Positions 1 through 64,000 of a stretch of DNA of 64,000 nucleotides are shown here, piece after piece. Source of the DNA: Methanobacteriota archaeon. Its GTDB lineage: Archaea; Thermoplasmatota; Poseidoniia; Poseidoniales; Thalassarchaeaceae. Every line of letters begins with the position of its first letter. Positions within the stretch are counted from its first letter, which is position 1. Under the pieces are notes generated by a model, which was not told the DNA's origin, ran no database searches, and was given only the letters and a program-made list of their open reading frames with translations. Made by a program: the position numbers and the translations under genes. The DNA is taken from positions 24,917-88,916 of the forward strand of contig JAERSV010000029.1 in the NCBI GenBank assembly GCA_016845345.1, written 5' to 3'.

Positions 1-469
1 TCGCTTTCAATGTCTGATGAAGGAAAACTGGTGGTTTACCTTTGTGTGTCACATATTGTGTTAATGAAGCATAATTACCTACTGTACGATTTGTCATAAA
101 CGGCATTGCTACTAAATTGAAGATTGATAAGAGAGCACCTCCGATAATGAAATATGTTCCGTCAAACATACTTCCCCAGAGACTGATTACAACAATTGGT
201 ACAGCCCAACCGAAAGATACGATAAAATCTACAAGGCTTCGCGCGAATCTAGCCGGTCTCTTGGCAATAACATATTCATCGGGTAGTGTCTTTGCAACCT
301 TTGGTGTAACTTCAATATCATCTAAATCATCTGTTTTCTTTTTAGATGTACGCTTTCGCTTAGTTTTCTTCGCAGCCTTTGCTGCTTTTACTGGCTTAGG
401 CTTGCTCTTTTTTGCAGGCTTTGTCGCTTCTTCATTTTGCATTTGTCCAGCTTTCTCAAGTAATCCCAT
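1..469 (-). CDS. RDD-family-like membrane protein with lysine-rich N-terminus (3' end runs off the window)
   Basis: Minus-strand ORF open to the window edge, not in the ORF track. ATG at 469..467, 5 nt after the stop (475) of the upstream gene. My translation: MGLLEKAGQMQNEEATKPAKKSKPKPVKAAKAAKKTKRKRTSKKKTDD...RPARFARSLVDFIVSFGWAVPIVVISLW...NRTVGNYASLTQYVTHKGKP. The R..A..vD and T.G....l..v..G.P pattern plus hydrophobic helices resembles the RDD domain. Confidence 0.45.
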   Translation of the reverse strand, partial: MGLLEKAGQMQNEEATKPAKKSKPKPVKAAKAAKKTKRKRTSKKKTDDLDDIEVTPKVAKTLPDEYVIAKRPARFARSLVDFIVSFGWAVPIVVISLWGSMFDGTYFIIGGALLSIFNLVAMPFMTNRTVGNYASLTQYVTHKGKPPVFLHQTLKA

Positions 470-474
470 TAGTA

Positions 475-1473
475 TCACTCTCCATATATCTCACTCATCT
501 CGATGAATAGTTGAAATCCAGGGGTTGCCATAAATTCCTGTAGTTTATCGTCAGGTATAGTTCCCAATTCTTGATTCACCATATTGAAGAATTTTTTACG
601 AGTTGCAGTTGTTGTTGAACTAGCAGCAGCCCCAACTCTCTCAAATAATTTGAAGTTTTTAGATGAAATGAAATCATTGATGAAATCTTCTGGCATATCA
701 CCTAATAAGTTATTCACAACATCGAAGAAGTCACTGAAATTCTGATCTTCGTCTTCATCTTCATCGTCTTCAATTTCTTCTTGGGCATCGTACTCCTCAA
801 GTTCGGAATAATCGATATCGCCTGCAAGTACACCCTTCAACAATTTCCGTTCATCTACCATCGGTTTTAGGAGATTACCAAATTTAGCGATTGCAGCCTG
901 CTTCTTCTTTGATTTTGCAGCATCAAATTTCTTTTTCAGTGGACGCATTTCTGATTCTAATTCAGTAAGGCGTTCTTGAACATCTACCATCTCCTCATCT
1001 TCTTCTCCAGCATCCGAGGAGTCTTCAGGAACCGACAGTAATTCGACAACAGGAGCGGAATCTCTTGTGGTTTCTTTTTCAGATTTTCTCATCACGATTA
1101 TTTCTCTATCTAAATCATGTCCAAATCTGTCAGCATATCGCTCTAGAAGACTACCCACATCACTGGAGCCTAAACGATCAATGTGGCCATACATTTGTTG
1201 TAGGGATTTATCGGTTCTATTTTGCCACATATCAGCATAATTGGGATCCTCTTCCCCCTCTTCAATGACCTCTATGACTTCTACCTCGACCTCTTCGACA
1301 ACAGGTTCCTGGATTTCTGCTGGGAGTGGTTCACTCGGCGGAGTAGGGGCTGGAGGCAGTGGCATAGCCATTTCTGGTGATGGTGGAGGTGGTAAATCCC
1401 CAGGTGGAGGGGGTAAGGTAGGGGAACTTGCTGGCACACTTGCGTCGTTCTTCTTCCTCTTGCGAAACGCCAT
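475..1473 (-). CDS. hypothetical acidic protein with N-terminal MAFRKRKK and poly-proline tract
   Basis: Long ORF 475..1506. ATG at 1473 is preceded by GGGTGAGGG (SD-like), giving MAFRKRKKNDASVPASSPTLPPPPGDLPPPPSPEMAMPLPPAPTPPSEPLP, then very acidic sequence. No family recognised. Confidence 0.6.
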   Translation of the reverse strand: MAFRKRKKNDASVPASSPTLPPPPGDLPPPPSPEMAMPLPPAPTPPSEPLPAEIQEPVVEEVEVEVIEVIEEGEEDPNYADMWQNRTDKSLQQMYGHIDRLGSSDVGSLLERYADRFGHDLDREIIVMRKSEKETTRDSAPVVELLSVPEDSSDAGEEDEEMVDVQERLTELESEMRPLKKKFDAAKSKKKQAAIAKFGNLLKPMVDERKLLKGVLAGDIDYSELEEYDAQEEIEDDEDEDEDQNFSDFFDVVNNLLGDMPEDFINDFISSKNFKLFERVGAAASSTTTATRKKFFNMVNQELGTIPDDKLQEFMATPGFQLFIEMSEIYGE

Positions 1474-1561
1474 GCCCTCACCCTGTTGATACATGGTGAC
1501 AAACAATCTGCCTTTAACATTGGCTTAATTTGAAAAACTCAGACCACGTAGTTTTACTACG

Positions 1562-2779
1562 TCAAATTGGCTTTGCCCACCCTTTTAGTGTCAAAAATGT
1601 GTCAATATTTGATTCAGCAATTAAAGTATCTCCTAGGCTGAATTCTTTTTCATCGCCACCTAATCTCAAGACACATCTATCAACAACAATTTCCAATTCT
1701 CTAGTTTTATCGTCGAACCTAGGTAATGCCTCATTGAGAGCATCGAATGCATTAGTTTCTTCTGGGTGTAAGCGGTCTAATGGAAGGGTTACAACTTGTA
1801 ATCCACATTTGCCATTTAGACTGTTAGGCCAACGGATTTGCCTTTTGATATCAACTGTAACAGCCTCATCAGTTTCTCCTGCTTTAACCATGATGAGCGA
1901 ACGGTCTCCCTTAACAAGTTCGAGAAATATATGCGCGTATTGGTTTTTAGCCCCGCCTAAGACATTGAAATTACCACTTAGGATAGTTTCTCGACGTTGT
2001 GGGTGTTGAACTTTCTCAGCGAGTGTTTTCATTTTTGCAACCCCACATTTGGAAACTTGACTACTAGGGGATTTTGACCGTACTTCAATTATATCACATA
2101 GTTCCTTTGTCATTTTAGTGCCTTCCGAACCATCTTGAATAGCAATATCTAATTTATTCAAAATATTGATTGTGCCATCCTCCAATCTAGTTTTCCATCC
2201 TCCCTGGCCGCTGTTGTTCCGCAAGGCGCTGACTTCGACACCTTCACCTCTGATGTGATTCACAAGTTCTCTCCTTGCAGAACTATCCAAACCCAAAATA
2301 TGAGGGTCTCTGTAGTGCAGATGGAATCCTCGATGTCCTGAAAAGGTCACATGGAGGTATTCTTCCTTGAAACCAAATTCTGTAGAGAGAAACTCTTCCC
2401 ACAAATCGTGAGTTTGTAATTGAATGATTTCCAGCATTTCGGGGAAATTGAATGGATCGACATGGTCAAGGTGGTCGCCATCTAAATCAAAGATTAAATC
2501 AGCGCCCTTCCAATCTTTATCTGCCATTTTCCTCTCCAATGGTTTGCCATAGTAAGCCGTTGAGTAAAAGCAGCTTTTAGGACCTCTTTGGTGCAAGTAA
2601 TTCAATACATTTTTAGGGGTGTCAAAATTAATGTGACGATCGAATAAATTAGATGACCACATTTGGAACATACATTCCCTTGTCCGCAATCTTGGAGGGA
2701 ACCAGAATTTGCTCTCATCAATTTGAGAATACCACTTTGAAAAGCGGTGAGCAGCGCGGGCCCAATTACTCTCAACCAT
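1562..2779 (-). CDS. priS: DNA primase small (catalytic) subunit PriS
   Basis: AEP primase motifs DLIFDLDGDH and FSGHRGFHLHY, at 405 aa. Confidence 0.9.
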   Translation of the reverse strand: MVESNWARAAHRFSKWYSQIDESKFWFPPRLRTRECMFQMWSSNLFDRHINFDTPKNVLNYLHQRGPKSCFYSTAYYGKPLERKMADKDWKGADLIFDLDGDHLDHVDPFNFPEMLEIIQLQTHDLWEEFLSTEFGFKEEYLHVTFSGHRGFHLHYRDPHILGLDSSARRELVNHIRGEGVEVSALRNNSGQGGWKTRLEDGTINILNKLDIAIQDGSEGTKMTKELCDIIEVRSKSPSSQVSKCGVAKMKTLAEKVQHPQRRETILSGNFNVLGGAKNQYAHIFLELVKGDRSLIMVKAGETDEAVTVDIKRQIRWPNSLNGKCGLQVVTLPLDRLHPEETNAFDALNEALPRFDDKTRELEIVVDRCVLRLGGDEKEFSLGDTLIAESNIDTFLTLKGWAKPI

Positions 2780-2824
2780 CTATTTCACAGTACCCTAAAG
2801 CACCACGGCACTTGAACGACGCGA

Positions 2825-3019
2825 TTAGTCCATCGGTAAACCTGGCACGGCTTTCCCATCCGAAGATGGTGTAGTTCCCGTTTCGGACTTATAGCAATCA
2901 AAGCATGAAAATTTGTCGTCAATAGGCAATGATTGCCCAAATGTTAGTCTAGCGCCACAGAAATCACAAATTGGTCCGATTTCTCCCTCATGAATTCCTA
3001 ATCTTGAGACATCTGGCAC
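2825..3019 (-). CDS. small zinc-ribbon protein (hypothetical)
   Basis: 64-aa ORF with CDFC...CFDC (two CxxC pairs). Only a GTG start is available, preceded by AAGTGAT. Lies 45 nt upstream of priS on the same strand. Confidence 0.4.
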   Translation of the reverse strand: MPDVSRLGIHEGEIGPICDFCGARLTFGQSLPIDDKFSCFDCYKSETGTTPSSDGKAVPGLPMD

Positions 3020-3135
3020 GTTATCACTTAAACAATCGCGGGGGTGCCAAGTCTTTGAGCCTGTCCATTAATGGATTTAAAATATCAATCAATCCAAGCA
3101 TAAAGTTCACAACCAAATTGCTATCGCGCCAACAC

Positions 3136-3993
3136 ATGAGTAGTGAAGAACGGGTTGTGCGAGTAGGACATTCTCCTGACCCAGATGATGCATTTATGTT
3201 TCATGCATTAACAACAGGGATAATTGACACGCCCGGATTTAAATTTGAGCATGTTCTATTAGATATTGAAACCCTTAACAAAAAAGCAAATGCTGAAGAA
3301 TATGAGGTCAGTGCTGTCAGTATCCACGCATTTCCTGAAATCTCAGATAAATATTCACTGATGAATTGTGGTGCAAGCATGGGTGAAGGGTATGGGCCAA
3401 TGCTCGTTAGTTCTAATCCCATGACTTTGCAAGAGGCTTGTACTAAACCGATTGCAATACCTGGACTAAAGACATCAGCACATTTAGCACTGAAAATGGC
3501 TGTTGGGAATGTTGAGACAGTTATTGTTCCCTTTGACGAAATTATGCCGCGTATTCAGAACGGTGAATTTGCTAGTGGGGTCATCATCCATGAAGGACAG
3601 TTGACTTGGGAATCACATGGAATGAATCTCATATTAGATTTAGGTATTTGGTGGAATGAAAGAACAAATGGCCTACCTCTACCTTTGGGCGGTAATGTAG
3701 TCAGAAAGGATTTAGGTCCAAAATTGTGTGAACAAATTACTGATTGGGTAAAACAAAGCATTGAGATTGCAATACTAAATCCGAATGAAGCATTAGAGTT
3801 TGCAAGGCAATGGGGTAGAGGAATAGACGAAGAAACAAACTCAAAATTTATTCAAATGTATGTCAATTCACGAACTATAGATTTTGGCGATGATGGAAGG
3901 GAAAGCATTGTGAAATTCCTAACTGAAGGTAAAGAAATTGGAATGATTAACAAAGATTTTGACCCGAGTTCAATCGAATTTATTGGTGCGTAA
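3136..3993 (+). CDS. mqnD: 1,4-dihydroxy-6-naphthoate synthase (MqnD, futalosine pathway)
   Basis: VRVGHSPDPDDAFMFHALTTGIIDTPGFKFEHVLLDIETLN matches the MqnA/MqnD (VitK2 biosynthesis) family N-terminus in its MqnD-like form. ATG at 3136 chosen because the longer ORF from 2971 overlaps the opposite-strand gene. Confidence 0.8.
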   Translation: MSSEERVVRVGHSPDPDDAFMFHALTTGIIDTPGFKFEHVLLDIETLNKKANAEEYEVSAVSIHAFPEISDKYSLMNCGASMGEGYGPMLVSSNPMTLQEACTKPIAIPGLKTSAHLALKMAVGNVETVIVPFDEIMPRIQNGEFASGVIIHEGQLTWESHGMNLILDLGIWWNERTNGLPLPLGGNVVRKDLGPKLCEQITDWVKQSIEIAILNPNEALEFARQWGRGIDEETNSKFIQMYVNSRTIDFGDDGRESIVKFLTEGKEIGMINKDFDPSSIEFIGA

Positions 3994-3995
3994 TT

Positions 3996-4487
3996 ATGTC
4001 AAGTGAAAATAATGATGAGAATAAACCCCAAGACAAAGAATATGATTCAATTGATCCAGCACCGCCTAGCAAAATTAGGTCAATAGATGAATTAAAAACG
4101 GTGCTTTGCAACGAAAATGGCAGAATGTTTCTCCGAATGCGTGCCTTATTTACCCTGAGAAACATTGGTGGACCAGAAGCAATCGATGCTCTTGCCTCTA
4201 GTTTTGGAAGTGCTTCTGTACTTCTAAAGCATGAAGTCGCCTACGTCTTAGGACAGATGCAGGATAGTTATGCCATAGACGCTTTAATTGAGAGGTTGGC
4301 AGACCCAAATGAAGACTCAATTGTTCGTCACGAAGCAGCAGAGGCATTAGGCGCGATCGGGGATACTCGTTCATTGGGAGTGCTAAAACAATATCTAAAT
4401 GATGACTGTGTCGTGGTTTCAGAATCATGTGAAGTTGCACTCGATTTGTTAGAATGGACAAGTAACGACTCGTTAGAATATGAGTGA
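3996..4487 (+). CDS. HEAT-repeat protein resembling one half of deoxyhypusine hydroxylase (DOHH)
   Basis: RMRALFTLRNIGGPEAIDAL...LLKHEVAYVLGQMQD...IVRHEAAEALGAIGD...VVSESCEVALDLLEW. Two His-Glu motifs lie 33 residues apart (H79-E80, H112-E113). Start is 3 nt after the mqnD stop. Confidence 0.8.
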   Translation: MSSENNDENKPQDKEYDSIDPAPPSKIRSIDELKTVLCNENGRMFLRMRALFTLRNIGGPEAIDALASSFGSASVLLKHEVAYVLGQMQDSYAIDALIERLADPNEDSIVRHEAAEALGAIGDTRSLGVLKQYLNDDCVVVSESCEVALDLLEWTSNDSLEYE

Positions 4488-4541
4488 ATTTTACACATTC
4501 AATAGGATAATACTTTTGCTGAATCCCTATTAGCAGGGCCG

Positions 4542-6917
4542 ATGAAGAAAAGCCCGGCCGCTTTCTTTGGGATTTTCTTGTGCAGCGCTTTAATGTTCTC
4601 TTCTGTTCCACTTTTGCCCGAAGTTAGTGCTGGGACTGAAGAAAATTACCCCTTTAGCGGCACTCTTCTAAACCCTTATTCCTTATCTGGGTCGTCAGAA
4701 ATAACATATTCAACTGATGGAACTTTAATTGCTGCTGCTTTTAACTCAGATGTTGTAATTATCAACACTCAGTATCGGACATTTATCAAGGATATTAGTA
4801 TTGGAAATAAAATTTTGTCTCTTGCATTTTCTGATGATGATTCTGCATTACTAGTCGGACTAGAAAGCCCATTCATGAGTACATTGGCCATGGCCATATA
4901 TGACACTACAACATGGGAAAGAATAGGGGTTAATGAAGATGGTAGAGAAGTAAGTGATATATCATTACTTCCAAGTACAGCAATTTTCGCTTCAGCGAAT
5001 GAAAATAATGGAGTTTCAGAATATTATATCAATGACTCGACTTATGCAATATCAACTTATGATGACGAACATACTACTGATGTTACCTGTTTGGACCATT
5101 CGCCAAACGGACAACAATTAGTAACTGGGGGGAAAGATGGAAACATCAACCTATGGAATAGAAGTTCTGCACAAGTTGACGTATCTTGGCAGGTTGGATT
5201 CAGTATTACTGATTGTTCAATTTCTCCTGATGGAAACCAATTAGCTTGGATTACCAATTCTCTTTTGCAAGTACGGACAGTTCCAGAAGGTGAATTCATA
5301 ACTACTCTGAACTTAATTGGCGATGCCTTTCAATTAGAGTGGGCTGAAAATGGCCAAGAATTATGGGTATTGGTTGAATCTTCAGCAGATATACTGAGTA
5401 TTTTCAATACTACAGATTATACAACTATTCAGACATTTGAATTGGGTCACCAAGTCACAAAATTTGCAAAATCACCTACGGCCTCTGAGTTTATTGTTAC
5501 AACAAATACAGGTATTCTAACTGTCTTTAGAGAAGATGCTTGGGGACCATACTATGGGTTAGTAGGTTCAGATATTGATGGCGATGGTACGCCCGATATC
5601 TATGATGGCGATGATGATGGTGATGGATTAGGTGATGATTTCGAATTTTCTTGCGAAGAGGGAAATGATTGTCACACCTATCCCGACCCAGATTTAATCA
5701 GGCAGGTTTCGATTACCATCAACAAAAACAAAATTACGATTCAAGATAGATATCAAATGAATTCAAGTATGAGTGCACCGATTCGTGAATTAGCCTCCTC
5801 AGCCGTTGCATCAGATGGATATGTTAGCCAAGGAGAAGCAATAAAAATGGAACGAATGTTCTGTAGTGGAACAAATGCTAATCAAATCAGTTCGGATTGG
5901 AACAAGGCAGTAAAATTTGACCATTCCGCCATCATTGGTACTACTGTCCGCTGTGATGCAAAATTAGGTTTGATAGACACTGAAAAACATGACTCGAGAA
6001 CGCGAATAGAATTACGTTGGTTTATTGAAATTACTTTAGCAAACAACGTCGATAGGCCATTCAACATGACCTTGGACCCTTCAGTATCCCCTCCTTTGCA
6101 CACAGTGGTTCAAAATGTTCCAACTTCACCGTTTACATTGACTTTAATTCACGAAGGGAAAACTGTGCATTATCAAACACCTATTCATGTAAATAGTCCG
6201 CAAATGTCTGTATCCGTACAGGCTTTACCAGAACCTGAGCCAACATTTTTCGATAATTCCCTGTCATGGTTAGAGAATAATTTTCTGATTCCATTAAGTG
6301 TGATCATTGTTTTATCATTGGTAATTGTTTTAGTAATCAGAAGAAAAAATGCATTATTATTCCAATTAGATGAAGATGAAGAAGACACTATTGAAGTTAC
6401 ATCTAGGAGAAGGTCGTCAAATAGAAACCAATCTCGCGATATAATGTCTTCAAGCGGTAGACCACAACCAGTCCAACGCCCTAAAGAAGGCACAAAGCGT
6501 AGGAAACAACCTGCAAAACGCCCGACATCAGAACCAGCAATTAGACGTGTTAGAAAGGTGCCTGGAACTGTCACACAAACGGGGGTTGCTCCGGAAGGAG
6601 AGGAATGGGACTATTCCGAACATGGTGCATACTGGGATAAGGACGACCCTGATTCAGCGGACCCATATAGAGAAGCACAAGAATTTCATGATGCAGAAAG
6701 TGCAATTTTAGAAATCGCTCAAGAAGTTGCATCGGAGCATGAGGAAAATGAGAATCAAGAAAATGACGAACAATTAGACTCTGAAATGGATGATGCGTTA
6801 TCTATGATCAAAAAAACAACAAAGTCGAAAACACGTAAACCCAAGAAAAACCCGGAAGATGTGACAAAGAAGGAAACCAAGAAAAGAAGAAAAGTAAAAC
6901 GTCGTAAATCGGATTAG
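4542..6917 (+). CDS. secreted, membrane-anchored WD40/beta-propeller protein with Asp-rich Ca-binding-like segment and long charged cytoplasmic tail
   Basis: Signal peptide MKKSPAAFFGIFLCSALMFSSVPLL. About 7 propeller-like repeats (e.g. VTCLDHSPNGQQLVTGGKDGNINLWN). DIDGDGTPDIYDGDDDGDGLGDD segment. TM helix FLIPLSVIIVLSLVIVLVIRRKN, then about 190 aa of K/R- and D/E-rich tail. Confidence 0.75.
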   Translation: MKKSPAAFFGIFLCSALMFSSVPLLPEVSAGTEENYPFSGTLLNPYSLSGSSEITYSTDGTLIAAAFNSDVVIINTQYRTFIKDISIGNKILSLAFSDDDSALLVGLESPFMSTLAMAIYDTTTWERIGVNEDGREVSDISLLPSTAIFASANENNGVSEYYINDSTYAISTYDDEHTTDVTCLDHSPNGQQLVTGGKDGNINLWNRSSAQVDVSWQVGFSITDCSISPDGNQLAWITNSLLQVRTVPEGEFITTLNLIGDAFQLEWAENGQELWVLVESSADILSIFNTTDYTTIQTFELGHQVTKFAKSPTASEFIVTTNTGILTVFREDAWGPYYGLVGSDIDGDGTPDIYDGDDDGDGLGDDFEFSCEEGNDCHTYPDPDLIRQVSITINKNKITIQDRYQMNSSMSAPIRELASSAVASDGYVSQGEAIKMERMFCSGTNANQISSDWNKAVKFDHSAIIGTTVRCDAKLGLIDTEKHDSRTRIELRWFIEITLANNVDRPFNMTLDPSVSPPLHTVVQNVPTSPFTLTLIHEGKTVHYQTPIHVNSPQMSVSVQALPEPEPTFFDNSLSWLENNFLIPLSVIIVLSLVIVLVIRRKNALLFQLDEDEEDTIEVTSRRRSSNRNQSRDIMSSSGRPQPVQRPKEGTKRRKQPAKRPTSEPAIRRVRKVPGTVTQTGVAPEGEEWDYSEHGAYWDKDDPDSADPYREAQEFHDAESAILEIAQEVASEHEENENQENDEQLDSEMDDALSMIKKTTKSKTRKPKKNPEDVTKKETKKRRKVKRRKSD

Positions 6918-7708
6918 ATTTCTAACCATTGAATATCTGTGTCAGAACCACACACTTCAGTTAGGAATAATTCTAATCCCTGAACCGAATCATCGCTAAG
7001 GATGTTCGTTACTTCGCTGAAATAATCGGTAATCCTCTCATCTGAAAATCCACTTCTAATTACTGTGTTATGAATAACATCATCTTTTGTTTTCTTGTCA
7101 TCTCTGAACTTCTGTGCATTGTGCAATAAATCATGATGGGCTTGTTTCAATTTATCCACAGGTGCTGAGACAGGTGCGGCAAACACCCCAAAGACCATAG
7201 GTAATTGTGTCTGTTTATACCACTCTTCTCCAAGGTCCATTTTTATTAATTCCGGGTTCCTCTGTGCTTCGTCTAGAGCTCGGTCTCCAATCAACAATGC
7301 GGCATCACATTTGGATAGCATTTCAGATAAATCTGGGCCCATATCAACTGTTTTAGGGTCTAAACCCAATTGAGCCAAGAGGTACAATACCAATTTTTTT
7401 GATGTTGATGAATCAGTTGGTAAGGCTATATCCCTAATTTTATGTAATTCTCTTTTACTGAATAACAACACACTACCAACTGCACCAACTGATGCTATTC
7501 CTATGTCTGGGAGTAATATTAACTCAGAAGAATTTGCTGCGTAATCAGCGGCAGGAATTGGAGCAACAAGACAATCTCTGCGTAGTAAATGACCAGTTAA
7601 CCAAGCAGGTGGGGCAGGTAAAATAGACCAGTGTTGGGACAAATTATGAAATAATGGGTCACAATTCACAAAAGATACCCGTCCGATTATATCAGACCAA
7701 TTAACCAA
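6914..7708 (-). CDS. mqnA: chorismate dehydratase (MqnA, futalosine pathway)
   Basis: MqnA/MqnD family periplasmic-binding-like fold: GRVSFVNCDPL..., LPTDSSTSKKLVLYLL, CDAALLIGDRAL, DLGEEWYKQTQLPMVFGVF. Adjacent to a radical-SAM mqn gene. Confidence 0.75.
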   Translation of the reverse strand: MVNWSDIIGRVSFVNCDPLFHNLSQHWSILPAPPAWLTGHLLRRDCLVAPIPAADYAANSSELILLPDIGIASVGAVGSVLLFSKRELHKIRDIALPTDSSTSKKLVLYLLAQLGLDPKTVDMGPDLSEMLSKCDAALLIGDRALDEAQRNPELIKMDLGEEWYKQTQLPMVFGVFAAPVSAPVDKLKQAHHDLLHNAQKFRDDKKTKDDVIHNTVIRSGFSDERITDYFSEVTNILSDDSVQGLELFLTEVCGSDTDIQWLEI

Positions 7709-7722
7709 TACAATCTCCCCCT

Positions 7723-8952
7723 CTAAATAGAAATCATCGGCAATCCATTATTATCCGGTGGGTTTTGTCTACGAAAATTCCTAAATTGTGTATAATCAGT
7801 ATTTCTTTCAACTGCGATTCCACCCACAGACTCAATCAGTGTTGCTAAGTCAATATCAAGGTGGTCTAATGGTGCATCCGACCCTGCTAGATGCATGATT
7901 TCTTCGTGACTAACGGTCCCGTCTATATCATCAGCCCCGCTTAGTAAAGCCAAGGCAGAAATATGGTCCCCTATGTTCATTCTATATGCTTTGATATGAG
8001 GAATGTTGTCTAACATAATTCGAGAGATTGATATCATTCTCAATATTTCATTTGAGGTAGCTAGTTGTGCTTCTGGCAATCTTGAAGCATCAGGTAAATA
8101 TGGGTATGGGACAAAACATTGGAATCCATTTGTTTCATCTTGTAATTTTCGCAACTTATCAAGGTGAATCATTCTGTGAAGTGTTGTTTCAACTGTTCCA
8201 AACAACATAGTGCAATTTGTAGGAATATTGAGTTGGTGAGCAGTCTTGTGAATTTCTATGTACTCATCTGATGATTCTTTGCCTCTGCAAATTATATCTC
8301 TAATTTCATCGACAAGGATTTCTGCGCCGCCGCCAGGAATTGAATTCAATCCGGCATTGTGTAGTCTTGAAATTGTCTCGGAAATTGTTAGATTAGAAAC
8401 CTCTGCAAGATGTTTAATTTCAACTGCTGTCAAAGCCTTGAGGCAAATATTTGGATACTGATTCTTGAATGCTGAAAATAAGCCTTCATAATATTCAATA
8501 TTCCATTCTGGGTGTAATCCCCCAACGGTGTGCACCTCAGTAATTATTTCAGAAAAAGGTGCAATTCTATCTAAGTAATCTTGAACCGATAAGGAATAAG
8601 CATCAGAGGCTTTTAATCCTCTTCGAAATGCACAAAACTTACACGCTAAGACACAAACATTTGTTTGGTTAACATGTAAATTTCTATTATAGAAAACTGA
8701 ATTCCCATATCTGTTTTGTTTTAAAAAATTTGCAACATTCGAAAGTGTAGGAAGGTCACACTTATCATGTAGAATGACCCCTTCCTCAGTAGAAATTCTT
8801 TCACCTGAAAGAACTTTGTTTAGAATCATTCTAATATCTTCATTCAGTGATTCTGGTAATTGAATGAGAGAGGGTAAGGGTTGCTCAATCGCAGACTCAT
8901 TAGAGGGTACATTTATGGTACCCCGCCATTGGAACGGTGACTCTATATGCAT
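7723..8952 (-). CDS. radical SAM enzyme of the MqnE/MqnC/CofH family (probable aminodeoxyfutalosine synthase)
   Basis: NRNLHVNQTNVCVLACKFCAF carries the CxxxCxxC cluster motif in the context typical of MqnE/MqnC. Lies 15 nt upstream of mqnA on the same strand. Confidence 0.8.
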   Translation of the reverse strand: MHIESPFQWRGTINVPSNESAIEQPLPSLIQLPESLNEDIRMILNKVLSGERISTEEGVILHDKCDLPTLSNVANFLKQNRYGNSVFYNRNLHVNQTNVCVLACKFCAFRRGLKASDAYSLSVQDYLDRIAPFSEIITEVHTVGGLHPEWNIEYYEGLFSAFKNQYPNICLKALTAVEIKHLAEVSNLTISETISRLHNAGLNSIPGGGAEILVDEIRDIICRGKESSDEYIEIHKTAHQLNIPTNCTMLFGTVETTLHRMIHLDKLRKLQDETNGFQCFVPYPYLPDASRLPEAQLATSNEILRMISISRIMLDNIPHIKAYRMNIGDHISALALLSGADDIDGTVSHEEIMHLAGSDAPLDHLDIDLATLIESVGGIAVERNTDYTQFRNFRRQNPPDNNGLPMISI

Positions 8953-9006
8953 CTCTCTCAGTTAAGCGCAACAGTCACCTGCTTTAATGGCTGTCAGCAA
9001 CATTGT

Positions 9007-11940
9007 TCAATTTTTGACACGGATAAATTTTAACAAAAATTTTCTAAATTCTTCTATCCAAAAGACAGATGAAGCAATTAAGCAAACTACAACCCAATCT
9101 GTCCATTCTAACGGAATCGTTGACAAGAAACTACCTATTGTAATACCAATGATTGGCACTAAAACAAAAGAACTTTGAACAATTGAGACCAGTAAAACAA
9201 GGCTTATTGCGAAAGAGGCACTAATGAACATATTTTGGAAGATTCCAAGTTCAAACGCAGATTTGTCAATACTTCTACTATTTACAACATTGAAAAGTTG
9301 GAACATAATAAACGTTGCAAAAGCAATTGTTCTAGCGTATTCAAACTTTGATTGAGCATGATTATCCCATGTCTCTACATCACAATTCCCATCCTCCAAG
9401 AAAAATTCTGGTGAAGTTTCTATATCGACTCCTTGGCATGCATCGCCAGAAATTAGCCCCCCACCAGCAAGTGAGAATATTGCTAAGGTTCCTAGAACCA
9501 TCACCACACCAAGGAAACCAATTACCCGTTTATCCATGACATTTGGTAAGGGTTCAGATAAGGCTCTAGGAGGTTCATTCATCACGTCACCGTGGCGTTT
9601 TTCAATACCTAAAGCTAGAGCAGGTGGCCCATCCATTAAAATGTTGATGACAAGTAACTGAGTTGCAGTCATTGGTAATTTCCAACCTAAAATCAAAGTG
9701 GCGATAATAATTAGTAAAACCGCCGCCACATTTGTTGAAATTTGATATCTGACGAAATTCCTAATGTTTAGGTAAATTTTTCGCCCTTCTTCAATAGAAC
9801 CAACAATTGATGAAAAGTCATCATCTTTCAATACCATATCCGCAGCATCTCTAGCGACATCTGTTCCAGCAATTCCCATTGCGATTCCTATATTCGCGCG
9901 AGATAACGCGGGCGCGTCGTTATCCCCATCACCTGTCATGGCAACGACGTGTCCGATTGATTGTAATCTAGTAACAATCCTTAATTTTTGGTCTGGTGTA
10001 ACCCGTGAAAACATCACAACTTTGTCCAGTTTGGAATCTAATTCTTCATCAGATAAATCTTGTAATTGCTTCCCAGTAAGGAATTCTGAATCATCTTTGA
10101 TAATTCCTATCTCATCACCGATAGCCATCGCAGTCATTTGTTGATCGCCGGTAATCATCATTACTCTGACTCCAGCAGCATCACACATTGAAATTGCATT
10201 GGCAACCTCTTTTCTAGGAGGGTCCATTATGCCAATTAAACCCAAGAAAATCAAACCTGATTCAACAGAGTCAACATCTTCCATATCCTCTTCGCCACTT
10301 AATGGACGAGCAGTCAATGCAATTACTCTCAGGGCTTGTGTGGCCATTTGTAGATTAACATCACCTATTCTATTCCGATGACCATCGCCAATCGGGATTA
10401 CCCGACCATCTTCAACGACATGGCTAATTCTTGAGAGATAAGGTCCTATCGCACCCTTAGAAAATACCCAGCGTTCACCTTCATACTCATGAATCGTTGT
10501 CATTCTTTTCCTTTCTCTGTCGAAAGTATATTCTCTGAACCTAGGATGGTTTCTCCTGAAAGTGTCTACTGACTCCGTCATCTTCCAACCAAATACTGCT
10601 GAGGCTATATCTGTTGGATTGCCAATTCCTCTCCATTCTTTGTCAATTTTCCTAACATTACTATTTTGGCAAAGTAAAGAACACGCCATTGCTAATTTGA
10701 ATCCCTTTTGAACTTTTAATTCTGCGAAATCTTGTTCTGAAATTTCTTTATTTTCTATACTTAATTTGCCATGTGTTGGGTCAAATCCAGACCCTGAAAC
10801 AGAGTATAGTTCATCACCACAGAAAAATGAACGTACTGACATTTCATTACGCGTAAGCGTACCTGTTTTATCTGTGCAAATTATTGTTGCTGAGCCCAAG
10901 GTTTCAACTACTTTCATTCTTGAAACAATCGCATTTCTTGCTGACATATTTTGCATACCTATGGCTAATGTAATTACTAAAATAATTGGTAATCCCTCGG
11001 GCACAATTGCCACAAAGATGACTACTGCAATTATGAATTGGTCAGCGATAATTTCCTTCAGGGCTGTGCCCGTAACTCCATTCACTATTGAGAGGGTAAT
11101 AGTAAATCCAACGATAATTACAGCAGAAATAATAGCAATCATTGCGAGATATCTGCCTAATGAGCCTAATTTGATTTCAAGAGGTGTTTTTGGAGTTTCT
11201 ACTTCACTTAAACCGGTGGCAATGTCTCCAACTCTTGTCTCCATGCCGGTTTTTACTACGACTCCTAAACCACGTCCAGATGATACAACTGTTCCCATGA
11301 AAGCCATGTTAGACATTTCTTGCAGGATAGAATCTTCTTCAGAAGGTTTTATTTCTTTGTACACAACATTTGATTCCCCAGTTAATGAAGATTCATCTAT
11401 TGATAATTGATGTACTTCAAGCAATCTAATATCTGCTGGCACATTTAGGCCGTCTTCTAACCAGACGATGTCTCCTGGCACAACTTCTTCAATCGATAAA
11501 CGGTGTTCCATTCCATCGCGTAGTACAATACAATGGCAAACCAGTAATTTCTTCAGAGAATCCATTGCTCTCTCGGCTTTCGCCTCTTGAATATATGATA
11601 AAACCGCGTTTAAAGTTAAAGCAATACAAATAAAAATTGGAGTCCCTAGGTCTTCTCTGTCAGCAATAAATGCGATAATTGCTGCGGCTAACAACAAATA
11701 CACCATAGGATCTCTAAAGTGGTCTAACATTTTGAATAAAGGATGGCGGGGTTTTTTCCCTTCTAATTTATTTTCACCATAAGTTTCTCGCCGGTTGACT
11801 ACTTCTTCGGTTGAAAGACCATCAACTGTGGTATTCAAATTTGAAAATACATCATCCAATGGCATGGAATGCCAAAGTGGCTCTGTGGAGTCACTTTCTG
11901 ATTTTGTACTTGAATCTAGAGATGGCATCCGCTCGCCCAT
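9007..11940 (-). CDS. cation-transporting P-type ATPase (type II, Ca2+/cation-like)
   Basis: ICTDKTGTLT phosphorylation site, TGES, MITGDQ, MTGDGDNDAPAL hinge, and 10 TM-like segments. First in-frame ATG at 11940; the track start at 11949 is GTG. Confidence 0.9.
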   Translation of the reverse strand: MGERMPSLDSSTKSESDSTEPLWHSMPLDDVFSNLNTTVDGLSTEEVVNRRETYGENKLEGKKPRHPLFKMLDHFRDPMVYLLLAAAIIAFIADREDLGTPIFICIALTLNAVLSYIQEAKAERAMDSLKKLLVCHCIVLRDGMEHRLSIEEVVPGDIVWLEDGLNVPADIRLLEVHQLSIDESSLTGESNVVYKEIKPSEEDSILQEMSNMAFMGTVVSSGRGLGVVVKTGMETRVGDIATGLSEVETPKTPLEIKLGSLGRYLAMIAIISAVIIVGFTITLSIVNGVTGTALKEIIADQFIIAVVIFVAIVPEGLPIILVITLAIGMQNMSARNAIVSRMKVVETLGSATIICTDKTGTLTRNEMSVRSFFCGDELYSVSGSGFDPTHGKLSIENKEISEQDFAELKVQKGFKLAMACSLLCQNSNVRKIDKEWRGIGNPTDIASAVFGWKMTESVDTFRRNHPRFREYTFDRERKRMTTIHEYEGERWVFSKGAIGPYLSRISHVVEDGRVIPIGDGHRNRIGDVNLQMATQALRVIALTARPLSGEEDMEDVDSVESGLIFLGLIGIMDPPRKEVANAISMCDAAGVRVMMITGDQQMTAMAIGDEIGIIKDDSEFLTGKQLQDLSDEELDSKLDKVVMFSRVTPDQKLRIVTRLQSIGHVVAMTGDGDNDAPALSRANIGIAMGIAGTDVARDAADMVLKDDDFSSIVGSIEEGRKIYLNIRNFVRYQISTNVAAVLLIIIATLILGWKLPMTATQLLVINILMDGPPALALGIEKRHGDVMNEPPRALSEPLPNVMDKRVIGFLGVVMVLGTLAIFSLAGGGLISGDACQGVDIETSPEFFLEDGNCDVETWDNHAQSKFEYARTIAFATFIMFQLFNVVNSRSIDKSAFELGIFQNMFISASFAISLVLLVSIVQSSFVLVPIIGITIGSFLSTIPLEWTDWVVVCLIASSVFWIEEFRKFLLKFIRVKN

Positions 11941-12045
11941 CAGGAGCACATTAGGAGACCTATTTGTAGACGCGGGTCAATTTCCAATTCCAAAACATAA
12001 CAGTTTCATCCGTAGCATTGACTAACTAATCCCCCTGCGAAGAGC

Positions 12046-14118
12046 ATGGGTGAGTTCCAGCCGTATGTACCAGCGTCTGAAACTCTTCCCGAATTAACCA
12101 TTCGAGCAATTCTCCTTGGGCTGGTATTAGGTGCATTGATGACAGCCGCAAATACATATCTTGGCCTCTATATTGGAATGACTGTTTCGGCCTCAATTCC
12201 AGCCGCGGTTATGTCGATGCTACTTCTGCGTATGTTTCGTTTCAAAGATGTCAGCATTCTAGAAAACAATGTTGTTCAAACAATGACATCTGCTGGAGAA
12301 AGTTTAGCGGCTGGAGTAATATTCACGATGCCTGCACTACTAGTAATGGGTAAAGATATGGACACAATGACAACATTCATTGTAGCAATACTTGGTGGTA
12401 TACTCGGAACGATATTCACAATCACATTACGTAGAGTGTTTATTGTTGAAGAAGCACTCCTTTATCCCGAAGGAATCGCCTGTGAGGAAGTTCTTATCGC
12501 AGGAGAAAAAGGTGGATCTCAACTCATCGTAATTCTTTATGCCTTGGGTCTAGGTGCACTTTATGGCTGGATGGTAAAAGGATTTGAGTTGACACAAGCA
12601 AAAGTCGAAGTCGCTGTCGAAATCGTTGGTGTGAGAATATATTCAGCCCTAGACTATTCACTTTCTTTAGTTGCAGTTGGATGGATTGTAGGCTTGAATA
12701 TAGCATCCTACATTTTCTTCGGCGCAGTACTTGGTGTATTCATTTTAACCCCAATTTATGGGATGACTTATGGTTGGCCGGTTGATACGGATTTGGCTCA
12801 CGGGTTCAAGACTCTCTGGTCCACACATATACGATTCGTTGGTGTTGGGTGTATGGTCGTGGGGGGGCTATGGACTCTCATCGACATGAGGAAAACAATT
12901 TCTAGTGGACTCAGGAAGGCTTTAGGTTCAGGCATAGCTGATTCAGAAATATCCACATTACGAACCGAGCAAGATATTCCTATGAATCGAGCATTCATTG
13001 GACTCGTAATCGTTGCAGTTTTGACTTTTATTTTCTATTGGTGGAAAACCGGTTCTTTGACATTAGCAATTGTCGGTGCGATATTTTTAGCAATCACCGC
13101 GTTCTTCTTTTCTGCAGTTGCTGGATATATTGCTGGAGTTGTTGGCTCATCAAACTCCCCAGTTTCAGGCATGACAATTGCAACTTTGATGGCTACATCT
13201 CTTGTTGTTTGGATAGTTGGTGGATTGATTCTAGATATGGCGCAAGAAGATTTGATGTACGCTACTCTGATTATTGCTTCAGTTGTTGCCGTCAATGCTG
13301 CCATTGCAGGAGATGTGATGCAGGATTTGAAGACAGGCCACTTAGTTGGCGCCACACCTTGGAAACAACAAACTGCTGAACTTATCGGAGTTATTGTCGG
13401 TGCCATTGTTGCGCCACTCACACTTACAGTTTTGAACGAGGCATTCAGAATCACTCCGACACATTGTACAGCAAATCCACATCCAGAATGGGGTTGCTCC
13501 AAAGTATTGGAAGCACCGCAAGCAGAAATAATTGGGACTTTAATAGAAGGATTATTTGGAGGCACTGTAAATTATCCAATGCTATTTCTCGGAATTGTTG
13601 TGGCGGCAATCATAATCGGTTCTAGATGGTATCTAGGGAAAAATGGGCCCTCCCTACCGATTATGTCAATAGCAATTGGAATGTATTTGCCATTTTACCT
13701 GTCTTCAACAATTTTCCTTGGAGGTATATTGAACCATTTGGTGACAAGAACAACACACCTGCGAGTCGATGGAACCTTGAAGGGGGAACCGTCACAATCA
13801 GCTATCACTTCTGGAAAAGAATTAGTCAGTCGCGGTACTCTATTATCTGCCGGATTAATTGCGGGGGAAGCCCTAATGGGCGTTTTAATAGCAGTATTCA
13901 TCATAATTGGAATACCTCCCAATGGTTGGATACCCTTCCTCGGCACCCTTGGACCAGTCCTCTCAACGGTGTTCTTTTTGTGGTTCTTTGGAGTGTTTAC
14001 TTGGCTTGTAACAAGAAGCCTCCCTCCAGCTAAAAGACCATTCTCTTTACTGTTTAATTGGGCGGCTGTAGTCGTAGATGGGGCTCGTAGAATAATCAAC
14101 AAAGTGATGGTTCCTTGA
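12046..14118 (+). CDS. OPT-family oligopeptide transporter
   Basis: 690 aa polytopic protein. N-terminus ELTIRAILLGLVLGALMTAANTYLGLYIGMTVSASIPAAV is typical of the OPT superfamily. Confidence 0.85.
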   Translation: MGEFQPYVPASETLPELTIRAILLGLVLGALMTAANTYLGLYIGMTVSASIPAAVMSMLLLRMFRFKDVSILENNVVQTMTSAGESLAAGVIFTMPALLVMGKDMDTMTTFIVAILGGILGTIFTITLRRVFIVEEALLYPEGIACEEVLIAGEKGGSQLIVILYALGLGALYGWMVKGFELTQAKVEVAVEIVGVRIYSALDYSLSLVAVGWIVGLNIASYIFFGAVLGVFILTPIYGMTYGWPVDTDLAHGFKTLWSTHIRFVGVGCMVVGGLWTLIDMRKTISSGLRKALGSGIADSEISTLRTEQDIPMNRAFIGLVIVAVLTFIFYWWKTGSLTLAIVGAIFLAITAFFFSAVAGYIAGVVGSSNSPVSGMTIATLMATSLVVWIVGGLILDMAQEDLMYATLIIASVVAVNAAIAGDVMQDLKTGHLVGATPWKQQTAELIGVIVGAIVAPLTLTVLNEAFRITPTHCTANPHPEWGCSKVLEAPQAEIIGTLIEGLFGGTVNYPMLFLGIVVAAIIIGSRWYLGKNGPSLPIMSIAIGMYLPFYLSSTIFLGGILNHLVTRTTHLRVDGTLKGEPSQSAITSGKELVSRGTLLSAGLIAGEALMGVLIAVFIIIGIPPNGWIPFLGTLGPVLSTVFFLWFFGVFTWLVTRSLPPAKRPFSLLFNWAAVVVDGARRIINKVMVP

Positions 14119-14191
14119 TTCTCTAGTTTCGATTGTGATTAGAAACCATCAAAGGCTTACGGAAATGCAACCCCGATGGGGAACAACTGTG

Positions 14192-15034
14192 ATGAGTTCA
14201 GAAAATGAGAGCAAAGAAGGTATTTCGTCAATTGGCGAACTGCTTGAAACTGCCAAAAAATGTCGTAGAAACATAGTTGAGATGGTTCACCGCGCTAATG
14301 CAGGGCACCCAGGCGGCTCACTATCAGCGATTGATATTCTTGTAGCATTATACAAAACGAGAATGAACGTAGACCCTTACAATCCAGATGATCCTGAAAG
14401 AGACCGCTTCATTATGAGCAAGGGGCACGCATCCCCTGCTGTTTACGCAATTCTACATGAGATGGGATTCCTTACCGCGGAGGATTTGACTACATATCGT
14501 GTCATGGGTGGCGTTTGTCAGGGTCACGTAGATATGAAGTGGACTCCAGGTGTTGACTTTTCTGCAGGCAGTTTAGGAATGGGACTTTCCTTTGGGCTAG
14601 GTACCGCACTTGCGGCGACATTAGATGGTTCACCTCGTACTTCGTATGTGATGTTAGGAGATGGGGAATTACAAGAAGGACAAGTTTGGGAGGCCGCGAT
14701 GGCTGCAGTACATCATGAAGTTGGTAACCTCAAGGTTTTCGTCGATAGGAACCGAATTCAAAACGATGACTTTTGTGAAAATCAAATGAGAATGTTTGAT
14801 GTTGCTGCAAAATGGACAGGATTTGGTTGGGCCGTACATGAATGTGATGGCCATGACATGAATGCTATAGTTGAGTCAATTGAATGGATGGATTCTATTA
14901 CAGACAGGCCTGCAGTAGTCGTCGCTCACACAATCAAAGGAAAAGGTGTATCCTTCATGGAAGATAACCCATCTTTCCATGGAGCCGCTCCCAACGATGA
15001 ACAATTACTGATTGCAATGGAGGAATTAGAATGA
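14192..15034 (+). CDS. transketolase, N-terminal subunit (split form)
   Basis: HRANAGHPGGSLSAIDILVALY, GHASPAVYA and GSLGMGLS are TPP-binding motifs. ATG at 14192; the track start at 14135 is GTG. Confidence 0.9.
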   Translation: MSSENESKEGISSIGELLETAKKCRRNIVEMVHRANAGHPGGSLSAIDILVALYKTRMNVDPYNPDDPERDRFIMSKGHASPAVYAILHEMGFLTAEDLTTYRVMGGVCQGHVDMKWTPGVDFSAGSLGMGLSFGLGTALAATLDGSPRTSYVMLGDGELQEGQVWEAAMAAVHHEVGNLKVFVDRNRIQNDDFCENQMRMFDVAAKWTGFGWAVHECDGHDMNAIVESIEWMDSITDRPAVVVAHTIKGKGVSFMEDNPSFHGAAPNDEQLLIAMEELE

Positions 15035-15966
15035 CTTTAGTTGCTTCGAGAGATGGGTATGGCTCTGCGCTGGTTAAACTTGCTTCTGACCCTGAAATTA
15101 TTGTGGTTGAAGCTGATTTGGGTAAATCAACTAAAAGTCAAAACTTCAGAAAGTTACACCCTGAGAGAACGATTTCCTTAGGCATTGCAGAACAGAATAT
15201 GATGTTAGTTTCAGCTGGTTTAGCAACTAGTGGATACAAACCGTTCGCTTCAACATTCGCAATATTTACTGAACGGGCTTTTGAACAAGTCCGTAATGGT
15301 ATTGCAAGACCAAATATTCCAGTTCACATATGCGGTAGTCACGGAGGAATACACACTGGGACAGATGGTTCTTCAGCACAATCTATCGAAGATCTTGCTA
15401 TCTATCGTAGTTTACCAAATATGGTGGTCATGCATCCTAGTGATTTCAACAGCACAGAACAGTTGACAATTCAATTAGCTAAGACCAATTCACCCTCTTA
15501 TACACGGACAGCAAGAAATAAAACACCGGTGATTTATGATGAAGATGCAGCCTCCAAATTACAAATCGGGAAAGGCGCAATCCTAGTTCAAGGTGGAGAT
15601 GTCGCGATTATTGCTTGTGGTGTCATGGTTTCGAAAGCACTTGAAGCCGCTGAATTGCTATCAGAGAACGGAATCAGTGCAACAGTTGTAGACATGCATA
15701 CAATAAAGCCACTCGATCGCAATTTAATTTCATCACTATCAGAACAATGTGGCTGTTTTGTTACCGCCGAAGACCACTCAGTTATCGGTGGACTTGGTGG
15801 AGCAGTCGCTGAGCATTTAGTTGAAAATTGTCCCGCCCCACTAGAACGGGTAGGTGTTTCAGATCACTTCGGCCAATCAGGTGATGGTGATGAATTGTTG
15901 GAAGAATTTTCAATGGGAATGAGCCATATAGTTGCAGCAGCACAACGAGTCATTAATCGTAAATAA
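15031..15966 (+). CDS. transketolase, C-terminal subunit (split form)
   Basis: Starts by ATGA overlap with the N-terminal subunit. RDGYGSALVKL..., GIAEQNMM and FASTFAIF motifs. Confidence 0.9.
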   Translation: MTLVASRDGYGSALVKLASDPEIIVVEADLGKSTKSQNFRKLHPERTISLGIAEQNMMLVSAGLATSGYKPFASTFAIFTERAFEQVRNGIARPNIPVHICGSHGGIHTGTDGSSAQSIEDLAIYRSLPNMVVMHPSDFNSTEQLTIQLAKTNSPSYTRTARNKTPVIYDEDAASKLQIGKGAILVQGGDVAIIACGVMVSKALEAAELLSENGISATVVDMHTIKPLDRNLISSLSEQCGCFVTAEDHSVIGGLGGAVAEHLVENCPAPLERVGVSDHFGQSGDGDELLEEFSMGMSHIVAAAQRVINRK

Positions 15967-16041
15967 GTAGTGATTTCAAAAATTGCTCAATCAATGCTTT
16001 GATGAACAAATAGCATTTCCACTAGGGTAGGAGCGCAATCC

Positions 16042-16596
16042 ATGGGTGACAATTCAGAGGAATTGAAGAAGTTGCTAGACGGGGAATTAAGCCCCGATGC
16101 GCTAGAAGAGGACCCCATCCTTGCTAAATTAGCGGAGAGAATTTATGGTGAAGAATTCCTTGAAAAAATGGGATTATCCAGAGGTGAGTCAAAGCGCGCT
16201 CTTTCTGAGAGCCTTTCTGATGATGATGGCGATGATTTATTGATAGAAGTCATCCCTCCTTTTGAATCTGAAATAGAACCCTTTGAGGCTCCTACTTCTT
16301 TACCAAGCAGGCCAGAAAAGACTGGGCTGAGCAAGTTGGGCTTAGGTATTGGTTTCACAATCTTAACCGCGGGGGTTGCTAATCTATTCGGTCTACTTTC
16401 ATTCTTAGGAAAAGGGTGTACTGGGGGAGGATGCCCAGTGGATGGGCACACTCGAATGAATTGGGCAAGCCTTGGCCAACTTAGTGATGGTTGGGGTTGG
16501 TCCCAACCTGTTTTAGAAGGAAGTATAGGGATTCCTGATTTGGGTGTAATCGGAATCGGCATTATTGCTTTACTTTGGACTTATATGAAAAGGTAA
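16042..16596 (+). CDS. hypothetical membrane protein (acidic N-terminus, two TM helices)
   Basis: 184-aa ORF. TM helices LGLGIGFTILTAGVANLFGLLSFL and LGVIGIGIIALLWTYMKR. Loop contains CTGGGCPVDG. No family recognised. Confidence 0.55.
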   Translation: MGDNSEELKKLLDGELSPDALEEDPILAKLAERIYGEEFLEKMGLSRGESKRALSESLSDDDGDDLLIEVIPPFESEIEPFEAPTSLPSRPEKTGLSKLGLGIGFTILTAGVANLFGLLSFLGKGCTGGGCPVDGHTRMNWASLGQLSDGWGWSQPVLEGSIGIPDLGVIGIGIIALLWTYMKR

Positions 16597-16614
16597 ACAG
16601 GGATTTCCTGCCTA

Positions 16615-18108
16615 TCAATACATTCGGGCAAGATGATTTCTCTTTGTTGTCATTTTACCACTTATAATACAAGGTTTCTCCTCTTCGAATTGAGTCATAC
16701 ATTCCCCAAGAATTGTTAATCCGGTTGTTTTTTCCAGAGTCTCGGCATCAGCATCACTTCCGCCAAATGCAATTTCGTAAATCATTCCTTCTTTGATTTC
16801 AGTCTCTAAGGATTCCATCGGAGTCACCATTTCATCCATAATTGATGATGTTCTGGACTCTAATTCTGATTCAATCGCTTTGAGTTCATTAGAAACTTCA
16901 ACAACAATATCCTGTATATTGATTGGTTGTTTCCCACCAGTTCTTCTGGCTGCAAATGCAGTGCCATTTTCAATGTCCCGTGGCCCTATCTCTAATCTAA
17001 GGGGTACGCCCTTGATTTCCCAATCATAGAATTTTTTGCCGGCTCTTTTATCTCGGTCATCAATATGAACTCGAAGTCCTGAAGATCTGAGTTTATCTGA
17101 TATTGAAGTTACAGTTTCCATTACTGCCTCACTTTTGTGGGCTGCGACAGGAATCAATACTACATGGATGGGAGCAGATTTCGGAGGGAAAATTAAGCCA
17201 TTATCATCTCCGTGGGTTCCCACGACTGCTCCTAGTAATCTTTCAGACATACCGTATGTAGTCTGGTGACAATTTTTGTGATTCCCATCAACATCTTCGT
17301 AGGTCATACCAAAAGCCTCAGCCCACTGATCACGATAATGATGGCAAGAAGCAACCTGAAGGGTTCTGCCATTGGGCATAATCACATCAATTGCAATGGT
17401 GTACCATGCACCTGGAAAAGTATCCCATACAGGTCGTTTTGAAATGATGACAGGTAGACAAAGGTCTGACATGATATTATCTACAATCTCAAGGTCTTCC
17501 TCAATTTGAGCAGACGCGTCCGCCTCGTCTTTGTGAGCAGTATGAGCCTCAAAGAAATGTATCTCCCTAACCCTGATAAACGTGCGAGTTTGTTTTGTCT
17601 CATATCGGAAAGTATTGACGATTTGGTAGGTCTTTAGTGGTAAGTCTGAGTGACTTCTTATCCATAATGGGAACAGCGTGTACATCGCCGTCTCCGAAGT
17701 AGGGCGTAGAAACATAGGCACATCAAGTTCTGTTTCACCTGCGTGCTTTACCCAATAGACTTCTTTGCTAAACCCTTCTACTTCCTCATCAAATCTAAGT
17801 TCGCTGACATCGATCCCAGCCTCTCGCGCGGCTTGTAATCTAGCCACAAGTTGATTTTCTTTTTCCAAGAGGTCTTCAGGAATTAAAAGTGGAAAGTTGA
17901 CTTCATCGTGACCAGTTCTCTCCATTTCAGCATGAGTTAATGCATCAATGTATTTCATCGCCTTCCAACCATATGGCCGCCAAACATCCATTCCTTTGAT
18001 TGGATATCTCTTATCTACGAGGTCAGCGATTTCCACGATTGCGGGGTACCAAGCATTGAAATCAGCCTTTGCCGGAATTCCCCGCTTTGCTTTGCCCTGC
18101 TCACCCAT
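16615..18108 (-). CDS. proS: prolyl-tRNA synthetase (archaeal/eukaryotic type)
   Basis: N-terminus FNAWYPAIVEIADLVDKRYPIKGMDVWRPYGW, class II motifs (FRYE...TRTFIRVREIHFFEAH), and a C-terminal domain ending in Y. Confidence 0.9.
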   Translation of the reverse strand: MGEQGKAKRGIPAKADFNAWYPAIVEIADLVDKRYPIKGMDVWRPYGWKAMKYIDALTHAEMERTGHDEVNFPLLIPEDLLEKENQLVARLQAAREAGIDVSELRFDEEVEGFSKEVYWVKHAGETELDVPMFLRPTSETAMYTLFPLWIRSHSDLPLKTYQIVNTFRYETKQTRTFIRVREIHFFEAHTAHKDEADASAQIEEDLEIVDNIMSDLCLPVIISKRPVWDTFPGAWYTIAIDVIMPNGRTLQVASCHHYRDQWAEAFGMTYEDVDGNHKNCHQTTYGMSERLLGAVVGTHGDDNGLIFPPKSAPIHVVLIPVAAHKSEAVMETVTSISDKLRSSGLRVHIDDRDKRAGKKFYDWEIKGVPLRLEIGPRDIENGTAFAARRTGGKQPINIQDIVVEVSNELKAIESELESRTSSIMDEMVTPMESLETEIKEGMIYEIAFGGSDADAETLEKTTGLTILGECMTQFEEEKPCIISGKMTTKRNHLARMY

Positions 18109-18139
18109 GTTGTCGGCGGCCTACCCATCCGGCTTGAAT
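18109..18139 (-). promoter_or_regulatory. ProRS promoter (ATTCAA box + GGATGGGTAGG + GC box), predicted leaderless
   Basis: Sense strand: ATTCAAGCCGGATGGGTAGGCCGCCGACAACATG. Only 3 nt separate the GC box from the ATG. Confidence 0.45.
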
Positions 18140-18140
18140 A

Positions 18141-18431
18141 CTACGCTACTAAATCCGTGTTAGGAGGGCTAGTTGGATTGAATATAGCGAGTACCGCAGC
18201 CGCCATCCAAACCAATTCTAGTACAACGAATGCCCATTCTCCTGTATGTAATGCTCTGACCCCCAATATTGCTGAGCCAACAGCCATCAAAATTAGATAC
18301 TTCATGCCTCTACTATTGAGGTAACCTCTGGTTTCTAAAATAAATGCGATGAGAATACACAACATTCCGACATAGGATGCAATACTTGTAATGGGTTCGA
18401 GGCTATCAAAGGCGATCGTTGATTCAGTCAT
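18141..18431 (-). CDS. small 3-TM membrane protein (hypothetical)
   Basis: ATG at 18431 overlaps the coaBC stop (18424..18426) by 8 nt (ATGACTGA), suggesting translational coupling. Three hydrophobic helices. Confidence 0.5.
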   Translation of the reverse strand: MTESTIAFDSLEPITSIASYVGMLCILIAFILETRGYLNSRGMKYLILMAVGSAILGVRALHTGEWAFVVLELVWMAAAVLAIFNPTSPPNTDLVA

Positions 18432-19677
18432 CTCTTGCTTCTGATAATTTGTTGTCAATTACTTTTGCCATAGATAAATTATCCTTAAGGTCGATTATTG
18501 CACCTTTTGCATCAACCCAAAATGCTCTAACTGGGCTATCTTTTACATGTTCTAAGTGATTAGCAATTACGGCACCTAATCCGTTATTTTGTAATGATTT
18601 TTGAGCTGATTCAATTAATTCATTCTTAGAAAATCCAGATTCTAATTTGAATCCTATTTTCATATCGTTCTTACATGATTCACTAATGATGTCAATATGT
18701 TTGTCTGACTTTTGTAATTCAATGGAGATATTATCTTTTCCGGATTTAATTTTTTCAGCAGTTGGATTTACTACTGTGTAGTCAAGAACTGCAGCAGAGA
18801 ATATCCATGTGTCCGGTGGATTATCACTTTGGGAGATATTCAAGAGTTCAGAAAGCATTGATTCAGGATCCTTACAATCCCTAATATCTGCATGGTTCAG
18901 GAGGGAACTTGTAGTCACAACTCCTTTCAATATAATTAATTCATGCCCCATTCTATAGAGATAATCAGCAATGTCAAAACCTGTTTGACCGCTTGAAGTA
19001 TTCTGAACCCACCTAACAGAATCAATTGGACTGCGAGTTGCTCCTAAAGTTAATGCAACCCGCCTTCTGTTTGAGCGGTTTTTGTTGATTATATTTGACA
19101 GTAAACCTACAATTTGCACAACATCTGGTTGTTTACGCCTACCTTCTTGTTCTTCACCCCAAAACACATGATGTCCAAATTTTCCTAATTCTCCACATAG
19201 GTCCTCTGTTACAATATCCTCAGATAGTGAGTTGTGCATACTTGGAACAAAGAGCATTGGTAATTTGCGGCCACGCGCAGCAGTAAGCGCCATTTGCATC
19301 GGTGTATCTAGAATGCCATGAATATGGCAACCGATTGTATGTCTTGTGGCAGGGCATACCAAAACCGCATCCACCAAGTCAAGTTGAGCCATATCAGAAT
19401 CCCAATCAGTGACGACTTGAGACTGGCTAGCCCATTCAATTGCTAAAGGAGAAATAATCTCTTGGGCTGAATGAGTCATGACGACTGTGATTTGTGCTCC
19501 ATGACGTCGTAATTCCCTAAGCAATCTAACACTATCGACAACTGCAATTCCACCACTAATGGCGACTAAAATGTGTTTATCCTCTAAAGAGTCTGATGCA
19601 ACATCGACACCGATGTCACTTGTATCACTCATTATTTGGTGGGGTTTGGTTGTCTCCTTTACGGCTATCGGTTCCAT
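18424..19677 (-). CDS. coaBC: bifunctional phosphopantothenoylcysteine decarboxylase / phosphopantothenate-cysteine ligase (CoaBC)
   Basis: Flavoprotein N-domain ILVAISGGIAVVDSVRLLRELRRHGAQITVVMT. C-terminal DFP domain (LGATRSPIDSVRWVQNTSSGQTG, SAAVLDY). Start uncertain: ATG 19677 or 19632. Confidence 0.85.
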   Translation of the reverse strand: MEPIAVKETTKPHQIMSDTSDIGVDVASDSLEDKHILVAISGGIAVVDSVRLLRELRRHGAQITVVMTHSAQEIISPLAIEWASQSQVVTDWDSDMAQLDLVDAVLVCPATRHTIGCHIHGILDTPMQMALTAARGRKLPMLFVPSMHNSLSEDIVTEDLCGELGKFGHHVFWGEEQEGRRKQPDVVQIVGLLSNIINKNRSNRRRVALTLGATRSPIDSVRWVQNTSSGQTGFDIADYLYRMGHELIILKGVVTTSSLLNHADIRDCKDPESMLSELLNISQSDNPPDTWIFSAAVLDYTVVNPTAEKIKSGKDNISIELQKSDKHIDIISESCKNDMKIGFKLESGFSKNELIESAQKSLQNNGLGAVIANHLEHVKDSPVRAFWVDAKGAIIDLKDNLSMAKVIDNKLSEARDD

Positions 19678-19710
19678 CAAACTGAATTAGTTTGTCTAAT
19701 TGGACAGGGT

Positions 19711-20301
19711 ATGGAGAAGGACCTCGCCACAATACAGCGAGTACATCGCAGTATGTCTAGCACACTTTTGTGGTTGACTCTCTTGTTTTTCTTTTTGTTA
19801 ATATCATTCTCTTTGGGATTAGATGGGACCGTTTTACAAATTGGTACCTTCGCATCAATTCTTGTATTAGCAGCTGGAATGAGTATTTATTATGGCTTTT
19901 CAAGAAGAAAAATTTGGGCATATAGACTAGCCATCGTACATTGGTTATTCCTCATTCTAATCTGTTCTTTGATTACCCTAATAGATTTGATAGCAGGTAT
20001 TCAAGGCAGTATCATGTCAGCCATAATGGCAATAATGTTGATTTTTATTATCGTTGGAATGGTCAAAAGATTCACTACTTTTTCAAATCCGATGTTTATG
20101 GCATGGTATATTGGTCAGTCATCCAACGTTCTCGCTTCCTCACAATTGCAAACAAATGAAATGATGGCTGCTTGCCCTCATTGCTTGTCTATTCTCGCTG
20201 TAAAACCACTCGAATTAAGTGGCTCAGATTTATGCCCTAATTGTGGGGAGAAACTAGTTTCTGACGAAGTGGTTGCTAAATTCTATAATGAAGAGGAATA
20301 A
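19711..20301 (+). CDS. membrane protein with C-terminal zinc ribbon (hypothetical)
   Basis: ATG at 19711 (MEKDLATIQ...). 4-5 TM helices, then CPHCLS...CPNCGEKL. Confidence 0.55.
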   Translation: MEKDLATIQRVHRSMSSTLLWLTLLFFFLLISFSLGLDGTVLQIGTFASILVLAAGMSIYYGFSRRKIWAYRLAIVHWLFLILICSLITLIDLIAGIQGSIMSAIMAIMLIFIIVGMVKRFTTFSNPMFMAWYIGQSSNVLASSQLQTNEMMAACPHCLSILAVKPLELSGSDLCPNCGEKLVSDEVVAKFYNEEE

Positions 20302-20306
20302 CACAT

Positions 20307-21329
20307 CTACTCTGAGATAGTTAGGTTCTTCCAGTACTCTTCAGGTACTTCTTGGGATAATCTTAGTGCGCCCATTGCCCCTAATCTCACAGGGTCTTCT
20401 ACGATGTGTACAGTGATACCACCTAAGTCTGCTAGCCTTTCTTCAATTGAAGCGCCTAAACCCCTGATACCAGAACCACCACCAGCTAGAATGATGTTTT
20501 GACGGAATCCATCATGATACTCTGGATTTGACTCGGCAATGAGTGATTTCAAATTGTCAACAATTGGGTTGATAATTGATTCACATGCTGAAGAAATACA
20601 ATCAGTGATATCTAGAGACATTGCCTTCCCATCAATTGAGAAGTCAACCACAACGGGGTCCTTAGGTGGCGAAGTATGAGTGAATGAGAATTGTTCTTTC
20701 CACCGTCGAGCCATATCCTTGGTGATTTGTGCTCCAACATACTTTCGCTGGACGGCTTCAATAAGTGCCGCATCAATTGCGTCTCCTGCCTGGTTAATGT
20801 GCAATTGGTCTTCTGGGCGCGGTATCGTACCATATACTCGGCAGATATCTGTTGTCCCTGCTCCAATATCCACAACCATTGTATGGTCAAGCATGTCAAG
20901 AGCATAAGCAACTGCAAAAGGTTCTGAAATAATCATACAGGCGTTGACAGTACCAGCAGCAGCATCGAAAATTGCAGTTTTATCAACGTGACTAGCCTCG
21001 GCTGGAGCGCCGATTACCGCAACAACTCTGTCATATTCTTCAGGGTCTGCCAAATTCATCATATGATTGATGAAATGAGCAATGAATTTTTTATCTTCAG
21101 GTGTATCCTTGATTACACCGTGTTCCAGAGGGCGATAAAGGTTCAAGGCTAGCCTGTTTTTCAAGGCCTCTTCTCCGAATAAAACATCCCTGCGAAGGAA
21201 GTTTTTTGCTATGGAATCCTTTGGTGTACCTATCACAGTTAGCACTTGTTCTTCGTGTTTATCATTAGAAACCATGACCGACCTAAACGTACCTAAGTCA
21301 ACACCGATGTAAAGAGTCTCGTTCGCCAT
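20307..21329 (-). CDS. actin-like ATPase, MamK-type
   Basis: Actin-fold phosphate-1 GVDLGTFRS, phosphate-2 VVDIGAGTTDICRVYGTIPRPEDQ, adenosine motif ILAGGGSGIRGL, and C-terminus GALRLSQEVPEEYWKNL. Collinear with my recollection of MamK. ATG at 21329 is preceded by GGTGA; alternative ATG at 21347. Confidence 0.8.
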   Translation of the reverse strand: MANETLYIGVDLGTFRSVMVSNDKHEEQVLTVIGTPKDSIAKNFLRRDVLFGEEALKNRLALNLYRPLEHGVIKDTPEDKKFIAHFINHMMNLADPEEYDRVVAVIGAPAEASHVDKTAIFDAAAGTVNACMIISEPFAVAYALDMLDHTMVVDIGAGTTDICRVYGTIPRPEDQLHINQAGDAIDAALIEAVQRKYVGAQITKDMARRWKEQFSFTHTSPPKDPVVVDFSIDGKAMSLDITDCISSACESIINPIVDNLKSLIAESNPEYHDGFRQNIILAGGGSGIRGLGASIEERLADLGGITVHIVEDPVRLGAMGALRLSQEVPEEYWKNLTISE

Positions 21330-21406
21330 TGTATTCACCGTTATCATTGCTCCGAAGGGGACGGTATATCAATAATCCCTAACATTGGTTTGCAAAGTCT
21401 ATTGAT

Positions 21407-22456
21407 TTATAGCCACATCTCACAGTCATCGCAATACCAAGCGCTGTGTTGAGTGTACAATGGAGCACCATTTCCACAACCAGTGCATTCTTTTGTTACA
21501 CCCTCTCCAAATAGTGTAATAACAATTTCAATGTGCCTCTCCTCTGTGATACCTAAGTGCTGTCTCATGGCCCACAGTAGTTGATCTTCACTCGGCGTAA
21601 TCACACCATCCGACAACACTAATTCAACCGCTGTTTGATAATCAGATTCTATCCCCACTGCAGTGGGGTCAAGTACGACTCCATCTTTTTCAGCGATTAT
21701 GTCTTTTCCACCTGGGTCATCGATAAAAAGCACCAATGCAGAAGGATTCAACTTGTTGTTTCTTAATTCAAAAGATACTACATTTTCATCAGTGTTAGCG
21801 AAAACAAATTTACTTGATTTATTGATAACTGAAGCGATGTTTCTAGCGGTATCAGCAACCGTCCTTCCGCGTCGCCAACCAGTATTAGAATCTTCATTTA
21901 ACAAATAAAATTCTGTGCCCAAGCCAGGATATTCTATTCTAACTTCCTCCCCACCATCAAAATCATTACTCATAAGAGTTAATTTGCCAACCTCTGTTTG
22001 TAGAATGTTGTCATCCTCATCAAAACTAATCATCAAAGGTGTTCTCTCTTCTTCTGCGACATTGAAATGACCTTGCATGCCTTCAATCCATTTATCTTGT
22101 AATCGAGATAAGCCTTGTTCTTGTTCCGCAGTCAAATTTTCGTCAATACCTAGTACTCTAGATAGACCTGAACCAGATTCCATTTCTTGTTTAAATTGCT
22201 CAATCAATTTTGACTCGGTTTGCACTGATTCGTGACGTCTTTTTGATGTCGAAAATTTACTATTGGGGTCGGCCCATTCATATTGACACCTGTCACATGA
22301 AAGGTAGCCTGTAATAGAAGAATTATTACTTCCACCACCACACCGTGGGCAATCTCCATCCTCAACAGCTGTCAAATTTTCTTTGGCTTCACCTAAGCCT
22401 TTAGTCCCCTTGACGGGCTTCTTTCGGAACGCCATCAAAACCTTGTGAGACCTCAT
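21407..22456 (-). CDS. hypothetical protein with N- and C-terminal zinc ribbons
   Basis: CPRCGG...CDRCQYEW near the N-terminus and CTGCGNG...CDDCEMWL at the C-terminus, with about 250 aa unrecognised between. Start ATG at 22456, or 22435 giving MAFRKKPVK. Confidence 0.6.
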   Translation of the reverse strand: MRSHKVLMAFRKKPVKGTKGLGEAKENLTAVEDGDCPRCGGGSNNSSITGYLSCDRCQYEWADPNSKFSTSKRRHESVQTESKLIEQFKQEMESGSGLSRVLGIDENLTAEQEQGLSRLQDKWIEGMQGHFNVAEEERTPLMISFDEDDNILQTEVGKLTLMSNDFDGGEEVRIEYPGLGTEFYLLNEDSNTGWRRGRTVADTARNIASVINKSSKFVFANTDENVVSFELRNNKLNPSALVLFIDDPGGKDIIAEKDGVVLDPTAVGIESDYQTAVELVLSDGVITPSEDQLLWAMRQHLGITEERHIEIVITLFGEGVTKECTGCGNGAPLYTQHSAWYCDDCEMWL

Positions 22457-22513
22457 GGGTCATATGGGTTGCGATAATCACCTCTCCAAGAAGAGAAATC
22501 TAAACCGGCGCGG

Positions 22514-22543
22514 TTATCAATAGGGCGCGAGTCGGCCCGCTTG
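22514..22543 (+). promoter_or_regulatory. kptA promoter with GC box variant, predicted leaderless; shared divergent region
   Basis: TTATCAATAGGGCGCGAGTCGGCCCGCTTGATG. On the opposite strand the same AT-rich box is followed by CCGCGCCGG toward the zinc-ribbon/actin gene pair. Confidence 0.4.
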
Positions 22544-23227
22544 ATGCTACGAGAGTGTGAACTACACGGTACCTTTGAAGGGGAACTTTGCCCAGCCTGC
22601 AACAGCGAAGGAAAATTCGTTATGAATGGACGAGAGCGAGACCAAATCGCCCGAAGAATGGCTGGTATTCTGCGTCATTTCCCTGAAAAATTTGATTTAG
22701 AAATGGACATTAATGGATGGGTCAGTATTCGAGAATTATCTAATGCAATTTCCCGTAAAGATAAGCGTAAGCACTGGTTGAGAGACCGACATATACAAGC
22801 AATTGTAGATACTGACCCTAAGGGTCGTTACGAAATTCGTGGAGGGAATGTGAGAGCAACTTATGCACACACAGTGGAAATAGAACTCGACTTGCCATCA
22901 GATAATATTCCTGAATTATTGTATTATCCAGTTTCAAGAGACGAACTTGATATTCACCTTGAGGGAGGAATTCATCCTGGTGGAAGAAAGTGGGTTCATC
23001 TTTCTAAAACCATTACAAATGCAGCAAATGCTGGCGCTGTTCACCATTCCCGCCCTGCAATCATAGAAATAGATATCATTCAGATGCAAGCATCTGGGAA
23101 CACAGTTTTTCACGCAGGAACCACTGTTTACCTTACCGAGATTGTCGATGCTCAGTTCTGTTCACAAGTTGCTTATGATGATACAGAATATTCACTCATG
23201 CTAGAAGAATGGGGAGAAGAAGAGTAA
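22544..23227 (+). CDS. kptA: RNA 2'-phosphotransferase (Tpt1/KptA) with N-terminal zinc-ribbon-like extension
   Basis: IARRMAGILRHFPEKFDLEMDINGWVSIRELS, GRYEIRGGNVRATYAHT and HLSKT match the KptA family. N-terminal CELHG...CPAC. Confidence 0.85.
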   Translation: MLRECELHGTFEGELCPACNSEGKFVMNGRERDQIARRMAGILRHFPEKFDLEMDINGWVSIRELSNAISRKDKRKHWLRDRHIQAIVDTDPKGRYEIRGGNVRATYAHTVEIELDLPSDNIPELLYYPVSRDELDIHLEGGIHPGGRKWVHLSKTITNAANAGAVHHSRPAIIEIDIIQMQASGNTVFHAGTTVYLTEIVDAQFCSQVAYDDTEYSLMLEEWGEEE

Positions 23228-23575
23228 TTACTTTCTTTTGTATCCACACACTTGGCAAAAGCTAAATTCGCCATTTTGCGGTTCGTCACACTCTGGACAA
23301 ACCTCTGAGTTTGTGATACTTGGTGCCTCGGTATTATCAGAAGATGAAATTAACCTGACTGATGATGATTCTTCAAAAATTACAGATTCAACAAGTTGCC
23401 TTTCTTCAACAGATTTATTGAACTGAATTATCTCAAATAACGCAGTTTCTAATTTAATAATTCTCTGTTTCCTTTGTTCAACATTTGGGATGTCTTCTGC
23501 TTCAACCAACTCTTCTTGTAGATATCTCTGCAGTTGATCTACTGTTACATCATCAGCCATTATTGCCCGCACCAT
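23228..23575 (-). CDS. small acidic protein with C-terminal zinc ribbon (hypothetical)
   Basis: CPECDE...CQVCGYKRK at the C-terminus. Its stop abuts the kptA stop with no spacer. Start ATG at 23575 or 23560; the track start is GTG. Confidence 0.5.
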   Translation of the reverse strand: MVRAIMADDVTVDQLQRYLQEELVEAEDIPNVEQRKQRIIKLETALFEIIQFNKSVEERQLVESVIFEESSSVRLISSSDNTEAPSITNSEVCPECDEPQNGEFSFCQVCGYKRK

Positions 23576-23658
23576 ATCGCCCCTAATCAACACGGCGGCT
23601 CAAAAGAATTCTAATTACAATAGCAATTGACTTCATGGAGTTCCTTTTCGGGATAAAC

Positions 23659-24474
23659 ATGCAAGGGCCCATCATCATCAAATTTGGAGGCGGGCTTATC
23701 ACGGTTAAGGACAAATTATGTACTCCAAAAATAGCCATAATCCATAATCTCGCCAAATCTGTTCAACATTTAGTAAACATAGATAAACGGGTAATTATTG
23801 TTCATGGCGCTGGTAGTTTTGGCCATTTAAGGGCTAAATCTTGGAAACTTCATGAAGGAAGGACAAATGAAGGTTTACCAAAAGAAGATGATTTGTCTAC
23901 CCAAGATGAAGCTGTAGAATCCGTCCGACAAGATATGCAACATCTTAATCAACTGGTTGTTGAAGAATTCAATAAACTAGGGATTGAAACGGTTACTCAC
24001 CCACCCCATGAATGGGCTACTGGCACAGGTTCAAACTTTTCTGGGGAACTACACCAGTTCAATTTAGATGGAGAAAAGGTCCACATCACATATGGAGACG
24101 TGGTTGATTGCAATAATGAGAAGGAATTTGGTATTCTAAGCGGGGATGATATTTGCTATAGACTAGCAACAGAACTTAAGGCGACCCACATGATTTTCGC
24201 TATGGGTGGTGCACCTGGTGTAATGTCATCACCACCATCAGAACCATCTTCCGAACTAATTCCAATTTGGTCTAAATATAAACAATTTGAGGCAATTCAT
24301 CAATCAGAAATTGATGTCACAGGGGGAATACACCTCAAACTAACCGTAGCAGATAAAATCTCAAAAATAGTTCCTATGGTGTGGATTGTTGATGGAGAGT
24401 GCCCAGAACGTATTGTTCAAGTTGTCTTAAATAACGAATCATATGGTACAAGGATAATCCCTGAATCTCCGTAG
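23659..24474 (+). CDS. isopentenyl phosphate kinase
   Basis: Amino-acid-kinase fold: IIIKFGGGLITVKD, VIIVHGAGSFGH, ITYGDVV. ATG at 23659 (MQGPIIIKFGG). Confidence 0.8.
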   Translation: MQGPIIIKFGGGLITVKDKLCTPKIAIIHNLAKSVQHLVNIDKRVIIVHGAGSFGHLRAKSWKLHEGRTNEGLPKEDDLSTQDEAVESVRQDMQHLNQLVVEEFNKLGIETVTHPPHEWATGTGSNFSGELHQFNLDGEKVHITYGDVVDCNNEKEFGILSGDDICYRLATELKATHMIFAMGGAPGVMSSPPSEPSSELIPIWSKYKQFEAIHQSEIDVTGGIHLKLTVADKISKIVPMVWIVDGECPERIVQVVLNNESYGTRIIPESP

Positions 24475-24533
24475 GAGATTGAACAATCTCATTAAAGAGG
24501 CAAAACCCCTCACAAAAATTAGTTGGTGAGGCG

Positions 24534-26222
24534 ATGAGCGAGAACAGTCCATTCCTTGGTGAACAATATGATGAATCACAAAGCGAAATGATGAGTGAGA
24601 TGGTAATCTTAGTTGATGAAAATGATCAACAAATTGGCTCCATGTCTAAGGTAGACAGCCATCTGGGTGAAGGTGCGCTTCACCGGGCTTTTAGTGTATT
24701 ATTGTTCAATTCTTCACAAAAAATGTTGATTCAAAAAAGAGCAGATACCAAGATTACATTCCCATCGGTGTGGGCTAACTCCTGTTGTAGTCATCCTCTT
24801 GACGTCGAGGGTGAAACAGAAATGGAGGATGACCTTGGAGTCAAGCGCGCTGCCATTCGCAAGATGGAGCAAGAACTTGGAATTTCTTCGGACCAGTTGC
24901 CGATTGATGATTTTCATCTGATTACAAGAATGCATTATAGAGCACGAGCTGATGAGAAATGGATTGAACATGAATTAGACCATATTCTGCTAATTCAAGC
25001 AGATGTTGATTTGAATATTAATCCAAACGAAATCTCTGAAATTCGTTGGGTTAATCAAACGCAGATAGAGGATTTAATCTCAAATTCACCTGATAACGGT
25101 GAAATTATTGCCCCTTGGTTTAATGAAATATACTCCAGATATGCGTCTCAATGGTGGGGTCATCTTGATGAGGTGAGTTCTCTTCAAGACAATGTGGTTC
25201 ACCATATTGGGGATGTTGAGACCAGCGAACACTCATCCTTACTTGATGCACTCAAAGGGCATGCAACGGAAGTTGAAAGCAGAATAATTACCGCACTTGA
25301 AAAATCAAACCATGAACGTTTGAAGAAGGCAATGATGCATCTCATCGAAGGAGGTGGAAAGCGCCTTCGTGCAATACTACCATGGCTTGTCGCTGATGCT
25401 TGTGGTGGTTCATCTGATTCATTGTATGACTTGGGAGCAGCCATAGAAATCATCCATAATTTCACCCTCATTCACGACGATATCATGGATAATGATGAAA
25501 TGAGGAGGGGAAGAGATGCTGTACACATAGCATATGATATGCCCACCGCAATCAACGCAGGAGATGCAATGTTAGCAGTTTCTTTTGAATTATTGAGTGA
25601 GGCAGAAGAAATTTCGTCAGACAAATTCCGTTCTTTAGTTTCAATAATTGGTAAGATGGTACGCAAGGTATCTGAAGGCCAACAATTGGACATGGATTTT
25701 GAGAATAGAGATTTTGTTAGTGAAAAAGAATACTTGACTATGATCTCCGGAAAAACGGCTGCCATGTTCACAACTTGTGCAAGAACCGGTGCAATTCTTT
25801 CAGGTGCTACTCCCGATGTCATTGAGAATCTTGCTGATTGGGGTGAAAACCTCGGACTTTGCTTTCAATTAATGGATGATTTAATCGATGCCACGGGTGA
25901 TAGTGAAACTCTTGGGAAACCTGCTTGTAGTGATGTAGTAGAAGGGAAAAGAACACTGATTGCGATTCATGCACTGGGATTAGAACCGAGTAATCTTCCA
26001 ACATTCCACGAAGTATTTTCCTCTAGAAATGAAGACACACCGCGGGAAACACTTGATGAAGTTCTCAGTGAATTACAGGCTTCCGGCTCAATTGATTATG
26101 CTAAGGACAGAGCAATGAGCTTCCATCAAAAGGCACATGCCTGCCTAGACAAATTACCAGATTCACCAGCCTTGTCAATATTAAGACAATTAACAGACTG
26201 GCAACTCATCAGAATTTCCTGA
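24534..26222 (+). CDS. fusion protein: type 1 isopentenyl-diphosphate isomerase (N) + geranylgeranyl/polyprenyl diphosphate synthase (C)
   Basis: N-half Nudix-type IDI: HRAFSVLLFNSSQKMLIQKRADTKITFPSVWANSCCSHP, WIEHELDH. C-half trans-prenyltransferase: first Asp-rich motif LIHDDIMDNDEMRRGR, second FQLMDDLID. One uninterrupted 562-aa ORF. Confidence 0.85.
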   Translation: MSENSPFLGEQYDESQSEMMSEMVILVDENDQQIGSMSKVDSHLGEGALHRAFSVLLFNSSQKMLIQKRADTKITFPSVWANSCCSHPLDVEGETEMEDDLGVKRAAIRKMEQELGISSDQLPIDDFHLITRMHYRARADEKWIEHELDHILLIQADVDLNINPNEISEIRWVNQTQIEDLISNSPDNGEIIAPWFNEIYSRYASQWWGHLDEVSSLQDNVVHHIGDVETSEHSSLLDALKGHATEVESRIITALEKSNHERLKKAMMHLIEGGGKRLRAILPWLVADACGGSSDSLYDLGAAIEIIHNFTLIHDDIMDNDEMRRGRDAVHIAYDMPTAINAGDAMLAVSFELLSEAEEISSDKFRSLVSIIGKMVRKVSEGQQLDMDFENRDFVSEKEYLTMISGKTAAMFTTCARTGAILSGATPDVIENLADWGENLGLCFQLMDDLIDATGDSETLGKPACSDVVEGKRTLIAIHALGLEPSNLPTFHEVFSSRNEDTPRETLDEVLSELQASGSIDYAKDRAMSFHQKAHACLDKLPDSPALSILRQLTDWQLIRIS

Positions 26223-26259
26223 TCTACAACCAATGATTGTATATCTAATAATTCAGCAC

Positions 26260-28467
26260 TCAATCTGAATAGTAGGTTTCGCCAGGTATTTCTGGTTTCA
26301 TGCCTTTGCGTTGGCGGATTTCTCCAACCACTTTTTCTAGTAATGACCGAGGTAACTCTTCAAAACCACAGTTTTCAGAATTCCAAACCGCTCTTCCTTG
26401 GCTAGCCGCACGAATATCGTTTGAAAATCCAAAGGTTTCAGCGACTGGAACTTTCCCAATTACTGTGGTTATTTCACCATCAGATGGCATGTCCTCAATT
26501 TCCCCACGACGTTGGGTGATTTCTCTTGTAACTCCACCAAGCCAGTCGTTTGGTACCGAGACGTGCATCTTTTGCATAGGCTCCATGATTGCTGTGTTTG
26601 CCCTAACGAGAGCACCTTTGATGGCATTTCTCATTGCAGGAATAGTTTGAGCAGGTCCGCGGTGGATTGCATCTTCGTGAAGTTTAGCATCCTTCAACTT
26701 GACCATGACACTCATGAGTGGTTCTTCAGCAATAGGTCCTTTCTTGCACACTTCATTGAATGCTTCAATCAGCAATTCCTTTGTTTCGTGGAGATACTGG
26801 ATACCCTTTGTATCATTGACCAATACATTGGTTCCGTTGATTGCATAGGTCTTGCGCATCATATCTTTGTCCATGCCATATTCAGCAAATTTTCTACCGG
26901 TTTCCTTTGCGTCATTTGGACGGATTGTACCTGAGCCTATTTCACCTTGGCGGAGTGCATCTACCACTTCATTTGGCAGTTGTTCAACCTCGATGTAAAA
27001 TCTGTTGTGTCGATTAGGTGATTTGCCTTCGAATGGTCTCCCATGGTTATTTCCTGCTGTTGTTTCACGATATACAACAATTGGTTCAGAAACAGAGACC
27101 TTGATACCTTGTTCCTCTTCGATTCTGTATGTTGTGATTTCAAGGTGAAGTTCTCCCATACCAGCAAGTAGTGCTTCTCCAGTTTCTGCATTTGTAGTAA
27201 CTTGTAAAGATGCATCTGCTTTTGCAAGTGAACGAAGCGCATCGATGAATTTTGGCAAATCCTTCATGGATTTGGGTTCAACAGCGACTGTAACCACTGG
27301 TTCTGAATAGTGTCTGATAGCCTCAAAAGGAATAATATCCTTATCGCGTGCTACTGTAACACCCGCTGCAGCTGAACGAATACCTGTAAGAGCAGCGATA
27401 TTTCCGGCAACAATTTTTGGAATTGAGATACGGTCTCCACCAACCATCATGCTAACCTGTTGTACTCGCTCGGCTTTACTGCCTCCAATAGCCCACAAGC
27501 TTTCACCGTGGTTTATGGTTCCAGAATAAAGGCGCCCTACTGCTACTTCTCCTGCATGGGGGTCCATCCAAATTTTAGTGATCATTAGTGCAAGTGGCCC
27601 TTCAGGGTCACAGTTAATCATCGCTTGACCCATTTCAGATTCAGAATCGCCGCTCCAAATATTAGGGATACGGTATGGTTGTGCAATAACCGGGCTTGGT
27701 AGTTGAGTAACTGCCATATCTAGCAGAACCTCGTGCACAGGGGCCTTCTTCGCTAGTTCTTTTTGTTCTTCATTATTACAATAATCAAAGATATCTTTGA
27801 ATGATATTCCGGATTTTTGCATATATGGTACAGTAATACCCCAGTTGTGGTAAGCAGAACCGAAGGCAACAGTTCCATCTCCAACACTAACTTGCCAAGA
27901 TTTCTTGTATTCATGAGGCGCAAATTGACGGATTAATGTGTTTACTTTAGTAATCTGTGCCATGAATCTCTCTTGCATATCCTCAGGAGTTACTTGTAAT
28001 TCGTTAATCAGTCGGTCTACCTTGTTAATGAAAAGAACAGGCTTTACCTTTTCTTTTAGTGCTTGACGCACCACAGTTTCAGTTTGTGGCATGGCCCCTT
28101 CAACTGCACATGTTAGAATAAAACACCCATCTACAGCGCGCATGGCTCTTGTGACATCCCCACCAAAATCTACGTGACCAGGTGTGTCAATCAAATTGAT
28201 TAGGAAATCAGTATCTTCAACTGCGTGCACCATTGATGCTGATGCAGCATTAATTGTAATTCCTCTAGCAGATTCCTGTTCATCAAAATCTAGAACTCTG
28301 CTTTTACCAGCAAGGTCCTCACTCATCATACCAGCACCAGCAATCAAATTATCAGAAAGAGTTGTCTTTCCATGGTCAATGTGAGCAGCAATGCAAAGAT
28401 TTCGAATTCGATCTCTATCGTGCATGACTTCTGTTGCTTTTGCGATGTTGTCTTCCTTTCGTCCCAT
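26260..28467 (-). CDS. translation elongation factor 2 (aEF-2)
   Basis: IRNLCIAAHIDHGKTTLSD, DTPGHVDF and NKVDR GTPase motifs, at 735 aa. C-terminal region contains the diphthamide-site HRGPAQ. Confidence 0.95.
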   Translation of the reverse strand: MGRKEDNIAKATEVMHDRDRIRNLCIAAHIDHGKTTLSDNLIAGAGMMSEDLAGKSRVLDFDEQESARGITINAASASMVHAVEDTDFLINLIDTPGHVDFGGDVTRAMRAVDGCFILTCAVEGAMPQTETVVRQALKEKVKPVLFINKVDRLINELQVTPEDMQERFMAQITKVNTLIRQFAPHEYKKSWQVSVGDGTVAFGSAYHNWGITVPYMQKSGISFKDIFDYCNNEEQKELAKKAPVHEVLLDMAVTQLPSPVIAQPYRIPNIWSGDSESEMGQAMINCDPEGPLALMITKIWMDPHAGEVAVGRLYSGTINHGESLWAIGGSKAERVQQVSMMVGGDRISIPKIVAGNIAALTGIRSAAAGVTVARDKDIIPFEAIRHYSEPVVTVAVEPKSMKDLPKFIDALRSLAKADASLQVTTNAETGEALLAGMGELHLEITTYRIEEEQGIKVSVSEPIVVYRETTAGNNHGRPFEGKSPNRHNRFYIEVEQLPNEVVDALRQGEIGSGTIRPNDAKETGRKFAEYGMDKDMMRKTYAINGTNVLVNDTKGIQYLHETKELLIEAFNEVCKKGPIAEEPLMSVMVKLKDAKLHEDAIHRGPAQTIPAMRNAIKGALVRANTAIMEPMQKMHVSVPNDWLGGVTREITQRRGEIEDMPSDGEITTVIGKVPVAETFGFSNDIRAASQGRAVWNSENCGFEELPRSLLEKVVGEIRQRKGMKPEIPGETYYSD

Positions 28468-28518
28468 CAGTCTTCACCTTCGGTGAAGCCGCCGACCTAA
28501 CATCGGTTCATAAAGGCC
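28468..28518 (-). promoter_or_regulatory. EF-2 promoter/5' leader: GGCC-TATA-like box, GC box TAGGTCGGCGGCTT, SD AAGGTG
   Basis: Sense strand: GGCCTTTATGAACCGATGTTAGGTCGGCGGCTTCACCGAAGGTGAAGACTGATG. The GC box (28486..28499) is identical to the one upstream of S12. Confidence 0.5.
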
Positions 28519-28576
28519 ACCACCCCAGTTATTCACTAAAAGTGACAACATCATCAAGAGATGCCTTGTCAAGAAC

Positions 28577-29734
28577 TTAAACAGCAGGATAAACAGTGGG
28601 TTTCATCATATCATCTAGAATTGCTTGAAACTCAGAATTAATTGACATAATTTTATCTTTTGTGTGAGCGATTTGTTTAACAATAATTTGACGAGCATTT
28701 GAACTTGATTTGTTTAGTTGGCTTCGCTTATCATCCAAAAATCTCAATGCTTCCCTCATCGCTGAAATACATTCATTGCTTCTAGTTTCAAACATACTCA
28801 TGGTGCTTTCAGAATGTTGTTTTTCAGATTTACTGGCAATTTTTGAATAGGATGTTCTCATTTTTGCTGTTTCAATTGACGCTGTTGGTGTCCTTTTTAG
28901 ATTGGAATTAAATTTGACGAGAGACCAAGCCCTAATCCACCACTTAGAAGGGTCCCAGTGCCACCATCTAATCCCATTTCGATAATCTGCTTGGAATGCG
29001 TGGTGAAAGTTATGGTACCCCTCTCCGAAAGTGAAGAAGGCAAGCCATTGGGAATCTTTGCTACTATTGTTAATTGTATAGGATTGTTTACCCCAGACAT
29101 GAGCCGCGGAATTAATCAAAAAAGTGCCATGGTGGACAAACACTGTTCGGACCAGCCCTCCCCAAACAAAACCCCCGATTGCAGTAGGTATGCCACCAAT
29201 CGCATAACCAACTAGTGCGGGCGCTACCATACCTACCAAAAAGCCAATTGAAAAAATAAAACGATGTTGTAATCTAATAACCCAATCTTTTTGCAGGTCT
29301 CGAACATTGGAATAGTCTACCTTTCCATCATCTTCATCAATCAAAATCCAAAAGAAATGGCTCCACCAAAATCCTCTGGAAGCATTATACGGGTCACCTT
29401 CTTTATCGGTTTCTTTGTGGTGCCTACGATGATCGCTACACCATTCTAAAATTGAATTTTGAAAAGCACCCGCTCCAAATAGAGCATACAAAATTCTTAG
29501 TGGTAAAATGGCTTGATGGCTTCGGTGGGAAAATAACCTGTGGTAACCAACAGTAATGGATAAGCCGCATGCGAAGTACCAAACGAAAAAAATGCTTAGT
29601 TCAACCCATGTTATTCCATAAGTCACACCATGCCATATTGAGCCAATAAGTGCCAACACAGGTGTCAAAACGAGAAAAATTGTGTTAATCCAATTCAACT
29701 TTATTGGATCTTTGGTTTCAATTGTATTAGACAT
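28577..29734 (-). CDS. acyl-CoA (delta-9 type) fatty-acid desaturase, membrane bound
   Basis: Three histidine boxes HRLFSHRS, HRRHH and HNFHHAF with 4 TM helices, plus about 100 aa of C-terminal coiled-coil-like extension. Confidence 0.85.
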   Translation of the reverse strand: MSNTIETKDPIKLNWINTIFLVLTPVLALIGSIWHGVTYGITWVELSIFFVWYFACGLSITVGYHRLFSHRSHQAILPLRILYALFGAGAFQNSILEWCSDHRRHHKETDKEGDPYNASRGFWWSHFFWILIDEDDGKVDYSNVRDLQKDWVIRLQHRFIFSIGFLVGMVAPALVGYAIGGIPTAIGGFVWGGLVRTVFVHHGTFLINSAAHVWGKQSYTINNSSKDSQWLAFFTFGEGYHNFHHAFQADYRNGIRWWHWDPSKWWIRAWSLVKFNSNLKRTPTASIETAKMRTSYSKIASKSEKQHSESTMSMFETRSNECISAMREALRFLDDKRSQLNKSSSNARQIIVKQIAHTKDKIMSINSEFQAILDDMMKPTVYPAV

Positions 29735-29849
29735 TTCACCACTACATCCATACTTAGTGATTTACTTGCCATTGAATTTGCCCTATTAACTTCAAGGAAC
29801 TCATCACCTGAATTAAACGATTTAATCAACTGGAAAAGCCTAGTGAAAA

Positions 29850-30491
29850 TTAGCGTGCCGAGGCAGCAATTCTCTCTACTTCTTCCTTCTTGCCAATTGC
29901 ATAAGATGTTACATCTCCATTGGCAGCTTTGGATATCTCAGTTACGATTCCCTCAGTTAACGTTCGAGTACTCTTACGAGTTGCTTGAGTCGAACCTGTA
30001 GCCAGATGTCTGATAGCAACATCAATTCGGCGCATAGGCGCGCTATCAACCGCTTTTGGCTGACTAACAGCTCCGAATTTAATTCGTGTAATTTCTTCCA
30101 TTGGTGCTGAATTTGCTAATGCATCCACGAACACTTGTAGAGGGTTTGTATCATCTCTTTCTGCAATGCGGTCCAATGCTGTCTCAAATGCTTTGGTGGC
30201 TGTGGTTTTTTTACCGGTATATTTGCCGGTTCTCATCAATCCGTTGATAAATCTCTCAACGATTGATAACTTGCTTTTACCAAACCAAGCATTTGCATGT
30301 CTGCCTCCAGTGTGTGGCACACCGACAGTTTTGAGATTAACGTAAGGTGCAATTCCTGGGTCTTCACAAGATACAGTAGTTGCATCCCATTTGTTGAATA
30401 CAAGGGTACCAATTCCTGCTATTGGTGCCTCGTTGACTACCTTCTCCTCTGAAGGTTCTTCTTCAACTTGTTCTTCAACTTCTTCACTCAT
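29850..30491 (-). CDS. rps7: 30S ribosomal protein S7 (uS7) with acidic N-terminal extension
   Basis: LVFNKWD..., HTGGRHANAWFGKSKLSIVERFINGLMRTG and the C-terminal AIGKKEEVERIAASAR are typical of archaeal S7. SD GAGGTGAT lies upstream. Confidence 0.9.
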   Translation of the reverse strand: MSEEVEEQVEEEPSEEKVVNEAPIAGIGTLVFNKWDATTVSCEDPGIAPYVNLKTVGVPHTGGRHANAWFGKSKLSIVERFINGLMRTGKYTGKKTTATKAFETALDRIAERDDTNPLQVFVDALANSAPMEEITRIKFGAVSQPKAVDSAPMRRIDVAIRHLATGSTQATRKSTRTLTEGIVTEISKAANGDVTSYAIGKKEEVERIAASAR

Positions 30492-30503
30492 TATATCACC
30501 TCA
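30489..30503 (-). promoter_or_regulatory. intra-operon ribosome-binding site embedded in the S12 stop codon
   Basis: Sense strand TGAGGTGATATAATG: S12 stop TGA, then GGTGAT (complementary to a canonical 16S 3' end), then the S7 ATG. Confidence 0.6.
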
Positions 30504-30929
30504 GCGAACTGGCTTCTCTTTTCGGCCTCTAACCATTTCATCAAGTGAAACACCATTGACCTTGATTACCTTGAATCTAACTCCGGGGATATCTCCGTAA
30601 GAACGTCCCATGCGGCCACCGATACCTTCGACCATAACTTCATCATGTTCATCGATGAAATTGATTGCACCGTCACCTGGTGCAAAGGCAGTCAACTTGT
30701 TTCCAGTTCGGATTAAACTAATTTTAACTGCCTTACGAATACCTGAATTAGGTTGCTTTGCTTCAATACCAACCTTCTCAATTACGATACCTTTGGCTTG
30801 TGCGGAACCACCTAATGGATCAGATTTTTGCTTGAGCTTGAGAACTCGCTTCTTGTAACCCCGGTCCTTCCAGCGAAATCGCTGTCTGTCCCGCTTCATT
30901 TTCGCACCTGCAAAGAGTCCTCTACCCAT
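30501..30929 (-). CDS. rps12: 30S ribosomal protein S12 (uS12)
   Basis: [53 protein letters not shown]...[19 protein letters not shown] at 30929. Confidence 0.95.
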
Positions 30930-30977
30930 GGTTACACCTTGAAGCAAGCCGCCGACCTACCCCGCGTATATGAGGCC
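30930..30977 (-). promoter_or_regulatory. S12-S7 operon promoter/5' leader with the same GC box and SD
   Basis: Sense strand: GGCCTCATATACGCGGGGTAGGTCGGCGGCTTGCTTCAAGGTGTAACCATG. GC box at 30946..30959. Confidence 0.5.
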
Positions 30978-31079
30978 ATCGGCATTGAATCAGTAGACAG
31001 AGACGCAGGGTGCCGATTCTTGACTTGTTCAATTAGATGTCCCCCAACCTTCAAGCGATGTATCTAAGTCGCAGTCACA

Positions 31080-32345
31080 ATGGCATTCAGAGACCATCTT
31101 GAAGGGGCGGTCACGATTGACAATACAAACCCCATCAATGAGATGAGATTGCATATTGAATCACACCCAAGTGATGCAATAATGTTCACTAATGTAGAGG
31201 GCGCAAAAGGGCATTCAGCCGCCGCAAATGTATGTCTTAGAGATAATATGACGAGTCATTTTGGGATACCACCTGCCGAATTACTGAACACCCTAGAATG
31301 GGCTATGGATAACCGTTCAGAGCCAACTAAGTACGAAGGAGATGCACCAGTGATGCAAAATTCCATCACTCCTGTAGATTTAGGTAAACTGCCAATTCCA
31401 CACCACTATCCCCAAGATAGAGGGAGATACATGTCTGCTAGTATTATCATAGCCGAATATGATGGGGTTCGGAATGTGTCCTTCCACCGACAATTTGTCA
31501 GAGATGAAAATCATCTAGTCGCAAGACTAGTCCCTAGACACCTACGGACAATGGTAGACGAAGCGAGAGAGAAAGGAGATTCAGTGAATATTGCTATTGT
31601 TAACGGAGCAGACCCCTGCCTGTTATTAGCCGCGGCAATGTCATTCAACGAGCCAATTGATGAGTTAACTGTAGCCTCTTCTCTCTATCAGAAATTCTAT
31701 GGCGAACCCATGCAGGTGATTATTCTGGAAAATGGTGTGACTGTTCCAGCCGATGCAGAATACGCAATGTGTGCCACAATTACCAATGAAGATGATGATG
31801 AAGGGCCGTACATCGATATTACCGGCACAATTGATGATGTGCGTAAACAACCAGTGATACAAGTTCATTCTATTCACCATAGAGACAACCCAATTTTTCA
31901 TGCAATATTACCTGGATTAGCGGAACACCACGCTCTCATGGGTCTACCGCGCGCCCCAACAATTTTCTCCAGTGTTTCAAAAGTGTGTGATTGCCGGGAT
32001 GTTGTCATGACATCTGGTGGATCAGGTTGGCTTGCCGCAGTTGTTCAAATTGAACCGCAATCTAATGAAGATGCCAAGAATGCAATAATGGCTGCCTTCA
32101 GTGGCCACCCTTCCATGAAAGCCGTAACAATTGTTGAAACGGATATCAACCCGGCTGACCCAGTAAGGGTTGAATGGGCTTTGATGACTAGATGGCAACC
32201 TGACAAAGACACGGTTATTCTCAGTAATCAGCGAGGCAGTAGCCTAGACCCAACTAGAACTGATGATGGTTTGACTTCGAAAATCGGTTATGATGCAACC
32301 ATCCCATTTGGCAGTGACAAGAAGCCATATACATCCGTCCTCTAA
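31080..32345 (+). CDS. UbiD-family (prFMN-dependent) decarboxylase
   Basis: Family pattern RGRYMSASIIIAEYDGVRNVSFHRQFV..., VNIAIVNGADP, DEGPYIDITGT. Plausibly a quinone-biosynthesis decarboxylase. Confidence 0.8.
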   Translation: MAFRDHLEGAVTIDNTNPINEMRLHIESHPSDAIMFTNVEGAKGHSAAANVCLRDNMTSHFGIPPAELLNTLEWAMDNRSEPTKYEGDAPVMQNSITPVDLGKLPIPHHYPQDRGRYMSASIIIAEYDGVRNVSFHRQFVRDENHLVARLVPRHLRTMVDEAREKGDSVNIAIVNGADPCLLLAAAMSFNEPIDELTVASSLYQKFYGEPMQVIILENGVTVPADAEYAMCATITNEDDDEGPYIDITGTIDDVRKQPVIQVHSIHHRDNPIFHAILPGLAEHHALMGLPRAPTIFSSVSKVCDCRDVVMTSGGSGWLAAVVQIEPQSNEDAKNAIMAAFSGHPSMKAVTIVETDINPADPVRVEWALMTRWQPDKDTVILSNQRGSSLDPTRTDDGLTSKIGYDATIPFGSDKKPYTSVL

Positions 32346-32395
32346 GTCACTCAATAATTGCGAAACTTCAATGGGGCCAACCGTTAGAGCAGGGC

Positions 32396-33388
32396 ATGGC
32401 GAATAGTAGTGGCTCCTCATTACAACATCCTCGTCGGAGTCTTGGAAATAGGCATCGTTCACAAGCCCAAAAGTTCCTTACTTTAGCGCAAAAAACCCCT
32501 GAACTCTCAACTCAGAACTTAAAATGGGCCGAACAAAGTGCACGTCAAGCAGTTCTACATGATTTTACTCACGAAGAAAATTGGCGTATTCTTGCTGAAA
32601 TCAAAACGATAGCAAAGGATGAAATCGGATTGAGAGCAGTTTTAGAGGATTTGTTTGCTGTATTGGGTCGAGACCCAGAACATCTGCAACAACTCGCAGA
32701 AGTCAATATGCTCGAACACGGGTTCTCGTTGTTGTCTGCTTCACTCACAGCAGACCCTTTGGACCCTGAATATTGGGAGCAATTGATTACAACAGATTTT
32801 CTAGTTGATTTAGAGACTAGATTCTTCCACCTAGATTTAAGCGACCCAAGAGCTAATGTGTTATTTGGAAGAAGATTGGAGAGAGTTAGAACAGTTGACG
32901 AAGAATTATTTATTCGCCTTGTCAGAAAATTACTAGCACAAAGACCGTTCAATCACGAAGCGTGGATAGAACTAGGTCACTTACATGAAAAAAGACATGA
33001 ATATGACGAAGCATGGTTCTGTTATGACCAAGCACAAACCCATTTCCCACAAATGACGCCAAGGGACAAATTCCGCACCCGAATGGAAAATCGTCTCGAT
33101 AAAGGTGATGACAAATGGGCTAAGCCAGATAGCGGACGCAGAGTTCAATTCTTGAAGAGAATGGAAGTCTTAGCCCTCAAAGTAGCACCCCCAACAGATA
33201 GTCAATCTGAGTTAAAAGCCGATGAAGAAGAAAAACTTGGTGACGATGAGGAAAATGTCAAGAATTTATTAGAAAATCAAGAATACTCGTCAGCCTTTTT
33301 CCTAGCCAGAAGATTAGTCACAAGTGGGGAAGAGTGGGCAATTCCATATCTAGAACAAGCCCAAAGCCATCTTACTGATTCAACATAG
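32396..33388 (+). CDS. hypothetical helical-repeat (TPR-like) protein
   Basis: 330-aa ORF. One clear TPR-like unit: NHEAWIELGHLHEKRHEYDEAWFCYDQAQTHFP. Confidence 0.55.
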   Translation: MANSSGSSLQHPRRSLGNRHRSQAQKFLTLAQKTPELSTQNLKWAEQSARQAVLHDFTHEENWRILAEIKTIAKDEIGLRAVLEDLFAVLGRDPEHLQQLAEVNMLEHGFSLLSASLTADPLDPEYWEQLITTDFLVDLETRFFHLDLSDPRANVLFGRRLERVRTVDEELFIRLVRKLLAQRPFNHEAWIELGHLHEKRHEYDEAWFCYDQAQTHFPQMTPRDKFRTRMENRLDKGDDKWAKPDSGRRVQFLKRMEVLALKVAPPTDSQSELKADEEEKLGDDEENVKNLLENQEYSSAFFLARRLVTSGEEWAIPYLEQAQSHLTDST

Positions 33389-34313
33389 CGAGAACTGTTG
33401 GGTCTTCTGCTTCACCAGATTCAACAATCTTCGAGTGAAATGCATCTAATTGAAGGGCTCTTTCTGCTTCTAATAATACTGCGATATCAGGCCTTGATTC
33501 CCCGTCAAAACCAAGGTTCCAGTTTTTAGTGCACCATTCTACGACTTCTTCCAAATCCTCAGGATGTCCCCGACAAGGAGCATTCTGCCCCAATTCCCTA
33601 GGTGAGGCCTCACTAACTACATCTGACATTCGAGATGCAGATTTATCGATATTTGTCAAACTCAAATCCATCCAAATTAAGGCTGATTGATGAGCAGATT
33701 CCATCATTTCATTCTTAGAACAAGCCTTGAAAGCAACCCAAGCATGGCGTTGACTAGAGACATAATCTCCTAACTCAAAAAGAAGGCATGAAATTTGTAG
33801 TCTACTAGTAGCAATTATTGGTTCTTCGTGGGGCCCTTCTCTATTGATGTCCGAAAGAATTGCTAAGGCCATTATTCCTTCATTCCTCGAAGTGTGCCAT
33901 TCTGCCAAGTTTAGGGTTGCAACACCATGGGCAATGCTACCTTCTTCTATGGCTTTGAGTCTCTCCATAGCCCAGCGCAAATCAACTCCGGCCTCTTCTT
34001 CTTCACCAGCAGTGAACCGTAATAATCCCCATTCCATGCGTGAACGCGCTTCAAGGGTGTGATTACGTTCAGTTGAGCGCCGACTTGCTTCTACGCTTTC
34101 TTTCAGATAATTTTGAGCATCGTCAAAATCATTATTCAATTGTGAGCGCCTGAACTTTATGAAAAATGATTCGGCATCAGATAAATAAGCATCCATTTTT
34201 GAACAAAATCCATCATCTCCAGCGATAACTCCTGCCTCAGCCAATCCTAATTTATCGTCGAATTCATTTATTGTTTCTTTCGATAATGGATCCACACAAT
34301 GCAACTCATACAA
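33372..34313 (-). CDS. hypothetical helical-repeat protein
   Basis: 313-aa ORF predicted all-helical by eye. Its 3' end overlaps that of the previous gene by 17 nt. No family recognised. Confidence 0.55.
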   Translation of the reverse strand: MYELHCVDPLSKETINEFDDKLGLAEAGVIAGDDGFCSKMDAYLSDAESFFIKFRRSQLNNDFDDAQNYLKESVEASRRSTERNHTLEARSRMEWGLLRFTAGEEEEAGVDLRWAMERLKAIEEGSIAHGVATLNLAEWHTSRNEGIMALAILSDINREGPHEEPIIATSRLQISCLLFELGDYVSSQRHAWVAFKACSKNEMMESAHQSALIWMDLSLTNIDKSASRMSDVVSEASPRELGQNAPCRGHPEDLEEVVEWCTKNWNLGFDGESRPDIAVLLEAERALQLDAFHSKIVESGEAEDPTVLAMLNQ

Positions 34314-34332
34314 TTCAAAAGCAGTCGGAATA

Positions 34333-35319
34333 TCAACCCCTCCTTATACTAGAAAGTGCCGAGATAAAGCCAGAGCGCGCTGTGATAGTTGGCACATCAC
34401 CAGACCATCCTGCCGCACCAGGATGACCACCCCCTTCACCTCCAAGGGTTTTGCATAATTCTGACATGATATCTCCCAGGTGAATCCCATCGTTTACAGC
34501 AGACCTTCTTGCCCGGCCAATCAATCTTGTTTCATTTTCCGCTCTTCTCACGACTAAGGCAACGTCTGCACCTGCAGATAACAGAGAATTTGCTACAACC
34601 CCCTCATTAGTGCTACCTGATGTGTGGAGTAGGAACCATTCACCAGCGTCAATCGATTCCAACCTTGAAAGGGCCTTGGCTATTGCCATTTTTTGAGAAT
34701 GATTCAACTCATCTTTTTCTATAGACTCTATGAATGCAGGGTAATCAATAGAATATTTTTCAATCAATTCCCCAGCAGCAATGAATGAACCACCATCGGC
34801 ATGTTTGAATCGCCCAGTGTCAGTAATAATTCCTGCCAACAATAATCTGGCTGAATCGTGCCCCATCACCAAATCAAATTCTTTGGCATATCTATGAATC
34901 ATCTCAGTGGTTGCACTCACATCCCAACAGATGACTAATTCAGCCTCGTCCCAATCACTCCCCCCTTGATGGTGGTCAATCACACATATCGGTATTCCCG
35001 ACGGAAATTGTAATCCTGTTTGTGAATATGAAGCGCAATCAACCACAATTATTCCTGATAATGTTCGAGGCCACATCGGTTTTTTGGAATCCATCAATTG
35101 GAATGACCCACCAACATCCGCGAGTACTTTCTTTGCAACCTTTGAAACATGGATTCCACAGGCTTTAGCACCTGGCCCTATCAATGATGCTAAACAAACG
35201 GCTGAGCCAATAGTGTCCATATCACCATTTTTGTGTGAAACAACGGCAATTGCTCCATCTTTTATTTTCTCATTGACCCACTGGTGTAACTGGGTGAGGT
35301 CATTATTTGACTCTGTCAC
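34333..35319 (-). CDS. DHH/DHHA1 phosphoesterase (NrnA/RecJ-like)
   Basis: Motifs VVSHKNGDMDTIGS, VVDCA, VIDHHQG, DTGRF and DHHA1 GGGHPGAAG. GTG start at 35319 overlaps the prefoldin stop by 1 nt. No in-frame ATG upstream of DHH motif I. Confidence 0.8.
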   Translation of the reverse strand: MTESNNDLTQLHQWVNEKIKDGAIAVVSHKNGDMDTIGSAVCLASLIGPGAKACGIHVSKVAKKVLADVGGSFQLMDSKKPMWPRTLSGIIVVDCASYSQTGLQFPSGIPICVIDHHQGGSDWDEAELVICWDVSATTEMIHRYAKEFDLVMGHDSARLLLAGIITDTGRFKHADGGSFIAAGELIEKYSIDYPAFIESIEKDELNHSQKMAIAKALSRLESIDAGEWFLLHTSGSTNEGVVANSLLSAGADVALVVRRAENETRLIGRARRSAVNDGIHLGDIMSELCKTLGGEGGGHPGAAGWSGDVPTITARSGFISALSSIRRG

Positions 35320-35639
35320 TATGAACCCTCAAACTGTTTTACCATCTGATCGTATTGGGTTCGTAGGGTTTCTTCTTGAGTAACTAATCTTTGTTCATGC
35401 TCTTTCAGAGTTGCAATAGTTTTCTCAATGTCCTCAGACAATTTTTCCCTATCACTCACCTCTAACAGAAGTGGACCTGACTGGCGGTACACTGCGCGGT
35501 CTTCTTCTTGGGTAGAAAGATGCTCAAGTGTTGCTTCCAATTCTTTGATTTGACCCCCAACAGAGGCAACTTGCTGTGCTGAACTCTGTAATTCTGCGAC
35601 AACCATTTGCAATCTTTGCCTAATATCTTCGGTGACCAT
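35319..35639 (-). CDS. pfdB: prefoldin beta subunit
   Basis: 106 aa coiled-coil / beta-hairpin / coiled-coil pattern (QIKELEATLEHL...AVYRQSGPLLLEVSDREKL...). Canonical position in the exosome superoperon. Confidence 0.8.
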   Translation of the reverse strand: MVTEDIRQRLQMVVAELQSSAQQVASVGGQIKELEATLEHLSTQEEDRAVYRQSGPLLLEVSDREKLSEDIEKTIATLKEHEQRLVTQEETLRTQYDQMVKQFEGS

Positions 35640-35654
35640 CTTAATCCCTCATCT

Positions 35655-35903
35655 TCATCGGCTGCGGTTGACCTCAATAAGGGACTCGGACGCGGCTTGA
35701 ATTGACCTTAGTGCCGTATTGAGTCTTGCCCTTAGGTCTGAGATGTTGTCAGCGGATACTTGCACCTCTAAAGAAGATGAATGCGTTTCTATGTCAACAT
35801 CTTCAGTTGCCAAGGCAGCAGCCAAGGCATTTACATCAAAGGTTTGACTTAAAGTGAGAGTAGCACTACAAACATCACTCTTCTTCGCTACCATCATCAC
35901 CAT
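35655..35903 (-). CDS. KEOPS subunit Pcc1-like protein
   Basis: 82 aa. The SADNISDLRARLNTALRSIQAASESL helix resembles the Pcc1 LRA..NS.LR signature. Lies between L37Ae and prefoldin beta, as in many archaea. Confidence 0.55.
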   Translation of the reverse strand: MVMMVAKKSDVCSATLTLSQTFDVNALAAALATEDVDIETHSSSLEVQVSADNISDLRARLNTALRSIQAASESLIEVNRSR

Positions 35904-36282
35904 CTCCCTCGGTGGTAATCTCTGCTAGTGGGGTATCTTCAACGGCTTCATTTAGAGTACGTTCGTATTCTATTGCAGCATTCTGTGCTATCAGTGCCAT
36001 ATCAGTAGCAGTTGCTCCTTCAACAGATCTGCGGACAATCCTATTATTTGCATCAGATGCTCGAGTAAAGGGTTGCCAGACTCCACCAGCAAATGTGTGG
36101 CCACACTTGCGGCAAGCCCAAATCCCAGCGGATTCACGCCTAACTTTCTGATATTGACAGACTGGGCAAGAATATTCTCTCTTCACCTTTCGTAGAGCGT
36201 ATGAGGCTCTGCGTCGGACACTTACACCGTATCTAGCCCCGAATCTTGCTTCGAGTCCTGCTTTCTTAGTTCGCTTTGCCAT
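35875..36282 (-). CDS. rpl37ae: 50S ribosomal protein L37Ae (eL43) with acidic C-terminal extension
   Basis: MAKRTKKAGLEARFGARYG...CPVCQYQKVRRESAGIWACRKCGHTFAGG zinc ribbon. About 45 extra C-terminal residues ending DGDDGSEEE. Overlaps the Pcc1-like start by 29 nt. Confidence 0.9.
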   Translation of the reverse strand: MAKRTKKAGLEARFGARYGVSVRRRASYALRKVKREYSCPVCQYQKVRRESAGIWACRKCGHTFAGGVWQPFTRASDANNRIVRRSVEGATATDMALIAQNAAIEYERTLNEAVEDTPLAEITTEGDGDDGSEEE

Positions 36283-36294
36283 TTAATCACCTCA
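36280..36294 (-). promoter_or_regulatory. intra-operon ribosome-binding site embedded in the rrp42 stop codon
   Basis: Sense strand TGAGGTGATTAAATG: rrp42 stop TGA, then GGTGAT, then the L37Ae ATG. Same 9-mer TGAGGTGAT as at the S12/S7 junction. Confidence 0.6.
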
Positions 36295-37071
36295 CAATGA
36301 ATCTACTATTTTTCTCAACTCGGCACATCGTTGCTTAGCCGCATCCATGATTTCTACAAATTCGCTCGCCGAGAACACTCCCTTTAATCCCTTCTGCAAA
36401 GAGTGGACATGGTCATCTTCTCCGAGTGTGATGTGAATTCTCTCGTCACCACCAACTTCTTCTTCTCTATTTGAATCATAAACAAACCTGCCACCTACTT
36501 TTTGGTAAGAACACATTATTGGTGTTTTGTTAACAGGTAATTTCCTGTCTTCACCTACATCAAATCGCTCACCCGGGAGTGTAGCGTTATGAAGGGCCGC
36601 AATCGCCGCTAATCCAAACGCGTCGAATAAATTACCATCATCACTAATCGCAAAACAGTCAATAATTACCTGCCAAACCTTTTCACCAGGAATTATACAC
36701 AAATCTTTGGTGTTGATACAGCCAGATTCACGAATCCCTCTGTCAACTACTCTACCAATCTCAATACTTTCCGGGCTTGGTGGCCCGGGTTCGATATGTC
36801 GACCTGCCAATGGCCTCAATTCAGCACTTGTCATTAGGCCACCTTCATCAGGTCTGTCAGGGTAAGGAGTTTGTAGTTGGAATTTGATTCCACAAAATAC
36901 GATGGTATCTCCCATCTGCACTTTTGCACTACCTTCTGCTCGGTCAAGAACTCCGACCTCCACAGAAAGTTCGCGACCTTCCCATTGACCCCGGCCATCT
37001 GCTCTTTGGTCTCTTGTTGCGAGTTCAGTGAGGTGAGCGCGGAGTAATTCAGGAACTAGGGGTTGAGCCAT
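36292..37071 (-). CDS. rrp42: exosome complex component Rrp42
   Basis: RNase-PH-like fold without the active-site GT/R motif. RADGRGQWEGRELSVEVGVLDRAEGSAKVQMGDT. Follows rrp41 with a 1-nt overlap (TAATG). Confidence 0.85.
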   Translation of the reverse strand: MAQPLVPELLRAHLTELATRDQRADGRGQWEGRELSVEVGVLDRAEGSAKVQMGDTIVFCGIKFQLQTPYPDRPDEGGLMTSAELRPLAGRHIEPGPPSPESIEIGRVVDRGIRESGCINTKDLCIIPGEKVWQVIIDCFAISDDGNLFDAFGLAAIAALHNATLPGERFDVGEDRKLPVNKTPIMCSYQKVGGRFVYDSNREEEVGGDERIHITLGEDDHVHSLQKGLKGVFSASEFVEIMDAAKQRCAELRKIVDSL

Positions 37072-37802
37072 TATTGAGCACCCCCGTATTTGTTCGCAAT
37101 TGCTTCCTTCATCAATTCATGAATTTTTAATGCGGCTTCCATATTGTAATCCCAAGCCTCTTGGAATTCAGAAGGTGATAGGTCACCATCCATTTGTAGG
37201 AACACAAGTTCACCTGTATTTGGAAGAACACCCATTGGTAAATCTGCTGCACCGTAGTTATCCTCTTCTTTATTCAGGTCACAGACTACAACTCCGTTGA
37301 TTTTGCCACTTGCAACACTAACAACCATGTCAGTCATTGGTATGCCAGCATCTGCTAAAGCAAGTGATGCCGCGGTTAATCCAACACAACGTGTTCCTGC
37401 TTCAGCACAAATGATTTCAATTTCAACTCGTATTTTGCTTCGTGGATATAATTCCAATAAAACAACTGATTCCAAAGCGTCTGCAGTTACTTTACTAATT
37501 TCACGACTGCGTCTGTTGAATCCAGGACGGAATCTGTCAGTAGTTGAGAAAGGCGCCATGTTGTAACGGACATCAAGAACTGCTCGTTCTTGTCGTTGAA
37601 TCTTTCTTGGATGAGCCTCCATTGGACCATATACTGAGGCAATCACATAATTTGTACCCCAGCGCATACTTGCTGATCCATCAGCCACTGGAACTACACC
37701 CATTTCAATTTCAATGGGACGTATATCCCCTGCTTTCCGGCCATCTATACGATTGCCATTCTCATCTATCATTTGGACGTCGCCATATCCCATATTCATC
37801 AC
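37071..37802 (-). CDS. rrp41: exosome complex exonuclease Rrp41 (RNase PH)
   Basis: RIDGRKAGDIRPIEIEMGVVPVADGSA..., RRSREISK, and the DL..EED..G..D.P motif region. Confidence 0.9.
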   Translation of the reverse strand: MMNMGYGDVQMIDENGNRIDGRKAGDIRPIEIEMGVVPVADGSASMRWGTNYVIASVYGPMEAHPRKIQRQERAVLDVRYNMAPFSTTDRFRPGFNRRSREISKVTADALESVVLLELYPRSKIRVEIEIICAEAGTRCVGLTAASLALADAGIPMTDMVVSVASGKINGVVVCDLNKEEDNYGAADLPMGVLPNTGELVFLQMDGDLSPSEFQEAWDYNMEAALKIHELMKEAIANKYGGAQ

Positions 37803-38503
37803 TCTCCATTTCCGTTTGCTAGTTGGCCTGCAATAGCATCAGCCAATTCTGTTGAATGTTCATTGTCTCGTACGAATGCCAATGCATCACGTACCATTCT
37901 AATCCCATCTGGTTCTCCATCAACCCAAATTCTACCGTTTGCACCTAAGATTATTCTACAATTACTTGCATCCTTTAGTTGGTTGATGATTGTATTAGAA
38001 CCACTAGAAATAGTACTCACAAGGTGAGGTGGAATTGTATCGACGAACCCTGAGTTAACCTTTCTTAATCCCATTCCTTTCATCGTTACTACTGAAGAAT
38101 GGGCTTCGTCAACTTCTTGAACACGGCATAAAATCGTAGTCCCAACATCCATAGCATCCCTGGTCCCACCGTATTCTACTTTCATTGGTGCTAGACTCAT
38201 TGGGAGAATAGCATTGAATGGAGCATTCAAGTCAATAAACCAAATATTAGACCTCATGCCTTCTATGTATCCGATTACTAAATCCCCAGGTCTAGGAAAG
38301 TAAGCAGTATGAACAGGAATAATTGAGATTTCACCCGATTTTTCAACCAAGTAACCAAGTTTGGTTGCTATCAATTCACCGTTCAATTTTATGACTCCAT
38401 GACCAAGTTGGTCACTGGTATCTGAACTAATTTTATCGCCGGGTATCACCAGGCTGCCGGATGCAGCCGAAGTGCGCCCATCCGAGGCGCCACTACTACT
38501 CAT
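37799..38503 (-). CDS. rrp4: exosome RNA-binding subunit Rrp4 (S1 + KH)
   Basis: N-terminal domain LVIPGDKI, S1-like PRPGDLVIGYIEG...WFIDLNAP..., KH-like C-terminus. ATGA overlap with rrp41. Confidence 0.85.
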   Translation of the reverse strand: MSSSGASDGRTSAASGSLVIPGDKISSDTSDQLGHGVIKLNGELIATKLGYLVEKSGEISIIPVHTAYFPRPGDLVIGYIEGMRSNIWFIDLNAPFNAILPMSLAPMKVEYGGTRDAMDVGTTILCRVQEVDEAHSSVVTMKGMGLRKVNSGFVDTIPPHLVSTISSGSNTIINQLKDASNCRIILGANGRIWVDGEPDGIRMVRDALAFVRDNEHSTELADAIAGQLANGNGE

Positions 38504-38543
38504 ATTTCTTCTCCGAGCCGGCCGACCCGCCCATCATCTATAA
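38504..38543 (-). promoter_or_regulatory. exosome operon (rrp4) promoter/leader with GC box variant
   Basis: Sense strand: TTATAGATGATGGGCGGGTCGGCCGGCTCGGAGAAGAAATATG. Confidence 0.45.
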
Positions 38544-38575
38544 CCGTTGCATATTAAATGGCTAAACGAGTTGGT

Positions 38576-39265
38576 TCACTTCAACTCTTTTACCACAACA
38601 TCAGAGGCTCTTTTGCCAACTTTTGCGATGTAATCATTTTTCATCCCAGCAGGGATTTCGACAGTGAAAGCCCAATCCCCATTTGCTAACCAATCTTCAC
38701 GTAAAACATCCTCACGAACCAATGCAAAAACCGAGCCATAATTAGTCCCCCCAACTTTGAATGCTAACTTGATGGTAGTGAAAGAAATAGGTATCAATTC
38801 CCTTATCATGGCGACAGCATCTTTGACTTGTTTTTCTACAGATTTGAAGGGGTCCGCCTTGAATCTAGCCTCAATAAGAGCGTTTTCAACTCTTTGGGGT
38901 GGGTGTGGAAGTTTAGTTTGAGGGTCTATTCCGAGCATACAAATATCTGCAATGACCTGTCTTGTTTTTTCCTCTATCATTTTTTTCCGTTGTTCAGTAG
39001 TGAGTTGAATACTTCCTTCCAAGAGTATCTTCTCTACACATGTGGCTAATTCTGTAGTACCGAATACTCCCTCTAATTTCTCAGCAGTCGGCCTCTCTCC
39101 ATTCTTGACATCATGCCAAACCTCGTCAGTGGCAAGCAAATCATCTAGTTCTACACTGCTCTGGTCATCTTTCCACTGGTGAACCAAATCAGGGTCAACC
39201 AACACCTCATACCTCTTTCCACCTTTCTCAAAACGGGCGATAACAGCGTCATCCATACTGACCAT
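38576..39265 (-). CDS. SBDS-family ribosome maturation protein
   Basis: MVSMDDAVIARFEKGGKRYEVLVDPD matches archaeal SBDS N-termini. ATG at 39265 chosen over the longer ORF start at 39325. Confidence 0.85.
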   Translation of the reverse strand: MVSMDDAVIARFEKGGKRYEVLVDPDLVHQWKDDQSSVELDDLLATDEVWHDVKNGERPTAEKLEGVFGTTELATCVEKILLEGSIQLTTEQRKKMIEEKTRQVIADICMLGIDPQTKLPHPPQRVENALIEARFKADPFKSVEKQVKDAVAMIRELIPISFTTIKLAFKVGGTNYGSVFALVREDVLREDWLANGDWAFTVEIPAGMKNDYIAKVGKRASDVVVKELK

Positions 39266-39321
39266 GATGGTATCTCCAAGATGAGCGAGAAGGGAGGATG
39301 CGCATAGCATCTTCGCAGTAA

Positions 39322-40047
39322 TCATTCATCATTTGCTGGTAACTTGTCGATATGACCAATGGTTTCTTCTTGGTCCATCAATCTGAATCCACTTTTATCA
39401 AGTACTGCTATCTGTACAGCATTCTTGTTCAAATCCCCATCGTCTAAAGATGAGCGAAGTGCTTCTAATCCAAGTTTAACAGCAGCATTTTGAGTCATGT
39501 TCTTCTTCCATTTACTCTCAAAGAAATCAACAACTGCATTCCGCCCTCTACCTACTGCACCAGCCTGATAGGATTGGTATGCACCACTTGGGTCAGTCTC
39601 GTAGAGGTGTATTCCGTTTTCATCTACTCCAGCAATCAGAAGTGCTGTTCCAAATGGCCTTGTTCCACCATATTGAGTAAATGATTGTTTGAAATTACAG
39701 ATTTTCTTTGTCAAAATATCCACTGGAACTTTGTCGCTGTAGGTAATTCTGTTAATTTGACATTCTGCACGAGCCCTTGCAACAAGTTGTCGTGCATCGG
39801 CTACAAGGCCTGATGTAGCAAATCCAATGTGATCATCAATTTTGTAGACTTTATCAATAGATTCTGGAATAATTAATCGGCTAGCTATTCGCTTGTCAAC
39901 AATCAATAATACTCCACCGCGATACTTCAATCCAACTGTTGTAGTACCTCTTTTTACAGATTCTCTTGCATATTCAACTTGAAACAATCTGCCATCAGGA
40001 CTGAATGTTGTGATTCCATGGTCGTATCCTCTTCCGCTTGGTTGCAT
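39322..40047 (-). CDS. psmA: proteasome alpha subunit
   Basis: GYDHGITTFSPDGRLFQVEYARESVKRGTTTVGLKYRGGVLL is the canonical alpha-subunit N-terminus. Confidence 0.95.
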   Translation of the reverse strand: MQPSGRGYDHGITTFSPDGRLFQVEYARESVKRGTTTVGLKYRGGVLLIVDKRIASRLIIPESIDKVYKIDDHIGFATSGLVADARQLVARARAECQINRITYSDKVPVDILTKKICNFKQSFTQYGGTRPFGTALLIAGVDENGIHLYETDPSGAYQSYQAGAVGRGRNAVVDFFESKWKKNMTQNAAVKLGLEALRSSLDDGDLNKNAVQIAVLDKSGFRLMDQEETIGHIDKLPANDE

Positions 40048-40158
40048 CTGCTCACCTAAGCCCGGCTGTCGGACGGACTCTTATGAACCTTGAGAACCGA
40101 TAACCCCAATCTGAAGACTCGCCCACTTCTTTTTCACCCACTACATCCTGCGCTACTC

Positions 40159-40941
40159 ATGCGAGTCATTGTGCTGTCTTCGGGAGGTAAAGATTCGTGT
40201 TACTCTGTTTGGTGGGCTTTGATGAAAGGATGGGATGTTGCTGGCATCGTCACCATCAACATTACGGGAGAAGATTCAATGATGTTCCAAGTGCCTGCAA
40301 CTTCAATCGCAGGCTTGCAGGCTAGTTCAGGAAATATTCCATGGTTACAAGTTAATGTGAGCGGAGATGAGAATACTGAAATTGCTGAACTTGAGTCTGT
40401 TTTAAAACCAATAATAGAAGGGAAGAATTCCCAAAACTCTGAGGGAAATTTGACGAGCCAAGAACTGTCAGAATTTTTCCCTTACACGTTGAATATTACA
40501 CACCCAATTGCCAAACTTGTGCCAAATGAAACCATAGATGCAATTGTCACGGGTGCATTACGGAGTGATTACCAAAAAACTAGGATTGAACAAATGGCAC
40601 AACGACTGGGCGTCAAGTCATTTTGCCCACTTTGGCATCATGATGCACAAAATCATATGCGAGACCTCGTGAATCATGGATTTGAACTAATATTTAGTTC
40701 GGTTTCTTGTGAGGGTTTAGACCAGAATTGGGTCGGAAAAACACTTGATAGTAAGAGTTTGAAGGAATTAGAATTACTTGCTCAACAACACCGTTTTTCA
40801 GTTGATGGGGAGGGTGGTGAGTTTGAAACCACGGTTCTAAACAGCCCCTGGATGAATAAAAAAATCAACATTAAGGGGGAGAGAGTTTGGTCAGGACTTC
40901 GAGGTCATTTATTGATTCAAGAGGTTAGTTTTGCTGAGTAA
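40159..40941 (+). CDS. PP-loop ATPase of the MJ0570 / diphthine-ammonia ligase (Dph6) family
   Basis: MRVIVLSSGGKDSCYSVWWA (SGGKDS PP-loop), GALRSDYQKTRIEQMAQRLGVKSFCPLW, GEGGEFETTVL. Contains about 40 aa of insertion relative to what I recall for MJ0570. Confidence 0.75.
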   Translation: MRVIVLSSGGKDSCYSVWWALMKGWDVAGIVTINITGEDSMMFQVPATSIAGLQASSGNIPWLQVNVSGDENTEIAELESVLKPIIEGKNSQNSEGNLTSQELSEFFPYTLNITHPIAKLVPNETIDAIVTGALRSDYQKTRIEQMAQRLGVKSFCPLWHHDAQNHMRDLVNHGFELIFSSVSCEGLDQNWVGKTLDSKSLKELELLAQQHRFSVDGEGGEFETTVLNSPWMNKKINIKGERVWSGLRGHLLIQEVSFAE

Positions 40942-40996
40942 TGTTGGCGTTATCCTCAAACCAAAGTCCCCTCTCGGCCGGCATGAGGATACCTGA

Positions 40997-42346
40997 ATGC
41001 CACTCTGTCCACTCGATTATCGGTATGGCCGCGACCCTGTCAAAGATATCTGGTCTGACCTTGGTCGGCACTCTCGACAACTTGAAGTCGAACGAGCGTT
41101 AATTTGGGCGCACAAAGAACTCGGTAAAGTATCACAATCAGACTATGATGCAGTTGCAGCCATCTCTAACCCTGACATTGTAACCAAAGAAAGAGTAGAA
41201 GAAATTGAGGCTGAAACAAAACACGACATAATGGCTCTCACCAAAGCAATGGCAGAGAAAGCTGGAGATGCTGGTTGGTGTATTCACCTTGGTGCCACTT
41301 CTAACGATATTGTAGATACTGCTGTTGCCTTACAAATCAGAGATTCAATTGACCAACAAACCGAAATTATTTCCACACTAATTTCAACAATTGCCGATTT
41401 GGCAGAAAGAGAGAGAGACACTGTTTGCCTTGGACGTACTCACGGCCAAGCCGCCGTTCCAATCACTTTCGGATTGAAGGTTGCAGTTTGGTTGGATGAA
41501 TTTAGACGCCACCTTATCAGACTCCAAGAACTGAGTCCAAGAGTATGTGTTGGGAAATTCCTTGGCGCAGTCGGTACCGGAGCCGCTCAAGGTGAACACG
41601 CGAGAGAATTACAAGAACATATCATGACACACTTAGGGCTAGGTACTCCTCTTGTTACAACCCAAGTTGTCGGCAGAGACCGATATATTGAGTGGGTTTC
41701 TTGGATGGCTAATGTGGCAACCAGTGTTGAAAAGGTCTTACAGGAAATTAGAAATCTCCAACGAACTGAAATCGCAGAAGTTGGCGAATATTTTGATGTT
41801 GAAAAGCAAGTTGGTTCCTCAACAATGGCACACAAACGAAATCCAATTACTGCTGAAAACGCCTGCGGATTGGCTCGTGTGGTCAGAGCAATGATGTTGC
41901 CAACCTGGGAAAATGCCCTGCTTTGGCATGAACGTGATTTAGCCAATTCGAGCGCCGAGAGGTTCACACTTTCCCACTCAGTGGTTCTTTTGGATGATGT
42001 ATTATCAAAATGTGATCGTGTATTGGGTAAACTAGTAGTTGACAAGGATAACATGTTACGAAATATCAATTCACAAAATGGGTTAGTCATGGCTGAAAAA
42101 GTTATGATTGCTCTTGTTGAGAATGGAATACCAAGAGATGAAGCACATGAAGTGCTCCGCTCTGCCTCAATGGAATCACTCCAGAAAGGCGTTCACTTAG
42201 AGGATATTTGTGCGATGACACCAACTATTGCTGCAGCATTTGATGGAGATGAACTTCACGCTTTGTTTGACCCGAATAGCCATCTAGGCGTTTCAGCAGA
42301 ATTAGTCGATGAGGCAGTAGCACTGGCACGAGCCGCTATCAAGTGA
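40997..42346 (+). CDS. purB: adenylosuccinate lyase
   Basis: PLDYRYGR..., GATSNDIVDTA, GSSTMAHKRNP signature. Confidence 0.9.
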   Translation: MPLCPLDYRYGRDPVKDIWSDLGRHSRQLEVERALIWAHKELGKVSQSDYDAVAAISNPDIVTKERVEEIEAETKHDIMALTKAMAEKAGDAGWCIHLGATSNDIVDTAVALQIRDSIDQQTEIISTLISTIADLAERERDTVCLGRTHGQAAVPITFGLKVAVWLDEFRRHLIRLQELSPRVCVGKFLGAVGTGAAQGEHARELQEHIMTHLGLGTPLVTTQVVGRDRYIEWVSWMANVATSVEKVLQEIRNLQRTEIAEVGEYFDVEKQVGSSTMAHKRNPITAENACGLARVVRAMMLPTWENALLWHERDLANSSAERFTLSHSVVLLDDVLSKCDRVLGKLVVDKDNMLRNINSQNGLVMAEKVMIALVENGIPRDEAHEVLRSASMESLQKGVHLEDICAMTPTIAAAFDGDELHALFDPNSHLGVSAELVDEAVALARAAIK

Positions 42347-42563
42347 TTAGCATCAATCCACCGAGCACTAATCCTGTGCACGTTGCAGTTATTACGAGCA
42401 GGAGAATCATTGCTTGAGGCCCATACTGATTCTTGTCTAACAAAGCAGTACCAATCAAGCCATGAGTGCGTAATGCACCTCGCAAACCACCATCAATTTC
42501 CTCAAATGCTGGGAGTGAACGACGAGGGATTCTCTCCCCATCCCGATTACTGCCCATAGGCAC
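42339..42563 (-). CDS. small tail-anchored membrane protein (hypothetical)
   Basis: 74 aa with a single C-terminal TM helix, AMILLLVITATCTGLVLGGLMLI. Overlaps the purB 3' end by 8 nt. Could be spurious. Confidence 0.35.
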   Translation of the reverse strand: MPMGSNRDGERIPRRSLPAFEEIDGGLRGALRTHGLIGTALLDKNQYGPQAMILLLVITATCTGLVLGGLMLIT

Positions 42564-42602
42564 CCCACATAGTGAACGGTCATAGCAATTACCAATGAAT
42601 GT

Positions 42603-43226
42603 ATGGTTTTCAAACTAAGTGTTCAAAAACCTCCAAACAAACCAATCACCGTGGCCCTCCCTGAATTACCCCCAATTACACACTTGGCAGTAGGTGAGGG
42701 ATGTGGTGGAACTTCGTTAGCATTACAATACTCCCGTGATATCTTAATCGACGGTGGGAGGGTGGTATGGGTTTGTGAAAAGACCCCAGACCCCCAGAGA
42801 TTTAGTCAGATTCTCAATAACGTAGATGTTGCTTTATTAGCAAAATTCCACATGATGGAATGCGGTGAAGTAATAGCAGGTGGAGTCTTGACTGCTGGGA
42901 AATTGGCCGAAAGATTAACCCCGCAATTATTTGTGATTGATGATTGGACTCCAAGAACAGGTCAACCAGATAGGTTAACGATTTCAGCGATTGAAAAAAT
43001 TTGCAAAATTCTTGAATCGACAGGATGTAAGTTGCTAATTACTTCTGCACTTTATGGTGACGCCAGCGGTAAAGAACAATGGAAAACCCGAGGAAAAAAT
43101 TTGCTTGAACATCTTTCTCCTTCCAATTGGCGGCTAACAATCACAGAAGGCGGATTACAAAAAAGGACTCTACTTGCAGAAGATGAGACTTTTCAACTGC
43201 AAATAAACGATGAAGGATTTAGTTGA
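42603..43226 (+). CDS. KaiC/RecA-superfamily-like protein with degenerate Walker A
   Basis: Layout resembles COG0467-type RecA-like ATPases: P-loop position reads GEGCGGTS (no Lys), Walker-B-like LFVIDDW, C-terminal RTLLAEDETFQLQINDEGF. Confidence 0.5.
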   Translation: MVFKLSVQKPPNKPITVALPELPPITHLAVGEGCGGTSLALQYSRDILIDGGRVVWVCEKTPDPQRFSQILNNVDVALLAKFHMMECGEVIAGGVLTAGKLAERLTPQLFVIDDWTPRTGQPDRLTISAIEKICKILESTGCKLLITSALYGDASGKEQWKTRGKNLLEHLSPSNWRLTITEGGLQKRTLLAEDETFQLQINDEGFS

Positions 43227-43229
43227 GTA

Positions 43230-43493
43230 TTAATCCCCTTCATACTCAATTCCTTGAGCTTCTGCAGCAGATGCCAACAACTCACCCATTTCATCAAGCG
43301 CTTCATCGTCTGGTTCATTGAATTGGTCGGGATCTTTTGCTTTGCCACCTAATTCATCTGCACCTGCAATCACAGGTGCATTGTCAGCAATTATCGATTG
43401 TTGATTACGCTTAATCATCTTGATAATAAGGTATGCTAAGGCTCCTGAAGCCATAAACAACAGAACATATGCTATTGAGACTGAATCTACCAT
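43230..43493 (-). CDS. small membrane protein with acidic tail (hypothetical)
   Basis: 87 aa. N-terminal TM helix IAYVLLFMASGALAYLIIKMI, then an acidic tail. Confidence 0.45.
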   Translation of the reverse strand: MVDSVSIAYVLLFMASGALAYLIIKMIKRNQQSIIADNAPVIAGADELGGKAKDPDQFNEPDDEALDEMGELLASAAEAQGIEYEGD

Positions 43494-43519
43494 GAGGTGC
43501 CGAGACGACCTCTCCTCAA

Positions 43520-44764
43520 TTACCCCTTCGCTTGTCGGTTCAGAGGTTTAGCCAAATGGCGGCGGTTAGAAGTAGGCGGTTCGACCCACTGGTTACTTGA
43601 ATTAAATTCTGTGTGTAGCCATAGTGATTGCTCAGTATCACCACATTGCTCACAACGTAATGGCTGCCCAAATCCTTGTCGGCATAATTTCCCACCACAT
43701 TGGCAATTTGGTCGTATTAGGTGACGAGGGACTCCATCTGAACACACTAGAGATTCCAAATGAAATTCACCATTAGGGGAACGAAGAGCCATCCATTTTA
43801 CTAAATCCCCCACTACAAGAGATTTGAGTAAGCGATTCACTTCCCCTCCTTGTTTGAAGGCGACTAAAGTGTATTTTTTCTCTCCATCAAACACGCCAAG
43901 GGATGCATGCCCCCCTTTTACTTCCCTAACTTTTGAAATAATCACCCCAGAGTCGGTTTTCTGAATGTGATCATCCGTTGCTTGGTTACTTCGATGAACT
44001 CTCATGGCAAATGCCTGTTCCACATCTTCTTTAGATTGTAACCAATTATGTGCTTTCTCAGCAACTGAGTTTTCCTCTGACCTAATCCCATATAGAACGG
44101 GGCACGGAGTCCTGGGCGCAATTAGTGAATCACCAGCGTTTGGGTCGCGATTTAGAATAGTTTTCGGGAATTTTTCAGACATTTCCCCTACCAAATTACT
44201 GGGAACTTGGCGCTTTTTGCCAATGTTGTCAGTCATCCTCCAAGCAGTTGCTTCCCAAGTCCAATCATTTTCACCTCTCCAAGCAATTGCGCTTGAAGCA
44301 CCAACTAATCCTCTTGTCAAATTTGTTGAATCTGAATCATCTTCTATTGACCAATACTTAGCAGCAGGGAAAGAGGATACTTCATTCAGTCTCTTCGTCG
44401 GTTCGACATAACCTCTGACTGCATTCCAATACCAATCTTCTGGAAATCTAGTTTCTGTACAAACCAAGACTGGGCTAGCAGTATCTGAACTAACTCCATT
44501 TTTAGGTAATTTAAAGGAATTATATTGCTCATTGAACCAATTGTCTAAAACCTCGGAAATCACACTTGATGACGCATCAATTTCAGCCGAAAGCGCTGCA
44601 TTACCTCGTGTTCTCTCGGGTGCGAACGGCCACAGCCTGACTAAATTAGGATGGCCGACTATTGTGAAACCACATTCTTCTAATTGAGTTAATAACAGGT
44701 GGAAATCCCATGTGGTGCACCCACCATCAACCGAGTCGGTATCATCAAGACCAATCCAAGCCAT
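43520..44764 (-). CDS. tiaS: tRNA(Ile2) 2-agmatinylcytidine synthetase TiaS
   Basis: MAWIGLDDTDSVDGGCTTW...LVRLWPFAPERTRGNAA matches the TiaS N-terminal kinase domain. C-terminal zinc ribbon CQCGG...CEQCG. Confidence 0.8.
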   Translation of the reverse strand: MAWIGLDDTDSVDGGCTTWDFHLLLTQLEECGFTIVGHPNLVRLWPFAPERTRGNAALSAEIDASSSVISEVLDNWFNEQYNSFKLPKNGVSSDTASPVLVCTETRFPEDWYWNAVRGYVEPTKRLNEVSSFPAAKYWSIEDDSDSTNLTRGLVGASSAIAWRGENDWTWEATAWRMTDNIGKKRQVPSNLVGEMSEKFPKTILNRDPNAGDSLIAPRTPCPVLYGIRSEENSVAEKAHNWLQSKEDVEQAFAMRVHRSNQATDDHIQKTDSGVIISKVREVKGGHASLGVFDGEKKYTLVAFKQGGEVNRLLKSLVVGDLVKWMALRSPNGEFHLESLVCSDGVPRHLIRPNCQCGGKLCRQGFGQPLRCEQCGDTEQSLWLHTEFNSSNQWVEPPTSNRRHLAKPLNRQAKG

Positions 44765-44804
44765 TAGTGGTTGGCGCGTGGCGGTAGCACTTGAGGACGT
44801 CGTT

Positions 44805-45464
44805 TCAGAGCGTGTCGCCAGAGTCTCGGAAATTTAAGACCCGCTCTATTACATCATCAACACCAATATTTTGATCACAGCGAAATATCCTCACACCGTG
44901 ATTTAACCCAGCCTTCATATCAGCCATACGGTCACCTACCATGAAGGAGTTACCCTCATCTCTTGGAGAATATCCCTTCCCATAGTCGAATTCTGAGAGA
45001 TTTTGACCCATTTCGGTGGCGTCAATAATTTGCCTACCCACTTCTAACATCCCTGGATTGCCCTTTCGAGCCCAAGCATTACTCCACGGCACATAGGGGC
45101 TGTATAGAATGACATCAAGATGTGCATCTTCATTTTCCTCAAGCAAAATTCTTTGAAGTTCTGAATTCACTTCAGCAAGCCTGTCGTGACCCCACAAACC
45201 CCTACCAATTGGTGATTGATTTGTTACGATGCATACTCTAAAACCGGCATTTCTTATTCTTGCGACAGCAGAAGCAGCACCGGATAACACCTCTAATTCG
45301 TCAACTGAATTGATGTAATCCTCGCTACCGACATTTAGTACTCCGTCGCGGTCTAGGTAGGCAATTTCACCACCCCATGTTTGGTTGTTAGGTAAAGGAG
45401 GGAATTGGACTAAGTCAGTTAACCCCAACAAGTGACGTGATGGTAACATGAAAATTCGCCTCAC
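44805..45464 (-). CDS. gmhB: HAD-IIIA phosphatase (GmhB / D,D-heptose 1,7-bisphosphate phosphatase-like)
   Basis: AYLDRDGVLN (DxDG), IVTNQSPIGRG, VGDRMADMKAG. GTG at 45464 overlaps the gmhA stop (GTGA); alternative ATG at 45449. Confidence 0.7.
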   Translation of the reverse strand: MRRIFMLPSRHLLGLTDLVQFPPLPNNQTWGGEIAYLDRDGVLNVGSEDYINSVDELEVLSGAASAVARIRNAGFRVCIVTNQSPIGRGLWGHDRLAEVNSELQRILLEENEDAHLDVILYSPYVPWSNAWARKGNPGMLEVGRQIIDATEMGQNLSEFDYGKGYSPRDEGNSFMVGDRMADMKAGLNHGVRIFRCDQNIGVDDVIERVLNFRDSGDTL

Positions 45465-46045
45465 GAATGACTAGGAAGATTTCTTTCTAATTTTACGGCT
45501 TCTTTTACCATGTGATTAATAATCAGTTGTAAATCTTCAATTCTCTCCATTGATGTAGTTTCACAAATAATGGCTATATCCGCCATCAGCGCTAATTTTC
45601 CGCCGGCGCCATTTTTGTAATTTCCAGTGATTGCGGCTGTTCTACACCCAATCTCTTTGGCCTTGACCATACCATTCAAAACATTCTCTGAGTTTCCAGA
45701 ACCACTGTATCCGACTACTAAATCTCCGGCTTTCGCCCAAGTTCCAAGAGCGCCGGCAAAGATATTTCCATAACCGGTGTCATTTGCCCAAGCCGTTAAT
45801 GAAGCGGTATTATCTGTATGGCAAATGGTCTTGACACCCAATTCTTTACTCCAATCTCCAGCAGAATGGGAGGGGGTCGCTGCAGAACCACCATTCCCGA
45901 TGAAATGGATGGTGCCGCCATTGTCCATCACTGAAAGAATTTCGTTGGTAAATTGGTTCAATTCCTCTTGATTGAGGGCGTTAATCGCACCTATTAAATC
46001 GCCTTTATACGCCTCTAAAAATACTGAGAAGTCGTAGTTCTCCAT
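45461..46045 (-). CDS. gmhA: SIS-domain phosphoheptose isomerase (GmhA-like)
   Basis: IHFIGNGGSAATPSHSAGDW, GYSGSGNSENV, AITG. ATG at 46045. Confidence 0.8.
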   Translation of the reverse strand: MENYDFSVFLEAYKGDLIGAINALNQEELNQFTNEILSVMDNGGTIHFIGNGGSAATPSHSAGDWSKELGVKTICHTDNTASLTAWANDTGYGNIFAGALGTWAKAGDLVVGYSGSGNSENVLNGMVKAKEIGCRTAAITGNYKNGAGGKLALMADIAIICETTSMERIEDLQLIINHMVKEAVKLERNLPSHS

Positions 46046-46151
46046 GTCACCACTGAGCAATCGCTGACGGACAGCCTATTTACGACTTGTTGAACCGCGA
46101 CAATACAAATAGTTGACTTAAACTACGATTAAACACGGGAGGGAAGGAAAA

Positions 46152-47075
46152 ATGAGTATAGAAGAATTGAGGCTTGTATTTGCATTGTTAGGCCTTGCTA
46201 CCTTGGGATATTCGTTCCATAGCAAAATGGATAACAAGGCTTTAATTTCTTCAATTGGCTGGATATCTATTTGTACATATTTTTTCCTTGATACACCTCA
46301 TTATATTGAATTAGCTGACCCGGTATTAATTCTAATGTCTGCTGCAACTTTGCCGATCGGTATCGCTGCAGGGTTCTGGGAATTCAACACACAGAAACGT
46401 GGTAAGGAAAAGCCTGCTTTACATTGGTTAAAAGGTGCAGTTTTCTGGTCTGCCCTTCCATACTTAACCATTTCTTGGATACCTTATCTCTCAGTTGCAT
46501 TAGTTTGGTTCACGGCTGTTCAGGCCGTATTCTTCTTGAAAATATCAGGAATCGCAGATTTGCAGGTTGGTCCCGCTCAAGTAGAATACTTTGATGGTTC
46601 TACTACACCTTTTTCTGAATTTACTGGTAATCCATGGCTTTACCTTGAACCTCTTGGAGAGGGTGGATTCTTCGTACCAATAACATATGCAGATGGTTCA
46701 CCAACAGGCGTATCAATAATACTTGCTTGTAGTGCCCTCCAATCTATGATTGTCTTCGTTGGGGCTTTGATTGCTCTCAAGAACTCACCGTGGAAATTGA
46801 GAGCACGTGGCCTATTAATCACGCTACCACTCATTCATATTCTCAATGTGTTTCGAAACGCTGGAATAATTTATCTCGATATGACCTACCGTGACTGGCA
46901 ATGGTTAGGTATCGGGATGTTTGATTTTGCACATTCTTACGCCGCAAAAGTTGGTAGTCTATTTGCTATGTTTTTAATCGCTATTGTCTTATTTGAAATT
47001 CTTCCAGAACTCCACAATAATATTCTGAGATTGATGGATCCTTTATTGCCAAAAAAGCGGTCTAACGTTTCTTGA
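46152..47075 (+). CDS. archaeosortase/exosortase-family membrane protein
   Basis: 307 aa, about 7-8 TM. Candidate catalytic triad context ILACSALQS (Cys), LNVFRNAGII (Arg), FDFAHSYAAKVG (His), in the order seen in exosortase/archaeosortase families. Confidence 0.6.
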   Translation: MSIEELRLVFALLGLATLGYSFHSKMDNKALISSIGWISICTYFFLDTPHYIELADPVLILMSAATLPIGIAAGFWEFNTQKRGKEKPALHWLKGAVFWSALPYLTISWIPYLSVALVWFTAVQAVFFLKISGIADLQVGPAQVEYFDGSTTPFSEFTGNPWLYLEPLGEGGFFVPITYADGSPTGVSIILACSALQSMIVFVGALIALKNSPWKLRARGLLITLPLIHILNVFRNAGIIYLDMTYRDWQWLGIGMFDFAHSYAAKVGSLFAMFLIAIVLFEILPELHNNILRLMDPLLPKKRSNVS

Positions 47076-50000
47076 GTTTTTCTAGAACTTTACCGCGAAG
47101 CGGCATATTATGTTCCCAAGCAAATTCTTTCATTACTCTCAAAGCCTGTTTTTCCAATTTCGGGTCTGCAACGATGTCCTTGACATCGATGATATTCTCT
47201 CTTGTATTTGCCTTGAATGCAGCTATCGGCTCTTCATTATGGAATACTAAGTAAGCAGAACCAAATCCAAATCGTTCTCGCAATAATGAAGCAAAATATG
47301 GTGCTAGAGGATCAGAGGGGGGTAAAACGAAATCCCTCATCATGGGCACCCCTGTTGAACTCTCGAGCATCTCCTTCCTCCCCCAACATACCTGATTCAA
47401 ATCTTCTAATAAGAAACCCTTGATGAGTTCACCTTCATCAACAAGGTATTGGAGAACTGTCATAATTTCTTCTGGTTTGTATGGCTTCCCAGCCATTTTT
47501 TCGCACTGTTTCATCGTAATAACTGGAATATCTTTTACCAATTCAATAAGGTAATCTTGCTTAAATTGCCAGTGGTCTGTGATAATAGTTGGATGTACTG
47601 TACGGAAACCCCCCCTATAGTCTTGAACTAAGTGACCTGAGCGTATTAGTGGTTGAGCGAGTTTACGGAATTCTGAACGGCGTAAGGCATGCCTATCCAT
47701 GAATAATTGAGGGTCAGAATTATCAGTGAAGAATTCTAAAACATCCAATAATTCTTCATCAGGTGGTAAATTACGGATTGTTAGTAATTTTTGGAAATGG
47801 GCATATGGAGCATACACTCTATGTCCAGTCAGATTGGTACCCTGATGCAATTGGTTAGCACTTGCCATCGAAGATAAGTTGACTCGGTAGGCTTCACTTC
47901 GGCCACGCAGGGCAAAGTCATCTCTTATTTCCATCAAATCTTTTACCGCAATAGTTTCATTTTCACTTCTAGTGTCCTGATGCATATTATGGTTGTATAA
48001 CAAAACCCTAACCGATTCTTTGACAGGTCTCGGGTCCATGACCCCGCCCCGAATCATTCTTGTTCCATCTCCAATCGCTTCGAAACCAATTCTCGTGAAT
48101 GCATCTATAGTTTCTTTCCGAGCCTCGGAAATATTTTCACCATTGAAATTAGTTAGCACTGAAATTTCAACAAGTGTGTCGCGGTAATTTTCTAGTAAGC
48201 GCTCAAATTGTTCAACAAATTCATCCAAGTATGCATGTGGAATGTGAATATCCTTTATTTCAAGGTAATCATTTACCTTGTACATCAATATTCTTCCAAC
48301 AGGATCTACTCCTTTGAATACGGGATAATACCAACCTTGTTTTAGGACATATCTTACTTCTTGGATAAACCTTGAACAGAATGGATCTGATTGAGTTAAT
48401 ATTCGCATTTGCCTATCTTCACGTATTCGTTTTTTGACTTTGGCGACATCAGAGGGGATACAATAGAAATCGGTTAACCCAGGTTGAAGCGCTGAAACTT
48501 TAGTGATTCTACCTTGCTCCATTAGTAACTTCAAGGTATCTTCAAGTTCATCTCCTGCTCTACTGATATACCAACCCAAGGTATATCGTTTGACAGGTCC
48601 TATTCTGTTAATTAATTCAACCAATGCATCATCAAATGGTAATGGGTGGTACACCTCATGTACTCTGTGGAATAAAGAGAGACTCCTTTTTCTCTCCGGT
48701 AGTTCTTCATATTGTTTAACATAGAGTAATTGACGTTCCATATTGTTTAGAGCATACTTTGCTCGATTCATCAAGTGTTTTGACTCGTCATCACGAGGAA
48801 TATCAACTAAAATTTGTTGCCTAGTTACGTTCTCACCAGCCGGAACTTTGGTCATCAATTTCGCTTCCATGTCACCAATCCATGGTTCGGGCCTCAAACC
48901 CAGTAAGAGACCCATCTGGTCTTTCTTGGTATATCCAATGCGATTATGCAACAAACGACCCATCAGGACATCTGAATCATGCTTCATGTCTTTCCAATCA
49001 GCGAAACGGAAATCCTTCACTCTGTCCAACAATTCATGCATCTTTTGAATCATTACATGCGATGAGAGAGCCCCCAGTGGGTCATCATGTAATTTGAAGG
49101 ATTTTGTTAACAATAAATTTTGTAGGTTACGATAAGCAATTACTTCTTCCTCACCACCTGTAAGATAATGTTCATCGACACGTAGGATAAATTCCCCTTC
49201 TTCTGTTTGTCTATAGAAACCGATAGTGACAATATTGCGTACTTCTAATTCGTGAAGTATATTCTCAATCATTTCCTTAGGGAATGGTAATCGTTCCACA
49301 AGTACGTCTAATGTCTGTGGGCCTTCACTTCCCAATAAGTCAACTAATTTCACTCGAAGACATTCGTGAGGGTCGGATAAAGGAGTAGACTCCCACTCAA
49401 TTGCTTCTGTGTCTTTGTATTTTGTGCTAGTATCATAGGTCATACCCCCCAGATAAAATTGACGTAGGTCATCAAATTGTTCGGCATTATGAGATGACAA
49501 CACTCCTAATGTACCATGAATATCGCCCATTCTTTTTGAGAACCATTTATTGTCAATTATATCGTGTCCAGTATTAGAAACCCTAACGATTTCTTCTTTT
49601 TCAATAAGTTGACGAATCCAAGATCGGATTTCTTCTGTATCAATTCCATCTAATTTATCTCGGTATAGTGGATTTCCATGGTTCTTATCTAATCCACCTC
49701 CCATTTCCATTAGGTCTAGAAGTCCCTCTGCATCTTTAGGAATTGAAACTTTGTCATTGTAGTAAGTATTGACTTGTTCTTCATCTAATTGTGTTGCAAG
49801 GGCTCTTTGCCCAAGTAAACGCCTAAGAATTTCTGGGTCGATATCTTTGATCAGATATGCTCTCGTTCTCATAGAAAGTAAATCTTCAAACGCTGACATG
49901 TAGAGGTTCATTCCAATCGGGGAAGGAACCTTTACTCTAGTGTGTAAAATCCTAGAACTGCCTTGAACTACATCACTAACGAATTGGTTTAATCCTTTCA

Positions 50001-52356
50001 TATCAAGGTCAGCGTGGAATATTTCATTGAATACCTCTTTCATTAACAGTGAGCCTTCTGATGCCCTGTGATTCTTCAGTAAAGCATCGGCTTTTTGTTG
50101 GAATTGTTGTGGTGAAACCTCTTCAGCACCAATGCGTCGAGGTATAATCAAACTTCGTCCAGCGACTTCGCGAAATCGCTTTGCAAACAATTGAGTGTCC
50201 AGCAAATATCTTTCAATCACCTTACGATGGTCATTTGCTTCAAAAACTGCCGGGAAGGCAGCGGGGTCAATATCGTCAGACATTTTAATTAGAAATCCAT
50301 TTTCATCGAATGAAATCTCGTGTACTTGGATTTCATGTGCAGAAGCAACACCAGCAAAGAAATATCCAAGAGTCATATTGAATGCTCGGCCTCTACATGT
50401 CGTTACCATGTAAGTTGTAACTCCGCCAACAATCTGTTCCATCATTATTCGATTTGGACCAGGAACTTCGAATGACTCTGCCACATGTTGCTCCATGAAA
50501 CGAGCTACCGACTCTGATATTTGCCTAGAAAGACCAAAACCTTCCATCAAAAGGCGGCGTGGATCTCTCTGTCTCCTAAGTGCTAACATAGTAGCCTTTT
50601 GTAGTTTCAAAACCGCCAAAGAAAGTTCAGGACTTCTTGAAAGGGCTTCTCCAGACCAAGATGGCACAGTAGGACGGAAACCTGTAACGGGTGTCACATT
50701 CACCCTGGAACCTTGAATTGATTGAATTCTGTATGTTGTACCTCCAAGAAGAATCACATCACCAGGCCTAACACTGGAAACGAATGAAGACGATAACTGA
50801 CCAATCATTGAACCATCTGTGTTCAGAACTAAATAGTTATTATCGGGTGAAATTGTACCGAGATTTGTGTAATAAATCATCTGTGAATAACCTCGCTTAC
50901 CGATGGTATTTTCCTCCCAGTCAACCCACAATCTCTTTTCATCCTCTAACATGTCAATTACTTCGATATAATCGTCATAAGGAAGAGCGCGATATGGCCA
51001 GGCAGTGGTAACTAATTCAAAGACTTCGTCAATATCTTGCTCCCCGACAATCGTTAGTCCAACCATGAATTGTGCGAGCACATCCAATGCGTTTTCGGGG
51101 AATCTTAACAAATCCATTTCACCACTCATAATTGCTCCTTGTAGAGCAACTAACTCAACTAGGTCGTGTGGACCAGTAGGTAAGAAGCGGGCACGAGGAA
51201 TCCCTCCAACGTGGTGACTAGCCCTACCAATTCTTTGTAACGCGGTTGCAATGCTTCCCGGAGAACCAAGTTGGATTACACAATCCACAGTTCCAATATC
51301 AATACCCAATTCTAATGACGAAGAAGAAACACAACATCGTAATTCGCCCATTTTCAATCGTTGTTCAACGTCCTTGCGAATTTGTTTGTTCATAGAACCG
51401 TGATGCGCTTCTATGCCCTCTTCATCCCAGCCAGCAAGACGGCGAAGTTTCTGGACAATTTCTTCAGTCATTTTCCTTGTATTTACAAAGACGATAGTAG
51501 TCGTATGGGCTTCTACGAGGTCTAAAATTCGGTCAACATTAGCATCTAGGATTTGTTTGTGGTCAAAAGTTGGGTCTCCAAATCTTACATGAGGGAGAAT
51601 GATATCTAAATCTAGTTCTCTTGCACCACTAATTTTGGCAATCTTGACTTTATCTGTATCATCCCCAACTGGAACTAGAAACTTTGCAACTTCATCTAAT
51701 GGTTCCATGGTGGCAGATATCCCAATTCTTTGTACACGTGTTGTAATTACAGAATCTAAGAGTGCCATCGTCAATGATAACAAAGTTCCCCTTTTTGAGG
51801 GAACTAAACTGTGCAACTCATCTAAAATAATCCAACTCAAATCCGCCATCAATGGACGAAATTTGGAGGAAGCCAAAGCAAGACCTAGGCTTTCAGGAGT
51901 TGTAATTAGTATGTGAGGAGGATTTCGTAACATTTTTTGACGTTCTGATTGACTTGTATCACCAGTTCTTAATCCTACTTTGATGTCTTTTGCCCGACCT
52001 GGTAAAAATCTTGATTTAATTTCAGTTAAGGGTTCAATTAAGTTCTTCTGAATGTCATTAGCTAAGGCTTTAATCGGAGAAATATATACACAATATACTT
52101 TCTTTTCAAGTTCCCCATCTAGTGATTTTCGAATTAATTTATCAATAATCCCTAGAAAAGCTGTAAGTGTTTTCCCGCTTCCTGTTGGACTGCATAGTAA
52201 CAAATTGTCTCCCGCTGTAATTGAAGGAATTGCCATTTTCTGTGGGTCTGTGAAATCTGGAAATTTGTCTTTAAACCAATCCCTAACTGGTTGTGATAAC
52301 TGACTAAATATAACCTCAGATTCTTCGTACGAATCTAAGTATACTATCTCAGCCAT
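47062..52356 (-). CDS. lhr: Lhr-family ATP-dependent helicase, unusually large (1764 aa)
   Basis: LLCSPTGSGKTL (motif I), YISPIKALANDI, RTGDTSQSERQ, ILITTPESL, ILDELH (motif II), GISAT, and helicase C motifs (HHGSM, LELGIDIG, QRIGRASH). Long C-terminal region with repeated winged-helix-like units. Confidence 0.85.
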   Translation of the reverse strand: MAEIVYLDSYEESEVIFSQLSQPVRDWFKDKFPDFTDPQKMAIPSITAGDNLLLCSPTGSGKTLTAFLGIIDKLIRKSLDGELEKKVYCVYISPIKALANDIQKNLIEPLTEIKSRFLPGRAKDIKVGLRTGDTSQSERQKMLRNPPHILITTPESLGLALASSKFRPLMADLSWIILDELHSLVPSKRGTLLSLTMALLDSVITTRVQRIGISATMEPLDEVAKFLVPVGDDTDKVKIAKISGARELDLDIILPHVRFGDPTFDHKQILDANVDRILDLVEAHTTTIVFVNTRKMTEEIVQKLRRLAGWDEEGIEAHHGSMNKQIRKDVEQRLKMGELRCCVSSSSLELGIDIGTVDCVIQLGSPGSIATALQRIGRASHHVGGIPRARFLPTGPHDLVELVALQGAIMSGEMDLLRFPENALDVLAQFMVGLTIVGEQDIDEVFELVTTAWPYRALPYDDYIEVIDMLEDEKRLWVDWEENTIGKRGYSQMIYYTNLGTISPDNNYLVLNTDGSMIGQLSSSFVSSVRPGDVILLGGTTYRIQSIQGSRVNVTPVTGFRPTVPSWSGEALSRSPELSLAVLKLQKATMLALRRQRDPRRLLMEGFGLSRQISESVARFMEQHVAESFEVPGPNRIMMEQIVGGVTTYMVTTCRGRAFNMTLGYFFAGVASAHEIQVHEISFDENGFLIKMSDDIDPAAFPAVFEANDHRKVIERYLLDTQLFAKRFREVAGRSLIIPRRIGAEEVSPQQFQQKADALLKNHRASEGSLLMKEVFNEIFHADLDMKGLNQFVSDVVQGSSRILHTRVKVPSPIGMNLYMSAFEDLLSMRTRAYLIKDIDPEILRRLLGQRALATQLDEEQVNTYYNDKVSIPKDAEGLLDLMEMGGGLDKNHGNPLYRDKLDGIDTEEIRSWIRQLIEKEEIVRVSNTGHDIIDNKWFSKRMGDIHGTLGVLSSHNAEQFDDLRQFYLGGMTYDTSTKYKDTEAIEWESTPLSDPHECLRVKLVDLLGSEGPQTLDVLVERLPFPKEMIENILHELEVRNIVTIGFYRQTEEGEFILRVDEHYLTGGEEEVIAYRNLQNLLLTKSFKLHDDPLGALSSHVMIQKMHELLDRVKDFRFADWKDMKHDSDVLMGRLLHNRIGYTKKDQMGLLLGLRPEPWIGDMEAKLMTKVPAGENVTRQQILVDIPRDDESKHLMNRAKYALNNMERQLLYVKQYEELPERKRSLSLFHRVHEVYHPLPFDDALVELINRIGPVKRYTLGWYISRAGDELEDTLKLLMEQGRITKVSALQPGLTDFYCIPSDVAKVKKRIREDRQMRILTQSDPFCSRFIQEVRYVLKQGWYYPVFKGVDPVGRILMYKVNDYLEIKDIHIPHAYLDEFVEQFERLLENYRDTLVEISVLTNFNGENISEARKETIDAFTRIGFEAIGDGTRMIRGGVMDPRPVKESVRVLLYNHNMHQDTRSENETIAVKDLMEIRDDFALRGRSEAYRVNLSSMASANQLHQGTNLTGHRVYAPYAHFQKLLTIRNLPPDEELLDVLEFFTDNSDPQLFMDRHALRRSEFRKLAQPLIRSGHLVQDYRGGFRTVHPTIITDHWQFKQDYLIELVKDIPVITMKQCEKMAGKPYKPEEIMTVLQYLVDEGELIKGFLLEDLNQVCWGRKEMLESSTGVPMMRDFVLPPSDPLAPYFASLLRERFGFGSAYLVFHNEEPIAAFKANTRENIIDVKDIVADPKLEKQALRVMKEFAWEHNMPLRGKVLEKLKKR

Positions 52357-52460
52357 ATATTCCCCTTCCTATTCTTATGGTGAGAGCGCAACGAACCATT
52401 ATATCAACGATTCGGATTTACAAGAGAATATAGAGAAATTATACCCACAGATAACCAAGT

Positions 52461-52811
52461 TCAAGCCCATTTTGAACCATTCTTCCCCCAACGGTTGAAC
52501 AATTCTACCTTAGGGGAAGGGATTTCTTGAACGATTAAAGGAGAAGATTCCGCAATAATCGGTACGTGAACTTCACGCAGAGCATTTGTTGGACAAGAGC
52601 CTATGCAACTTAGACACCCTACGCAATTCTCATTGAGAACTATAACTGGTCTCTTTCGACGCTCGGGAGGGCATTCAGCAAGAGGCATTAGTGCTTCAAA
52701 GGGGCAGTGAGTAATGCATAAGTCACATCCGGTGCAATCTTCATCGGCAATTTCAACCATTGCCTGCCCCATGTAAGAACGTAAAGAGTTAGCATTTTTG
52801 AGACTATTCAT
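52461..52811 (-). CDS. 2x[4Fe-4S] ferredoxin-like protein
   Basis: CTGCDLCITHCP and CVGCLSCIGSCP cluster motifs. ATG at 52811; the track start at 52868 is TTG. Confidence 0.75.
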   Translation of the reverse strand: MNSLKNANSLRSYMGQAMVEIADEDCTGCDLCITHCPFEALMPLAECPPERRKRPVIVLNENCVGCLSCIGSCPTNALREVHVPIIAESSPLIVQEIPSPKVELFNRWGKNGSKWA

Positions 52812-52894
52812 AGCGAAGCATTGAGAACCCTTCTCTATCCGACCAACCCTTAGGTGAAGGCGTGACAAGTGACAGCGAGCGAGTCAACTCCTTG

Positions 52895-54586
52895 ATGTCG
52901 ATGTTGAAAAGAAGGGGAATTATCTTCCCGGCTTTTTCAATCCATGGTGGAATCGCGGGTTTGTTTGACTATGGACCGGTTGGTGGCAGGTTATTGAGAA
53001 AAGTACAGCAACAGTGGCGGGAACATTGGTTGTCAAAAGGAAATATCGTTGAAATTGATAGCCCCACAATAACACCAGAAACGGTATTACAAGCAAGTGG
53101 GCATGTTTCTGCCTTTAACGACCACGCATCAGAATGTAATTCTTGCAGTGCGATTTTCCGTAGCGACCATTTAGTTGAAGAGTATCAGCAAAATCCTGAT
53201 TCTCTTTCTGGCACACAATTAGATACAATCTTAGCAGAAAATGGAATTTCCTGCCCTTCTTGCAACAAATCAGATTGGGCAGAATCACGCCCAATGAATC
53301 TAATGTTCGGCACAAAAATAGGGGCGACAAGAGGGGGAAGGCAGGCGTATATGCGGCCTGAAACTGCTCAAGGAATGTTCCTAACCTTCCCCATGATCCA
53401 ACGCCACTTCAGGAATCGTCTCCCCTACGGGGCTATCCAAATTGGCAAAGGATACAGGAATGAAATAAGTCCGCGACAAGGAATGATTCGTCAAAGAGAA
53501 TTCAACATGGCGGAGCTGGAATACTTCATCGACCCAAATGCAGACGCGTCTCATGACTTTTCAAAATGGAATGAAATTGATTTTCAATTGATTCCAGACC
53601 CTATAGATGGTGAGCAAAAACCAATCAACATAGATATTGGCACCGCACTTACAAAAAATATTGTTCGCCATCCAACTGTTGCAATGTTCATGGCTGAAAC
53701 ATTTGATTTCCTAATTAAAATCGGAGCCGACCCTTCAAGAATCAGGTTTAGGCAACATGAATCTGATGAAATGGCCCATTATGCATCTGATTGTTGGGAC
53801 TTAGAAATGCACGGCTCTTATGGTTGGATTGAATGTGTTGGAATCGCTCACCGTGGTTGCTACGATTTGGGAGCACATGAAGAAGCAACTGGCACCAAAG
53901 AATTGAGAGCATGGCGTGATTTCGATGAACCAATCGAAGTTGACAAGGAAGTTGTGTCAGCAATAGGTTCAGTTGTAGGCCCTGCTTTTAGGCAACAAGC
54001 GGGTCAAGTGTCACAGGCTCTGTCAGAGTTGGAAACAATACCCACAGCTTTCCCCTTTGACCTTGACTTAAATGATGGAAATGTTGTCTCTATTGATGAT
54101 TCTATGGTTGAGGTAGTCAGGATTCAAGAAACCATACGTGGAGAGTGGTACTTACCCCATGTGGTTGAACCTGCGTTTGGCCTTGACCGAATTATATGGC
54201 ACCTGCTTGACCATGGTTATGAGATGACTAGTAAAGAGGGCGAAGAATATCTTATCCTGCACCTTTCAGAATCTGTCGCGCCTTACGAAGTTGTTGTGCT
54301 ACCGCTTTTCGAGAAAGATGGAATGGGAAAAATTGCCAAAGAATTGCAATGCAAACTTCTTGCAATAAATGGAATCGGCGTATATTATGACGGCACGAGG
54401 TCAATTGGTAGAAGGTATGCAAGAGCAGATGAAATTGGAGTTCCGTGGGCTATCACTGTTGACTATGAATCAATGGCAGATGGGACTGTTACAGTTCGTA
54501 GACGAGATGACCAATCTCAAATTCGAATATCTACAGATGATTTGATTCATCATTTACAAAGTGGATCGCTTGCATCGGTTTTCTGA
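52895..54586 (+). CDS. glyS: glycyl-tRNA synthetase (archaeal/eukaryotic dimeric type)
   Basis: LKRRGIIFPAFSIHGGIAGLFDYGPVGG, YMRPETAQG, FRNEISPRQGMIRQREFNMAELEYF, and a C-terminal anticodon-binding domain. Confidence 0.9.
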   Translation: MSMLKRRGIIFPAFSIHGGIAGLFDYGPVGGRLLRKVQQQWREHWLSKGNIVEIDSPTITPETVLQASGHVSAFNDHASECNSCSAIFRSDHLVEEYQQNPDSLSGTQLDTILAENGISCPSCNKSDWAESRPMNLMFGTKIGATRGGRQAYMRPETAQGMFLTFPMIQRHFRNRLPYGAIQIGKGYRNEISPRQGMIRQREFNMAELEYFIDPNADASHDFSKWNEIDFQLIPDPIDGEQKPINIDIGTALTKNIVRHPTVAMFMAETFDFLIKIGADPSRIRFRQHESDEMAHYASDCWDLEMHGSYGWIECVGIAHRGCYDLGAHEEATGTKELRAWRDFDEPIEVDKEVVSAIGSVVGPAFRQQAGQVSQALSELETIPTAFPFDLDLNDGNVVSIDDSMVEVVRIQETIRGEWYLPHVVEPAFGLDRIIWHLLDHGYEMTSKEGEEYLILHLSESVAPYEVVVLPLFEKDGMGKIAKELQCKLLAINGIGVYYDGTRSIGRRYARADEIGVPWAITVDYESMADGTVTVRRRDDQSQIRISTDDLIHHLQSGSLASVF

Positions 54587-54669
54587 ATCTTATTCCCCCC
54601 ACCTATTCATCATTTCAACGGTCATAGATTGATGAACATTCAAAACCCCTCGCCTCCGTGAGGGTGTTG

Positions 54670-56202
54670 ATGGCCGAAGCGCAGACTATTCCGTCCGACT
54701 GGACTGAACGCTATCGACCTCAGACAGCATCTCAATTAGAAGGTAATGAAGCAGCCAGAAAGAGGATAACAATGTGGCTAGAGTCATGGAAAAACGGCAC
54801 ACCTGACAAAAAAGGACTCTTACTTGTTGGACCACCCGGAATAGGCAAAACTAGCATCGTTAGGGCTGTCGCAGAAGACTTCGGCTGGGTCGTCATCGAA
54901 CTAAATGCAAGTGATGCAAGAAACGCCGCTGCAATCCGAAAAGCCGCTGGTGGCGGAGCTTCAAATTTCACATTTGGATTGGATGGTTCTTTTGATTTGG
55001 GTGGCTCAAGAAAAACACTCATTCTCCTAGATGAGGTGGACCATTTGCATGGTGGTTTGCGACAGGCCAGTGAGAGCAGAATTGAAGGTTCATTAGCTGA
55101 AAAAAGAGGTGAAGAAAGTACTATTTCTTCTTTGAAGGGAGATTCGGGTGGTAAAGCCGAGTTACTAAAAATGCTAAAAAACACCTCACAACCAGTAATT
55201 ATGACCTGTAATGAACCGATGGGATTGTGGGGTAGGCGTAATTCAAATTGGGCTTCAGCAAGAGACCGATTCCTACGACAAGCAGAATTAATCAAATTCA
55301 GAAGAGCAAGTTCTGGTGCTATGCATAAAATAGCAAAAAGGATTCTAAAATCAGAAAATGTTTCCTCTGACCCGGGCGCACTGAGTAGACTAGTCAATGC
55401 AAACCCCGGTGATATTCGAGCATTAGTTAGAGATTTACAAATGATTTGTGAAGATGGTTTTAATCACATTGACTTAGATGCAGTTGAAACTCAACTTAGT
55501 CGAGGTTTACGAGACCAGCAACTTGACTTGTTCCCTGGTTTGGAAGAACTCTACAAAAGTACAACTGCAAAAGATGCTGCTGAAATGATGAGAGACATAG
55601 AAATTACCCCAAGAGAATTGGTCGCCTGGGTTTCATGGAATAATGCCTCGGTTTTCAAAGGTCGGGATGACCTTAGCAGAGCAACTCAAACTTGCTCAAT
55701 AGCAGATCAATCATTGCATACAATGTACAGTAATAATGCATATCGAAGTTGGTATTGGTCTGGCCAATTATCAGCATTATCTGCGAGTGTTTCGTCAGTG
55801 AATGACTCCACCACAAGGTTTTCACTATCATTCCCACCATTTTTGAGGCGTGGAATGGAACCTTGGCGCCGAAAAGCCTTGATTGGGAAATTAACTGCTC
55901 TTTCTGGTTGTAGTATTCAAGCGGCACGAGAAGAATTGTGGCCACCATTAGCAGCAATTCATGAATCTGGTGAGGCAACTAATGTCGAAGATTTCACAAT
56001 TAGCAAAGAACTCAATTTAGATGGTGATGAACATGCATTACTGCATGGCCTTCGAAGTAATCTCAAATCAACTAAAGAGATTGTAGAAAGATACAATGAA
56101 AGTAGCAGAGCCAATCATGATAATGAAGAAATTGAACAAATGATAGAGACAGATGAAGATACAGCCCCGACAATAGATAAAGGGCAAAAAACGCTTTTTT
56201 GA
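54670..56202 (+). CDS. rfcL: replication factor C large subunit
   Basis: WTERYRPQTASQLEGNEAA..., LLLVGPPGIGKTS (Walker A), ILLDEVD (Walker B). Confidence 0.85.
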   Translation: MAEAQTIPSDWTERYRPQTASQLEGNEAARKRITMWLESWKNGTPDKKGLLLVGPPGIGKTSIVRAVAEDFGWVVIELNASDARNAAAIRKAAGGGASNFTFGLDGSFDLGGSRKTLILLDEVDHLHGGLRQASESRIEGSLAEKRGEESTISSLKGDSGGKAELLKMLKNTSQPVIMTCNEPMGLWGRRNSNWASARDRFLRQAELIKFRRASSGAMHKIAKRILKSENVSSDPGALSRLVNANPGDIRALVRDLQMICEDGFNHIDLDAVETQLSRGLRDQQLDLFPGLEELYKSTTAKDAAEMMRDIEITPRELVAWVSWNNASVFKGRDDLSRATQTCSIADQSLHTMYSNNAYRSWYWSGQLSALSASVSSVNDSTTRFSLSFPPFLRRGMEPWRRKALIGKLTALSGCSIQAAREELWPPLAAIHESGEATNVEDFTISKELNLDGDEHALLHGLRSNLKSTKEIVERYNESSRANHDNEEIEQMIETDEDTAPTIDKGQKTLF

Positions 56203-57765
56203 TTATTCTTTCCAGACTCTAATGGAAAGTAAGACAATAACTGTCAGTAATTCTAAACGACCTAACCACATCAAAGTAGCTGTAATGAGTAGGCTAGTCC
56301 AATGTAAACTAGCCCATGTTTGCGTCGGCCCGAAACTCCCTAAGGCTGGGCCGGTGTTACCTAAGGAGGCAATTGCTACTGAAATCACTGTTTCTAAATC
56401 CAGAGATGATTCAATTATTGCTAGTACGATGATACTCGCCATTGAAAGAACAGCCCACCACGAAAGCATCCCAACTATTGTCCAAAGTTTTTCATCCTCA
56501 ACAACTTCTCCGTTAAGGCGCACTAGGTGTATTTTCTTAGGTGATGCAATTCGAGAAATTTCGCGTTTTGCCAACAGATATGCAATTCTCAGTCGTAAAA
56601 TTTTGAGCCCTCCACTTGTTGACCCTGCTGAAGCACCAACTATCATCAAGAACAATAAAATAATTAACGATAAAGTTGGCCAAATTGCATAGTTTGAACT
56701 GGCATAACCTGTTGAAGTACCAATTGATACTACATTGAAAATTGCATGGCGAAATGAACTACCGAATTCCCAGTCTGCGAAGAAGTAAAGGCTTGCTGTC
56801 ACGGTTAGTGTAGCAAGTGTTAACACCGCTAAATATACTTGCATCTCTTGGTCCTTAATTGCAGCCCTCCAGTCGCCTCTATAGACAAAATGAAAGAGAC
56901 TGAAATTAATCCCAGCAAGTATCATAAATACAATAATAATGCTTTCAACAGTAGCGCTGTTGAAAGACATAATTCCGGCATCATAGGTGCTAAATCCACC
57001 CGATGAGAGAGTTGACAACCCGTGATTAACAGCGTCAAATAATCCCATACCAGCCAAATAATAAAGTAGACAAATTTCTACAATTGTAAAGAATGCATAG
57101 ATGCCCCAAAGAATCTTCGCTGTCTGTTGAATCCTTGGCTTTAATCGTGACAAGGAAGGGCCTGTGAGTTCTGCTCTCGCCATTGTCATCCCGCCACCTA
57201 AATAGCGGGCTAATAGTAACATACCAAGCATAATTATCCCCATGCCGCCGAGCCATTGACTAAGACTTCGCCACAATAAATGGATCTGACCTTGGGCATT
57301 GATGCAATCAGGAACACTAGGCTGACAAACAGGGCTAGTTCGAGGGTCAATAACCGTCGCACCTGTTGTCGTAAAGCCAGACATTGACTCAAAAAAAGCA
57401 CGCACATAGCCACCAAGAACTTCAGGCAAGGTTGACTGCCCACTAATCAGTTCAAAGGGCCCATGGAACATCCCTCCAAACCAATATGGAAGAGCACCGA
57501 TTATCACAATAACTGGCCAACCTAATGCTACCGCAGCAAATGCTTCTCTGTCTCTCAATCTCTCAGAACTCGCACCTCTCTTTTCACCCCATATCTTGAG
57601 CCAATATCCTAAACCAATGGAAATCGTAAAAGGAAGTAAAAACGAGCGCATTGTTAACTCAACCTCATCGAGCAAAAATGAACCAACTAAAATCATTAGC
57701 GCCAAAGGACCTGCTAGCAACATGAGCGTCAAACCTACCACGTAGGCGAGAACATCATTTCTCAT
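56203..57765 (-). CDS. trkH: Trk-type potassium uptake protein TrkH
   Basis: 520 aa polytopic protein with repeated M1-P-M2 units and selectivity-filter-like segments (SGFTTTGAT, SSGGFST, IGTSTGY, GNTGPALG). Confidence 0.9.
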   Translation of the reverse strand: MRNDVLAYVVGLTLMLLAGPLALMILVGSFLLDEVELTMRSFLLPFTISIGLGYWLKIWGEKRGASSERLRDREAFAAVALGWPVIVIIGALPYWFGGMFHGPFELISGQSTLPEVLGGYVRAFFESMSGFTTTGATVIDPRTSPVCQPSVPDCINAQGQIHLLWRSLSQWLGGMGIIMLGMLLLARYLGGGMTMARAELTGPSLSRLKPRIQQTAKILWGIYAFFTIVEICLLYYLAGMGLFDAVNHGLSTLSSGGFSTYDAGIMSFNSATVESIIIVFMILAGINFSLFHFVYRGDWRAAIKDQEMQVYLAVLTLATLTVTASLYFFADWEFGSSFRHAIFNVVSIGTSTGYASSNYAIWPTLSLIILLFLMIVGASAGSTSGGLKILRLRIAYLLAKREISRIASPKKIHLVRLNGEVVEDEKLWTIVGMLSWWAVLSMASIIVLAIIESSLDLETVISVAIASLGNTGPALGSFGPTQTWASLHWTSLLITATLMWLGRLELLTVIVLLSIRVWKE

Positions 57766-57769
57766 TTAT

Positions 57770-59179
57770 TCAACTCCTTGTGAGTCGTTTTTCAACATTT
57801 TCAATGTCTTCCACTTTAGCGAAAAGCATCAAGCGATCACCCTCCATTAGGATTTGGTCACTTGAAGCCCTGAGGATGCTTTCAGTTCCAGATGACTTAG
57901 AAGTGCGATGAATAAATGCTACACGACATAACTTGTTTTCGAGCACCTTGACTTTATTGCCAATCATTCTGTGCCCAGGCCCAAGAATAGCAGACATGCC
58001 AACAATATCAGGAATAGTTGACAAAAGATGATAATTTCCTTCTATCTTACTATGAACATGGCGTAGAATATAGTTGATTGACACTCTTCTACGGCTAACT
58101 GCAAAAGAATGGCCAATTCTTCTAGCGATTTGCGCCATTTGGCTGTCATCTAGTACCATCCCTACAATTGAAACACCTAATTCAGTTGCGTGAAGCGCGA
58201 CTGCCATGTTAGCGTGGTCATCAGATAAAGCAGAGATTGCAATGTGATGTTCGTCAACATCTAATTCTTGAAGCAAACCTGCATCCAAAGGATTACCGTG
58301 AATAGAATCCAACAAGTCTGTGTTGGCAAAGTCACTACCTGCCAACTCGTTGGCTTGTTCTAAATTCTCACTGATAACAGTGACCCTGCAACCATCCTCC
58401 AAGTACGATTTTGCTATTTGCCGTCCCAATCTAGTTGCACCGAATATCATTACTCTTGGGTGGTCAGGATAATCCGGAGGTTGGTGCCCAGTTGCCAGAA
58501 GAATTCTCCTGAAAGTGTGTTTTCCTATTGTCGCGAAAGCAACTAGTGAATTAGAAACTATAACTGAGTCTGAATTAGGAATATGGCTCTTCTTCCCAGG
58601 CTCTTTTATCCCAAATATTCTTGGCAAGCCATCAACATTATCTCGAGCCTCCTGAATAGTAGACCCAATCAATCTCTCAGCAGATGGTAGAACCTCTCCA
58701 ACAGATATCCAAGCATCGTGACCAAGAGGAAGCACCTCAACCATTGAAGCACCTTGTAGTCCCACTTTTAGGTCTTCAATCACAAGTAAGTCAGAACAAA
58801 CAGCGTATTGAACTCCACTCCATCGCGTCAAATCCCCACTTTCCTCATCGGAAATCAAACTTGCATCATGGATTCGAGCAATCGTCATTAGTTCTGATTT
58901 CCCAGCCTGCTGAGCAATATCTCGCGCTAGTGCGCAAGAAATCATGTTAATTTCATCACGTTGAGTTGCGGCAATGTAGACTTCAGCATTTTGCACCTTT
59001 GCTTCAATCAAATCCTCTCTGAGCGTCGCGTCGCCTTGTACGACTAAGACGTCCAAGGCTTGAGCCTCTTTGATAGAAACAGGATCGGTGTCAATCAGAA
59101 CTACGTCCCGACCTTCACTACGTAAAGCCTTAGCAACCCCACGACCGACTTCGCCGGCCCCCCCGATAACTATCCTCAT
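57770..59179 (-). CDS. trkA: Trk system NAD-binding protein TrkA (double RCK)
   Basis: MRIVIGGAGEVGRGVA and a second Rossmann motif MIFGATRLGRQIA, each followed by a TrkA-C-like segment. Confidence 0.9.
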   Translation of the reverse strand: MRIVIGGAGEVGRGVAKALRSEGRDVVLIDTDPVSIKEAQALDVLVVQGDATLREDLIEAKVQNAEVYIAATQRDEINMISCALARDIAQQAGKSELMTIARIHDASLISDEESGDLTRWSGVQYAVCSDLLVIEDLKVGLQGASMVEVLPLGHDAWISVGEVLPSAERLIGSTIQEARDNVDGLPRIFGIKEPGKKSHIPNSDSVIVSNSLVAFATIGKHTFRRILLATGHQPPDYPDHPRVMIFGATRLGRQIAKSYLEDGCRVTVISENLEQANELAGSDFANTDLLDSIHGNPLDAGLLQELDVDEHHIAISALSDDHANMAVALHATELGVSIVGMVLDDSQMAQIARRIGHSFAVSRRRVSINYILRHVHSKIEGNYHLLSTIPDIVGMSAILGPGHRMIGNKVKVLENKLCRVAFIHRTSKSSGTESILRASSDQILMEGDRLMLFAKVEDIENVEKRLTRS

Positions 59180-59228
59180 GGAAGCACCCTTCGGCAATCA
59201 ATCGGGCGAGCATCTCTCATTTGATTGT

Positions 59229-60791
59229 TCACTCTCCTGTTACATATGGTACTTTAAAAGTGCCACCAAGGTGATTAGGGCCAATAATTGTGTCCCAATT
59301 CTCCACCCAATCATACTGATATGCGTTTATGGACATCACTTTATAGAATTCATCAGGTGCTGTTCCTTCTGGACTATAAGGTTCTAAAAATTCGGAAAAT
59401 GCAGTGGGTGTATGCAATAACCACTTATTGTTTACAACGTCGACTGATCCTTCCAAGTAGCAACTGTCTAAATCTATGCCGTTTTCATCACACCATTCAC
59501 TGCTGTATGGAATTAATACAACTGACCAAGCATGTGCTTCCCAAATTTCATGATTTAATGATGTCAAGGCGCCGAACTCATACCAAGTAGGGATGTTTTT
59601 TACCCTTAGAATGCTCATCCACGCATTTGCCTGTTCATCACAATCACCAATCTCTTGTGCTAAACAAGTCGGACCACTCCTCGGTGGATATGGTGAACCC
59701 GGTCCATAAACGACATTGTCTCTAACATAGATGAATGCCGCATGAGCAAAGGCGTATGTGTTGTATTGTTGGTTTACTGGAAGACTTGCCTGAATGTTAT
59801 CTGCTGCAGCCCTTACGAGGTGATGGTCGCCATCAATTGCCCAATTCTCAATTGAGCCACCTACATTTCTATCATACCATTGGTGTTCTTCTCCAATCAA
59901 AGAGGTTGTAGCCCCAACCCATCCTGACCTAGTTAAATCGCTAAACGTACCTGAATTTGAGACATCCATTCCTTGGGAGGTACCTGTAATAGGGTTTGAG
60001 ATAGTATCCCCACTATTCCATGCATAAGAAAAAGATTCAATCTCGTATGTAATCGTCAGAATTGCTATTGATGTTGCAGGGATATCTCCTTTCCAAATTA
60101 AACAACGGGTGTATTTACACCGATCACCATTAGGCCCTAAGGTAGGCCAATGAACAGAAGAGAAACCATCTCCCAAAGCAATAGCAGATGATTCTTCCAA
60201 AAATTCAACAGTTACAACTGGAACGTCTATATGAGAAAAACTAGAACCGACCTTCATTGATTTCACCAATTGCAGATTAGCCGCCATATCCAAATTTCCA
60301 TTGTGGGAAAATGTAGTATCTTCGATACCTCGGTTGGTTCGTTGAATTGGAATCGGTAAACGATACAAAAATTGCCTCTCACCAGAGTCAAAATTTTCAA
60401 TCTCAACCGTTCTCTGAAGAGTATATTCTGTGTTTACTGGGTATTCATGAGCTGGCCCAATGGATTTCCAAAAATCGCCCAACCAAACACTCAATTGTTT
60501 ATTCACATGCTCTTGAGCGGGTGTAAATAAGAAAACAAATGCTATGATAATCACTAATACAAGATTCTTGAACTGTTTACCCGTTTTTTTCTTCTTACGT
60601 TTCAAACGGGCTTGCTGAGCCCTACCCTTTGGACTCATCCCGTACTGTACTCTACTACCCTTTTGCTGTGGAACGCCAGAGGGAGTTACTCGTCCACCCA
60701 TTCCAGATGTTCCACTGATGACTCTCCCGCATCCATGGCATATCGGATTCCTCAAACTAGCAGGAGCCATGCAATATGGACAACGGGGCAT
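59229..60791 (-). CDS. membrane-anchored transglutaminase-like (Cys protease fold) protein with N-terminal zinc ribbon
   Basis: MPRCPYC...CHGCG, basic stretch, TM helix LVLVIIIAFVFLF, then a large extracytoplasmic region ending in TGase core GDCDEQANAWMSILRVKNIP (Cys), EAHAWSVVLI (His), GSVDVVN (Asp). Confidence 0.7.
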   Translation of the reverse strand: MPRCPYCMAPASLRNPICHGCGRVISGTSGMGGRVTPSGVPQQKGSRVQYGMSPKGRAQQARLKRKKKKTGKQFKNLVLVIIIAFVFLFTPAQEHVNKQLSVWLGDFWKSIGPAHEYPVNTEYTLQRTVEIENFDSGERQFLYRLPIPIQRTNRGIEDTTFSHNGNLDMAANLQLVKSMKVGSSFSHIDVPVVTVEFLEESSAIALGDGFSSVHWPTLGPNGDRCKYTRCLIWKGDIPATSIAILTITYEIESFSYAWNSGDTISNPITGTSQGMDVSNSGTFSDLTRSGWVGATTSLIGEEHQWYDRNVGGSIENWAIDGDHHLVRAAADNIQASLPVNQQYNTYAFAHAAFIYVRDNVVYGPGSPYPPRSGPTCLAQEIGDCDEQANAWMSILRVKNIPTWYEFGALTSLNHEIWEAHAWSVVLIPYSSEWCDENGIDLDSCYLEGSVDVVNNKWLLHTPTAFSEFLEPYSPEGTAPDEFYKVMSINAYQYDWVENWDTIIGPNHLGGTFKVPYVTGE

Positions 60792-60862
60792 TAACTTTCT
60801 GTGGCACACTAAGCCCCATAACAATTCTCCAGTAACTCTGTGAAATGTGAACGATTGCAGTC

Positions 60863-61660
60863 TTATTCTTCAGACTCGTTTACTATATCCCCGTGCTGCC
60901 TTTCAGCCTTCAGGCGTGCTCTTTCAGAAGATTTTCGAACCGTACGATAATACTCTTGTCGAATAGAAGGGATTAATGCCGAGGGTAACCACTTTTCCTC
61001 AGCGATGGTGAAACCATAAATCGCGACAACTGGCAACACTAGCAATAAAATTGGTTGAGCAGTGATTCCAACGAGTACTGCAATGAGAACGAATCCGCGA
61101 TAAAGACCTGACTGCCACATCACAGTGAGGGGCTTTTTGTCAACTACCGCAGCACCTTGCCAAGAGCCAAGTGCTGCTTCAATTGCTGGTAATGTCATAG
61201 TTATCCAGACTCCAGTCAAAACCATTGGCCAGTTGAACCCGGATACAAAGCCAATCCAATTCGGGTCTGCCATCCGAATCATCAGATATGAGGCTTGTAA
61301 CGCACCCATCCCAAGCCCCATTGTCCATCCAGATGTAGGAGATGCGAGTAAAAGCCTCACTTTTTCTCTAGATAGTAAATAATGAAAAATTAGTGATTGG
61401 GCAAGCCCGACAAATATCATCAAACCTAGTGTTTCAATCAATACTGCACCGGTTTGTGCTACGAGACTGATAAAAAGCCCATCAATCAAGATTCCACTAA
61501 ATGCCCCAAGTACAATTCCAAATGCAAGATGCTTCGTTGCATTTGGCATATCATAGAATCCAGCCATATTCTGCATCCCACCCCTCCAACCGACGTAAAC
61601 GCCGAGTGTTCCAAGAGCAATGAGAATCTGAACCTGATACTGAGGCAGGTCTAATGCCAT
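60863..61660 (-). CDS. polytopic membrane protein (hypothetical)
   Basis: 265 aa, about 7 hydrophobic helices, charged C-terminal tail. No family recognised. Confidence 0.55.
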   Translation of the reverse strand: MALDLPQYQVQILIALGTLGVYVGWRGGMQNMAGFYDMPNATKHLAFGIVLGAFSGILIDGLFISLVAQTGAVLIETLGLMIFVGLAQSLIFHYLLSREKVRLLLASPTSGWTMGLGMGALQASYLMIRMADPNWIGFVSGFNWPMVLTGVWITMTLPAIEAALGSWQGAAVVDKKPLTVMWQSGLYRGFVLIAVLVGITAQPILLLVLPVVAIYGFTIAEEKWLPSALIPSIRQEYYRTVRKSSERARLKAERQHGDIVNESEE

Positions 61661-61721
61661 AGTAGGGGCGAGATGATGTCTCTTGATGTATTCACCGCTT
61701 CCTCAATTAGTAGTCCGGCGC

Positions 61722-61761
61722 ATTCAAACGGGATGGGTGTGACGGCGGCATAGGTGGATGC
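61722..61761 (+). promoter_or_regulatory. SRP54 promoter/leader (ATTCAA box + GGATGGGT + GC box + SD)
   Basis: ATTCAAACGGGATGGGTGTGACGGCGGCATAGGTGGATGCATG. 22 of the first 29 nt are identical to the ProRS upstream region. Confidence 0.45.
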
Positions 61762-63117
61762 ATGGCGCTTGAAGGACTGAAGGCTGGAATCTTTGGTGCT
61801 ATTTCTGCCCTAAAGGGCAAACGCAAGTTAGATGAAGCCGAACTTGCAGAAATGATCAAAAGTATTAGGGTGGCTTTACTTGAAGCAGATTTCAATGTTA
61901 GGCAAACTAAGGAAATATCAGAGAGACTTGAATCACGAATGAGAGAGGAAGAACCTCGCCCAGGAGTGGTGCTACAAACTCACGCATTGAATATCATTTA
62001 CACCGAATTAGTTCGTATGCTGGGGACACCTCGAGAAATTATCCCACATAACCAGACTATCCTCATGGTCGGACTTTATGGACAAGGAAAGACCACTACC
62101 ACAGCAAAATTAGCAGAATGGTGGCGAAAAAAACACAACATGAAAATTGCAGTCATTGAAGCTGATGTACACCGGCCAGGTGCTTATGCGCAATTACAAC
62201 AACTTCTTGCAGATTCTCCTGTGGAAGTTTATGGTGAACCCGAAGAAACAGATGCACTGACGATCGTGAAAAACGGATTGGCAGAAGTTGGTGGTGCTGA
62301 CTTAGTAATCATTGACACTGCTGGGCGAGATAGATTAGACGAGGGATTACAAGATGAATTGGATGCAATTCATAGAGTTGCAAAAGCCACAGAACGCTTT
62401 CTGGTAATTGACGCACAGGTCGGCCAAGCAGCAGGACCTGTCGCAGCATCATTCCATGACCTAGTGGGTGTAACAGGAGTTATTGTAACCAAATTAGATG
62501 GTACCGCTCGAGGTGGTGGCGCCCTTTCAGCAGTCGCAACTACTGGCGCCCCCATTGTCTTTATTGGAGAAGGAGAAAAAGTTTCAGATCTAGAAAAATT
62601 CGAATCTGATAGATTCATTTCAAGACTTCTCGGTATGGGAGACATTAGAGGTTTAATCGACCTTGCACCTGAGGATTTGGATGCTGAGGAAGCGGCAAGA
62701 ATTGCAGAGAGACTAATGTCGGGAAGATTCACTCTCAATGATATGTACAAACAAATGGAAATGATGTCAAAAATTGGGACTGTTGACAAAATCATGTCAC
62801 ATATGCCGATGGGCTTCATGGGGATGGGGAACATGTCAAAAAAGCAAAAACTTGAGATGCAAACCAATCTTGAGAAATTCAAGATTATCATGGACAGTAT
62901 GACCTCTCATGAAAAGAACGAACCATTAGTTCTCAAACAAGAGAGAATAAAGCGAATTGCACTCGGTTCAGGAACTACTGAAAGGGACGTTAGAGATTTG
63001 CTGGCACAGTGGAAGCGCTCTCGTAAGATGATGAAGGGCGTCAGAGGAAACCGTCGACTTCGAAAGCAAATGAAAGACATGATGGGCGACATCGACGATG
63101 TCGATATGCCAATGTGA
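61762..63117 (+). CDS. srp54: signal recognition particle protein SRP54
   Basis: N domain LLEADFNV, G domain GLYGQGKTTT, DTAGR, TKLDGTARGG, and a Met-rich M domain. Confidence 0.95.
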   Translation: MALEGLKAGIFGAISALKGKRKLDEAELAEMIKSIRVALLEADFNVRQTKEISERLESRMREEEPRPGVVLQTHALNIIYTELVRMLGTPREIIPHNQTILMVGLYGQGKTTTTAKLAEWWRKKHNMKIAVIEADVHRPGAYAQLQQLLADSPVEVYGEPEETDALTIVKNGLAEVGGADLVIIDTAGRDRLDEGLQDELDAIHRVAKATERFLVIDAQVGQAAGPVAASFHDLVGVTGVIVTKLDGTARGGGALSAVATTGAPIVFIGEGEKVSDLEKFESDRFISRLLGMGDIRGLIDLAPEDLDAEEAARIAERLMSGRFTLNDMYKQMEMMSKIGTVDKIMSHMPMGFMGMGNMSKKQKLEMQTNLEKFKIIMDSMTSHEKNEPLVLKQERIKRIALGSGTTERDVRDLLAQWKRSRKMMKGVRGNRRLRKQMKDMMGDIDDVDMPM

Positions 63118-63742
63118 AGGTGAACATTTGCAAGAGAGAAGGTTCGCCATTGTTGGCCATCGTGCCATCAGCAATGGGAAATTGAATCTAAACGATTTAG
63201 CCGGAAGTGGCGGCAGAATGGATGTTTTAGTCCGTGCTGTTAATTCTGCATTATTCTTATCTCATGGAATCAGAGAAAAAACACACATCACAATACACAT
63301 GATGGGTGGGGAAGGGCCGCCAAGACGAATTTGGTTTGATGGTGCTAAGGTTTGGGGGCTTCATCCAGACGAAAGAGCAATTGCCGGACAGATTGGAAAA
63401 ATTATGGTCGAACCTACGCCGGCTCGGGGCAACTGGATAGAACACCAACCAGGGATTTGGCACTCGGGTGGAGACCTCTCCGTGACTCTAAATGAATGGG
63501 AAAAAGAGGATGTTCAGATAGTAAAATTAGATGCAGATGGCGTACCATTTTCTGAACAATTTAACAAATCAATAGATAATAAAATTGGCTTCATTTTATC
63601 AGACGACAAACCATTCACAGATGAAGAAAACAATCTCCTTGAGCAAAAAAGCAAATCACTTTCACTGGGGAAAAATTGGATACAAGGACACACCGCAATT
63701 GGTATCGTCCATCATTTACTTGACACGATTATTGACCAATAA
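63098..63742 (+). CDS. trmY: tRNA (pseudouridine54-N1)-methyltransferase TrmY (SPOUT)
   Basis: RRFAIVGHRAISNGKLNLNDLAGSGGRMDVLVRAVNSALFLSHGIR...LSLGKNWIQGHTAIGIVHHLLD is collinear with my recollection of Mj1640-type TrmY. Start overlaps the srp54 3' end by 20 nt. Confidence 0.8.
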   Translation: MSICQCEGEHLQERRFAIVGHRAISNGKLNLNDLAGSGGRMDVLVRAVNSALFLSHGIREKTHITIHMMGGEGPPRRIWFDGAKVWGLHPDERAIAGQIGKIMVEPTPARGNWIEHQPGIWHSGGDLSVTLNEWEKEDVQIVKLDADGVPFSEQFNKSIDNKIGFILSDDKPFTDEENNLLEQKSKSLSLGKNWIQGHTAIGIVHHLLDTIIDQ

Positions 63743-64000
63743 CAAGCCAAGAAGGTAATCCTTCACCCGAATGAGTTGTTGTCAATAATTCATCTGAAAT
63801 CGCTAAGGGGTGGCCTTGAGGCCACGTTCCAAGCGTGGAAACACTTGCAAATCCCAAATGTACTCGATTTGAATCGCCATTTTCAATGGGCTCATCCTCA
63901 ATGCTTGCGGCACCTAATTGAATATTCCATTCATCTCTATCAACAGAATTGTCACCTACAATTTCTATCGCTCCACGATACCATCTGCCTCCTAAATGAG
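63729..64000 (-). CDS. hypothetical protein, C-terminal fragment (5' end outside window)
   Basis: Minus-strand frame open from the window edge to stop at 63729..63731: ...GRWYRGAIEIVGDNSVDRDEWNIQLGAASIEDEP...GLPSWLVIGQ. Convergent with trmY, overlapping it by 14 nt. Confidence 0.4.
   Translation of the reverse strand, partial: HLGGRWYRGAIEIVGDNSVDRDEWNIQLGAASIEDEPIENGDSNRVHLGFASVSTLGTWPQGHPLAISDELLTTTHSGEGLPSWLVIGQ

What the first reader, a model, noticed from the sequence alone, without database searches (positions are those of the whole stretch)
3996..4487. Half-size deoxyhypusine hydroxylase (DOHH) homologue in an archaeon
What the sequence shows:
- A 163-aa ORF starts 3 nt after the mqnD stop.
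- It reads SIDPAPPSKIRSIDELKTVLCNENGRMFLRMRALFTLRNIGGPEAIDALASSFGSASVLLKHEVAYVLGQMQDSYAIDALIERLADPNEDSIVRHEAAEALGAIGDTRSLGVLKQYLNDDCVVVSESCEVALDLLEW.
- From my memory of the human and yeast enzymes, this is almost collinear with one half of eukaryotic DOHH/Lia1. The shared elements are RALFTLRN, LLKHE.AY.LGQMQD, MVRHEA.EALGAIG and ESCEVAL.
- It also has a DPAPP segment like the linker that precedes the eukaryotic C-terminal half.
- Both His-Glu metal motifs are present (H79-E80 at 4230..4235, H112-E113 at 4329..4334). They are 33 residues apart, the same spacing as within each eukaryotic half.

Why it matters:
- Eukaryotic DOHH is a roughly 300-aa pseudo-dimer of two 4-HEAT-repeat halves that jointly bind a di-iron centre.
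- This ORF is a single half, so a homodimer would be required.
- To my knowledge no DOHH orthologue is established in archaea, although some archaea carry fully hydroxylated hypusine on aIF5A.
- It could therefore be the missing archaeal hydroxylase, an ancestral single-unit form of the eukaryotic enzyme, or both.
Basis: partly seen in the sequence, partly recalled or inferred. Interest (0 to 1): 0.78.

Follow-up and report, generated by a model that had tools for sequence, protein, structure and literature searches.

The report
Half-size deoxyhypusine hydroxylase in marine archaea
A small, well-conserved gene in an abundant group of ocean archaea encodes exactly one half of the eukaryotic enzyme that completes the hypusine modification of translation factor 5A, so these archaea probably make that enzyme as a dimer of two identical halves, although the hypusine field states that archaea have no such enzyme.

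Summary
Window 3996..4487 (+) encodes a 163-aa protein with two His-Glu motifs 33 residues apart.

- **Homology.** Its best solved-structure match is human deoxyhypusine hydroxylase (DOHH, 4d4z). Both halves match equally (116 bits each, E about 1e-32). The best natural non-DOHH HEAT protein scores 23 bits.
- **Not a fragment.** About a hundred homologues of 147-164 aa in marine metagenomes and Poseidoniales (Marine Group II) genomes keep the same length, all catalytic residues and the same neighbours. Against the L005 orthologue dN/dS is about 0.12.
- **Archaeal host.** The window carries PriS, TiaS and a diphthamide synthase.
- **Position between the halves.** Over a gap-free 109-residue core, the archaeal protein is about 51% identical to eukaryotic N-halves and to C-halves. 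Those halves are 43% identical to each other.
- **Pathway.** Published supplementary tables report deoxyhypusine synthase in 97-99% of MGII genomes. One MGII genome lists the synthase, aIF5A and this gene.

Best reading (0.62): a homodimeric di-iron DOHH that hydroxylates deoxyhypusine on aIF5A, resembling the pre-duplication form of the enzyme.

Automatic KEGG/IMG labels already call it DOHH, but I found no paper discussing it. Iron binding, dimerisation and activity are untested. It does not explain hypusine in Crenarchaeota.

The parts
3996..4487 (+). Gene for the 163-aa half-size DOHH homologue (stop codon included)
   Evidence: ORF. The identical protein P0001 is in public data. The best PDB match is human DOHH, with both halves aligned. 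It is under purifying selection: pN 0.10-0.30 with saturated synonymous sites.
4041..4067 (+). N-terminal lead Y16-D-S-I-D-P-A-P-P24, the counterpart of the eukaryotic inter-half linker Y-x-S-V-DPAPP
   Evidence: It aligns to human 148-156 and to the linker of every eukaryotic C-half. S18, D20, P21, A22 and P23 are invariant in 25 archaeal sequences.
4083..4166 (+). HEAT-like helical hairpin 1 (residues 30-57; contains RMRALFTLRN)
   Evidence: Helices 30-37 and 44-57 in the AlphaFold model, pLDDT 96-98.
4170..4256 (+). HEAT-like hairpin 2 (residues 59-87), carrying His-Glu motif 1 and Gly86
   Evidence: Helices 59-71 and 75-87. Pfam HEAT_PBS/HEAT_2.
4230..4235 (+). His79-Glu80, aligned with human H56-E57 and H207-E208 (iron ligand His; substrate-binding Glu)
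   Evidence: Alignments. Invariant in the family. Residue roles come from PMC9117371.
4251..4253 (+). Gly86, aligned with the human Gly of LGQMQD / LGQLQH that is implicated in substrate binding
   Evidence: PMC9117371 lists 'G65' and G214; by my count of the recalled human sequence the N-half glycine is G63.
4266..4358 (+). HEAT-like hairpin 3 (residues 91-121), carrying His-Glu motif 2
   Evidence: Helices 91-102 and 108-121.
4329..4334 (+). His112-Glu113, aligned with human H89-E90 and H240-E241 (both are iron ligands)
4365..4463 (+). HEAT-like hairpin 4 (residues 124-156; contains ESCEVALDLLEW)
   Evidence: Helices 124-132 and 139-156. S144, C145, E146, V147, A148 and D150 are invariant.
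4473..4481 (+). C-terminal tail L160-E161-Y162, aligned with the F-Q-Y of the eukaryotic C-terminus
   Evidence: Alignment. Y162 is invariant.
3136..3993 (+). Context only: the upstream MqnD-family gene. Its stop lies 2 nt before the ATG of the DOHH-like gene, so co-transcription is likely.
   Evidence: Pfam VitK2_biosynth. The same adjacency occurs in L002-L005 and in an independently annotated MGII genome.

Best explanation
The gene encodes a single-unit deoxyhypusine hydroxylase. Each 163-aa chain is one arm of four HEAT-like hairpins carrying two His-Glu motifs. Two identical chains would pair around a two-fold axis, as the N- and C-halves of eukaryotic DOHH pair around a pseudo-two-fold axis. 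Four His and two to four Glu would then hold a di-iron centre at the interface. [quoted passage not shown]

What is shown: the homology, conservation of all catalytic and substrate-binding positions, a genuine half length, an archaeal host, purifying selection, and a sequence position midway between the two eukaryotic halves.

What is inferred: homodimerisation, iron binding, the substrate, and the view that this form resembles the ancestor that was duplicated and fused in eukaryotes.
For: - **Specific match to DOHH.** Both halves of human DOHH match at 116 bits each. The next natural HEAT proteins score 23 bits or less.
- **Catalytic residues.** H79, E80, G86, H112 and E113 align with the human iron ligands and substrate-binding residues. 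They are invariant in 25 archaeal sequences that are 61-89% identical to the window protein. Residue roles come from PMC9117371.
- **Genuine half length.** 102 of the best 120 database hits are 147-164 aa. Orthologues in Poseidoniales contigs L002-L005 have the same length and neighbours. The window holds no second copy, and Tully 2019 lists a single gene cluster for this KO. That argues for a homodimer rather than a heterodimer.
- **Selection.** pN is 0.10-0.30 against pS 0.74-0.80; dN/dS is about 0.12 against L005.
- **Intermediate position.** Core identity is 50.5% to N-halves and 51.5% to C-halves, against 43% between N and C. With 91 diverse DOHHs, Kimura distances are 0.92 and 0.86 against 1.17. 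The archaeal clade is monophyletic (83-87% bootstrap) and sits between the N and C groups.
- **Structure.** The tandem model has pLDDT 87.7 and pTM 0.85. It superposes on 4d4z at TM 0.90-0.91, while every other HEAT structure gives TM 0.54 or less.
- **Pathway present.** DHPS is in 97-99% of 250 MGII genomes and this KO in 75-78%. One MGII genome lists DHS next to AdoMet decarboxylase, plus aIF5A and this 480-nt gene beside mqnD.
- **Oxygen.** The window also encodes an O2-dependent fatty-acid desaturase, and cytochrome c oxidase is on the MGII core list.
Against: - No biochemical evidence exists. Iron binding, dimerisation and activity are untested.
- The confident structural model used 18 eukaryotic DOHH rows in its alignment, so it is effectively a homology model. 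The same tandem folded without an alignment was poor (pLDDT 61.7). I had no coordinates, so I could not measure His/Glu geometry.
- I could not retrieve any Marine Group II aIF5A or DHS sequence. Their presence, and the modifiable lysine, rest on other authors' annotation tables.
- Early amino-acid analyses found mainly deoxyhypusine, not hypusine, in Euryarchaeota including Thermoplasmatales, the cultured relatives of this group.
- The gene is embedded in a menaquinone (futalosine) gene cluster, not next to aIF5A or DHS.
- The KO is called in only 75-78% of MGII genomes. That may reflect incomplete MAGs or real absence.
Confidence: 0.62

Rival explanations
1. It is a di-iron oxygenase with the DOHH active site but a different substrate. 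One candidate is a step linked to menaquinone or quinone metabolism, given its fixed place between mqnD and mqnA/mqnC. Another is a different protein-bound or free polyamine.
For: The gene starts 3 nt after mqnD and lies within mqnD - X - (WD40) - mqnA - mqnC/E in the window, in L002-L005 and in SIMO Bin 19-2. In L003 the four genes are directly adjacent. No aIF5A or DHS lies within the 64-kb window or within 10 kb in related loci.
Against: From general knowledge of the pathway, the futalosine route (MqnA, E, B, C, D, then prenylation, decarboxylation and methylation) needs no hydroxylase. The whole region from PriS to DXS is collinear across these genomes, so the linkage may simply be inherited. 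The residues that bind the deoxyhypusine chain in human DOHH (E57/E208 and the LGQ glycines) are invariant here. About 50% identity to an enzyme with a single known substrate argues for the same substrate.
Confidence: 0.15
2. This rival concerns origin and is compatible with the proposed function. The gene is not ancestral. It is a eukaryotic DOHH C-half, acquired by horizontal transfer into an ancestor of Marine Group II and cut down to one unit.
For: The archaeal protein carries the Y-x-S-V-DPAPP lead and the aromatic C-terminal tail that in eukaryotes belong only to the C-half. A profile of the archaeal family scores C-halves at about 160 bits against about 130 for N-halves. About 50% identity to eukaryotic sequences is high for an archaeon-eukaryote pair. 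The distribution in archaea is patchy, and no named hit came from Thermoplasmatales, Crenarchaeota or Asgard archaea in the lists I saw.
Against: Across the 109-residue core the archaeal proteins are as close to N-halves (50.5%) as to C-halves (51.5%), and closer to each than N is to C (43%). A post-LECA C-half derivative should resemble C at about the C-C level (59%) and N at about 43%. Signature residues are mixed: LLKHE and EALGAIGD are N-like, ESCEVALD is C-like. In NJ trees the archaeal clade lies outside a monophyletic group of 87 N-halves and outside the group that holds all C-halves, not inside either. The extra C-half score comes from the lead segment, which a pre-duplication unit would also have had.
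Confidence: 0.2
3. It is a non-catalytic HEAT-repeat scaffold or adaptor of the PBS-lyase/NblB/'taxis protein F' kind, as Prokka, eggNOG and NCBI annotate it.
For: Pfam finds only HEAT_PBS (65 bits) and HEAT_2 (60.6 bits). The best NCBIfam rows are NblB, CpcE and CpeY. NCBI names relatives 'HEAT repeat domain-containing protein', and Prokka named one 'HEAT repeat-containing taxis protein F'.
Against: The NCBIfam scores are a tenth of the family cut-offs (32.5 against 300). The similarity to DOHH is five times stronger than to any natural PBS-type protein. Both metal-binding His-Glu pairs and the DOHH-specific flanks are invariant under strong purifying selection.
Confidence: 0.04
4. It is an artefact: a truncated or split gene, a pseudogene, or eukaryotic contamination of an archaeal bin.
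For: One related locus (L006, labelled Acidobacteria) does look like a mis-binned eukaryotic contig carrying an intron-split full-length DOHH.
Against: In the window the gene is intact and sits between archaeal genes on one contig: PriS, MqnD, TiaS and a diphthamide synthase. The identical protein occurs on an independent assembly. Lengths of 156-164 aa recur in nearly all the half-size homologues. No adjacent second half exists in any of L002-L005.
Confidence: 0.01

Closest known systems
Eukaryotic deoxyhypusine hydroxylase (human DOHH, PDB 4d4z/4d50; yeast Lia1; EC 1.14.99.29; KEGG K06072)
   Same: It is about 50% identical to each half over a gap-free 109-residue core. It has the same two His-Glu motifs per four-hairpin arm at the same 33-residue spacing, and the same LGQMQD glycine, RALFxLRN, VRHEAAEALG and ESCEVALD blocks. 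It also has the same Y-x-S-V-DPAPP segment and aromatic C-terminal tail. A tandem of the protein models onto 4d4z at TM 0.90-0.91.
   Different: It has one arm per polypeptide (163 aa, 4 hairpins, 2 His-Glu motifs) instead of two fused arms (about 300 aa, 8 hairpins, 4 motifs). The active enzyme would therefore have to be a symmetric homodimer with the metal site on the two-fold axis. The DPAPP segment is a free N-terminal lead rather than a linker. The host is an archaeon, and the gene lies in a menaquinone cluster.
PBS-lyase HEAT-like repeat proteins (CpcE/CpcF, CpeY, NblB, E. coli YibA, M. thermautotrophicus MTH187; Pfam PF03130) and the synthetic alphaRep proteins derived from them
   Same: The repeat type and periodicity are the same. 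Some members, such as MTH187 (131 aa), have a similar small size.
   Different: They have no paired His-Glu metal motifs in the DOHH register. Natural members score only 19-23 bits. NCBIfam equivalog scores are about 10% of the cut-offs. They form continuous solenoids rather than a two-arm dyad: TM is 0.54 or less and rmsd over 9 Å against the model.
A second, unnamed family of half-size HE-motif HEAT proteins in DPANN archaea (Aenigmarchaeota, Woesearchaeota-like) and a 'Halobacteria archaeon' MAG (P0270-P0280, P0308; L007 9863..10429)
   Same: These proteins are 117-168 aa with four hairpins and two VRHE[AS/C] motifs. Their best hits outside the family are eukaryotic DOHHs, and IMG labels some of them 'deoxyhypusine monooxygenase'.
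   Different: They are only 37-42% identical to the window protein. The His-Glu motifs are 32 rather than 33 residues apart. They lack the DPAPP lead, the LGQMQD block (they read LGELGD) and the ESCEVALD block. No genomic context is shared.
Homodimer-to-fused-pseudodimer enzyme pairs (for example retroviral versus pepsin-type aspartic proteases); an analogy from general knowledge
   Same: A single unit contributes half of a catalytic centre that lies on a symmetry axis. The larger relative is a tandem duplication and fusion of that unit.
   Different: The fold and chemistry are unrelated. The analogy says nothing about membership.

Membership tests
Deoxyhypusine hydroxylase (DOHH/Lia1) | Specific sequence similarity to DOHH, well above that to generic HEAT/PBS-lyase repeat proteins | tested here: met
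   The protein scores 115.7 and 116.0 bits against the two halves of 4d4z, versus 23 bits or less for CpcE, MTH187 and YibA. Full-length DOHHs are 42-53% identical.
Deoxyhypusine hydroxylase (DOHH/Lia1) | His-Glu motif pair within each four-hairpin arm, in register with H56-E57/H89-E90 and H207-E208/H240-E241 | tested here: met
   H79-E80 and H112-E113 are 33 residues apart and align without gaps to both human pairs. They are invariant in 25 family members. Motif definition from PMC9117371.
Deoxyhypusine hydroxylase (DOHH/Lia1) | Conserved substrate-binding residues (Glu of the HE motifs and the Gly of LGQ[ML]Q) | tested here: met
   E80, E113 and G86 are aligned and invariant.
Deoxyhypusine hydroxylase (DOHH/Lia1) | Eight HEAT repeats and four His-Glu motifs in one polypeptide of about 300 aa (a symmetrical dyad of two arms) | tested here: not met
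   The polypeptide is 163 aa with four hairpins and two motifs. Nearly all the half-size homologues are 156-164 aa, and no second half lies adjacent in L002-L005. The feature could be met only at the level of a homodimer.
Deoxyhypusine hydroxylase (DOHH/Lia1) | Two arms pack as a dyad that brings the four His-Glu sites together | tested here: inconclusive
   The tandem model has pLDDT 87.7 and pTM 0.85 and superposes on 4d4z at TM 0.90-0.91 with rmsd 3.3 Å. It was built with eukaryotic DOHH rows in the alignment. The single-sequence model was poor. No multimer prediction or coordinates were available.
Deoxyhypusine hydroxylase (DOHH/Lia1) | Binds two iron atoms per active unit and activates O2 | not testable with these tools
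   This needs purified protein (metal analysis, Mössbauer or UV-vis detection of the peroxo-diiron species).
Deoxyhypusine hydroxylase (DOHH/Lia1) | Hydroxylates deoxyhypusine on (a/e)IF5A | not testable with these tools
   This needs an enzyme assay or mass spectrometry.
Deoxyhypusine hydroxylase (DOHH/Lia1) | Co-occurs with deoxyhypusine synthase and IF5A in the same genome | tested here: inconclusive
   Neither is in the window or in L001-L007. Published tables list DHS, aIF5A and this gene in MGII genome SIMO Bin 19-2, and DHPS in 97-99% of 250 MGII genomes. I never saw those sequences or the target lysine.
PBS-lyase HEAT-like repeat proteins (Pfam PF03130) and phycobilin lyase/NblB equivalogs | Repeat-level match to HEAT_PBS | tested here: met
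   HEAT_PBS scores 65 bits against a cut-off of 20.9. DOHH itself carries the same Pfam repeat hits, so this match does not discriminate.
PBS-lyase HEAT-like repeat proteins (Pfam PF03130) and phycobilin lyase/NblB equivalogs | Reaches the curated equivalog score of CpcE, CpeY, NblB or PRK09687 | tested here: not met
   Scores are 32.5, 26.7, 22.9 and 19.4 bits against cut-offs of 300, 330, 600 and 275.

The most novel reading that the evidence does not exclude
The Marine Group II protein is a living representative of the pre-duplication, homodimeric DOHH. In this reading, hydroxylation of deoxyhypusine arose in oxygen-exposed archaea as a symmetric half-size di-iron enzyme. Eukaryotes later duplicated and fused that unit into today's two-arm enzyme. 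The half-size gene would also make some archaea true hypusine producers, contrary to the standing statement that archaea have no DOHH.
Probability: 0.35. Interest if true: 0.85.

Novelty: new variant of a known kind. Interest (0 to 1): 0.72.

Why it matters
Papers and reviews from 2016 to 2021 state that no DOHH orthologue exists in archaea, and they treat archaeal hypusine formation as unsolved. Here is an unmistakable DOHH relative in one of the most abundant archaeal groups of the surface ocean.

Three questions become directly testable:
- Do any archaea make hypusine by the eukaryotic chemistry?
- Can the DOHH di-iron site be built by a symmetric homodimer? That would give a minimal 163-aa model for an enzyme targeted by ciclopirox and deferiprone.
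- Did the eukaryotic enzyme arise by duplication and fusion of such a unit?

The limits are clear. The family does not account for hypusine in Sulfolobus and other Crenarchaeota. KEGG/IMG pipelines already attach the DOHH label. What is new is the recognition of the half-size architecture, its intermediate sequence position, and the gap between the databases and the literature.

Tried and rejected
- **DHS and aIF5A in the held sequence.** I searched with human DHS (recalled from memory and validated against PDB) and human eIF5A. tblastn and phmmer found nothing in the window or in L001-L007.
- **An MGII aIF5A sequence.** I used the last protein-database search on the aIF5A found in L008. All 120 listed hits were DPANN (Woesearchaeota-type) proteins and none was Marine Group II. 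No MGII aIF5A sequence was obtained.
- **Genome-collection scan.** I ran it with the single protein rather than an alignment.
- **Representative-library search.** Full-length DOHHs and giant HEAT proteins filled the list of 150. Half-size relatives scoring below about 170 bits could not be seen.
- **Structure attempts.** The single-sequence tandem model was too poor to use. An alignment mixing the tandem with single halves came out mis-registered, so I discarded it.
- **Genomic context of the DPANN/halobacterial family.** aIF5A lies 4.3 kb away in L008, but nothing similar appears in L010, L012 or L013. I treat the L008 proximity as chance.
- **Bacterial DOHH.** I rejected this reading of L006. 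The gene is split over three frames like an intron-containing eukaryotic gene.
- **Promoter and terminator scan.** It found nothing above shuffled expectation, and it uses bacterial consensus sequences.
- **Park et al. 2006 (PMC1324997).** The paper is not held in the library.
Full report
**1. The observation**

The upstream ORF is an MqnD-family protein (Pfam VitK2_biosynth, E 3e-67). It ends with TAA at 3991..3993, so the two genes are separated by two bases. CAT GAA at 4230..4235 encodes H79-E80 and CAC GAA at 4329..4334 encodes H112-E113, 33 residues apart. The coordinates and motifs are therefore correct.

**2. Is the similarity to DOHH real and specific?**

Curated family libraries do not show the relationship.
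- Pfam reports only HEAT_PBS (65 bits) and HEAT_2 (60.6 bits).
- NCBIfam reports NblB, CpcE and CpeY at about one tenth of their cut-offs.

A direct comparison with all PDB sequences is unambiguous.
- Human DOHH (4d4z) is first at E 1.2e-68.
- Residues 30-156 align to human 12-138 (115.7 bits).
- Residues 11-155 align to human 144-288 (116.0 bits). This alignment includes Y-D-S-I-DPAPP opposite the human linker Y-L-S-V-DPAPP.
- Next come synthetic consensus alphaRep proteins. Natural PBS-type proteins (CpcE, MTH187, YibA) reach only 19-23 bits.

In the 5.8-billion-protein collection, full-length eukaryotic DOHHs are 42-53% identical to the query.

**3. Is it a fragment?**

No.
- Of the 120 best hits, 102 are 147-164 aa (65 of them exactly 159 aa). 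The other 18 are 260-286-aa DOHH-type proteins with two matching halves; those that carry a source name are from eukaryotes.
- The identical protein lies on an independently assembled contig with the same neighbours.
- In four genome contigs named Candidatus Poseidoniales or 'Methanobacteriota archaeon', the orthologue (56-85% identity) has the same length and the same position after mqnD (L002-L005).
- The window holds no second copy.
- Against the L002 and L005 orthologues, synonymous sites are saturated (pS 0.74-0.80) while pN is 0.10-0.30. dN/dS is about 0.12 against L005.
- Across 25 family members that are 61-89% identical to the window protein, several blocks are invariant: H79, E80, G86, H112, E113, the lead S18/D20/P21/A22/P23, RMRALFxLRN, VRHE-AEALGAIGD, SCEVA-DLL and Y162.

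**4. Host**

The window is archaeal. It encodes the small subunit of the archaeo-eukaryotic primase, TiaS agmatidine synthase, a diphthamide synthase, a class II prolyl-tRNA synthetase and an MreB/actin-like protein. Its closest relatives are Poseidoniales (Marine Group II) contigs. Named cluster members are 'Euryarchaeota archaeon' and 'Candidatus Thalassarchaeaceae archaeon' from marine samples, including Tara.

The organism looks aerobic. The window has an O2-dependent fatty-acid desaturase, and cytochrome c oxidase is on the published MGII core list.

**5. Relationship to the two eukaryotic halves**

I aligned 19 archaeal representatives with the separated N- and C-halves of 11 eukaryotic DOHHs. 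The alignment is gap-free over residues 44-152.

| Comparison | Mean identity over 109 columns |
|---|---|
| Archaeal vs N-half | 50.5% |
| Archaeal vs C-half | 51.5% |
| N-half vs C-half | 43% (42.8% within the same protein) |
| N-half vs N-half | 54% |
| C-half vs C-half | 59% |

With 91 diverse full-length representatives, the Kimura distances are 0.92 (archaeal-N), 0.86 (archaeal-C) and 1.17 (N-C). The archaeal protein is therefore closer to each half than the halves are to each other.

Signature residues are mixed. LLKHE and EALGAIGD are N-like. ESCEVALD, the DPAPP lead and the C-terminal L-E-Y tail are C-like.

In neighbour-joining trees the archaeal sequences form one clade (83-87% bootstrap). 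That clade attaches between a monophyletic group of 87 N-halves and the group containing all C-halves. Monophyly of N and of C has poor bootstrap support (under 10%), so the tree alone is weak evidence.

Taken together, the pattern fits a slowly evolving descendant of the unit that was duplicated. It does not fit a recently transferred C-half, which should resemble C-halves at about 59% and N-halves at about 43%. The higher profile score of C-halves (about 160 against 130 bits) comes from the lead segment.

**6. Structure**

- A head-to-tail tandem of the protein is collinear with eukaryotic DOHH, because the N-terminal lead takes the place of the linker.
- Folded alone, the tandem gave a poor model (pLDDT 61.7).
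- Folded with 18 eukaryotic DOHHs as the alignment, it gave pLDDT 87.7 and pTM 0.85. Each copy has eight helices (four hairpins) at pLDDT 96-98, and the second DPAPP segment is placed with moderate confidence.
- Foldseek places this model on 4d4z at TM 0.90-0.91 (target-normalised), rmsd 3.3 Å over about 290 columns and 44% identity. All other HEAT or armadillo structures give TM 0.54 or less.

This shows the sequence is compatible with the DOHH dyad. It is homology-driven, however, and no coordinates were available to measure the metal site.

**7. Pathway partners**

Neither DHS nor aIF5A is in the window or in the fetched Marine Group II loci. Published annotation tables fill the gap.
- In Damashek et al. 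2021 (PMC9723583), MGII genome SIMO Bin 19-2 lists deoxyhypusine synthase (K00809) next to S-adenosylmethionine decarboxylase.
- The same genome lists aIF5A (K03263) and a 480-nt gene between mqnA and mqnD. Prokka calls that gene 'HEAT repeat-containing taxis protein F' and KEGG calls it DOHH (K06072). It has some transcript signal.
- In Tully 2019 (PMC6336850), the 'MGII Core' sheet lists DHPS in 153/158 and 91/92 genomes, and 'DOHH' as a single gene cluster in 119/158 and 72/92 genomes.

I could not obtain an MGII aIF5A sequence to inspect the target lysine.

**8. What is known**

- Prunetti et al. 2016, Bassani et al. 2018 and a 2021 review all state that DHS is present in all archaea but that no DOHH orthologue has been found.
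- Hypusine itself was reported mainly in Crenarchaeota, and deoxyhypusine in Euryarchaeota including Thermoplasmatales.
- No paper in the searchable library contains both 'hypusine' and 'Marine Group II', or both 'deoxyhypusine hydroxylase' and 'Asgard'.

The family is thus labelled by automated pipelines and sits in supplementary tables. Its existence, half size and implications have not been discussed in anything I could find.

**9. Mechanism proposed**

Two identical four-hairpin arms would pair around a two-fold axis. H79 and H112 from each chain, with E113 (and possibly E80), would bind two iron atoms at the interface. O2 would form the peroxo-diiron species known from human DOHH. E80 and G86 would hold the deoxyhypusine chain of aIF5A for C2 hydroxylation. 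The residue roles are transferred from human DOHH. The invariant S-V-DPAPP lead, which in eukaryotes ties the arms together, may reach across to the partner chain; this last point is speculation.

Confidence in this explanation is 0.62.

**10. Rivals**

- **Another substrate (0.15).** The conserved position inside the futalosine cluster suggests this. But that pathway needs no hydroxylase (general knowledge), and the whole region is collinear across the order.
- **A eukaryotic C-half acquired by transfer and halved (0.20; concerns origin only).** The lead and tail suggest this. The equal distance to both halves argues against it.
- **A non-catalytic HEAT scaffold (0.04).**
- **An artefact (0.01).**

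**11. Wider distribution**

A second, more distant family of 117-168-aa proteins carries two VRHE motifs 32 residues apart. It occurs in Aenigmarchaeota- and Woesearchaeota-like DPANN archaea and in a 'Halobacteria archaeon' MAG. Its best hits outside the family are plant DOHHs. It lacks the DPAPP lead and several DOHH blocks, and it shows no consistent genomic link to aIF5A or DHS.

Half-size HE-motif HEAT proteins are therefore not confined to Marine Group II.

**12. Verdict**

- **Novelty:** a new variant of a known kind, namely a single-unit and presumably homodimeric DOHH in archaea.
- **Interest:** 0.72. It contradicts a repeated statement in the field and makes the evolution and minimal architecture of DOHH testable.
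- **Tempering factors:** there is no biochemical evidence, an automatic DOHH label already exists, and it does not explain crenarchaeal hypusine.

Noticed in passing
L006 6156..7224 (MNJR01000114.1, labelled 'Acidobacteria bacterium 13_1_20CM_3_53_8'): A full-length two-half DOHH-like gene is split over three ORFs in different frames (6156..6401, 6422..6715, 6802..7224). This looks like an intron-containing eukaryotic (fungal?) gene, so the contig is probably mis-binned eukaryotic DNA rather than evidence for a bacterial DOHH.
   Followed up: partly
L007 9863..10429; proteins P0270-P0280, P0308; loci L008, L010, L012, L013: This is a separate family of 117-168-aa HEAT proteins with two VRHE motifs 32 residues apart. 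It occurs in Aenigmarchaeota- and Woesearchaeota-like DPANN archaea and in a 'Halobacteria archaeon' MAG. Its nearest relatives outside the family are plant DOHHs, and IMG labels some members 'deoxyhypusine monooxygenase'.
   Followed up: partly
L008 3247..3648 and 8001..8354: In one Woesearchaeota-like contig, an aIF5A gene with the loop TSKSGKHGHAK lies 4.3 kb upstream of the half-size HE-HEAT gene. The proximity is not repeated in L010, L012 or L013, so it is probably chance.
   Followed up: yes
window 4542..6917 (+): This 791-aa protein has a signal-peptide-like N-terminus, WD40/beta-propeller domains, a transmembrane segment and a highly charged Lys/Glu-rich tail. It is inserted between the DOHH-like gene and mqnA. 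It is present in L002, L004 and L005 but absent in L003.
   Followed up: no
window 28577..29734 (-): A fatty-acid desaturase family protein (Pfam FA_desaturase) is encoded in an archaeon. It is an O2-dependent membrane di-iron enzyme, which is unexpected for organisms with isoprenoid lipids.
   Followed up: no
window 24534..26222 (+): A single 562-aa ORF fuses a NUDIX domain to a polyprenyl synthetase. It lies near an amino-acid-kinase family gene (23635..24474) that may be an isopentenyl phosphate kinase.
   Followed up: no
window 40159..40941 (+), 43520..44764 (-), 20307..21347 (-): The window also encodes other translation-related modification enzymes, namely a diphthamide synthase (Diphthami_syn_2) and TiaS, plus an MreB/actin-like protein.
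   Followed up: no
proteins P0218, P0243, P0231 (representative library): In some full-length DOHH-type proteins the half-specific signatures are swapped: the N-half reads LFRHE/LFKHE and the C-half reads LLKHE. Their linkers are also long and low-complexity. Their N-halves group with C-halves in the tree, so the N/C signatures are not universal.
   Followed up: no
window 475..1506 (-): A 343-aa protein has a proline-rich N-terminus and very acidic repeats. It is conserved next to the primase gene in L003-L005. I ran no family search on it.
   Followed up: no

Follow-up and report, generated by a model that had tools for sequence, protein, structure and literature searches.

Actin-1 of the Poseidoniales belongs to the MamK/BeeR superfamily of actin-fold ATPases, and its gene follows directly behind one for an acidic protein with a predicted zinc ribbon at each end. 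We consider it somewhat probable that actin-1 is a filament-forming ATPase and that the zinc-ribbon protein is the dedicated accessory factor of its filament. A functional partnership of the two proteins is well motivated, and the zinc-ribbon protein is the best candidate for a dedicated partner of actin-1. Because there is neither a fusion of the two nor a co-evolution signal above controls, it is adjacency alone that suggests the adaptor role. An undescribed archaeal filament system had been proposed here in a first-pass annotation of this DNA, and we found no published description of Poseidoniales actin-1, of the zinc-ribbon protein or of the pairing of the paralog actin-2.

The window is the whole stretch of 64,000 nucleotides that was analyzed, and it comes from a Marine Group II archaeon (Poseidoniales). 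The locus within it contains the following elements, with M1, M7 and M8 denoting alternative start codons.

19636-20301: gene for a membrane zinc-ribbon protein (TM_Znr221), next to actin-1 on its other side
20307..21329, minus strand: actin-1, gene for an actin-like ATPase of the MamK/BeeR superfamily, 340 residues from the conserved start M7
21330..21406, minus strand: spacer between the zinc-ribbon gene and actin-1, 77 nt to M7 and 59 nt to M1
21335-21339, minus strand: GGTGA, a ribosome-binding-like element in the spacer
21363-21372, minus strand: TTGATATACC, a TATA-like box in the spacer that serves actin-1
21407..22456, minus strand: double zinc-ribbon gene, directly upstream of actin-1, 349 residues from M1
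22457..22540, no strand: divergent intergenic region between the zinc-ribbon gene and kptA, 84 nt
22541..23227, plus strand: kptA (Pfam PTS_2-RNA, 1.9e-26), divergent from the zinc-ribbon gene

The reading frames, their common strand, the 59-nt gap and the divergent kptA were already described in the first-pass annotation and are confirmed, as are the actin motifs it quoted, all of which occur in the actin-1 frame. Its observation that no magnetosome genes lie nearby is likewise borne out among the genes annotated at about 9 to 33 kb of the window, which are all housekeeping genes. The mechanical reading frame of actin-1 (20307..21347, minus strand) yields 346 residues from M1. Orthologs are 340–341 residues long and begin MA.(D/E)(T/V)LYIG. 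Comparison with these sequences indicates that the true start is almost certainly M7 (ATG at 21329; 340 residues) and not M1, as a start at M1 would follow the promoter element by only ~20 nt. For the zinc-ribbon protein, the start in most lineages is probably M8 (ATG at 22435; 342 residues).

Profile searches place actin-1 nearest to MamK. The NCBIfam MamK model (NF040964) is by far the best match at 366.2 bits, below the family cutoff of 400; other Poseidoniales actins score 361–375 bits against this model, and relatives from Nitrospira and Gemmatimonadota clear the cutoff (425 and 412 bits). Scores against other models are 223 bits for BeeR (cutoff 530), 101 and 88 bits for the MreB models PRK13927 and TIGR00904 (cutoffs 293 and 366), 16.8 bits for ParM (cutoff 417), 59 bits for salactin (cutoff 400) and 31.6 for Pfam Volactin (cutoff 35). 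The NCBIfam profile scores for Hsp70 and EutJ are marginal, and the best PHROG match is a ‘partition protein’ (weak, E 2.7e-10). In a sequence search of the PDB, actin-1 residues 8–342 align to MamK residues 8–341 (E 3e-76; 39% identity), so that the collinearity with MamK noted at first pass is real. The BeeR entry (PDB 8R2N) matches with E 4e-46 and 35% identity.

The AF2 model of actin-1 (pTM 0.74, with low confidence in subdomain IB) agrees with this assignment. Foldseek matches it to the MamK structures 5LJV and 5LJW (TM 0.80–0.83, E 1e-27), followed by BeeR (TM 0.75) and MreB (~0.7), and the top matches are polymerizing actins throughout. Actin-1 has the phosphate-1, phosphate-2 and adenosine motifs, and the first β-strand begins 5 residues after the protein start. 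Glu142 and Asp160 align with MamK Glu143 and Asp161, which we take to be the ATPase residues. Across Poseidoniales, actin-1 sequences are 75–96% identical. Between the two Marine Group II (MGII) families, identity is ~75% for actin-1, ~57% for the zinc-ribbon protein, 54% for IDI-GGPPS, 50% for KptA and 45% for IPK. Actin-1 is thus the most conserved protein of its neighborhood, and this constraint indicates a central cellular role.

The relationship to MamK is one of kinship within a superfamily. In a rough neighbor-joining tree (200 bootstraps; backbone not resolved), the Poseidoniales actin-1 sequences group together in a separate clade (100% support), sister to their own paralog, actin-2 (94% support). 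MamK of AMB-1 lies outside, in a different clade of this tree. The phylogenetic check suggested at first pass therefore yields, at this rough resolution, a separate Poseidoniales clade that does not group with magnetosome MamK. The label ‘MamK-type’ holds in that MamK is the closest relative; it does not hold as strict family membership, given the score below the cutoff, the separate clade and an aspartate at the position of MamK Ala278. A grouping with sugar kinases or Hsp70, which the first-pass annotation had named as refuting, is not seen, and actin-1 belongs with the polymerizing MamK, BeeR and MreB actins.

Two other readings of actin-1 itself can be weighed against these data. The JGI and NCBI pipelines annotate it as ‘rod shape-determining protein MreB’, and MreB_Mbl is indeed the top Pfam match (1.6e-28), in a Pfam scan that returned no MamK model. 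The earlier statement that the protein does not resemble MreB was too strong in this respect, although actin-1 is much more similar to MamK and BeeR, by sequence as well as by structure. An archaeal MreB acting as a rod-shape determinant is nevertheless extremely improbable, since both MreB models fall well below the MamK score and no MreC, MreD or RodZ is found among the genes annotated at ~9–33 kb of the window. On sequence grounds, the MreB annotation of Poseidoniales actin-1 genes in public pipelines needs correcting. A role in cell shape or organization is possible without MreB orthology and would fit the proposal of a filament with a dedicated partner. The second reading, a non-polymerizing actin fold that works as a monomeric or dimeric ATPase, or as an enzyme or chaperone pair with the zinc-ribbon protein, draws on the aspartate noted above. 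The A278D substitution abolishes MamK polymerization, according to the title of PDB entry 5LJW, and the equivalent residue of actin-1 is naturally aspartate (D279), as in 61 of 66 orthologs. A MamK-type filament interface can therefore not be assumed for actin-1. This position is, however, variable across the superfamily and naturally Asp or Glu in many members, including some that score above the MamK cutoff, such as P0262. The close characterized relatives all polymerize (MamK, BeeR, the Saltatorellus MamK-like protein and MreB; PMC11929497; bioRxiv 10.1101/817700), the matches to Hsp70 and EutJ are marginal, and the very high conservation would be typical of filament formers. We regard a non-polymerizing actin-1 as very unlikely.

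The zinc-ribbon protein is soluble and acidic (pI 4.56, no predicted transmembrane segment). Its structure model is of only moderate confidence (mean pLDDT 67.8, pTM 0.36), and the following regions can be delineated.

22286..22351, minus strand: N-terminal zinc ribbon (C36, C39, C54, C57)
22007..22126, minus strand: residues 111–150, a highly conserved segment of low model confidence (...LQDKWIEGMQGHFNVAEEERTPLMISFDEDDN)
21671..22000, minus strand: central α/β domain, residues ~153–262, pLDDT 73–87
21509..21658, minus strand: helical region, residues ~267–316, TerB/ENT-like
21422..21487, minus strand: C-terminal zinc ribbon (C324, C327, C342, C345), pLDDT 87–89

The ends of the protein are two zinc ribbons with putative zinc binding, as predicted from sequence and model. 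Each consists of two CxxC pairs located 14–16 residues apart in modeled β-hairpins (pLDDT 81–89), and all eight cysteines are invariant in 30 homologs. The first-pass description of a CxxC...CxxC ribbon at each end of a protein of unknown family is borne out on both counts, since no significant family match was obtained. Significant relatives are absent from Pfam, NCBIfam, PADLOC and PHROGs, and no domain is assigned at curated thresholds. Against the PDB, a profile search returned only the ribbon of ribosomal protein L37Ae, a weak match to the N-terminal ribbon (E 0.025), and Foldseek found no credible whole-chain match to the model. A structure search of BFVD returned only a generic phage structural-protein domain. 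The N-terminal ribbon also gives sub-threshold Pfam matches to Zn_ribbon_IS1595 in 24 of 30 family members, and it is preceded by the sole basic patch in the chain (net charge +4 over the first 20 residues from M8).

The most conserved part of the chain is also the least confidently modeled. Residues 111–150 combine conservation of 0.81–0.91 across 66 orthologs with pLDDT values of 39–55, the highest and the lowest in the protein, respectively; this segment is a candidate for folding only on binding. The central domain carries the invariant motifs NxFDGGEExRxEYPGxGTEF, GWRxGR and DDPGG. At the level of the fold, it resembles domains found in tail and structural proteins of phages (E 2e-5 to 1e-3; rmsd 3.5–5 Å over 110–125 columns), with no credible counterpart in the PDB. 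In the helical region, the motif DG(I/V)I(T/S)PSEDQ is invariant. TerB (PF05099) gives weak, sub-threshold matches in 22 of 30 members (best E 1e-4) that are confined to the final ~35 positions of the profile, and the protein from the window scores 17.3 bits (gathering cutoff 24.4). Sub-threshold matches to ENT occur in 17 of 30 members, and Foldseek aligns the region to the ENT domain 1utu with a probability of 0.95.

Homologs of the zinc-ribbon protein fall into 297 clusters, and the 120 that are listed contain no Pfam domain except for a few Zn_ribbon_IS1595 matches. A relative is encoded in 283 species genomes. Every one of the 80 loci listed and each named protein match comes from Poseidoniales, and the family appears to be specific to this order among the matches listed.

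Our synteny survey covers these 80 loci, of which 78, spanning both MGII families, are informative; the other two are on contigs that end right after the zinc-ribbon gene. The two genes are adjacent and on the same strand in 78/78 informative loci, with a gap of 48–154 nt (median 97, from a rough estimate of start codons), and both flanks of the pair break. The synteny on which the first-pass annotation had made its proposal depend is therefore found. On the upstream side, insertions of thiolase and DUF35-like genes in MGIIa separate the zinc-ribbon gene from kptA, so that the two are adjacent in only 18/73 loci, and kptA can thus be placed outside the module. On the downstream side, actin-1 is adjacent to TM_Znr221 in 36/44 loci, and TM_Znr221 is missing from its expected place in 19 further loci. 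We considered this membrane protein as a third component and rejected it, since it moves with CoaBC (adjacent in 41/42 loci), and not with actin-1, when the junction breaks. The KptA–Znr121 junction is also well conserved (56/57 loci), and these two examples indicate that tight adjacency in these genomes does not always reflect shared function. In a mirror-tree comparison of five proteins at 46 loci, the partial correlation between actin-1 and the zinc-ribbon protein is 0.33, which is not above controls such as actin–KptA (0.64).

The TATA-like GATATACC noted in the spacer at first pass is real and conserved. An element of this kind lies ~38 nt upstream of the actin ATG in 78/78 loci; it reads TTGATATACC in MGIIb, and MGIIa has TTCATAAGG/AAG. 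Judging from this conservation, actin-1 has its own promoter, separate from that of the zinc-ribbon gene, and the presence of both TATA-like and ribosome-binding elements means that co-transcription of the pair is not required. Many genes in the window are likewise preceded by TATA-like elements of this type. A regulatory motif common to both genes was considered and rejected, since the shared TTGATA(T)ACCG is the ordinary TATA-type consensus of the genome. In the region between the zinc-ribbon gene and kptA, TTGATAACCG (22511-22520) is a possible promoter element of the zinc-ribbon gene. No iterons, tandem repeats or centromere-like repeats were detected in or around the locus.

Pairing with a lineage-specific neighbor recurs among MamK-like actins. 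The second MamK-like paralog of Poseidoniales, actin-2, adjoins a coiled-coil protein of 423–427 residues, and a MamK-like actin of ANME-2 adjoins a coiled-coil protein of 1940 residues. The partnership proposed for actin-1 thus has a precedent. A comparison of the zinc-ribbon profile with the 426-residue neighbor of actin-2 gave an hhalign probability of 0.1%. Some metagenomic relatives of actin-1 are N-terminal coiled-coil fusions. Relatives of 520–1232 residues with a C-terminal actin domain were examined as possible fusions of the zinc-ribbon protein to actin and rejected, since their N-termini are coiled-coil or low-complexity and contain no zinc ribbons; no such fusion occurs among the homologs found for either protein.

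Two further readings concern the pairing. The genes may be neighbors only through the conserved gene order of streamlined genomes, with the zinc-ribbon protein performing an unrelated job (RNA or DNA binding, or metal sensing) and actin-1 acting alone or with partners encoded elsewhere. The separate actin promoter, the mirror-tree result and the near-equal stability of the functionally unrelated KptA–Znr121 and CoaBC–TM_Znr221 junctions are all consistent with this reading, as is the resemblance of the N-terminal ribbon to nucleic-acid-binding ribbons of the L37Ae and IS1595 types. We still find it unlikely, if a serious competitor, because the junction between the pair is the only one that is never broken while rearrangement breakpoints flank it on both sides, because the two genes share a strand and a short gap and are both conserved order-wide, and because other MamK-like actins also adjoin lineage-specific partners.

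The other reading is a sub-case of the filament-and-partner proposal. Here the pair would be a chromosomal DNA segregation system of the ParMRC type, in which the zinc-ribbon protein binds a centromere-like site and, like ParR, links the DNA to elongating actin-1 filaments. A basic N-terminus followed by an L37Ae/IS1595-type ribbon in an otherwise acidic protein would suit such a function, and the closest PHROG match of actin-1, weak as it is, points the same way. DNA-binding adaptors are also well established among actin-like proteins (PMC13170167). In ParMRC systems the gene order is parM–parR. The locus differs from this order, with the adaptor candidate upstream and the actin under its own promoter; the repeats expected of a centromere are not found in or around it, the ParM model scores far below its cutoff, and neither Pfam nor the PDB reveals any similarity of the zinc-ribbon protein to ParR-type or helix-turn-helix families. 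The ParMRC version is in our judgment quite unlikely.

Under the preferred reading, a filament with a dedicated accessory factor, a strong promoter of its own would drive the transcription of actin-1, presumably above the level of the zinc-ribbon gene. Actin-1 would bind and hydrolyze ATP and assemble cytoplasmic filaments like its characterized relatives. The zinc-ribbon protein would contact actin-1 directly, perhaps by docking of residues 111–150 on the actin. Its ribbons, basic N-terminus and central assembly-type domain may engage cargo, most likely nucleic acid, or form a scaffold. More speculatively, MGII may have two paralogous MamK-like cytomotive systems, each with its own partner, in which the zinc-ribbon protein represents a new class of actin-binding adaptor that tethers nucleic acid, likeliest the chromosome, through its basic L37Ae-like ribbon, as part of a machine for genome segregation or cell organization; we consider this extended scheme distinctly improbable as a whole.

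Marine Group II (Poseidoniales) rank with the most abundant archaea in the plankton of the surface ocean. To our knowledge no member has been cultured, and we found no published work on Poseidoniales cell organization. If the link between the two proteins is true, it would offer a first handle on MGII cell biology, and the zinc-ribbon protein would be a new type of prokaryotic actin accessory factor beside coiled coils, acidic repeats and ribbon-helix-helix folds. As two soluble proteins of ~340 residues that can be expressed heterologously, the pair presents concrete and cheap targets.

Among known systems, MamK, the magnetosome actin of magnetotactic bacteria (5LJV, 5LJW, 5JYG; NF040964), is the best relative of actin-1 in sequence and structure, collinear over the full length, similar in size without large insertions, and equal at the residues aligned with Glu143 and Asp161. 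Actin-1 differs in its score, its clade and its natural Asp at the Ala278 position, in its archaeal host and the lack of magnetosome genes around it, and in a neighbor that is a zinc-ribbon protein and not MamJ, MamY or McaAB. MamK and Mad28 act with coiled-coil Mad proteins (PMC12748827). BeeR, a bacterial actin that forms three-stranded tubes and the second-closest solved relative, belongs to the same MamK-like superfamily; actin-1 lies far below the BeeR cutoff and lacks the disordered N-terminal extension of 30–50 residues found in BeeR (PMC11929497). Salactin and volactin are, like actin-1, archaeal actin homologs, and for salactin MamK has been reported as the nearest relative (PMC10746226), but both are only distant from actin-1 in our profile comparisons. 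The MamK-like actins of non-magnetotactic lineages (Saltatorellota, ANME-2, Nitrospira, Gemmatimonadota and Verrucomicrobiota) share the superfamily, 41–48% identity and a location outside magnetosome clusters, and in heterologous hosts the Saltatorellus protein localizes to filamentous structures (bioRxiv 10.1101/817700). The Poseidoniales proteins are set apart from these by their fully supported clade and by a zinc-ribbon partner in place of a coiled-coil protein or fusion.

MamJ, ParR, AlfB and Alp7R are accessory factors of bacterial actins (PMC13170167). The zinc-ribbon protein has no detectable similarity to any of these or to the arcadins of crenactin, and the proposed actin-1 pair is chromosomal and conserved across the order, not plasmid-borne, with no centromere repeats found. 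It shares with ParM–ParR, AlfA–AlfB, Alp7A–Alp7R, MamK–MamJ and crenactin–arcadins the two-gene organization in which a lineage-specific, fast-evolving partner lies beside a conserved actin (PMC13170167, PMC5173319). By sequence, actin-1 and the zinc-ribbon protein appear to represent the known arrangement of an actin-like filament plus a dedicated partner, with a novel type of partner.

The two genes of interest lie on the same strand, 59 nt apart, with kptA divergent from the upstream one; the ORF coordinates and the Pfam matches agree with the first-pass annotation on each of these points. The features discussed here are as follows, with residue numbers counted from the first Met (M1) of each ORF.

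19636-20301, plus strand: membrane protein TM_Znr221, multi-pass, with a C-terminal CxxC...CxxC zinc ribbon
20307..21347, minus strand: MamK-like actin ORF (actin-1), 346 aa
20511-20513: codon for D279 of actin-1 (M1 numbering)
21407..22456, minus strand: double zinc-ribbon ORF (partner), 349 aa
22541..23227, plus strand: kptA (Pfam PTS_2-RNA, 1.9e-26), divergent from the partner
23228-23593, minus strand: small acidic protein (Znr121) beside kptA, with a C-terminal zinc ribbon and a weak DZR match

Comparison of 66 intact orthologous pairs places the start of actin-1 at M7 (ATG 21329; MA.ETLYIG..., 340-341 aa) and that of the partner usually at the Met equivalent to M8 (ATG 22435; 342 aa). 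The window, with a GC content of about 42%, derives from a Marine Group II (MGII) archaeon, order Poseidoniales, and the closest loci come from MAGs labelled Thalassarchaeaceae (MGIIb).

MamK is the top NCBIfam model for actin-1, with 366 bits (E = 1e-109) against a curated cutoff of 400; BeeR scores 223 bits (cutoff 530), and scores for Salactin, EutJ, Hsp70, FtsA, ParM and PilM are marginal. Among solved structures, MamK gives the best alignment to actin-1, over the full length (E = 3e-76), followed by BeeR (4e-46) and then MreB (8e-17). The AF2 model (pTM 0.74), in which subdomain IB is poorly predicted, is closest to MamK (TM 0.80-0.83, E = 1e-27), then to BeeR (0.75), and after it to MreB (about 0.7) and eukaryotic actins. 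Residues E142 and D160 are conserved and align with E143 and D161 of MamK. The likeness to MamK proposed at first is thus borne out by model score, alignment to solved structures and predicted fold, and actin-1 does not group with sugar kinases or Hsp70, the alternative raised at the same time. The MamK score nevertheless lies below the cutoff, as do those of other homologs from Poseidoniales (361-375 bits), ANME-2 (371 bits) and Verrucomicrobiota (371 bits); relatives from Nitrospira and Gemmatimonadota pass it. In a rough, bootstrapped neighbour-joining tree of 93 sequences and 327 columns, whose backbone is unresolved, the Poseidoniales proteins group together at 100% support, apart from the magnetosome-MamK clade and from the BeeR clade. 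Actin-1 is not an orthologous MamK; judged from its sequence and modelled fold, its place in a MamK-like superfamily is secure.

In the JGI and NCBI PGAP annotations, both Poseidoniales actins and the homologs from ANME-2 carry the name 'rod shape-determining protein MreB'. Scores from the MreB models fall far below their cutoffs, indicating that this naming in public pipelines is a systematic mis-annotation, and an MreB identity for actin-1 (101 bits against a cutoff of 293) is very unlikely.

The A278D substitution in MamK blocks polymerisation (title of PDB 5LJW), and the equivalent residue of actin-1 is a natural Asp, D279. Asp occupies this position in 61 of 66 actin-1 orthologs. Across the superfamily this residue is variable, also among members scoring above the MamK cutoff: many MamK-like proteins have D or E there, and the clade that holds true MamK has A or S. 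The filament architecture of actin-1 therefore cannot be assumed to be that of MamK. We consider it quite likely that actin-1 polymerises.

The zinc-ribbon gene had been expected to be syntenic in relatives if the pair is a functional unit, and the synteny observed could not be stronger. With one genome taken per GTDB species, 283 genomes encode a partner relative, and 80 of these loci were compared, all from Poseidoniales of both families apart from one contig in a Salipiger MAG. The actin gene directly follows the partner on the same strand in 78 loci, and the contigs of the other two end right after the partner. The gap in the 78 loci spans 48-154 nt (median 97, with start codons roughly estimated), and this is the sole junction of the region that is never broken. 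The partner and kptA are adjacent in just 18 of 73 loci; in Poseidoniaceae (MGIIa) they are separated by inserted genes, one for acetoacetyl-CoA thiolase and one for a DUF35-like protein (e.g. L040 5965-7934). Unrelated junctions are almost as stable (KptA-Znr121, 56/57; CoaBC-TM_Znr221, 41/42), so that the partner-actin adjacency is strong, though not conclusive, evidence of shared function. Identity between the two MGII families is about 75% for the actin and about 57% for the partner, with 50% for KptA, 45% for IPK and 54% for IDI-GGPPS. The Salipiger contig (L027, CAXQWT010000099.1), from a MAG labelled as the bacterium Salipiger bermudensis, carries the complete Poseidoniales partner-actin-kptA-IPK-IDI region and is evidently mis-binned.

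TM_Znr221 is convergent with actin-1, their stop codons just 5 nt apart. The junction between the two is intact in 36 of 44 loci, and in 19 more the TM_Znr221 gene does not occur where it would be expected. Where the junction is broken TM_Znr221 moves with CoaBC, so it probably does not belong to the actin-partner module. Znr121, which keeps its place by kptA, brings the number of zinc-ribbon proteins within 4 kb to three. Upstream (23635-26222) lies an isoprenoid/mevalonate cluster with an IPK-like amino-acid kinase and a 562-aa IDI-GGPP synthase fusion. Annotated genes between about 9 and 33 kb of the window encode a P-type ATPase, OPT transporter, transketolase, ProRS, CoaBC, KptA, IPK, IDI-GGPPS, EF-2, ribosomal protein S7 and UbiD; none is a magnetosome gene, in keeping with the earlier reading.

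The caveat that the spacer holds its own TATA-like box proved correct and general: some 38 nt upstream of the actin ATG, MGIIb genomes conserve the box as TTGATATACC and MGIIa genomes as TTCATAAGG/AAG, and a GGYGA element resembling a ribosome-binding site comes after it. An element of the same kind precedes many genes in the window, which identifies it as the ordinary promoter consensus of the genome and led us to reject it as a special shared motif. With this conserved promoter-like element of its own, the actin gene would be an at least partly independent transcription unit. Nearly all Poseidoniaceae loci (L023-L080) also contain the palindrome TTCTATAGAA, or a close variant, 5-45 nt past the partner stop codon and upstream of the actin promoter (e.g. 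L028, about 9003-9012). It is absent from MGIIb; a regulator site, a second TATA-like box and an element associated with a terminator are all possible identities. Neither iterons nor tandem repeats of the kind that would point to a centromere are present at the locus.

The partner family is well conserved, with members sharing 53-93% identity, and comprises 297 clusters at 90% identity. The protein has a zinc ribbon at each terminus, with eight invariant Cys, and invariant motifs NxFDGGEExRxEYPGxGTEF, GWRxGR, DDPGG and DG(I/V)I(T/S)PSEDQ. It is soluble and acidic (pI 4.56), lacks a hydrophobic segment, and has its sole basic patch in the first 20 residues. The N-terminal ribbon is of the L37Ae/IS1595 type (sub-threshold matches in 24 of 30 members; L37Ae profile match, E = 0.025), and residues 276-309, approximately, weakly match TerB in 22 and ENT in 17 of 30 members. 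The central α/β domain has no credible PDB match; in BFVD it repeatedly matches phage tail and structural protein domains (E = 2e-5 to 1e-3, rmsd 3.5-5 Å over 110-125 columns). This is a generic assembly-type fold, from which no function can be assigned. Conservation at residues 111-150 is among the highest in the protein (0.81-0.91), yet model confidence there is the lowest (pLDDT 39-55), and these residues may form a segment that is ordered only upon binding something.

We infer that the partner serves as an adaptor of actin-1, the best-supported explanation of the pair. No partner-actin fusion occurs among the matches of either protein, and the mirror-tree partial correlation between them (0.33) is not above controls. 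On balance, we lean slightly towards the two proteins working together. The specific version in which the adaptor tethers the filament to DNA seems unlikely.

A literature search returned no account of an actin homolog or of the partner family in MGII/Poseidoniales, though reviews of archaeal actins may mention one. The salactin paper names MamK as the closest family to salactin and goes no further (PMC10746226), and a survey of archaeal hypothetical proteins lists 199 families consistently associated with Poseidoniales and does not discuss the partner or actin genes (PMC9258230).

An exhaustive representative search found 1560 relatives of actin-1 under an E-value limit of 1e-3 and 155 under a limit of 1e-30. 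The nearest are homologs from Nitrospira, Gemmatimonadota and Verrucomicrobiota, the ANME-2 proteins and the three kinds described next. A second Poseidoniales paralog, actin-2 (P0250; 334-337 aa), is 44-45% identical to actin-1, is its sister with 94% support in the rough tree, and is absent from the 64-kb window. Its best 120 matches share 84-100% identity. In every case the gene that follows actin-2 on its strand encodes an acidic coiled-coil protein of 423-427 aa (L081-L084 6001-8381; L086-L087 5001-7423), named 'chromosome segregation ATPase' by JGI. A peptidase S8 gene and PcrB flank the pair, and a rhodopsin gene is close by. In the rough tree the two Poseidoniales actins have as their nearest outgroup (54% support) a well-supported metagenomic clade in which the actin domain is fused to a long N-terminal coiled coil and a K/E/S/P-rich low-complexity region (P0242-P0255, of 881, 854, 523, 787, 1194, 779, 771, 705 aa and others, and L088). 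For another relative, P0256 (42% identical), the surrounding genes are those of a chemotaxis cluster, arranged CheA/CheW, CheC, CheD, actin, unknown, CheC (L089 1-4507), which hints at a connection of chemosensory arrays with an actin-like filament.

A MamK-like protein from non-magnetotactic Saltatorellota is found in filamentous structures when expressed in heterologous hosts (bioRxiv 10.1101/817700). In ANME-2/Methanosarcinales, a 358-aa MamK-like actin is followed by a 1940-aa, almost wholly repetitive coiled-coil protein (L085 6001-12925). Such neighbours indicate that a MamK-like actin with an adjacent lineage-specific partner is a recurring pattern, within which the zinc-ribbon partner represents a new type. 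The ANME-2 actin and actin-2 have coiled-coil neighbours, and experiments in Desulfovibrio magneticus have demonstrated coiled-coil partners for MamK and Mad28 (PMC12748827), whereas the neighbour of Poseidoniales actin-1 is a zinc-ribbon protein.

What the first reader, a model, noticed from the sequence alone, without database searches (positions are those of the whole stretch)
28468..28518. EF-2 and S12 promoters share a near-identical TATA / GC-box / SD block with an exact 14-mer
Sense-strand upstream sequences:
- EF-2: GGCCTTTATGAACCGATGTTAGGTCGGCGGCTTCACCGAAGGTGAAGACTGATG
- S12: GGCCTCATATACGCGGGGTAGGTCGGCGGCTTGCTTCAAGGTGTAACCATG

Shared features:
- The 14-mer TAGGTCGGCGGCTT is identical (plus-strand 28486..28499 and 30946..30959).
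- In both it is followed by exactly 5 nt and then AAGGTG.
- In both it is preceded, 15-16 nt upstream, by GGCC plus an AT-rich TATA-like box.

Interpretation:
- In this otherwise AT-rich DNA, the GC island sits where archaeal promoters usually have the AT-rich region that melts, between the TATA box and the expected start site.
- That placement recalls the GC-rich discriminator of bacterial stringently controlled rRNA and r-protein promoters. It could be a binding site or melting barrier that co-regulates translation-apparatus genes.
- Alternatively, the EF-2 promoter may be a duplicate of the S12 promoter, created when the desaturase gene split the S12-S7-EF2 cluster.
Basis: seen in the sequence. 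Interest (0 to 1): 0.62.

Follow-up and report, generated by a model that had tools for sequence, protein, structure and literature searches.

The report
Shared GC-box promoter of translation genes
The identical 14-mer before the S12 and EF-2 genes is one copy-pair of a conserved promoter element (TATA-like box, 9 bases, GGTCGGCGGC) that marine Group II archaea place just upstream of the start site of a small set of genes, mostly ribosomal-protein and translation genes, which suggests a so far undescribed way of co-regulating the translation apparatus in archaea.

Summary
TAGGTCGGCGGCTT lies on the minus strand at 28486-28499 (before EF-2) and 30946-30959 (before S12); none of 100 shuffles gave two copies.

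The window comes from a Marine Group II archaeon (Poseidoniales, Thalassarchaeaceae). The 14-mer is the near-consensus core of a module conserved across the order: a TATA-like 7-mer (TTATGAA, TTATCAA, TCATATA), 9 nt that are often G-rich, then GGTCG[GC]C[GC]G[GC].

- **Where it occurs.** It stands before S12 and EF-2 in both MGII families. In the window it also stands before the exosome operon (Rrp4) and Tpt1. Elsewhere in Poseidoniales genomes it precedes S15, L40e, L15e, H+-pyrophosphatase and an FKBP gene.
- **It acts as DNA.** Spacing to the TATA box is fixed, while spacing to the start codon runs from 3 to 25 nt. Tpt1 and L40e have no leader, so the box lies upstream of the start site, at about -15 to -5.
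- **It is specific.** It is not a general promoter feature: four sites in 74 kb. It is not a product of the desaturase insertion either, because it is present where S7 and EF-2 are adjacent.

Start sites were inferred, not mapped, and the factor that reads the box is unknown. I judge it a new variant of a known kind, of moderate to high interest.

The parts
30966..30973 (-). S12 promoter: TATA-like box TCATATAC, preceded by GGCC at 30974-30977
   Evidence: Read directly. It is invariant (T.AtATA) in an alignment of 110 distinct S12 upstream sequences from across Poseidoniales.
30946..30959 (-). S12 promoter: the 14-mer TAGGTCGGCGGCTT. The GC-box core GGTCGGCGGC is 30948-30957.
   Evidence: The core AaGTCGGCg is conserved as strongly as the TATA box in 110 S12 upstream sequences. 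PWM score 31.1 bits.
30930..30945 (-). Predicted S12 5' UTR, GCTTCAAGGTGTAACC. The inferred start site is G at 30945; the Shine-Dalgarno AAGGTG is 30935-30940.
   Evidence: The start site is inferred from the TATA-to-ATG distance of leaderless module genes. TGCTTCAA and the SD are conserved. The S15 leader is nearly identical. Not mapped experimentally.
29850..30929 (-). S12 (30501-30929) and S7 (29850-30491) genes, the transcription unit driven by the S12 promoter
   Evidence: Pfam Ribosom_S12_S23 and Ribosomal_S7. The gap between the genes is 9 nt, and no module lies before S7.
28507..28514 (-). EF-2 promoter: TATA-like box TTTATGAA, preceded by GGCC at 28515-28518
   Evidence: Read directly. 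TTTAtgAA is conserved in 113 distinct EF-2 upstream sequences.
28486..28499 (-). EF-2 promoter: the 14-mer TAGGTCGGCGGCTT. The GC-box core GGTCGGCGGC is 28488-28497.
   Evidence: A GGT[CG]G[GC]C box stands at the same distance from the TATA box throughout the order, including where S7 and EF-2 are adjacent. PWM score 31.6 bits.
28468..28484 (-). Predicted EF-2 5' UTR. The inferred start site is A at 28484; the Shine-Dalgarno AAGGTG is 28475-28480. It overlaps the inverted repeat CTTCACC-GAA-GGTGAAG at 28472-28488.
   Evidence: Geometry as for S12. The inverted repeat and its compensatory variants appear. Not mapped experimentally.
26260..28467 (-). EF-2 gene
   Evidence: Pfam GTP_EFTU, EFG_III, EFG_IV and EFG_C.
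38518..38543 (-). Third copy of the module: TTATAGAT (38536-38543), 8 nt, GGTCGGCCGG (38518-38527). It lies 14 nt before the ATG (38503) of Rrp4, the first gene of the run Rrp4-Rrp41-Rrp42-L37ae-Pcc1-prefoldin.
   Evidence: PWM score 30.7 bits. The box is conserved before Rrp4 in MGIIa and MGIIb relatives.
22514..22543 (+). Fourth copy of the module: TTATCAAT (22514-22521), 8 nt, AGTCGGCCCG (22530-22539), then CTTG and the ATG (22544) of Tpt1/KptA RNA 2'-phosphotransferase. It has no leader and no Shine-Dalgarno sequence.
   Evidence: PWM score 29.0 bits. It is conserved before Tpt1 in many relatives, always 3-7 nt before the ATG.

Best explanation
The 14-mer is the core of a class-specific core-promoter element of Poseidoniales (Marine Group II archaea).

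**The module.** It consists of:
- a non-canonical TATA box (TTATGAA, TTATCAA or TCATATA);
- 9 bp, usually starting with a G run;
- the oriented, non-palindromic box GGTCG[GC]C[GC]G[GC] on the non-template strand.

Transcription is inferred to start 2-4 bp after the box. The box therefore occupies about -15 to -5, the stretch that must be melted to form the open complex.

**Where it occurs.** It marks a small set of transcription units: S12-S7, EF-2, S15, L40e, L15e, the exosome/L37ae operon, Tpt1, H+-pyrophosphatase and an FKBP gene. This is mostly the translation apparatus and functions linked to growth.

**Proposed mechanism.** A protein working inside the pre-initiation complex reads the box as double- or single-stranded DNA. 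Candidates are a TFB- or TFE-type initiation factor, or a factor docked on TBP-TFB. That protein would gate DNA opening, so all these promoters would respond together to its availability. Functionally this would resemble a bacterial discriminator or the metazoan ribosomal-protein core promoter.

**Shown versus inferred.**
- Shown: the module, its conservation, its fixed spacing to TATA and its gene set.
- Inferred: the start-site position, action at the DNA level, and co-regulation.
- Unknown: the reader protein and the sign of regulation.
For: 1. **Real and non-random.** The 14-mer occurs twice, against 0 of 100 shuffles that gave two copies.
2. **Conserved across the order.** Box and TATA are the two strongest conservation peaks in unbiased alignments of 110 S12 and 113 EF-2 upstream sequences from both MGII families.
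3. **More copies in the window.** The same module stands before Rrp4 and Tpt1 and is conserved in relatives.
4. **Specific.** A 30-nt PWM gives 4 sites of 29-32 bits in 73.7 kb; the next best scores 11.7. In 2.09 Mb of Poseidoniales DNA, 258 of 270 hits of at least 16 bits belong to these four families.
5. **Independent genome scans.** Two scans of 185,579 species genomes with TTATGAA-N9-GGTCGGCGG[C/G] gave 224 stretches.
   - 82 of them are Poseidoniales, where I would expect well under one by chance. That figure is my estimate of the lineage's share of the collection.
   - All 82 lie 3-25 nt before a start codon, in the sense orientation.
   - They fall in only 7 gene families: S15 46, H+-PPase 14, L40e 8, EF-2 6, Tpt1 4, FKBP 2 and L15e 2.
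   - The other 142 are from other organisms, all bacteria apart from one Pyrobaculum contig. Those examined lie inside coding sequence.
6. **Positioned by the transcription machinery.** Spacing from the TATA 7-mer to the box is 9 nt in S12, EF-2, Rrp4 and Tpt1, where spacing was left free. Distance from box to start codon ranges from 3 to 25 nt.
7. **Leaderless members.** Tpt1 and L40e have no leader or SD, and the TATA end lies 22-25 nt before the ATG. That is the canonical archaeal TATA-to-start geometry, so the box lies upstream of the start site.
8. **Sequence rather than composition.** GTCG is kept where the 3' half becomes A-rich. The module is identical in loci of 38-65% G+C.
9. **Precedent.**
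   - Archaeal DNA opens from about -12 (PMC7289017).
   - The sequence of this region sets how strongly TFE stimulates a promoter (PMC4495717).
   - TFE-beta is depleted in stationary phase (PMC4495717).
Against: - **No start site mapped.** No RNA run holds this genome. Metatranscriptome contigs of a relative run straight through the spacers and give no 5' ends.
- **Reader protein unknown.** No reader protein has been identified.
- **Strict sequence specificity.** A 10-bp box this specific is also what a dedicated transcription factor would give.
- **Translation genes without it.** ProRS, a second aaRS, SRP54, aIF5A and diphthamide synthase in the window or its extension lack the module.
- **Non-translation members.** Three members are not translation genes, so 'translation regulon' is too narrow.
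- **Partial gene set.** Only two exact TATA/box variants were scanned genome-wide, so the full gene set, rRNA and tRNA promoters included, is unknown.
- **EF-2 inverted repeat.** The compensatory inverted repeat in the EF-2 leader of some lineages would fit a start site a few bases further upstream than inferred.
Confidence: 0.45

Rival explanations
1. The box is a classical operator. A dedicated sequence-specific transcription factor, most likely a repressor given the position between TATA and the start site, would bind it. Binding would block RNA polymerase recruitment, or activate, and so define a regulon of growth-related genes.
For: - The 10-bp sequence is highly specific and conserved across an order.
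- It is present at only a small fraction of promoters.
- By established knowledge, characterised archaeal repressors such as MDR1, LrpA, Phr and NrpR bind just downstream of TATA or over the start site.
Against: - The box is not palindromic, and it always lies in one orientation.
- It keeps a spacing of 9 (plus or minus 1) bp from the TATA box in nine gene families. It also co-occurs with an unusual TATA variant and a G run directly after TATA. Operators of dimeric factors are usually dyads and vary more in position.
- No candidate factor gene is linked to the sites.
Confidence: 0.3
2. The module is simply the optimal strong-promoter sequence of this lineage. It would fix the start site and give high constitutive output, and it would be retained by selection for expression level, with no regulatory role.
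For: - The members are genes expected to be highly expressed: ribosomal proteins, EF-2 and H+-PPase.
- The S12 and S15 promoters are nearly identical from the box to the ATG, as if converging on one optimum.
Against: [quoted passage not shown]
- Other presumably strong promoters nearby lack the module: aIF5A, proteasome alpha and prefoldin.
- A G+C-rich melted region is the opposite of what raises strength in studied archaeal promoters, where this region is A+T-rich in some, though not all, archaea (PMC7289017).
Confidence: 0.12
3. The box acts as RNA. It would be part of a 5' leader that binds a ribosomal protein or the ribosome and controls translation or stability, like bacterial r-protein leaders.
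For: - S12, S7 and EF-G belong to an autoregulated operon in bacteria.
- The EF-2 leader of some lineages has an SD-sequestering inverted repeat with compensatory changes that starts at the last base of the box.
Against: - In Tpt1 and L40e the box ends 3-5 nt before the ATG, with the TATA box 22-25 nt upstream, so the box cannot be in the mRNA.
- Its distance to TATA is fixed, while its distance to the SD and ATG varies.
- There is no Rfam match.
- No conserved pairing partner for the box was seen by eye in the S12 upstream sequences; no covariation analysis was run.
Confidence: 0.05
4. This is the first reader's alternative: the EF-2 promoter is a recent duplicate of the S12 promoter, made when the desaturase gene split S12-S7-EF-2. 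A variant is that recent gene conversion keeps the two identical.
For: The 14-mer is identical, and the SD spacing is identical, in this genome.
Against: - EF-2 has its own TATA plus box in lineages without the desaturase, where the S7-EF-2 spacer is about 90-120 nt.
- The TATA variant and the 9-nt spacer are gene-specific and stable across the order.
- In 96%-identical relatives the S12 box differs from the EF-2 box at 2 of 14 positions, so there is no concerted evolution.
Confidence: 0.03

Closest known systems
Bacterial discriminator of stringently controlled rRNA and r-protein promoters (G+C-rich segment between the -10 hexamer and +1)
   Same: - It is a G+C-rich stretch in the region that must melt, immediately upstream of the start site.
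- It is found preferentially at promoters of the translation apparatus.
- It is plausibly a handle for growth-dependent control of open-complex formation.
   Different: - The machinery differs: TBP, TFB, TFE and an archaeal RNAP rather than sigma-70, ppGpp and DksA.
- The archaeal box is a longer, specific sequence (GGTCGSCSGS), not just G+C richness.
- Kinetic behaviour is untested.
- This is an analogy of function, not membership.
Initially melted region of archaeal promoters and its effect on TFE dependence (Blombach et al. 2015, PMC4495717; review PMC7289017)
   Same: - The position is the same, about -12 to -1.
- In Sulfolobus the sequence of this region determines how strongly TFE-alpha/beta stimulates a promoter.
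- TFE-beta drops in stationary phase, which gives a route to growth-phase control. The EF-1alpha and tRNA promoters there are the more TFE-dependent ones.
   Different: - In some (not all) studied archaea the region shows raised A+T content, and no conserved sequence motif for it was found in the literature searched here. In this case it is G+C-rich and conserved at the sequence level, and it defines a discrete promoter class.
- Poseidoniales TFE has not been studied.
Metazoan TCT initiator / TRF2 core-promoter system of ribosomal-protein genes (reviewed in PMC8047918)
   Same: It is a dedicated core-promoter architecture, distinct from the standard TATA/Inr promoter, shared by ribosomal-protein and translation-factor genes and read by a variant basal factor.
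   Different: - The sequence and position differ: TCT spans the start site, and those promoters are independent of TATA.
- No variant TBP or TFB has been shown in Poseidoniales.
- The resemblance is in logic only.
Archaeal repressor operators located between TATA and the start site (for example MDR1, LrpA, Phr, NrpR)
   Same: The location is the same, immediately downstream of TATA and overlapping the site of RNAP entry. Such operators also occur at a limited set of promoters.
   Different: - Known operators are mostly dyad-symmetric and vary in position.
- This box is asymmetric, has a fixed orientation and is locked at 9 bp from TATA.

Membership tests
Archaeal TBP/TFB-type core promoter | An A/T-rich TATA box centred about 26-27 bp upstream of the transcription start | tested here: met
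   In the leaderless members (Tpt1, L40e) the TATA-like 7-mer ends 22-25 nt before the ATG. The same 7-mer stands at the same distance from the box in all families. The start itself is inferred, not mapped.
Archaeal TBP/TFB-type core promoter | A purine-rich BRE directly upstream of TATA | tested here: inconclusive
   The bases before TATA are G/C-rich (GGCC, CGG, TGG) rather than A-rich. A conserved CG lies about 7 nt upstream. The BRE consensus of this lineage is unknown.
Archaeal TBP/TFB-type core promoter | An A+T-rich initially melted region or proximal promoter element (about -12 to -1), as reported for some archaea | tested here: not met
   This stretch is GGTCGGCGGC, 90% G+C, in a genome of about 42% G+C. 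This is the unusual feature of the promoter class.
Bacterial stringent (discriminator) promoter | Sigma-70 -35 and -10 hexamers with a G+C-rich discriminator before +1 | tested here: not met
   The organism is an archaeon. The upstream element is a TATA box at about -26. Only the position and G+C richness of the segment are analogous.
Bacterial stringent (discriminator) promoter | A short-lived open complex sensitive to ppGpp/DksA or the initiating NTP | not testable with these tools
   This needs in vitro transcription kinetics.
Ribosomal-protein leader / autoregulatory mRNA element | The conserved element lies within the transcript and forms a structure bound by an r-protein | tested here: not met
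   The box ends 3-5 nt before the ATG of the leaderless genes. It has no Rfam match. Its spacing is fixed to TATA, not to the SD or ATG.
Regulon motif (cis-element shared by co-regulated genes) | It recurs at unlinked genes, is conserved at orthologous promoters, and is depleted elsewhere | tested here: met
   Nine transcription units carry it. It is conserved across the order. There are 4 sites in 73.7 kb, and 258 of 270 strong hits fall in the four known families.
Regulon motif (cis-element shared by co-regulated genes) | Member genes are co-expressed and a trans-acting reader exists | not testable with these tools
   No usable RNA data exist for this genome. No factor has been identified.
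Segmental duplication / mobile promoter cassette | Copies extend beyond the functional core, are recent, and are absent from orthologous sites in relatives | tested here: not met
   Local alignment of the two regions shows similarity only from GGCC to the ATG, with gaps. Both sites are ancestral to the order.

The most novel reading that the evidence does not exclude
Poseidoniales would have a dedicated initiation pathway for the translation apparatus and other growth genes. In this reading, a variant basal factor (a TFB or TBP paralogue, or TFE) reads a G+C-rich, sequence-specific element in the region to be melted, together with a non-canonical TATA box.

This would be the first cis-element for growth-rate or 'stringent-like' control of ribosomal-protein genes in archaea. 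It would be functionally convergent with the bacterial discriminator and with the metazoan TCT/TRF2 system.
Probability: 0.25. Interest if true: 0.8.

Novelty: new variant of a known kind. Interest (0 to 1): 0.62.

Why it matters
How archaea coordinate ribosome synthesis with growth is largely unknown. I know of no archaeal counterpart of the bacterial discriminator/ppGpp system or of eukaryotic ribosomal-protein promoter codes, and the papers searched here describe none.

Marine Group II archaea are among the most abundant planktonic archaea and are uncultured, so sequence-derived regulatory logic is almost the only handle on their physiology. This finding offers three things:

- **A marker.** A compact, position-locked promoter element shared by S12-S7, S15, L40e, L15e, EF-2, the exosome operon and a few growth-linked genes gives a concrete regulon. 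Its expression in metatranscriptomes could serve as a marker of growth state.
- **A testable substrate.** A box of 10 bp can be mutated, to ask whether archaeal initiation factors read the sequence of the melted region.
- **A biotechnology candidate.** The module is a candidate strong or regulated promoter.

Tried and rejected
- **RNA evidence for start sites.**
  - No RNA run holds the window; only the DNA run of origin does.
  - For an MGIIa relative (L039), metatranscriptome runs exist only as assembled contigs.
  - Those contigs cross both the UbiD-S12 and S7-EF-2 spacers and give no 5' ends.
- **Rfam.** A scan of 26000-32000 gave nothing relevant. L425 gave nothing either.
- **tRNA or rRNA promoters.** There are no tRNA genes in the window or in 157 related loci, so the module could not be tested on stable-RNA promoters.
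- **ProRS as a member.**
  - Its upstream region reads GGGTAGGCCGCCGAC, a 12/15 match.
  - I rejected it: the sequence drifts in relatives, the TATA spacing differs by 3-4 nt, and the PWM score is 9.3 bits.
  - SRP54 (GTGACGGCGGC) is likewise weak, and its conservation could not be checked.
- **A hairpin with TATA in the loop.** Upstream GCCGATGGCC can pair with the box in the S12 region. I rejected this because the pairing is not maintained in other lineages.
- **G-quadruplex reading of the G runs.** G tracts are inconsistent between families.
- **Outgroup test in other Thermoplasmatota.** Not achieved.
- **Extending the window.** The right side gave 10 kb (L158). The left-end protein was not on record.
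- **Metagenome scan with a third box variant.** It added EF-2, PPase and S15 copies and one possible rpoE' case, but no confirmed new family.
Full report
**1.
- On the minus strand, TAGGTCGGCGGCTT lies at 28486-28499, 18 nt before the EF-2 ATG at 28467. A second copy lies at 30946-30959, 16 nt before the S12 ATG at 30929.
- It occurs nowhere else in the window, even with two mismatches. None of 100 dinucleotide-preserving shuffles gave two copies.
- In both copies five bases follow, then AAGGTG. In both, GGCC plus an A/T-rich 8-mer lies upstream: TTTATGAA at 28507-28514 and TCATATAC at 30966-30973.
- A local alignment shows that similarity is confined to the stretch from GGCC to the ATG.
- Pfam confirms the genes: S12 30501-30929, S7 29850-30491, a fatty-acid desaturase 28577-29734 and EF-2 26260-28467, all on the minus strand. 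UbiD is transcribed divergently from 31080.
- The window is 38-45% G+C.

**2. Source organism.** Relatives of S7 and EF-2 in one-genome-per-species collections are all Marine Group II archaea (order Poseidoniales). The closest, at 96-98% identity, are Thalassarchaeaceae, that is MGIIb. Gene order around the locus is conserved across the order.

**3. Conservation at the orthologous promoters.**
- I extracted the 90 nt before S12 (75 loci) and before EF-2 (73 loci). Later I used 110 and 113 distinct upstream sequences.
- MAFFT alignments made without reference to the motif show four conservation peaks before S12: T.AtATAg, AaGTCGGCg, TGCTTCAA and the Shine-Dalgarno sequence. Before EF-2 the conserved run is TTTAtgAACC....caGGTgGcC.
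- The box is as well conserved as the TATA box, in both MGII families.
- EF-2 has its own TATA plus box in the many lineages where S7 and EF-2 are adjacent and no desaturase is present. This refutes the idea that the EF-2 promoter is a copy made by the desaturase insertion.
- In 96%-identical relatives the S12 box reads TAGGACGGCGGCCT while the EF-2 box is unchanged. The exact 14-mer identity in this genome therefore reflects two near-consensus sites, not gene conversion.

**4. More copies in the window.**
- Relaxed searches found the same architecture in two more places:
  - Before Rrp4, the first gene of the exosome/L37ae operon: TTATAGAT 38536-38543 and GGTCGGCCGG 38518-38527, with the ATG at 38503.
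  - Before Tpt1/KptA: TTATCAAT 22514-22521 and AGTCGGCCCG 22530-22539, with the ATG at 22544.
- Both are conserved in relatives fetched with 10-kb flanks.
- The box [AG]GTCG[GC][GC] occurs within 48 nt upstream in 76% of S12 sequences, 35% of EF-2 sequences (the rest carry GTGG variants), 35% of Tpt1 sequences and 9 of 9 Rrp4 sequences. For 18 of 22 other gene families of the neighbourhood the figure is 0%.
- I built a 30-nt PWM from the orthologous promoters. In the window plus a 10-kb extension (73.7 kb, both strands) it gives four sites of 29-32 bits. The next best scores 11.7, and shuffles reach 17.3 at most.
- In 2.09 Mb of Poseidoniales loci, 258 of 270 hits of at least 16 bits belong to the four families. 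The PWM is partly circular for those four families. The absence of other hits is the informative result.

**5. Independent test on unlinked genes.**
- I scanned 185,579 species genomes for TTATGAA-N9-GGTCGGCGGC and for TTATGAA-N9-GGTCGGCGGG.
- Of these 224, 82 are Poseidoniales contigs. All 82 lie in the sense orientation 3-25 nt before a start codon.
- They fall in seven families:

| Gene family | Hits |
|---|---|
| Ribosomal protein S15 | 46 |
| Membrane H+-pyrophosphatase | 14 |
| Ribosomal protein L40e | 8 |
| EF-2 | 6 |
| Tpt1 | 4 |
| FKBP-type isomerase | 2 |
| Ribosomal protein L15e | 2 |

- The other 142 hits come from other organisms, all bacteria apart from one Pyrobaculum contig. 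Those examined lie inside coding sequence, as expected by chance for a 17-base pattern in 596 Gb.
- A metagenome scan with a third box variant added more EF-2, PPase and S15 copies.
- Leaving out the two genes of the original finding, four of seven further units encode ribosomal proteins: S15, L40e, L15e and Rrp4 (whose operon includes L37ae). If such units make up about 3% of all units (my estimate), this has a probability of roughly 3e-5. That is an inference, not a tool result.
- The set is not purely translational. Several translation genes in the window lack the module: ProRS, a second class II aaRS, SRP54, aIF5A and diphthamide synthase.

**6. Anatomy and position.**
- Where spacing was left free (S12, EF-2, Rrp4, Tpt1), the TATA 7-mer is followed by 9 nt and then the box. 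The 9 nt are gene-specific but usually begin with a G run.
- The box always lies in the same orientation and is not palindromic.
- Distance from box to start codon varies:

| Gene | Distance from box to start codon (nt) |
|---|---|
| Tpt1 | 3-4 |
| L40e | 4-5 |
| Rrp4 | 14 |
| H+-PPase | 14-17 |
| S12, S15, EF-2 | 16-20 |
| L15e | 23 |
| FKBP | 25 |

  (for Rrp4 and S12, direct reading.)
- Tpt1 and L40e have no Shine-Dalgarno sequence, and the TATA 7-mer ends 22-25 nt before their ATG. That is the canonical archaeal TATA-to-start distance, so these are leaderless genes and the box lies upstream of the start site.
- Transferring this geometry places the S12 start near G 30945 and the EF-2 start near A 28484. 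The box then occupies about -15 to -5.
- This is the region opened in the archaeal pre-initiation complex, which is A+T-rich in some archaea (PMC7289017).
- These start sites are inferred. No RNA data could be laid on this genome, and contigs of a relative's metatranscriptomes were uninformative.

**7. Sequence rather than composition.**
- The GTCG core is kept even where the 3' half has become A-rich, as in AAGTCGCAAAG or AAGTCGGGAAAA before S12 in some MGIIa lineages.
- The exact module is found in loci from 38% to 65% G+C.
- A pure melting barrier would conserve G+C content, not sequence. Something reads the box.

**8. Mechanism.**
- The most likely reading is a class-specific core-promoter element recognised within the pre-initiation complex, which gates DNA opening. 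Four features favour this over a free-standing operator:
  - the position is locked to the TATA box;
  - the orientation is fixed;
  - the box is asymmetric;
  - it is associated with a non-canonical TATA box and a G run.
- There is precedent that the sequence of this region sets TFE dependence, and that TFE-beta falls in stationary phase in Sulfolobus (PMC4495717).
- A dedicated transcription factor, for example a repressor binding between TATA and the start site, remains a strong rival.
- A merely 'strong promoter' consensus and an RNA-level role are less likely. The duplication hypothesis is refuted.
- In function the element resembles the bacterial discriminator and the metazoan TCT/TRF2 ribosomal-protein promoter (PMC8047918). 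It is not a member of either.

**9. Novelty.**
- Only one of the papers searched holds both 'Poseidoniales' and 'promoter', and its title and abstract concern marine genome diversity and bioprospecting, not promoters.
- A review of ribosomal-protein gene regulation says only that regulatory annotation of such genes is mostly absent or inaccurate, and names no archaeal promoter motif.
- I rate the finding a new variant of a known kind: a lineage-specific regulon or core-promoter motif with an unusual G+C-rich position.

**10. Limits.**
- No start sites are mapped.
- The full gene set is unknown.
- No outgroup was tested.
- The reader protein is unidentified.

Noticed in passing
window 28472-28488 (-): The EF-2 leader carries a perfect inverted repeat, CTTCACC-GAA-GGTGAAG, that would sequester the Shine-Dalgarno sequence. 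Related MGIIb lineages keep the pairing with different sequences (ATCACC/GGTGAT, CCCAACC/GGTTGGG, GCTTCACC/GGTGAAGC), while other lineages lack it. The inferred start site (A 28484) would cut its 5' arm, so it may form only in read-through RNA coming from S7 or the desaturase.
   Followed up: partly
window 28577-29734 (-); loci L001-L080: The fatty-acid desaturase between S7 and EF-2 is present in only some lineages of both MGII families and absent in most. The conserved S12-S7-EF-2 cluster is therefore split repeatedly or variably. In the window the desaturase has its own TATA-like element (GTTAATAGG) and no GC box.
   Followed up: partly
window 18109-18145 (-) and 61717-61761 (+): The regions before ProRS and SRP54 resemble each other at 22 of 31 nt (ATTCAA-N-C-N-GGATGGGT-N2-G.CG.CG.C). 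Both end in a degenerate version of the GC box, 3-4 nt further from the TATA-like element than in the main module. The ProRS version drifts in relatives, and the SRP54 version could not be checked.
   Followed up: partly
L425 (metagenome contig Ga0066376_10000947), about 4250-4394 (-): TTATGAA-N9-GGTCGCCGGG is followed by a G+C-rich stretch of about 115 nt containing a TTTT run, and only then by an rpoE'/Rpo7-like gene. This could be a long structured leader or a small RNA. It has no Rfam match, and the lineage was not verified.
   Followed up: partly
L166, L183, L253 and others (S15 loci) compared with window 30930-30957: The S15 and S12 promoters are nearly identical from the box to the start codon: GGTCGGCGGCTCGCTCAAGGTGTTATCATGGG against GGTCGGCGGCTTGCTTCAAGGTGTAACCATGGG. 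S12, S15 and EF-2 all begin with Met-Gly-Arg.
   Followed up: no
L039:3477-3851 (MGIIa relative): Metatranscriptome contigs from four runs span the S7-EF-2 spacer, and some also span the UbiD-S12 spacer. This is compatible with read-through transcription, or with DNA carry-over in the RNA libraries.
   Followed up: no
L020, L023, L033, L076, L139, L156, L314: Contigs that clearly belong to Marine Group II archaea are filed in public MAGs named as bacteria (Deltaproteobacteria, Yoonia, Rhodobiaceae, Verrucomicrobiales). These are binning errors.
   Followed up: no
window 1-64000: There is no tRNA gene in the 64 kb window or in any of 157 related loci (2.09 Mb).
   Followed up: yes
window 40120-40127 (-): AAGTGGGCG, the MGIIa form of the EF-2 box, lies about 73 nt before the proteasome alpha gene (ATG 40047), with no recognisable TATA box at the module distance. 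It is probably a chance match.
   Followed up: no
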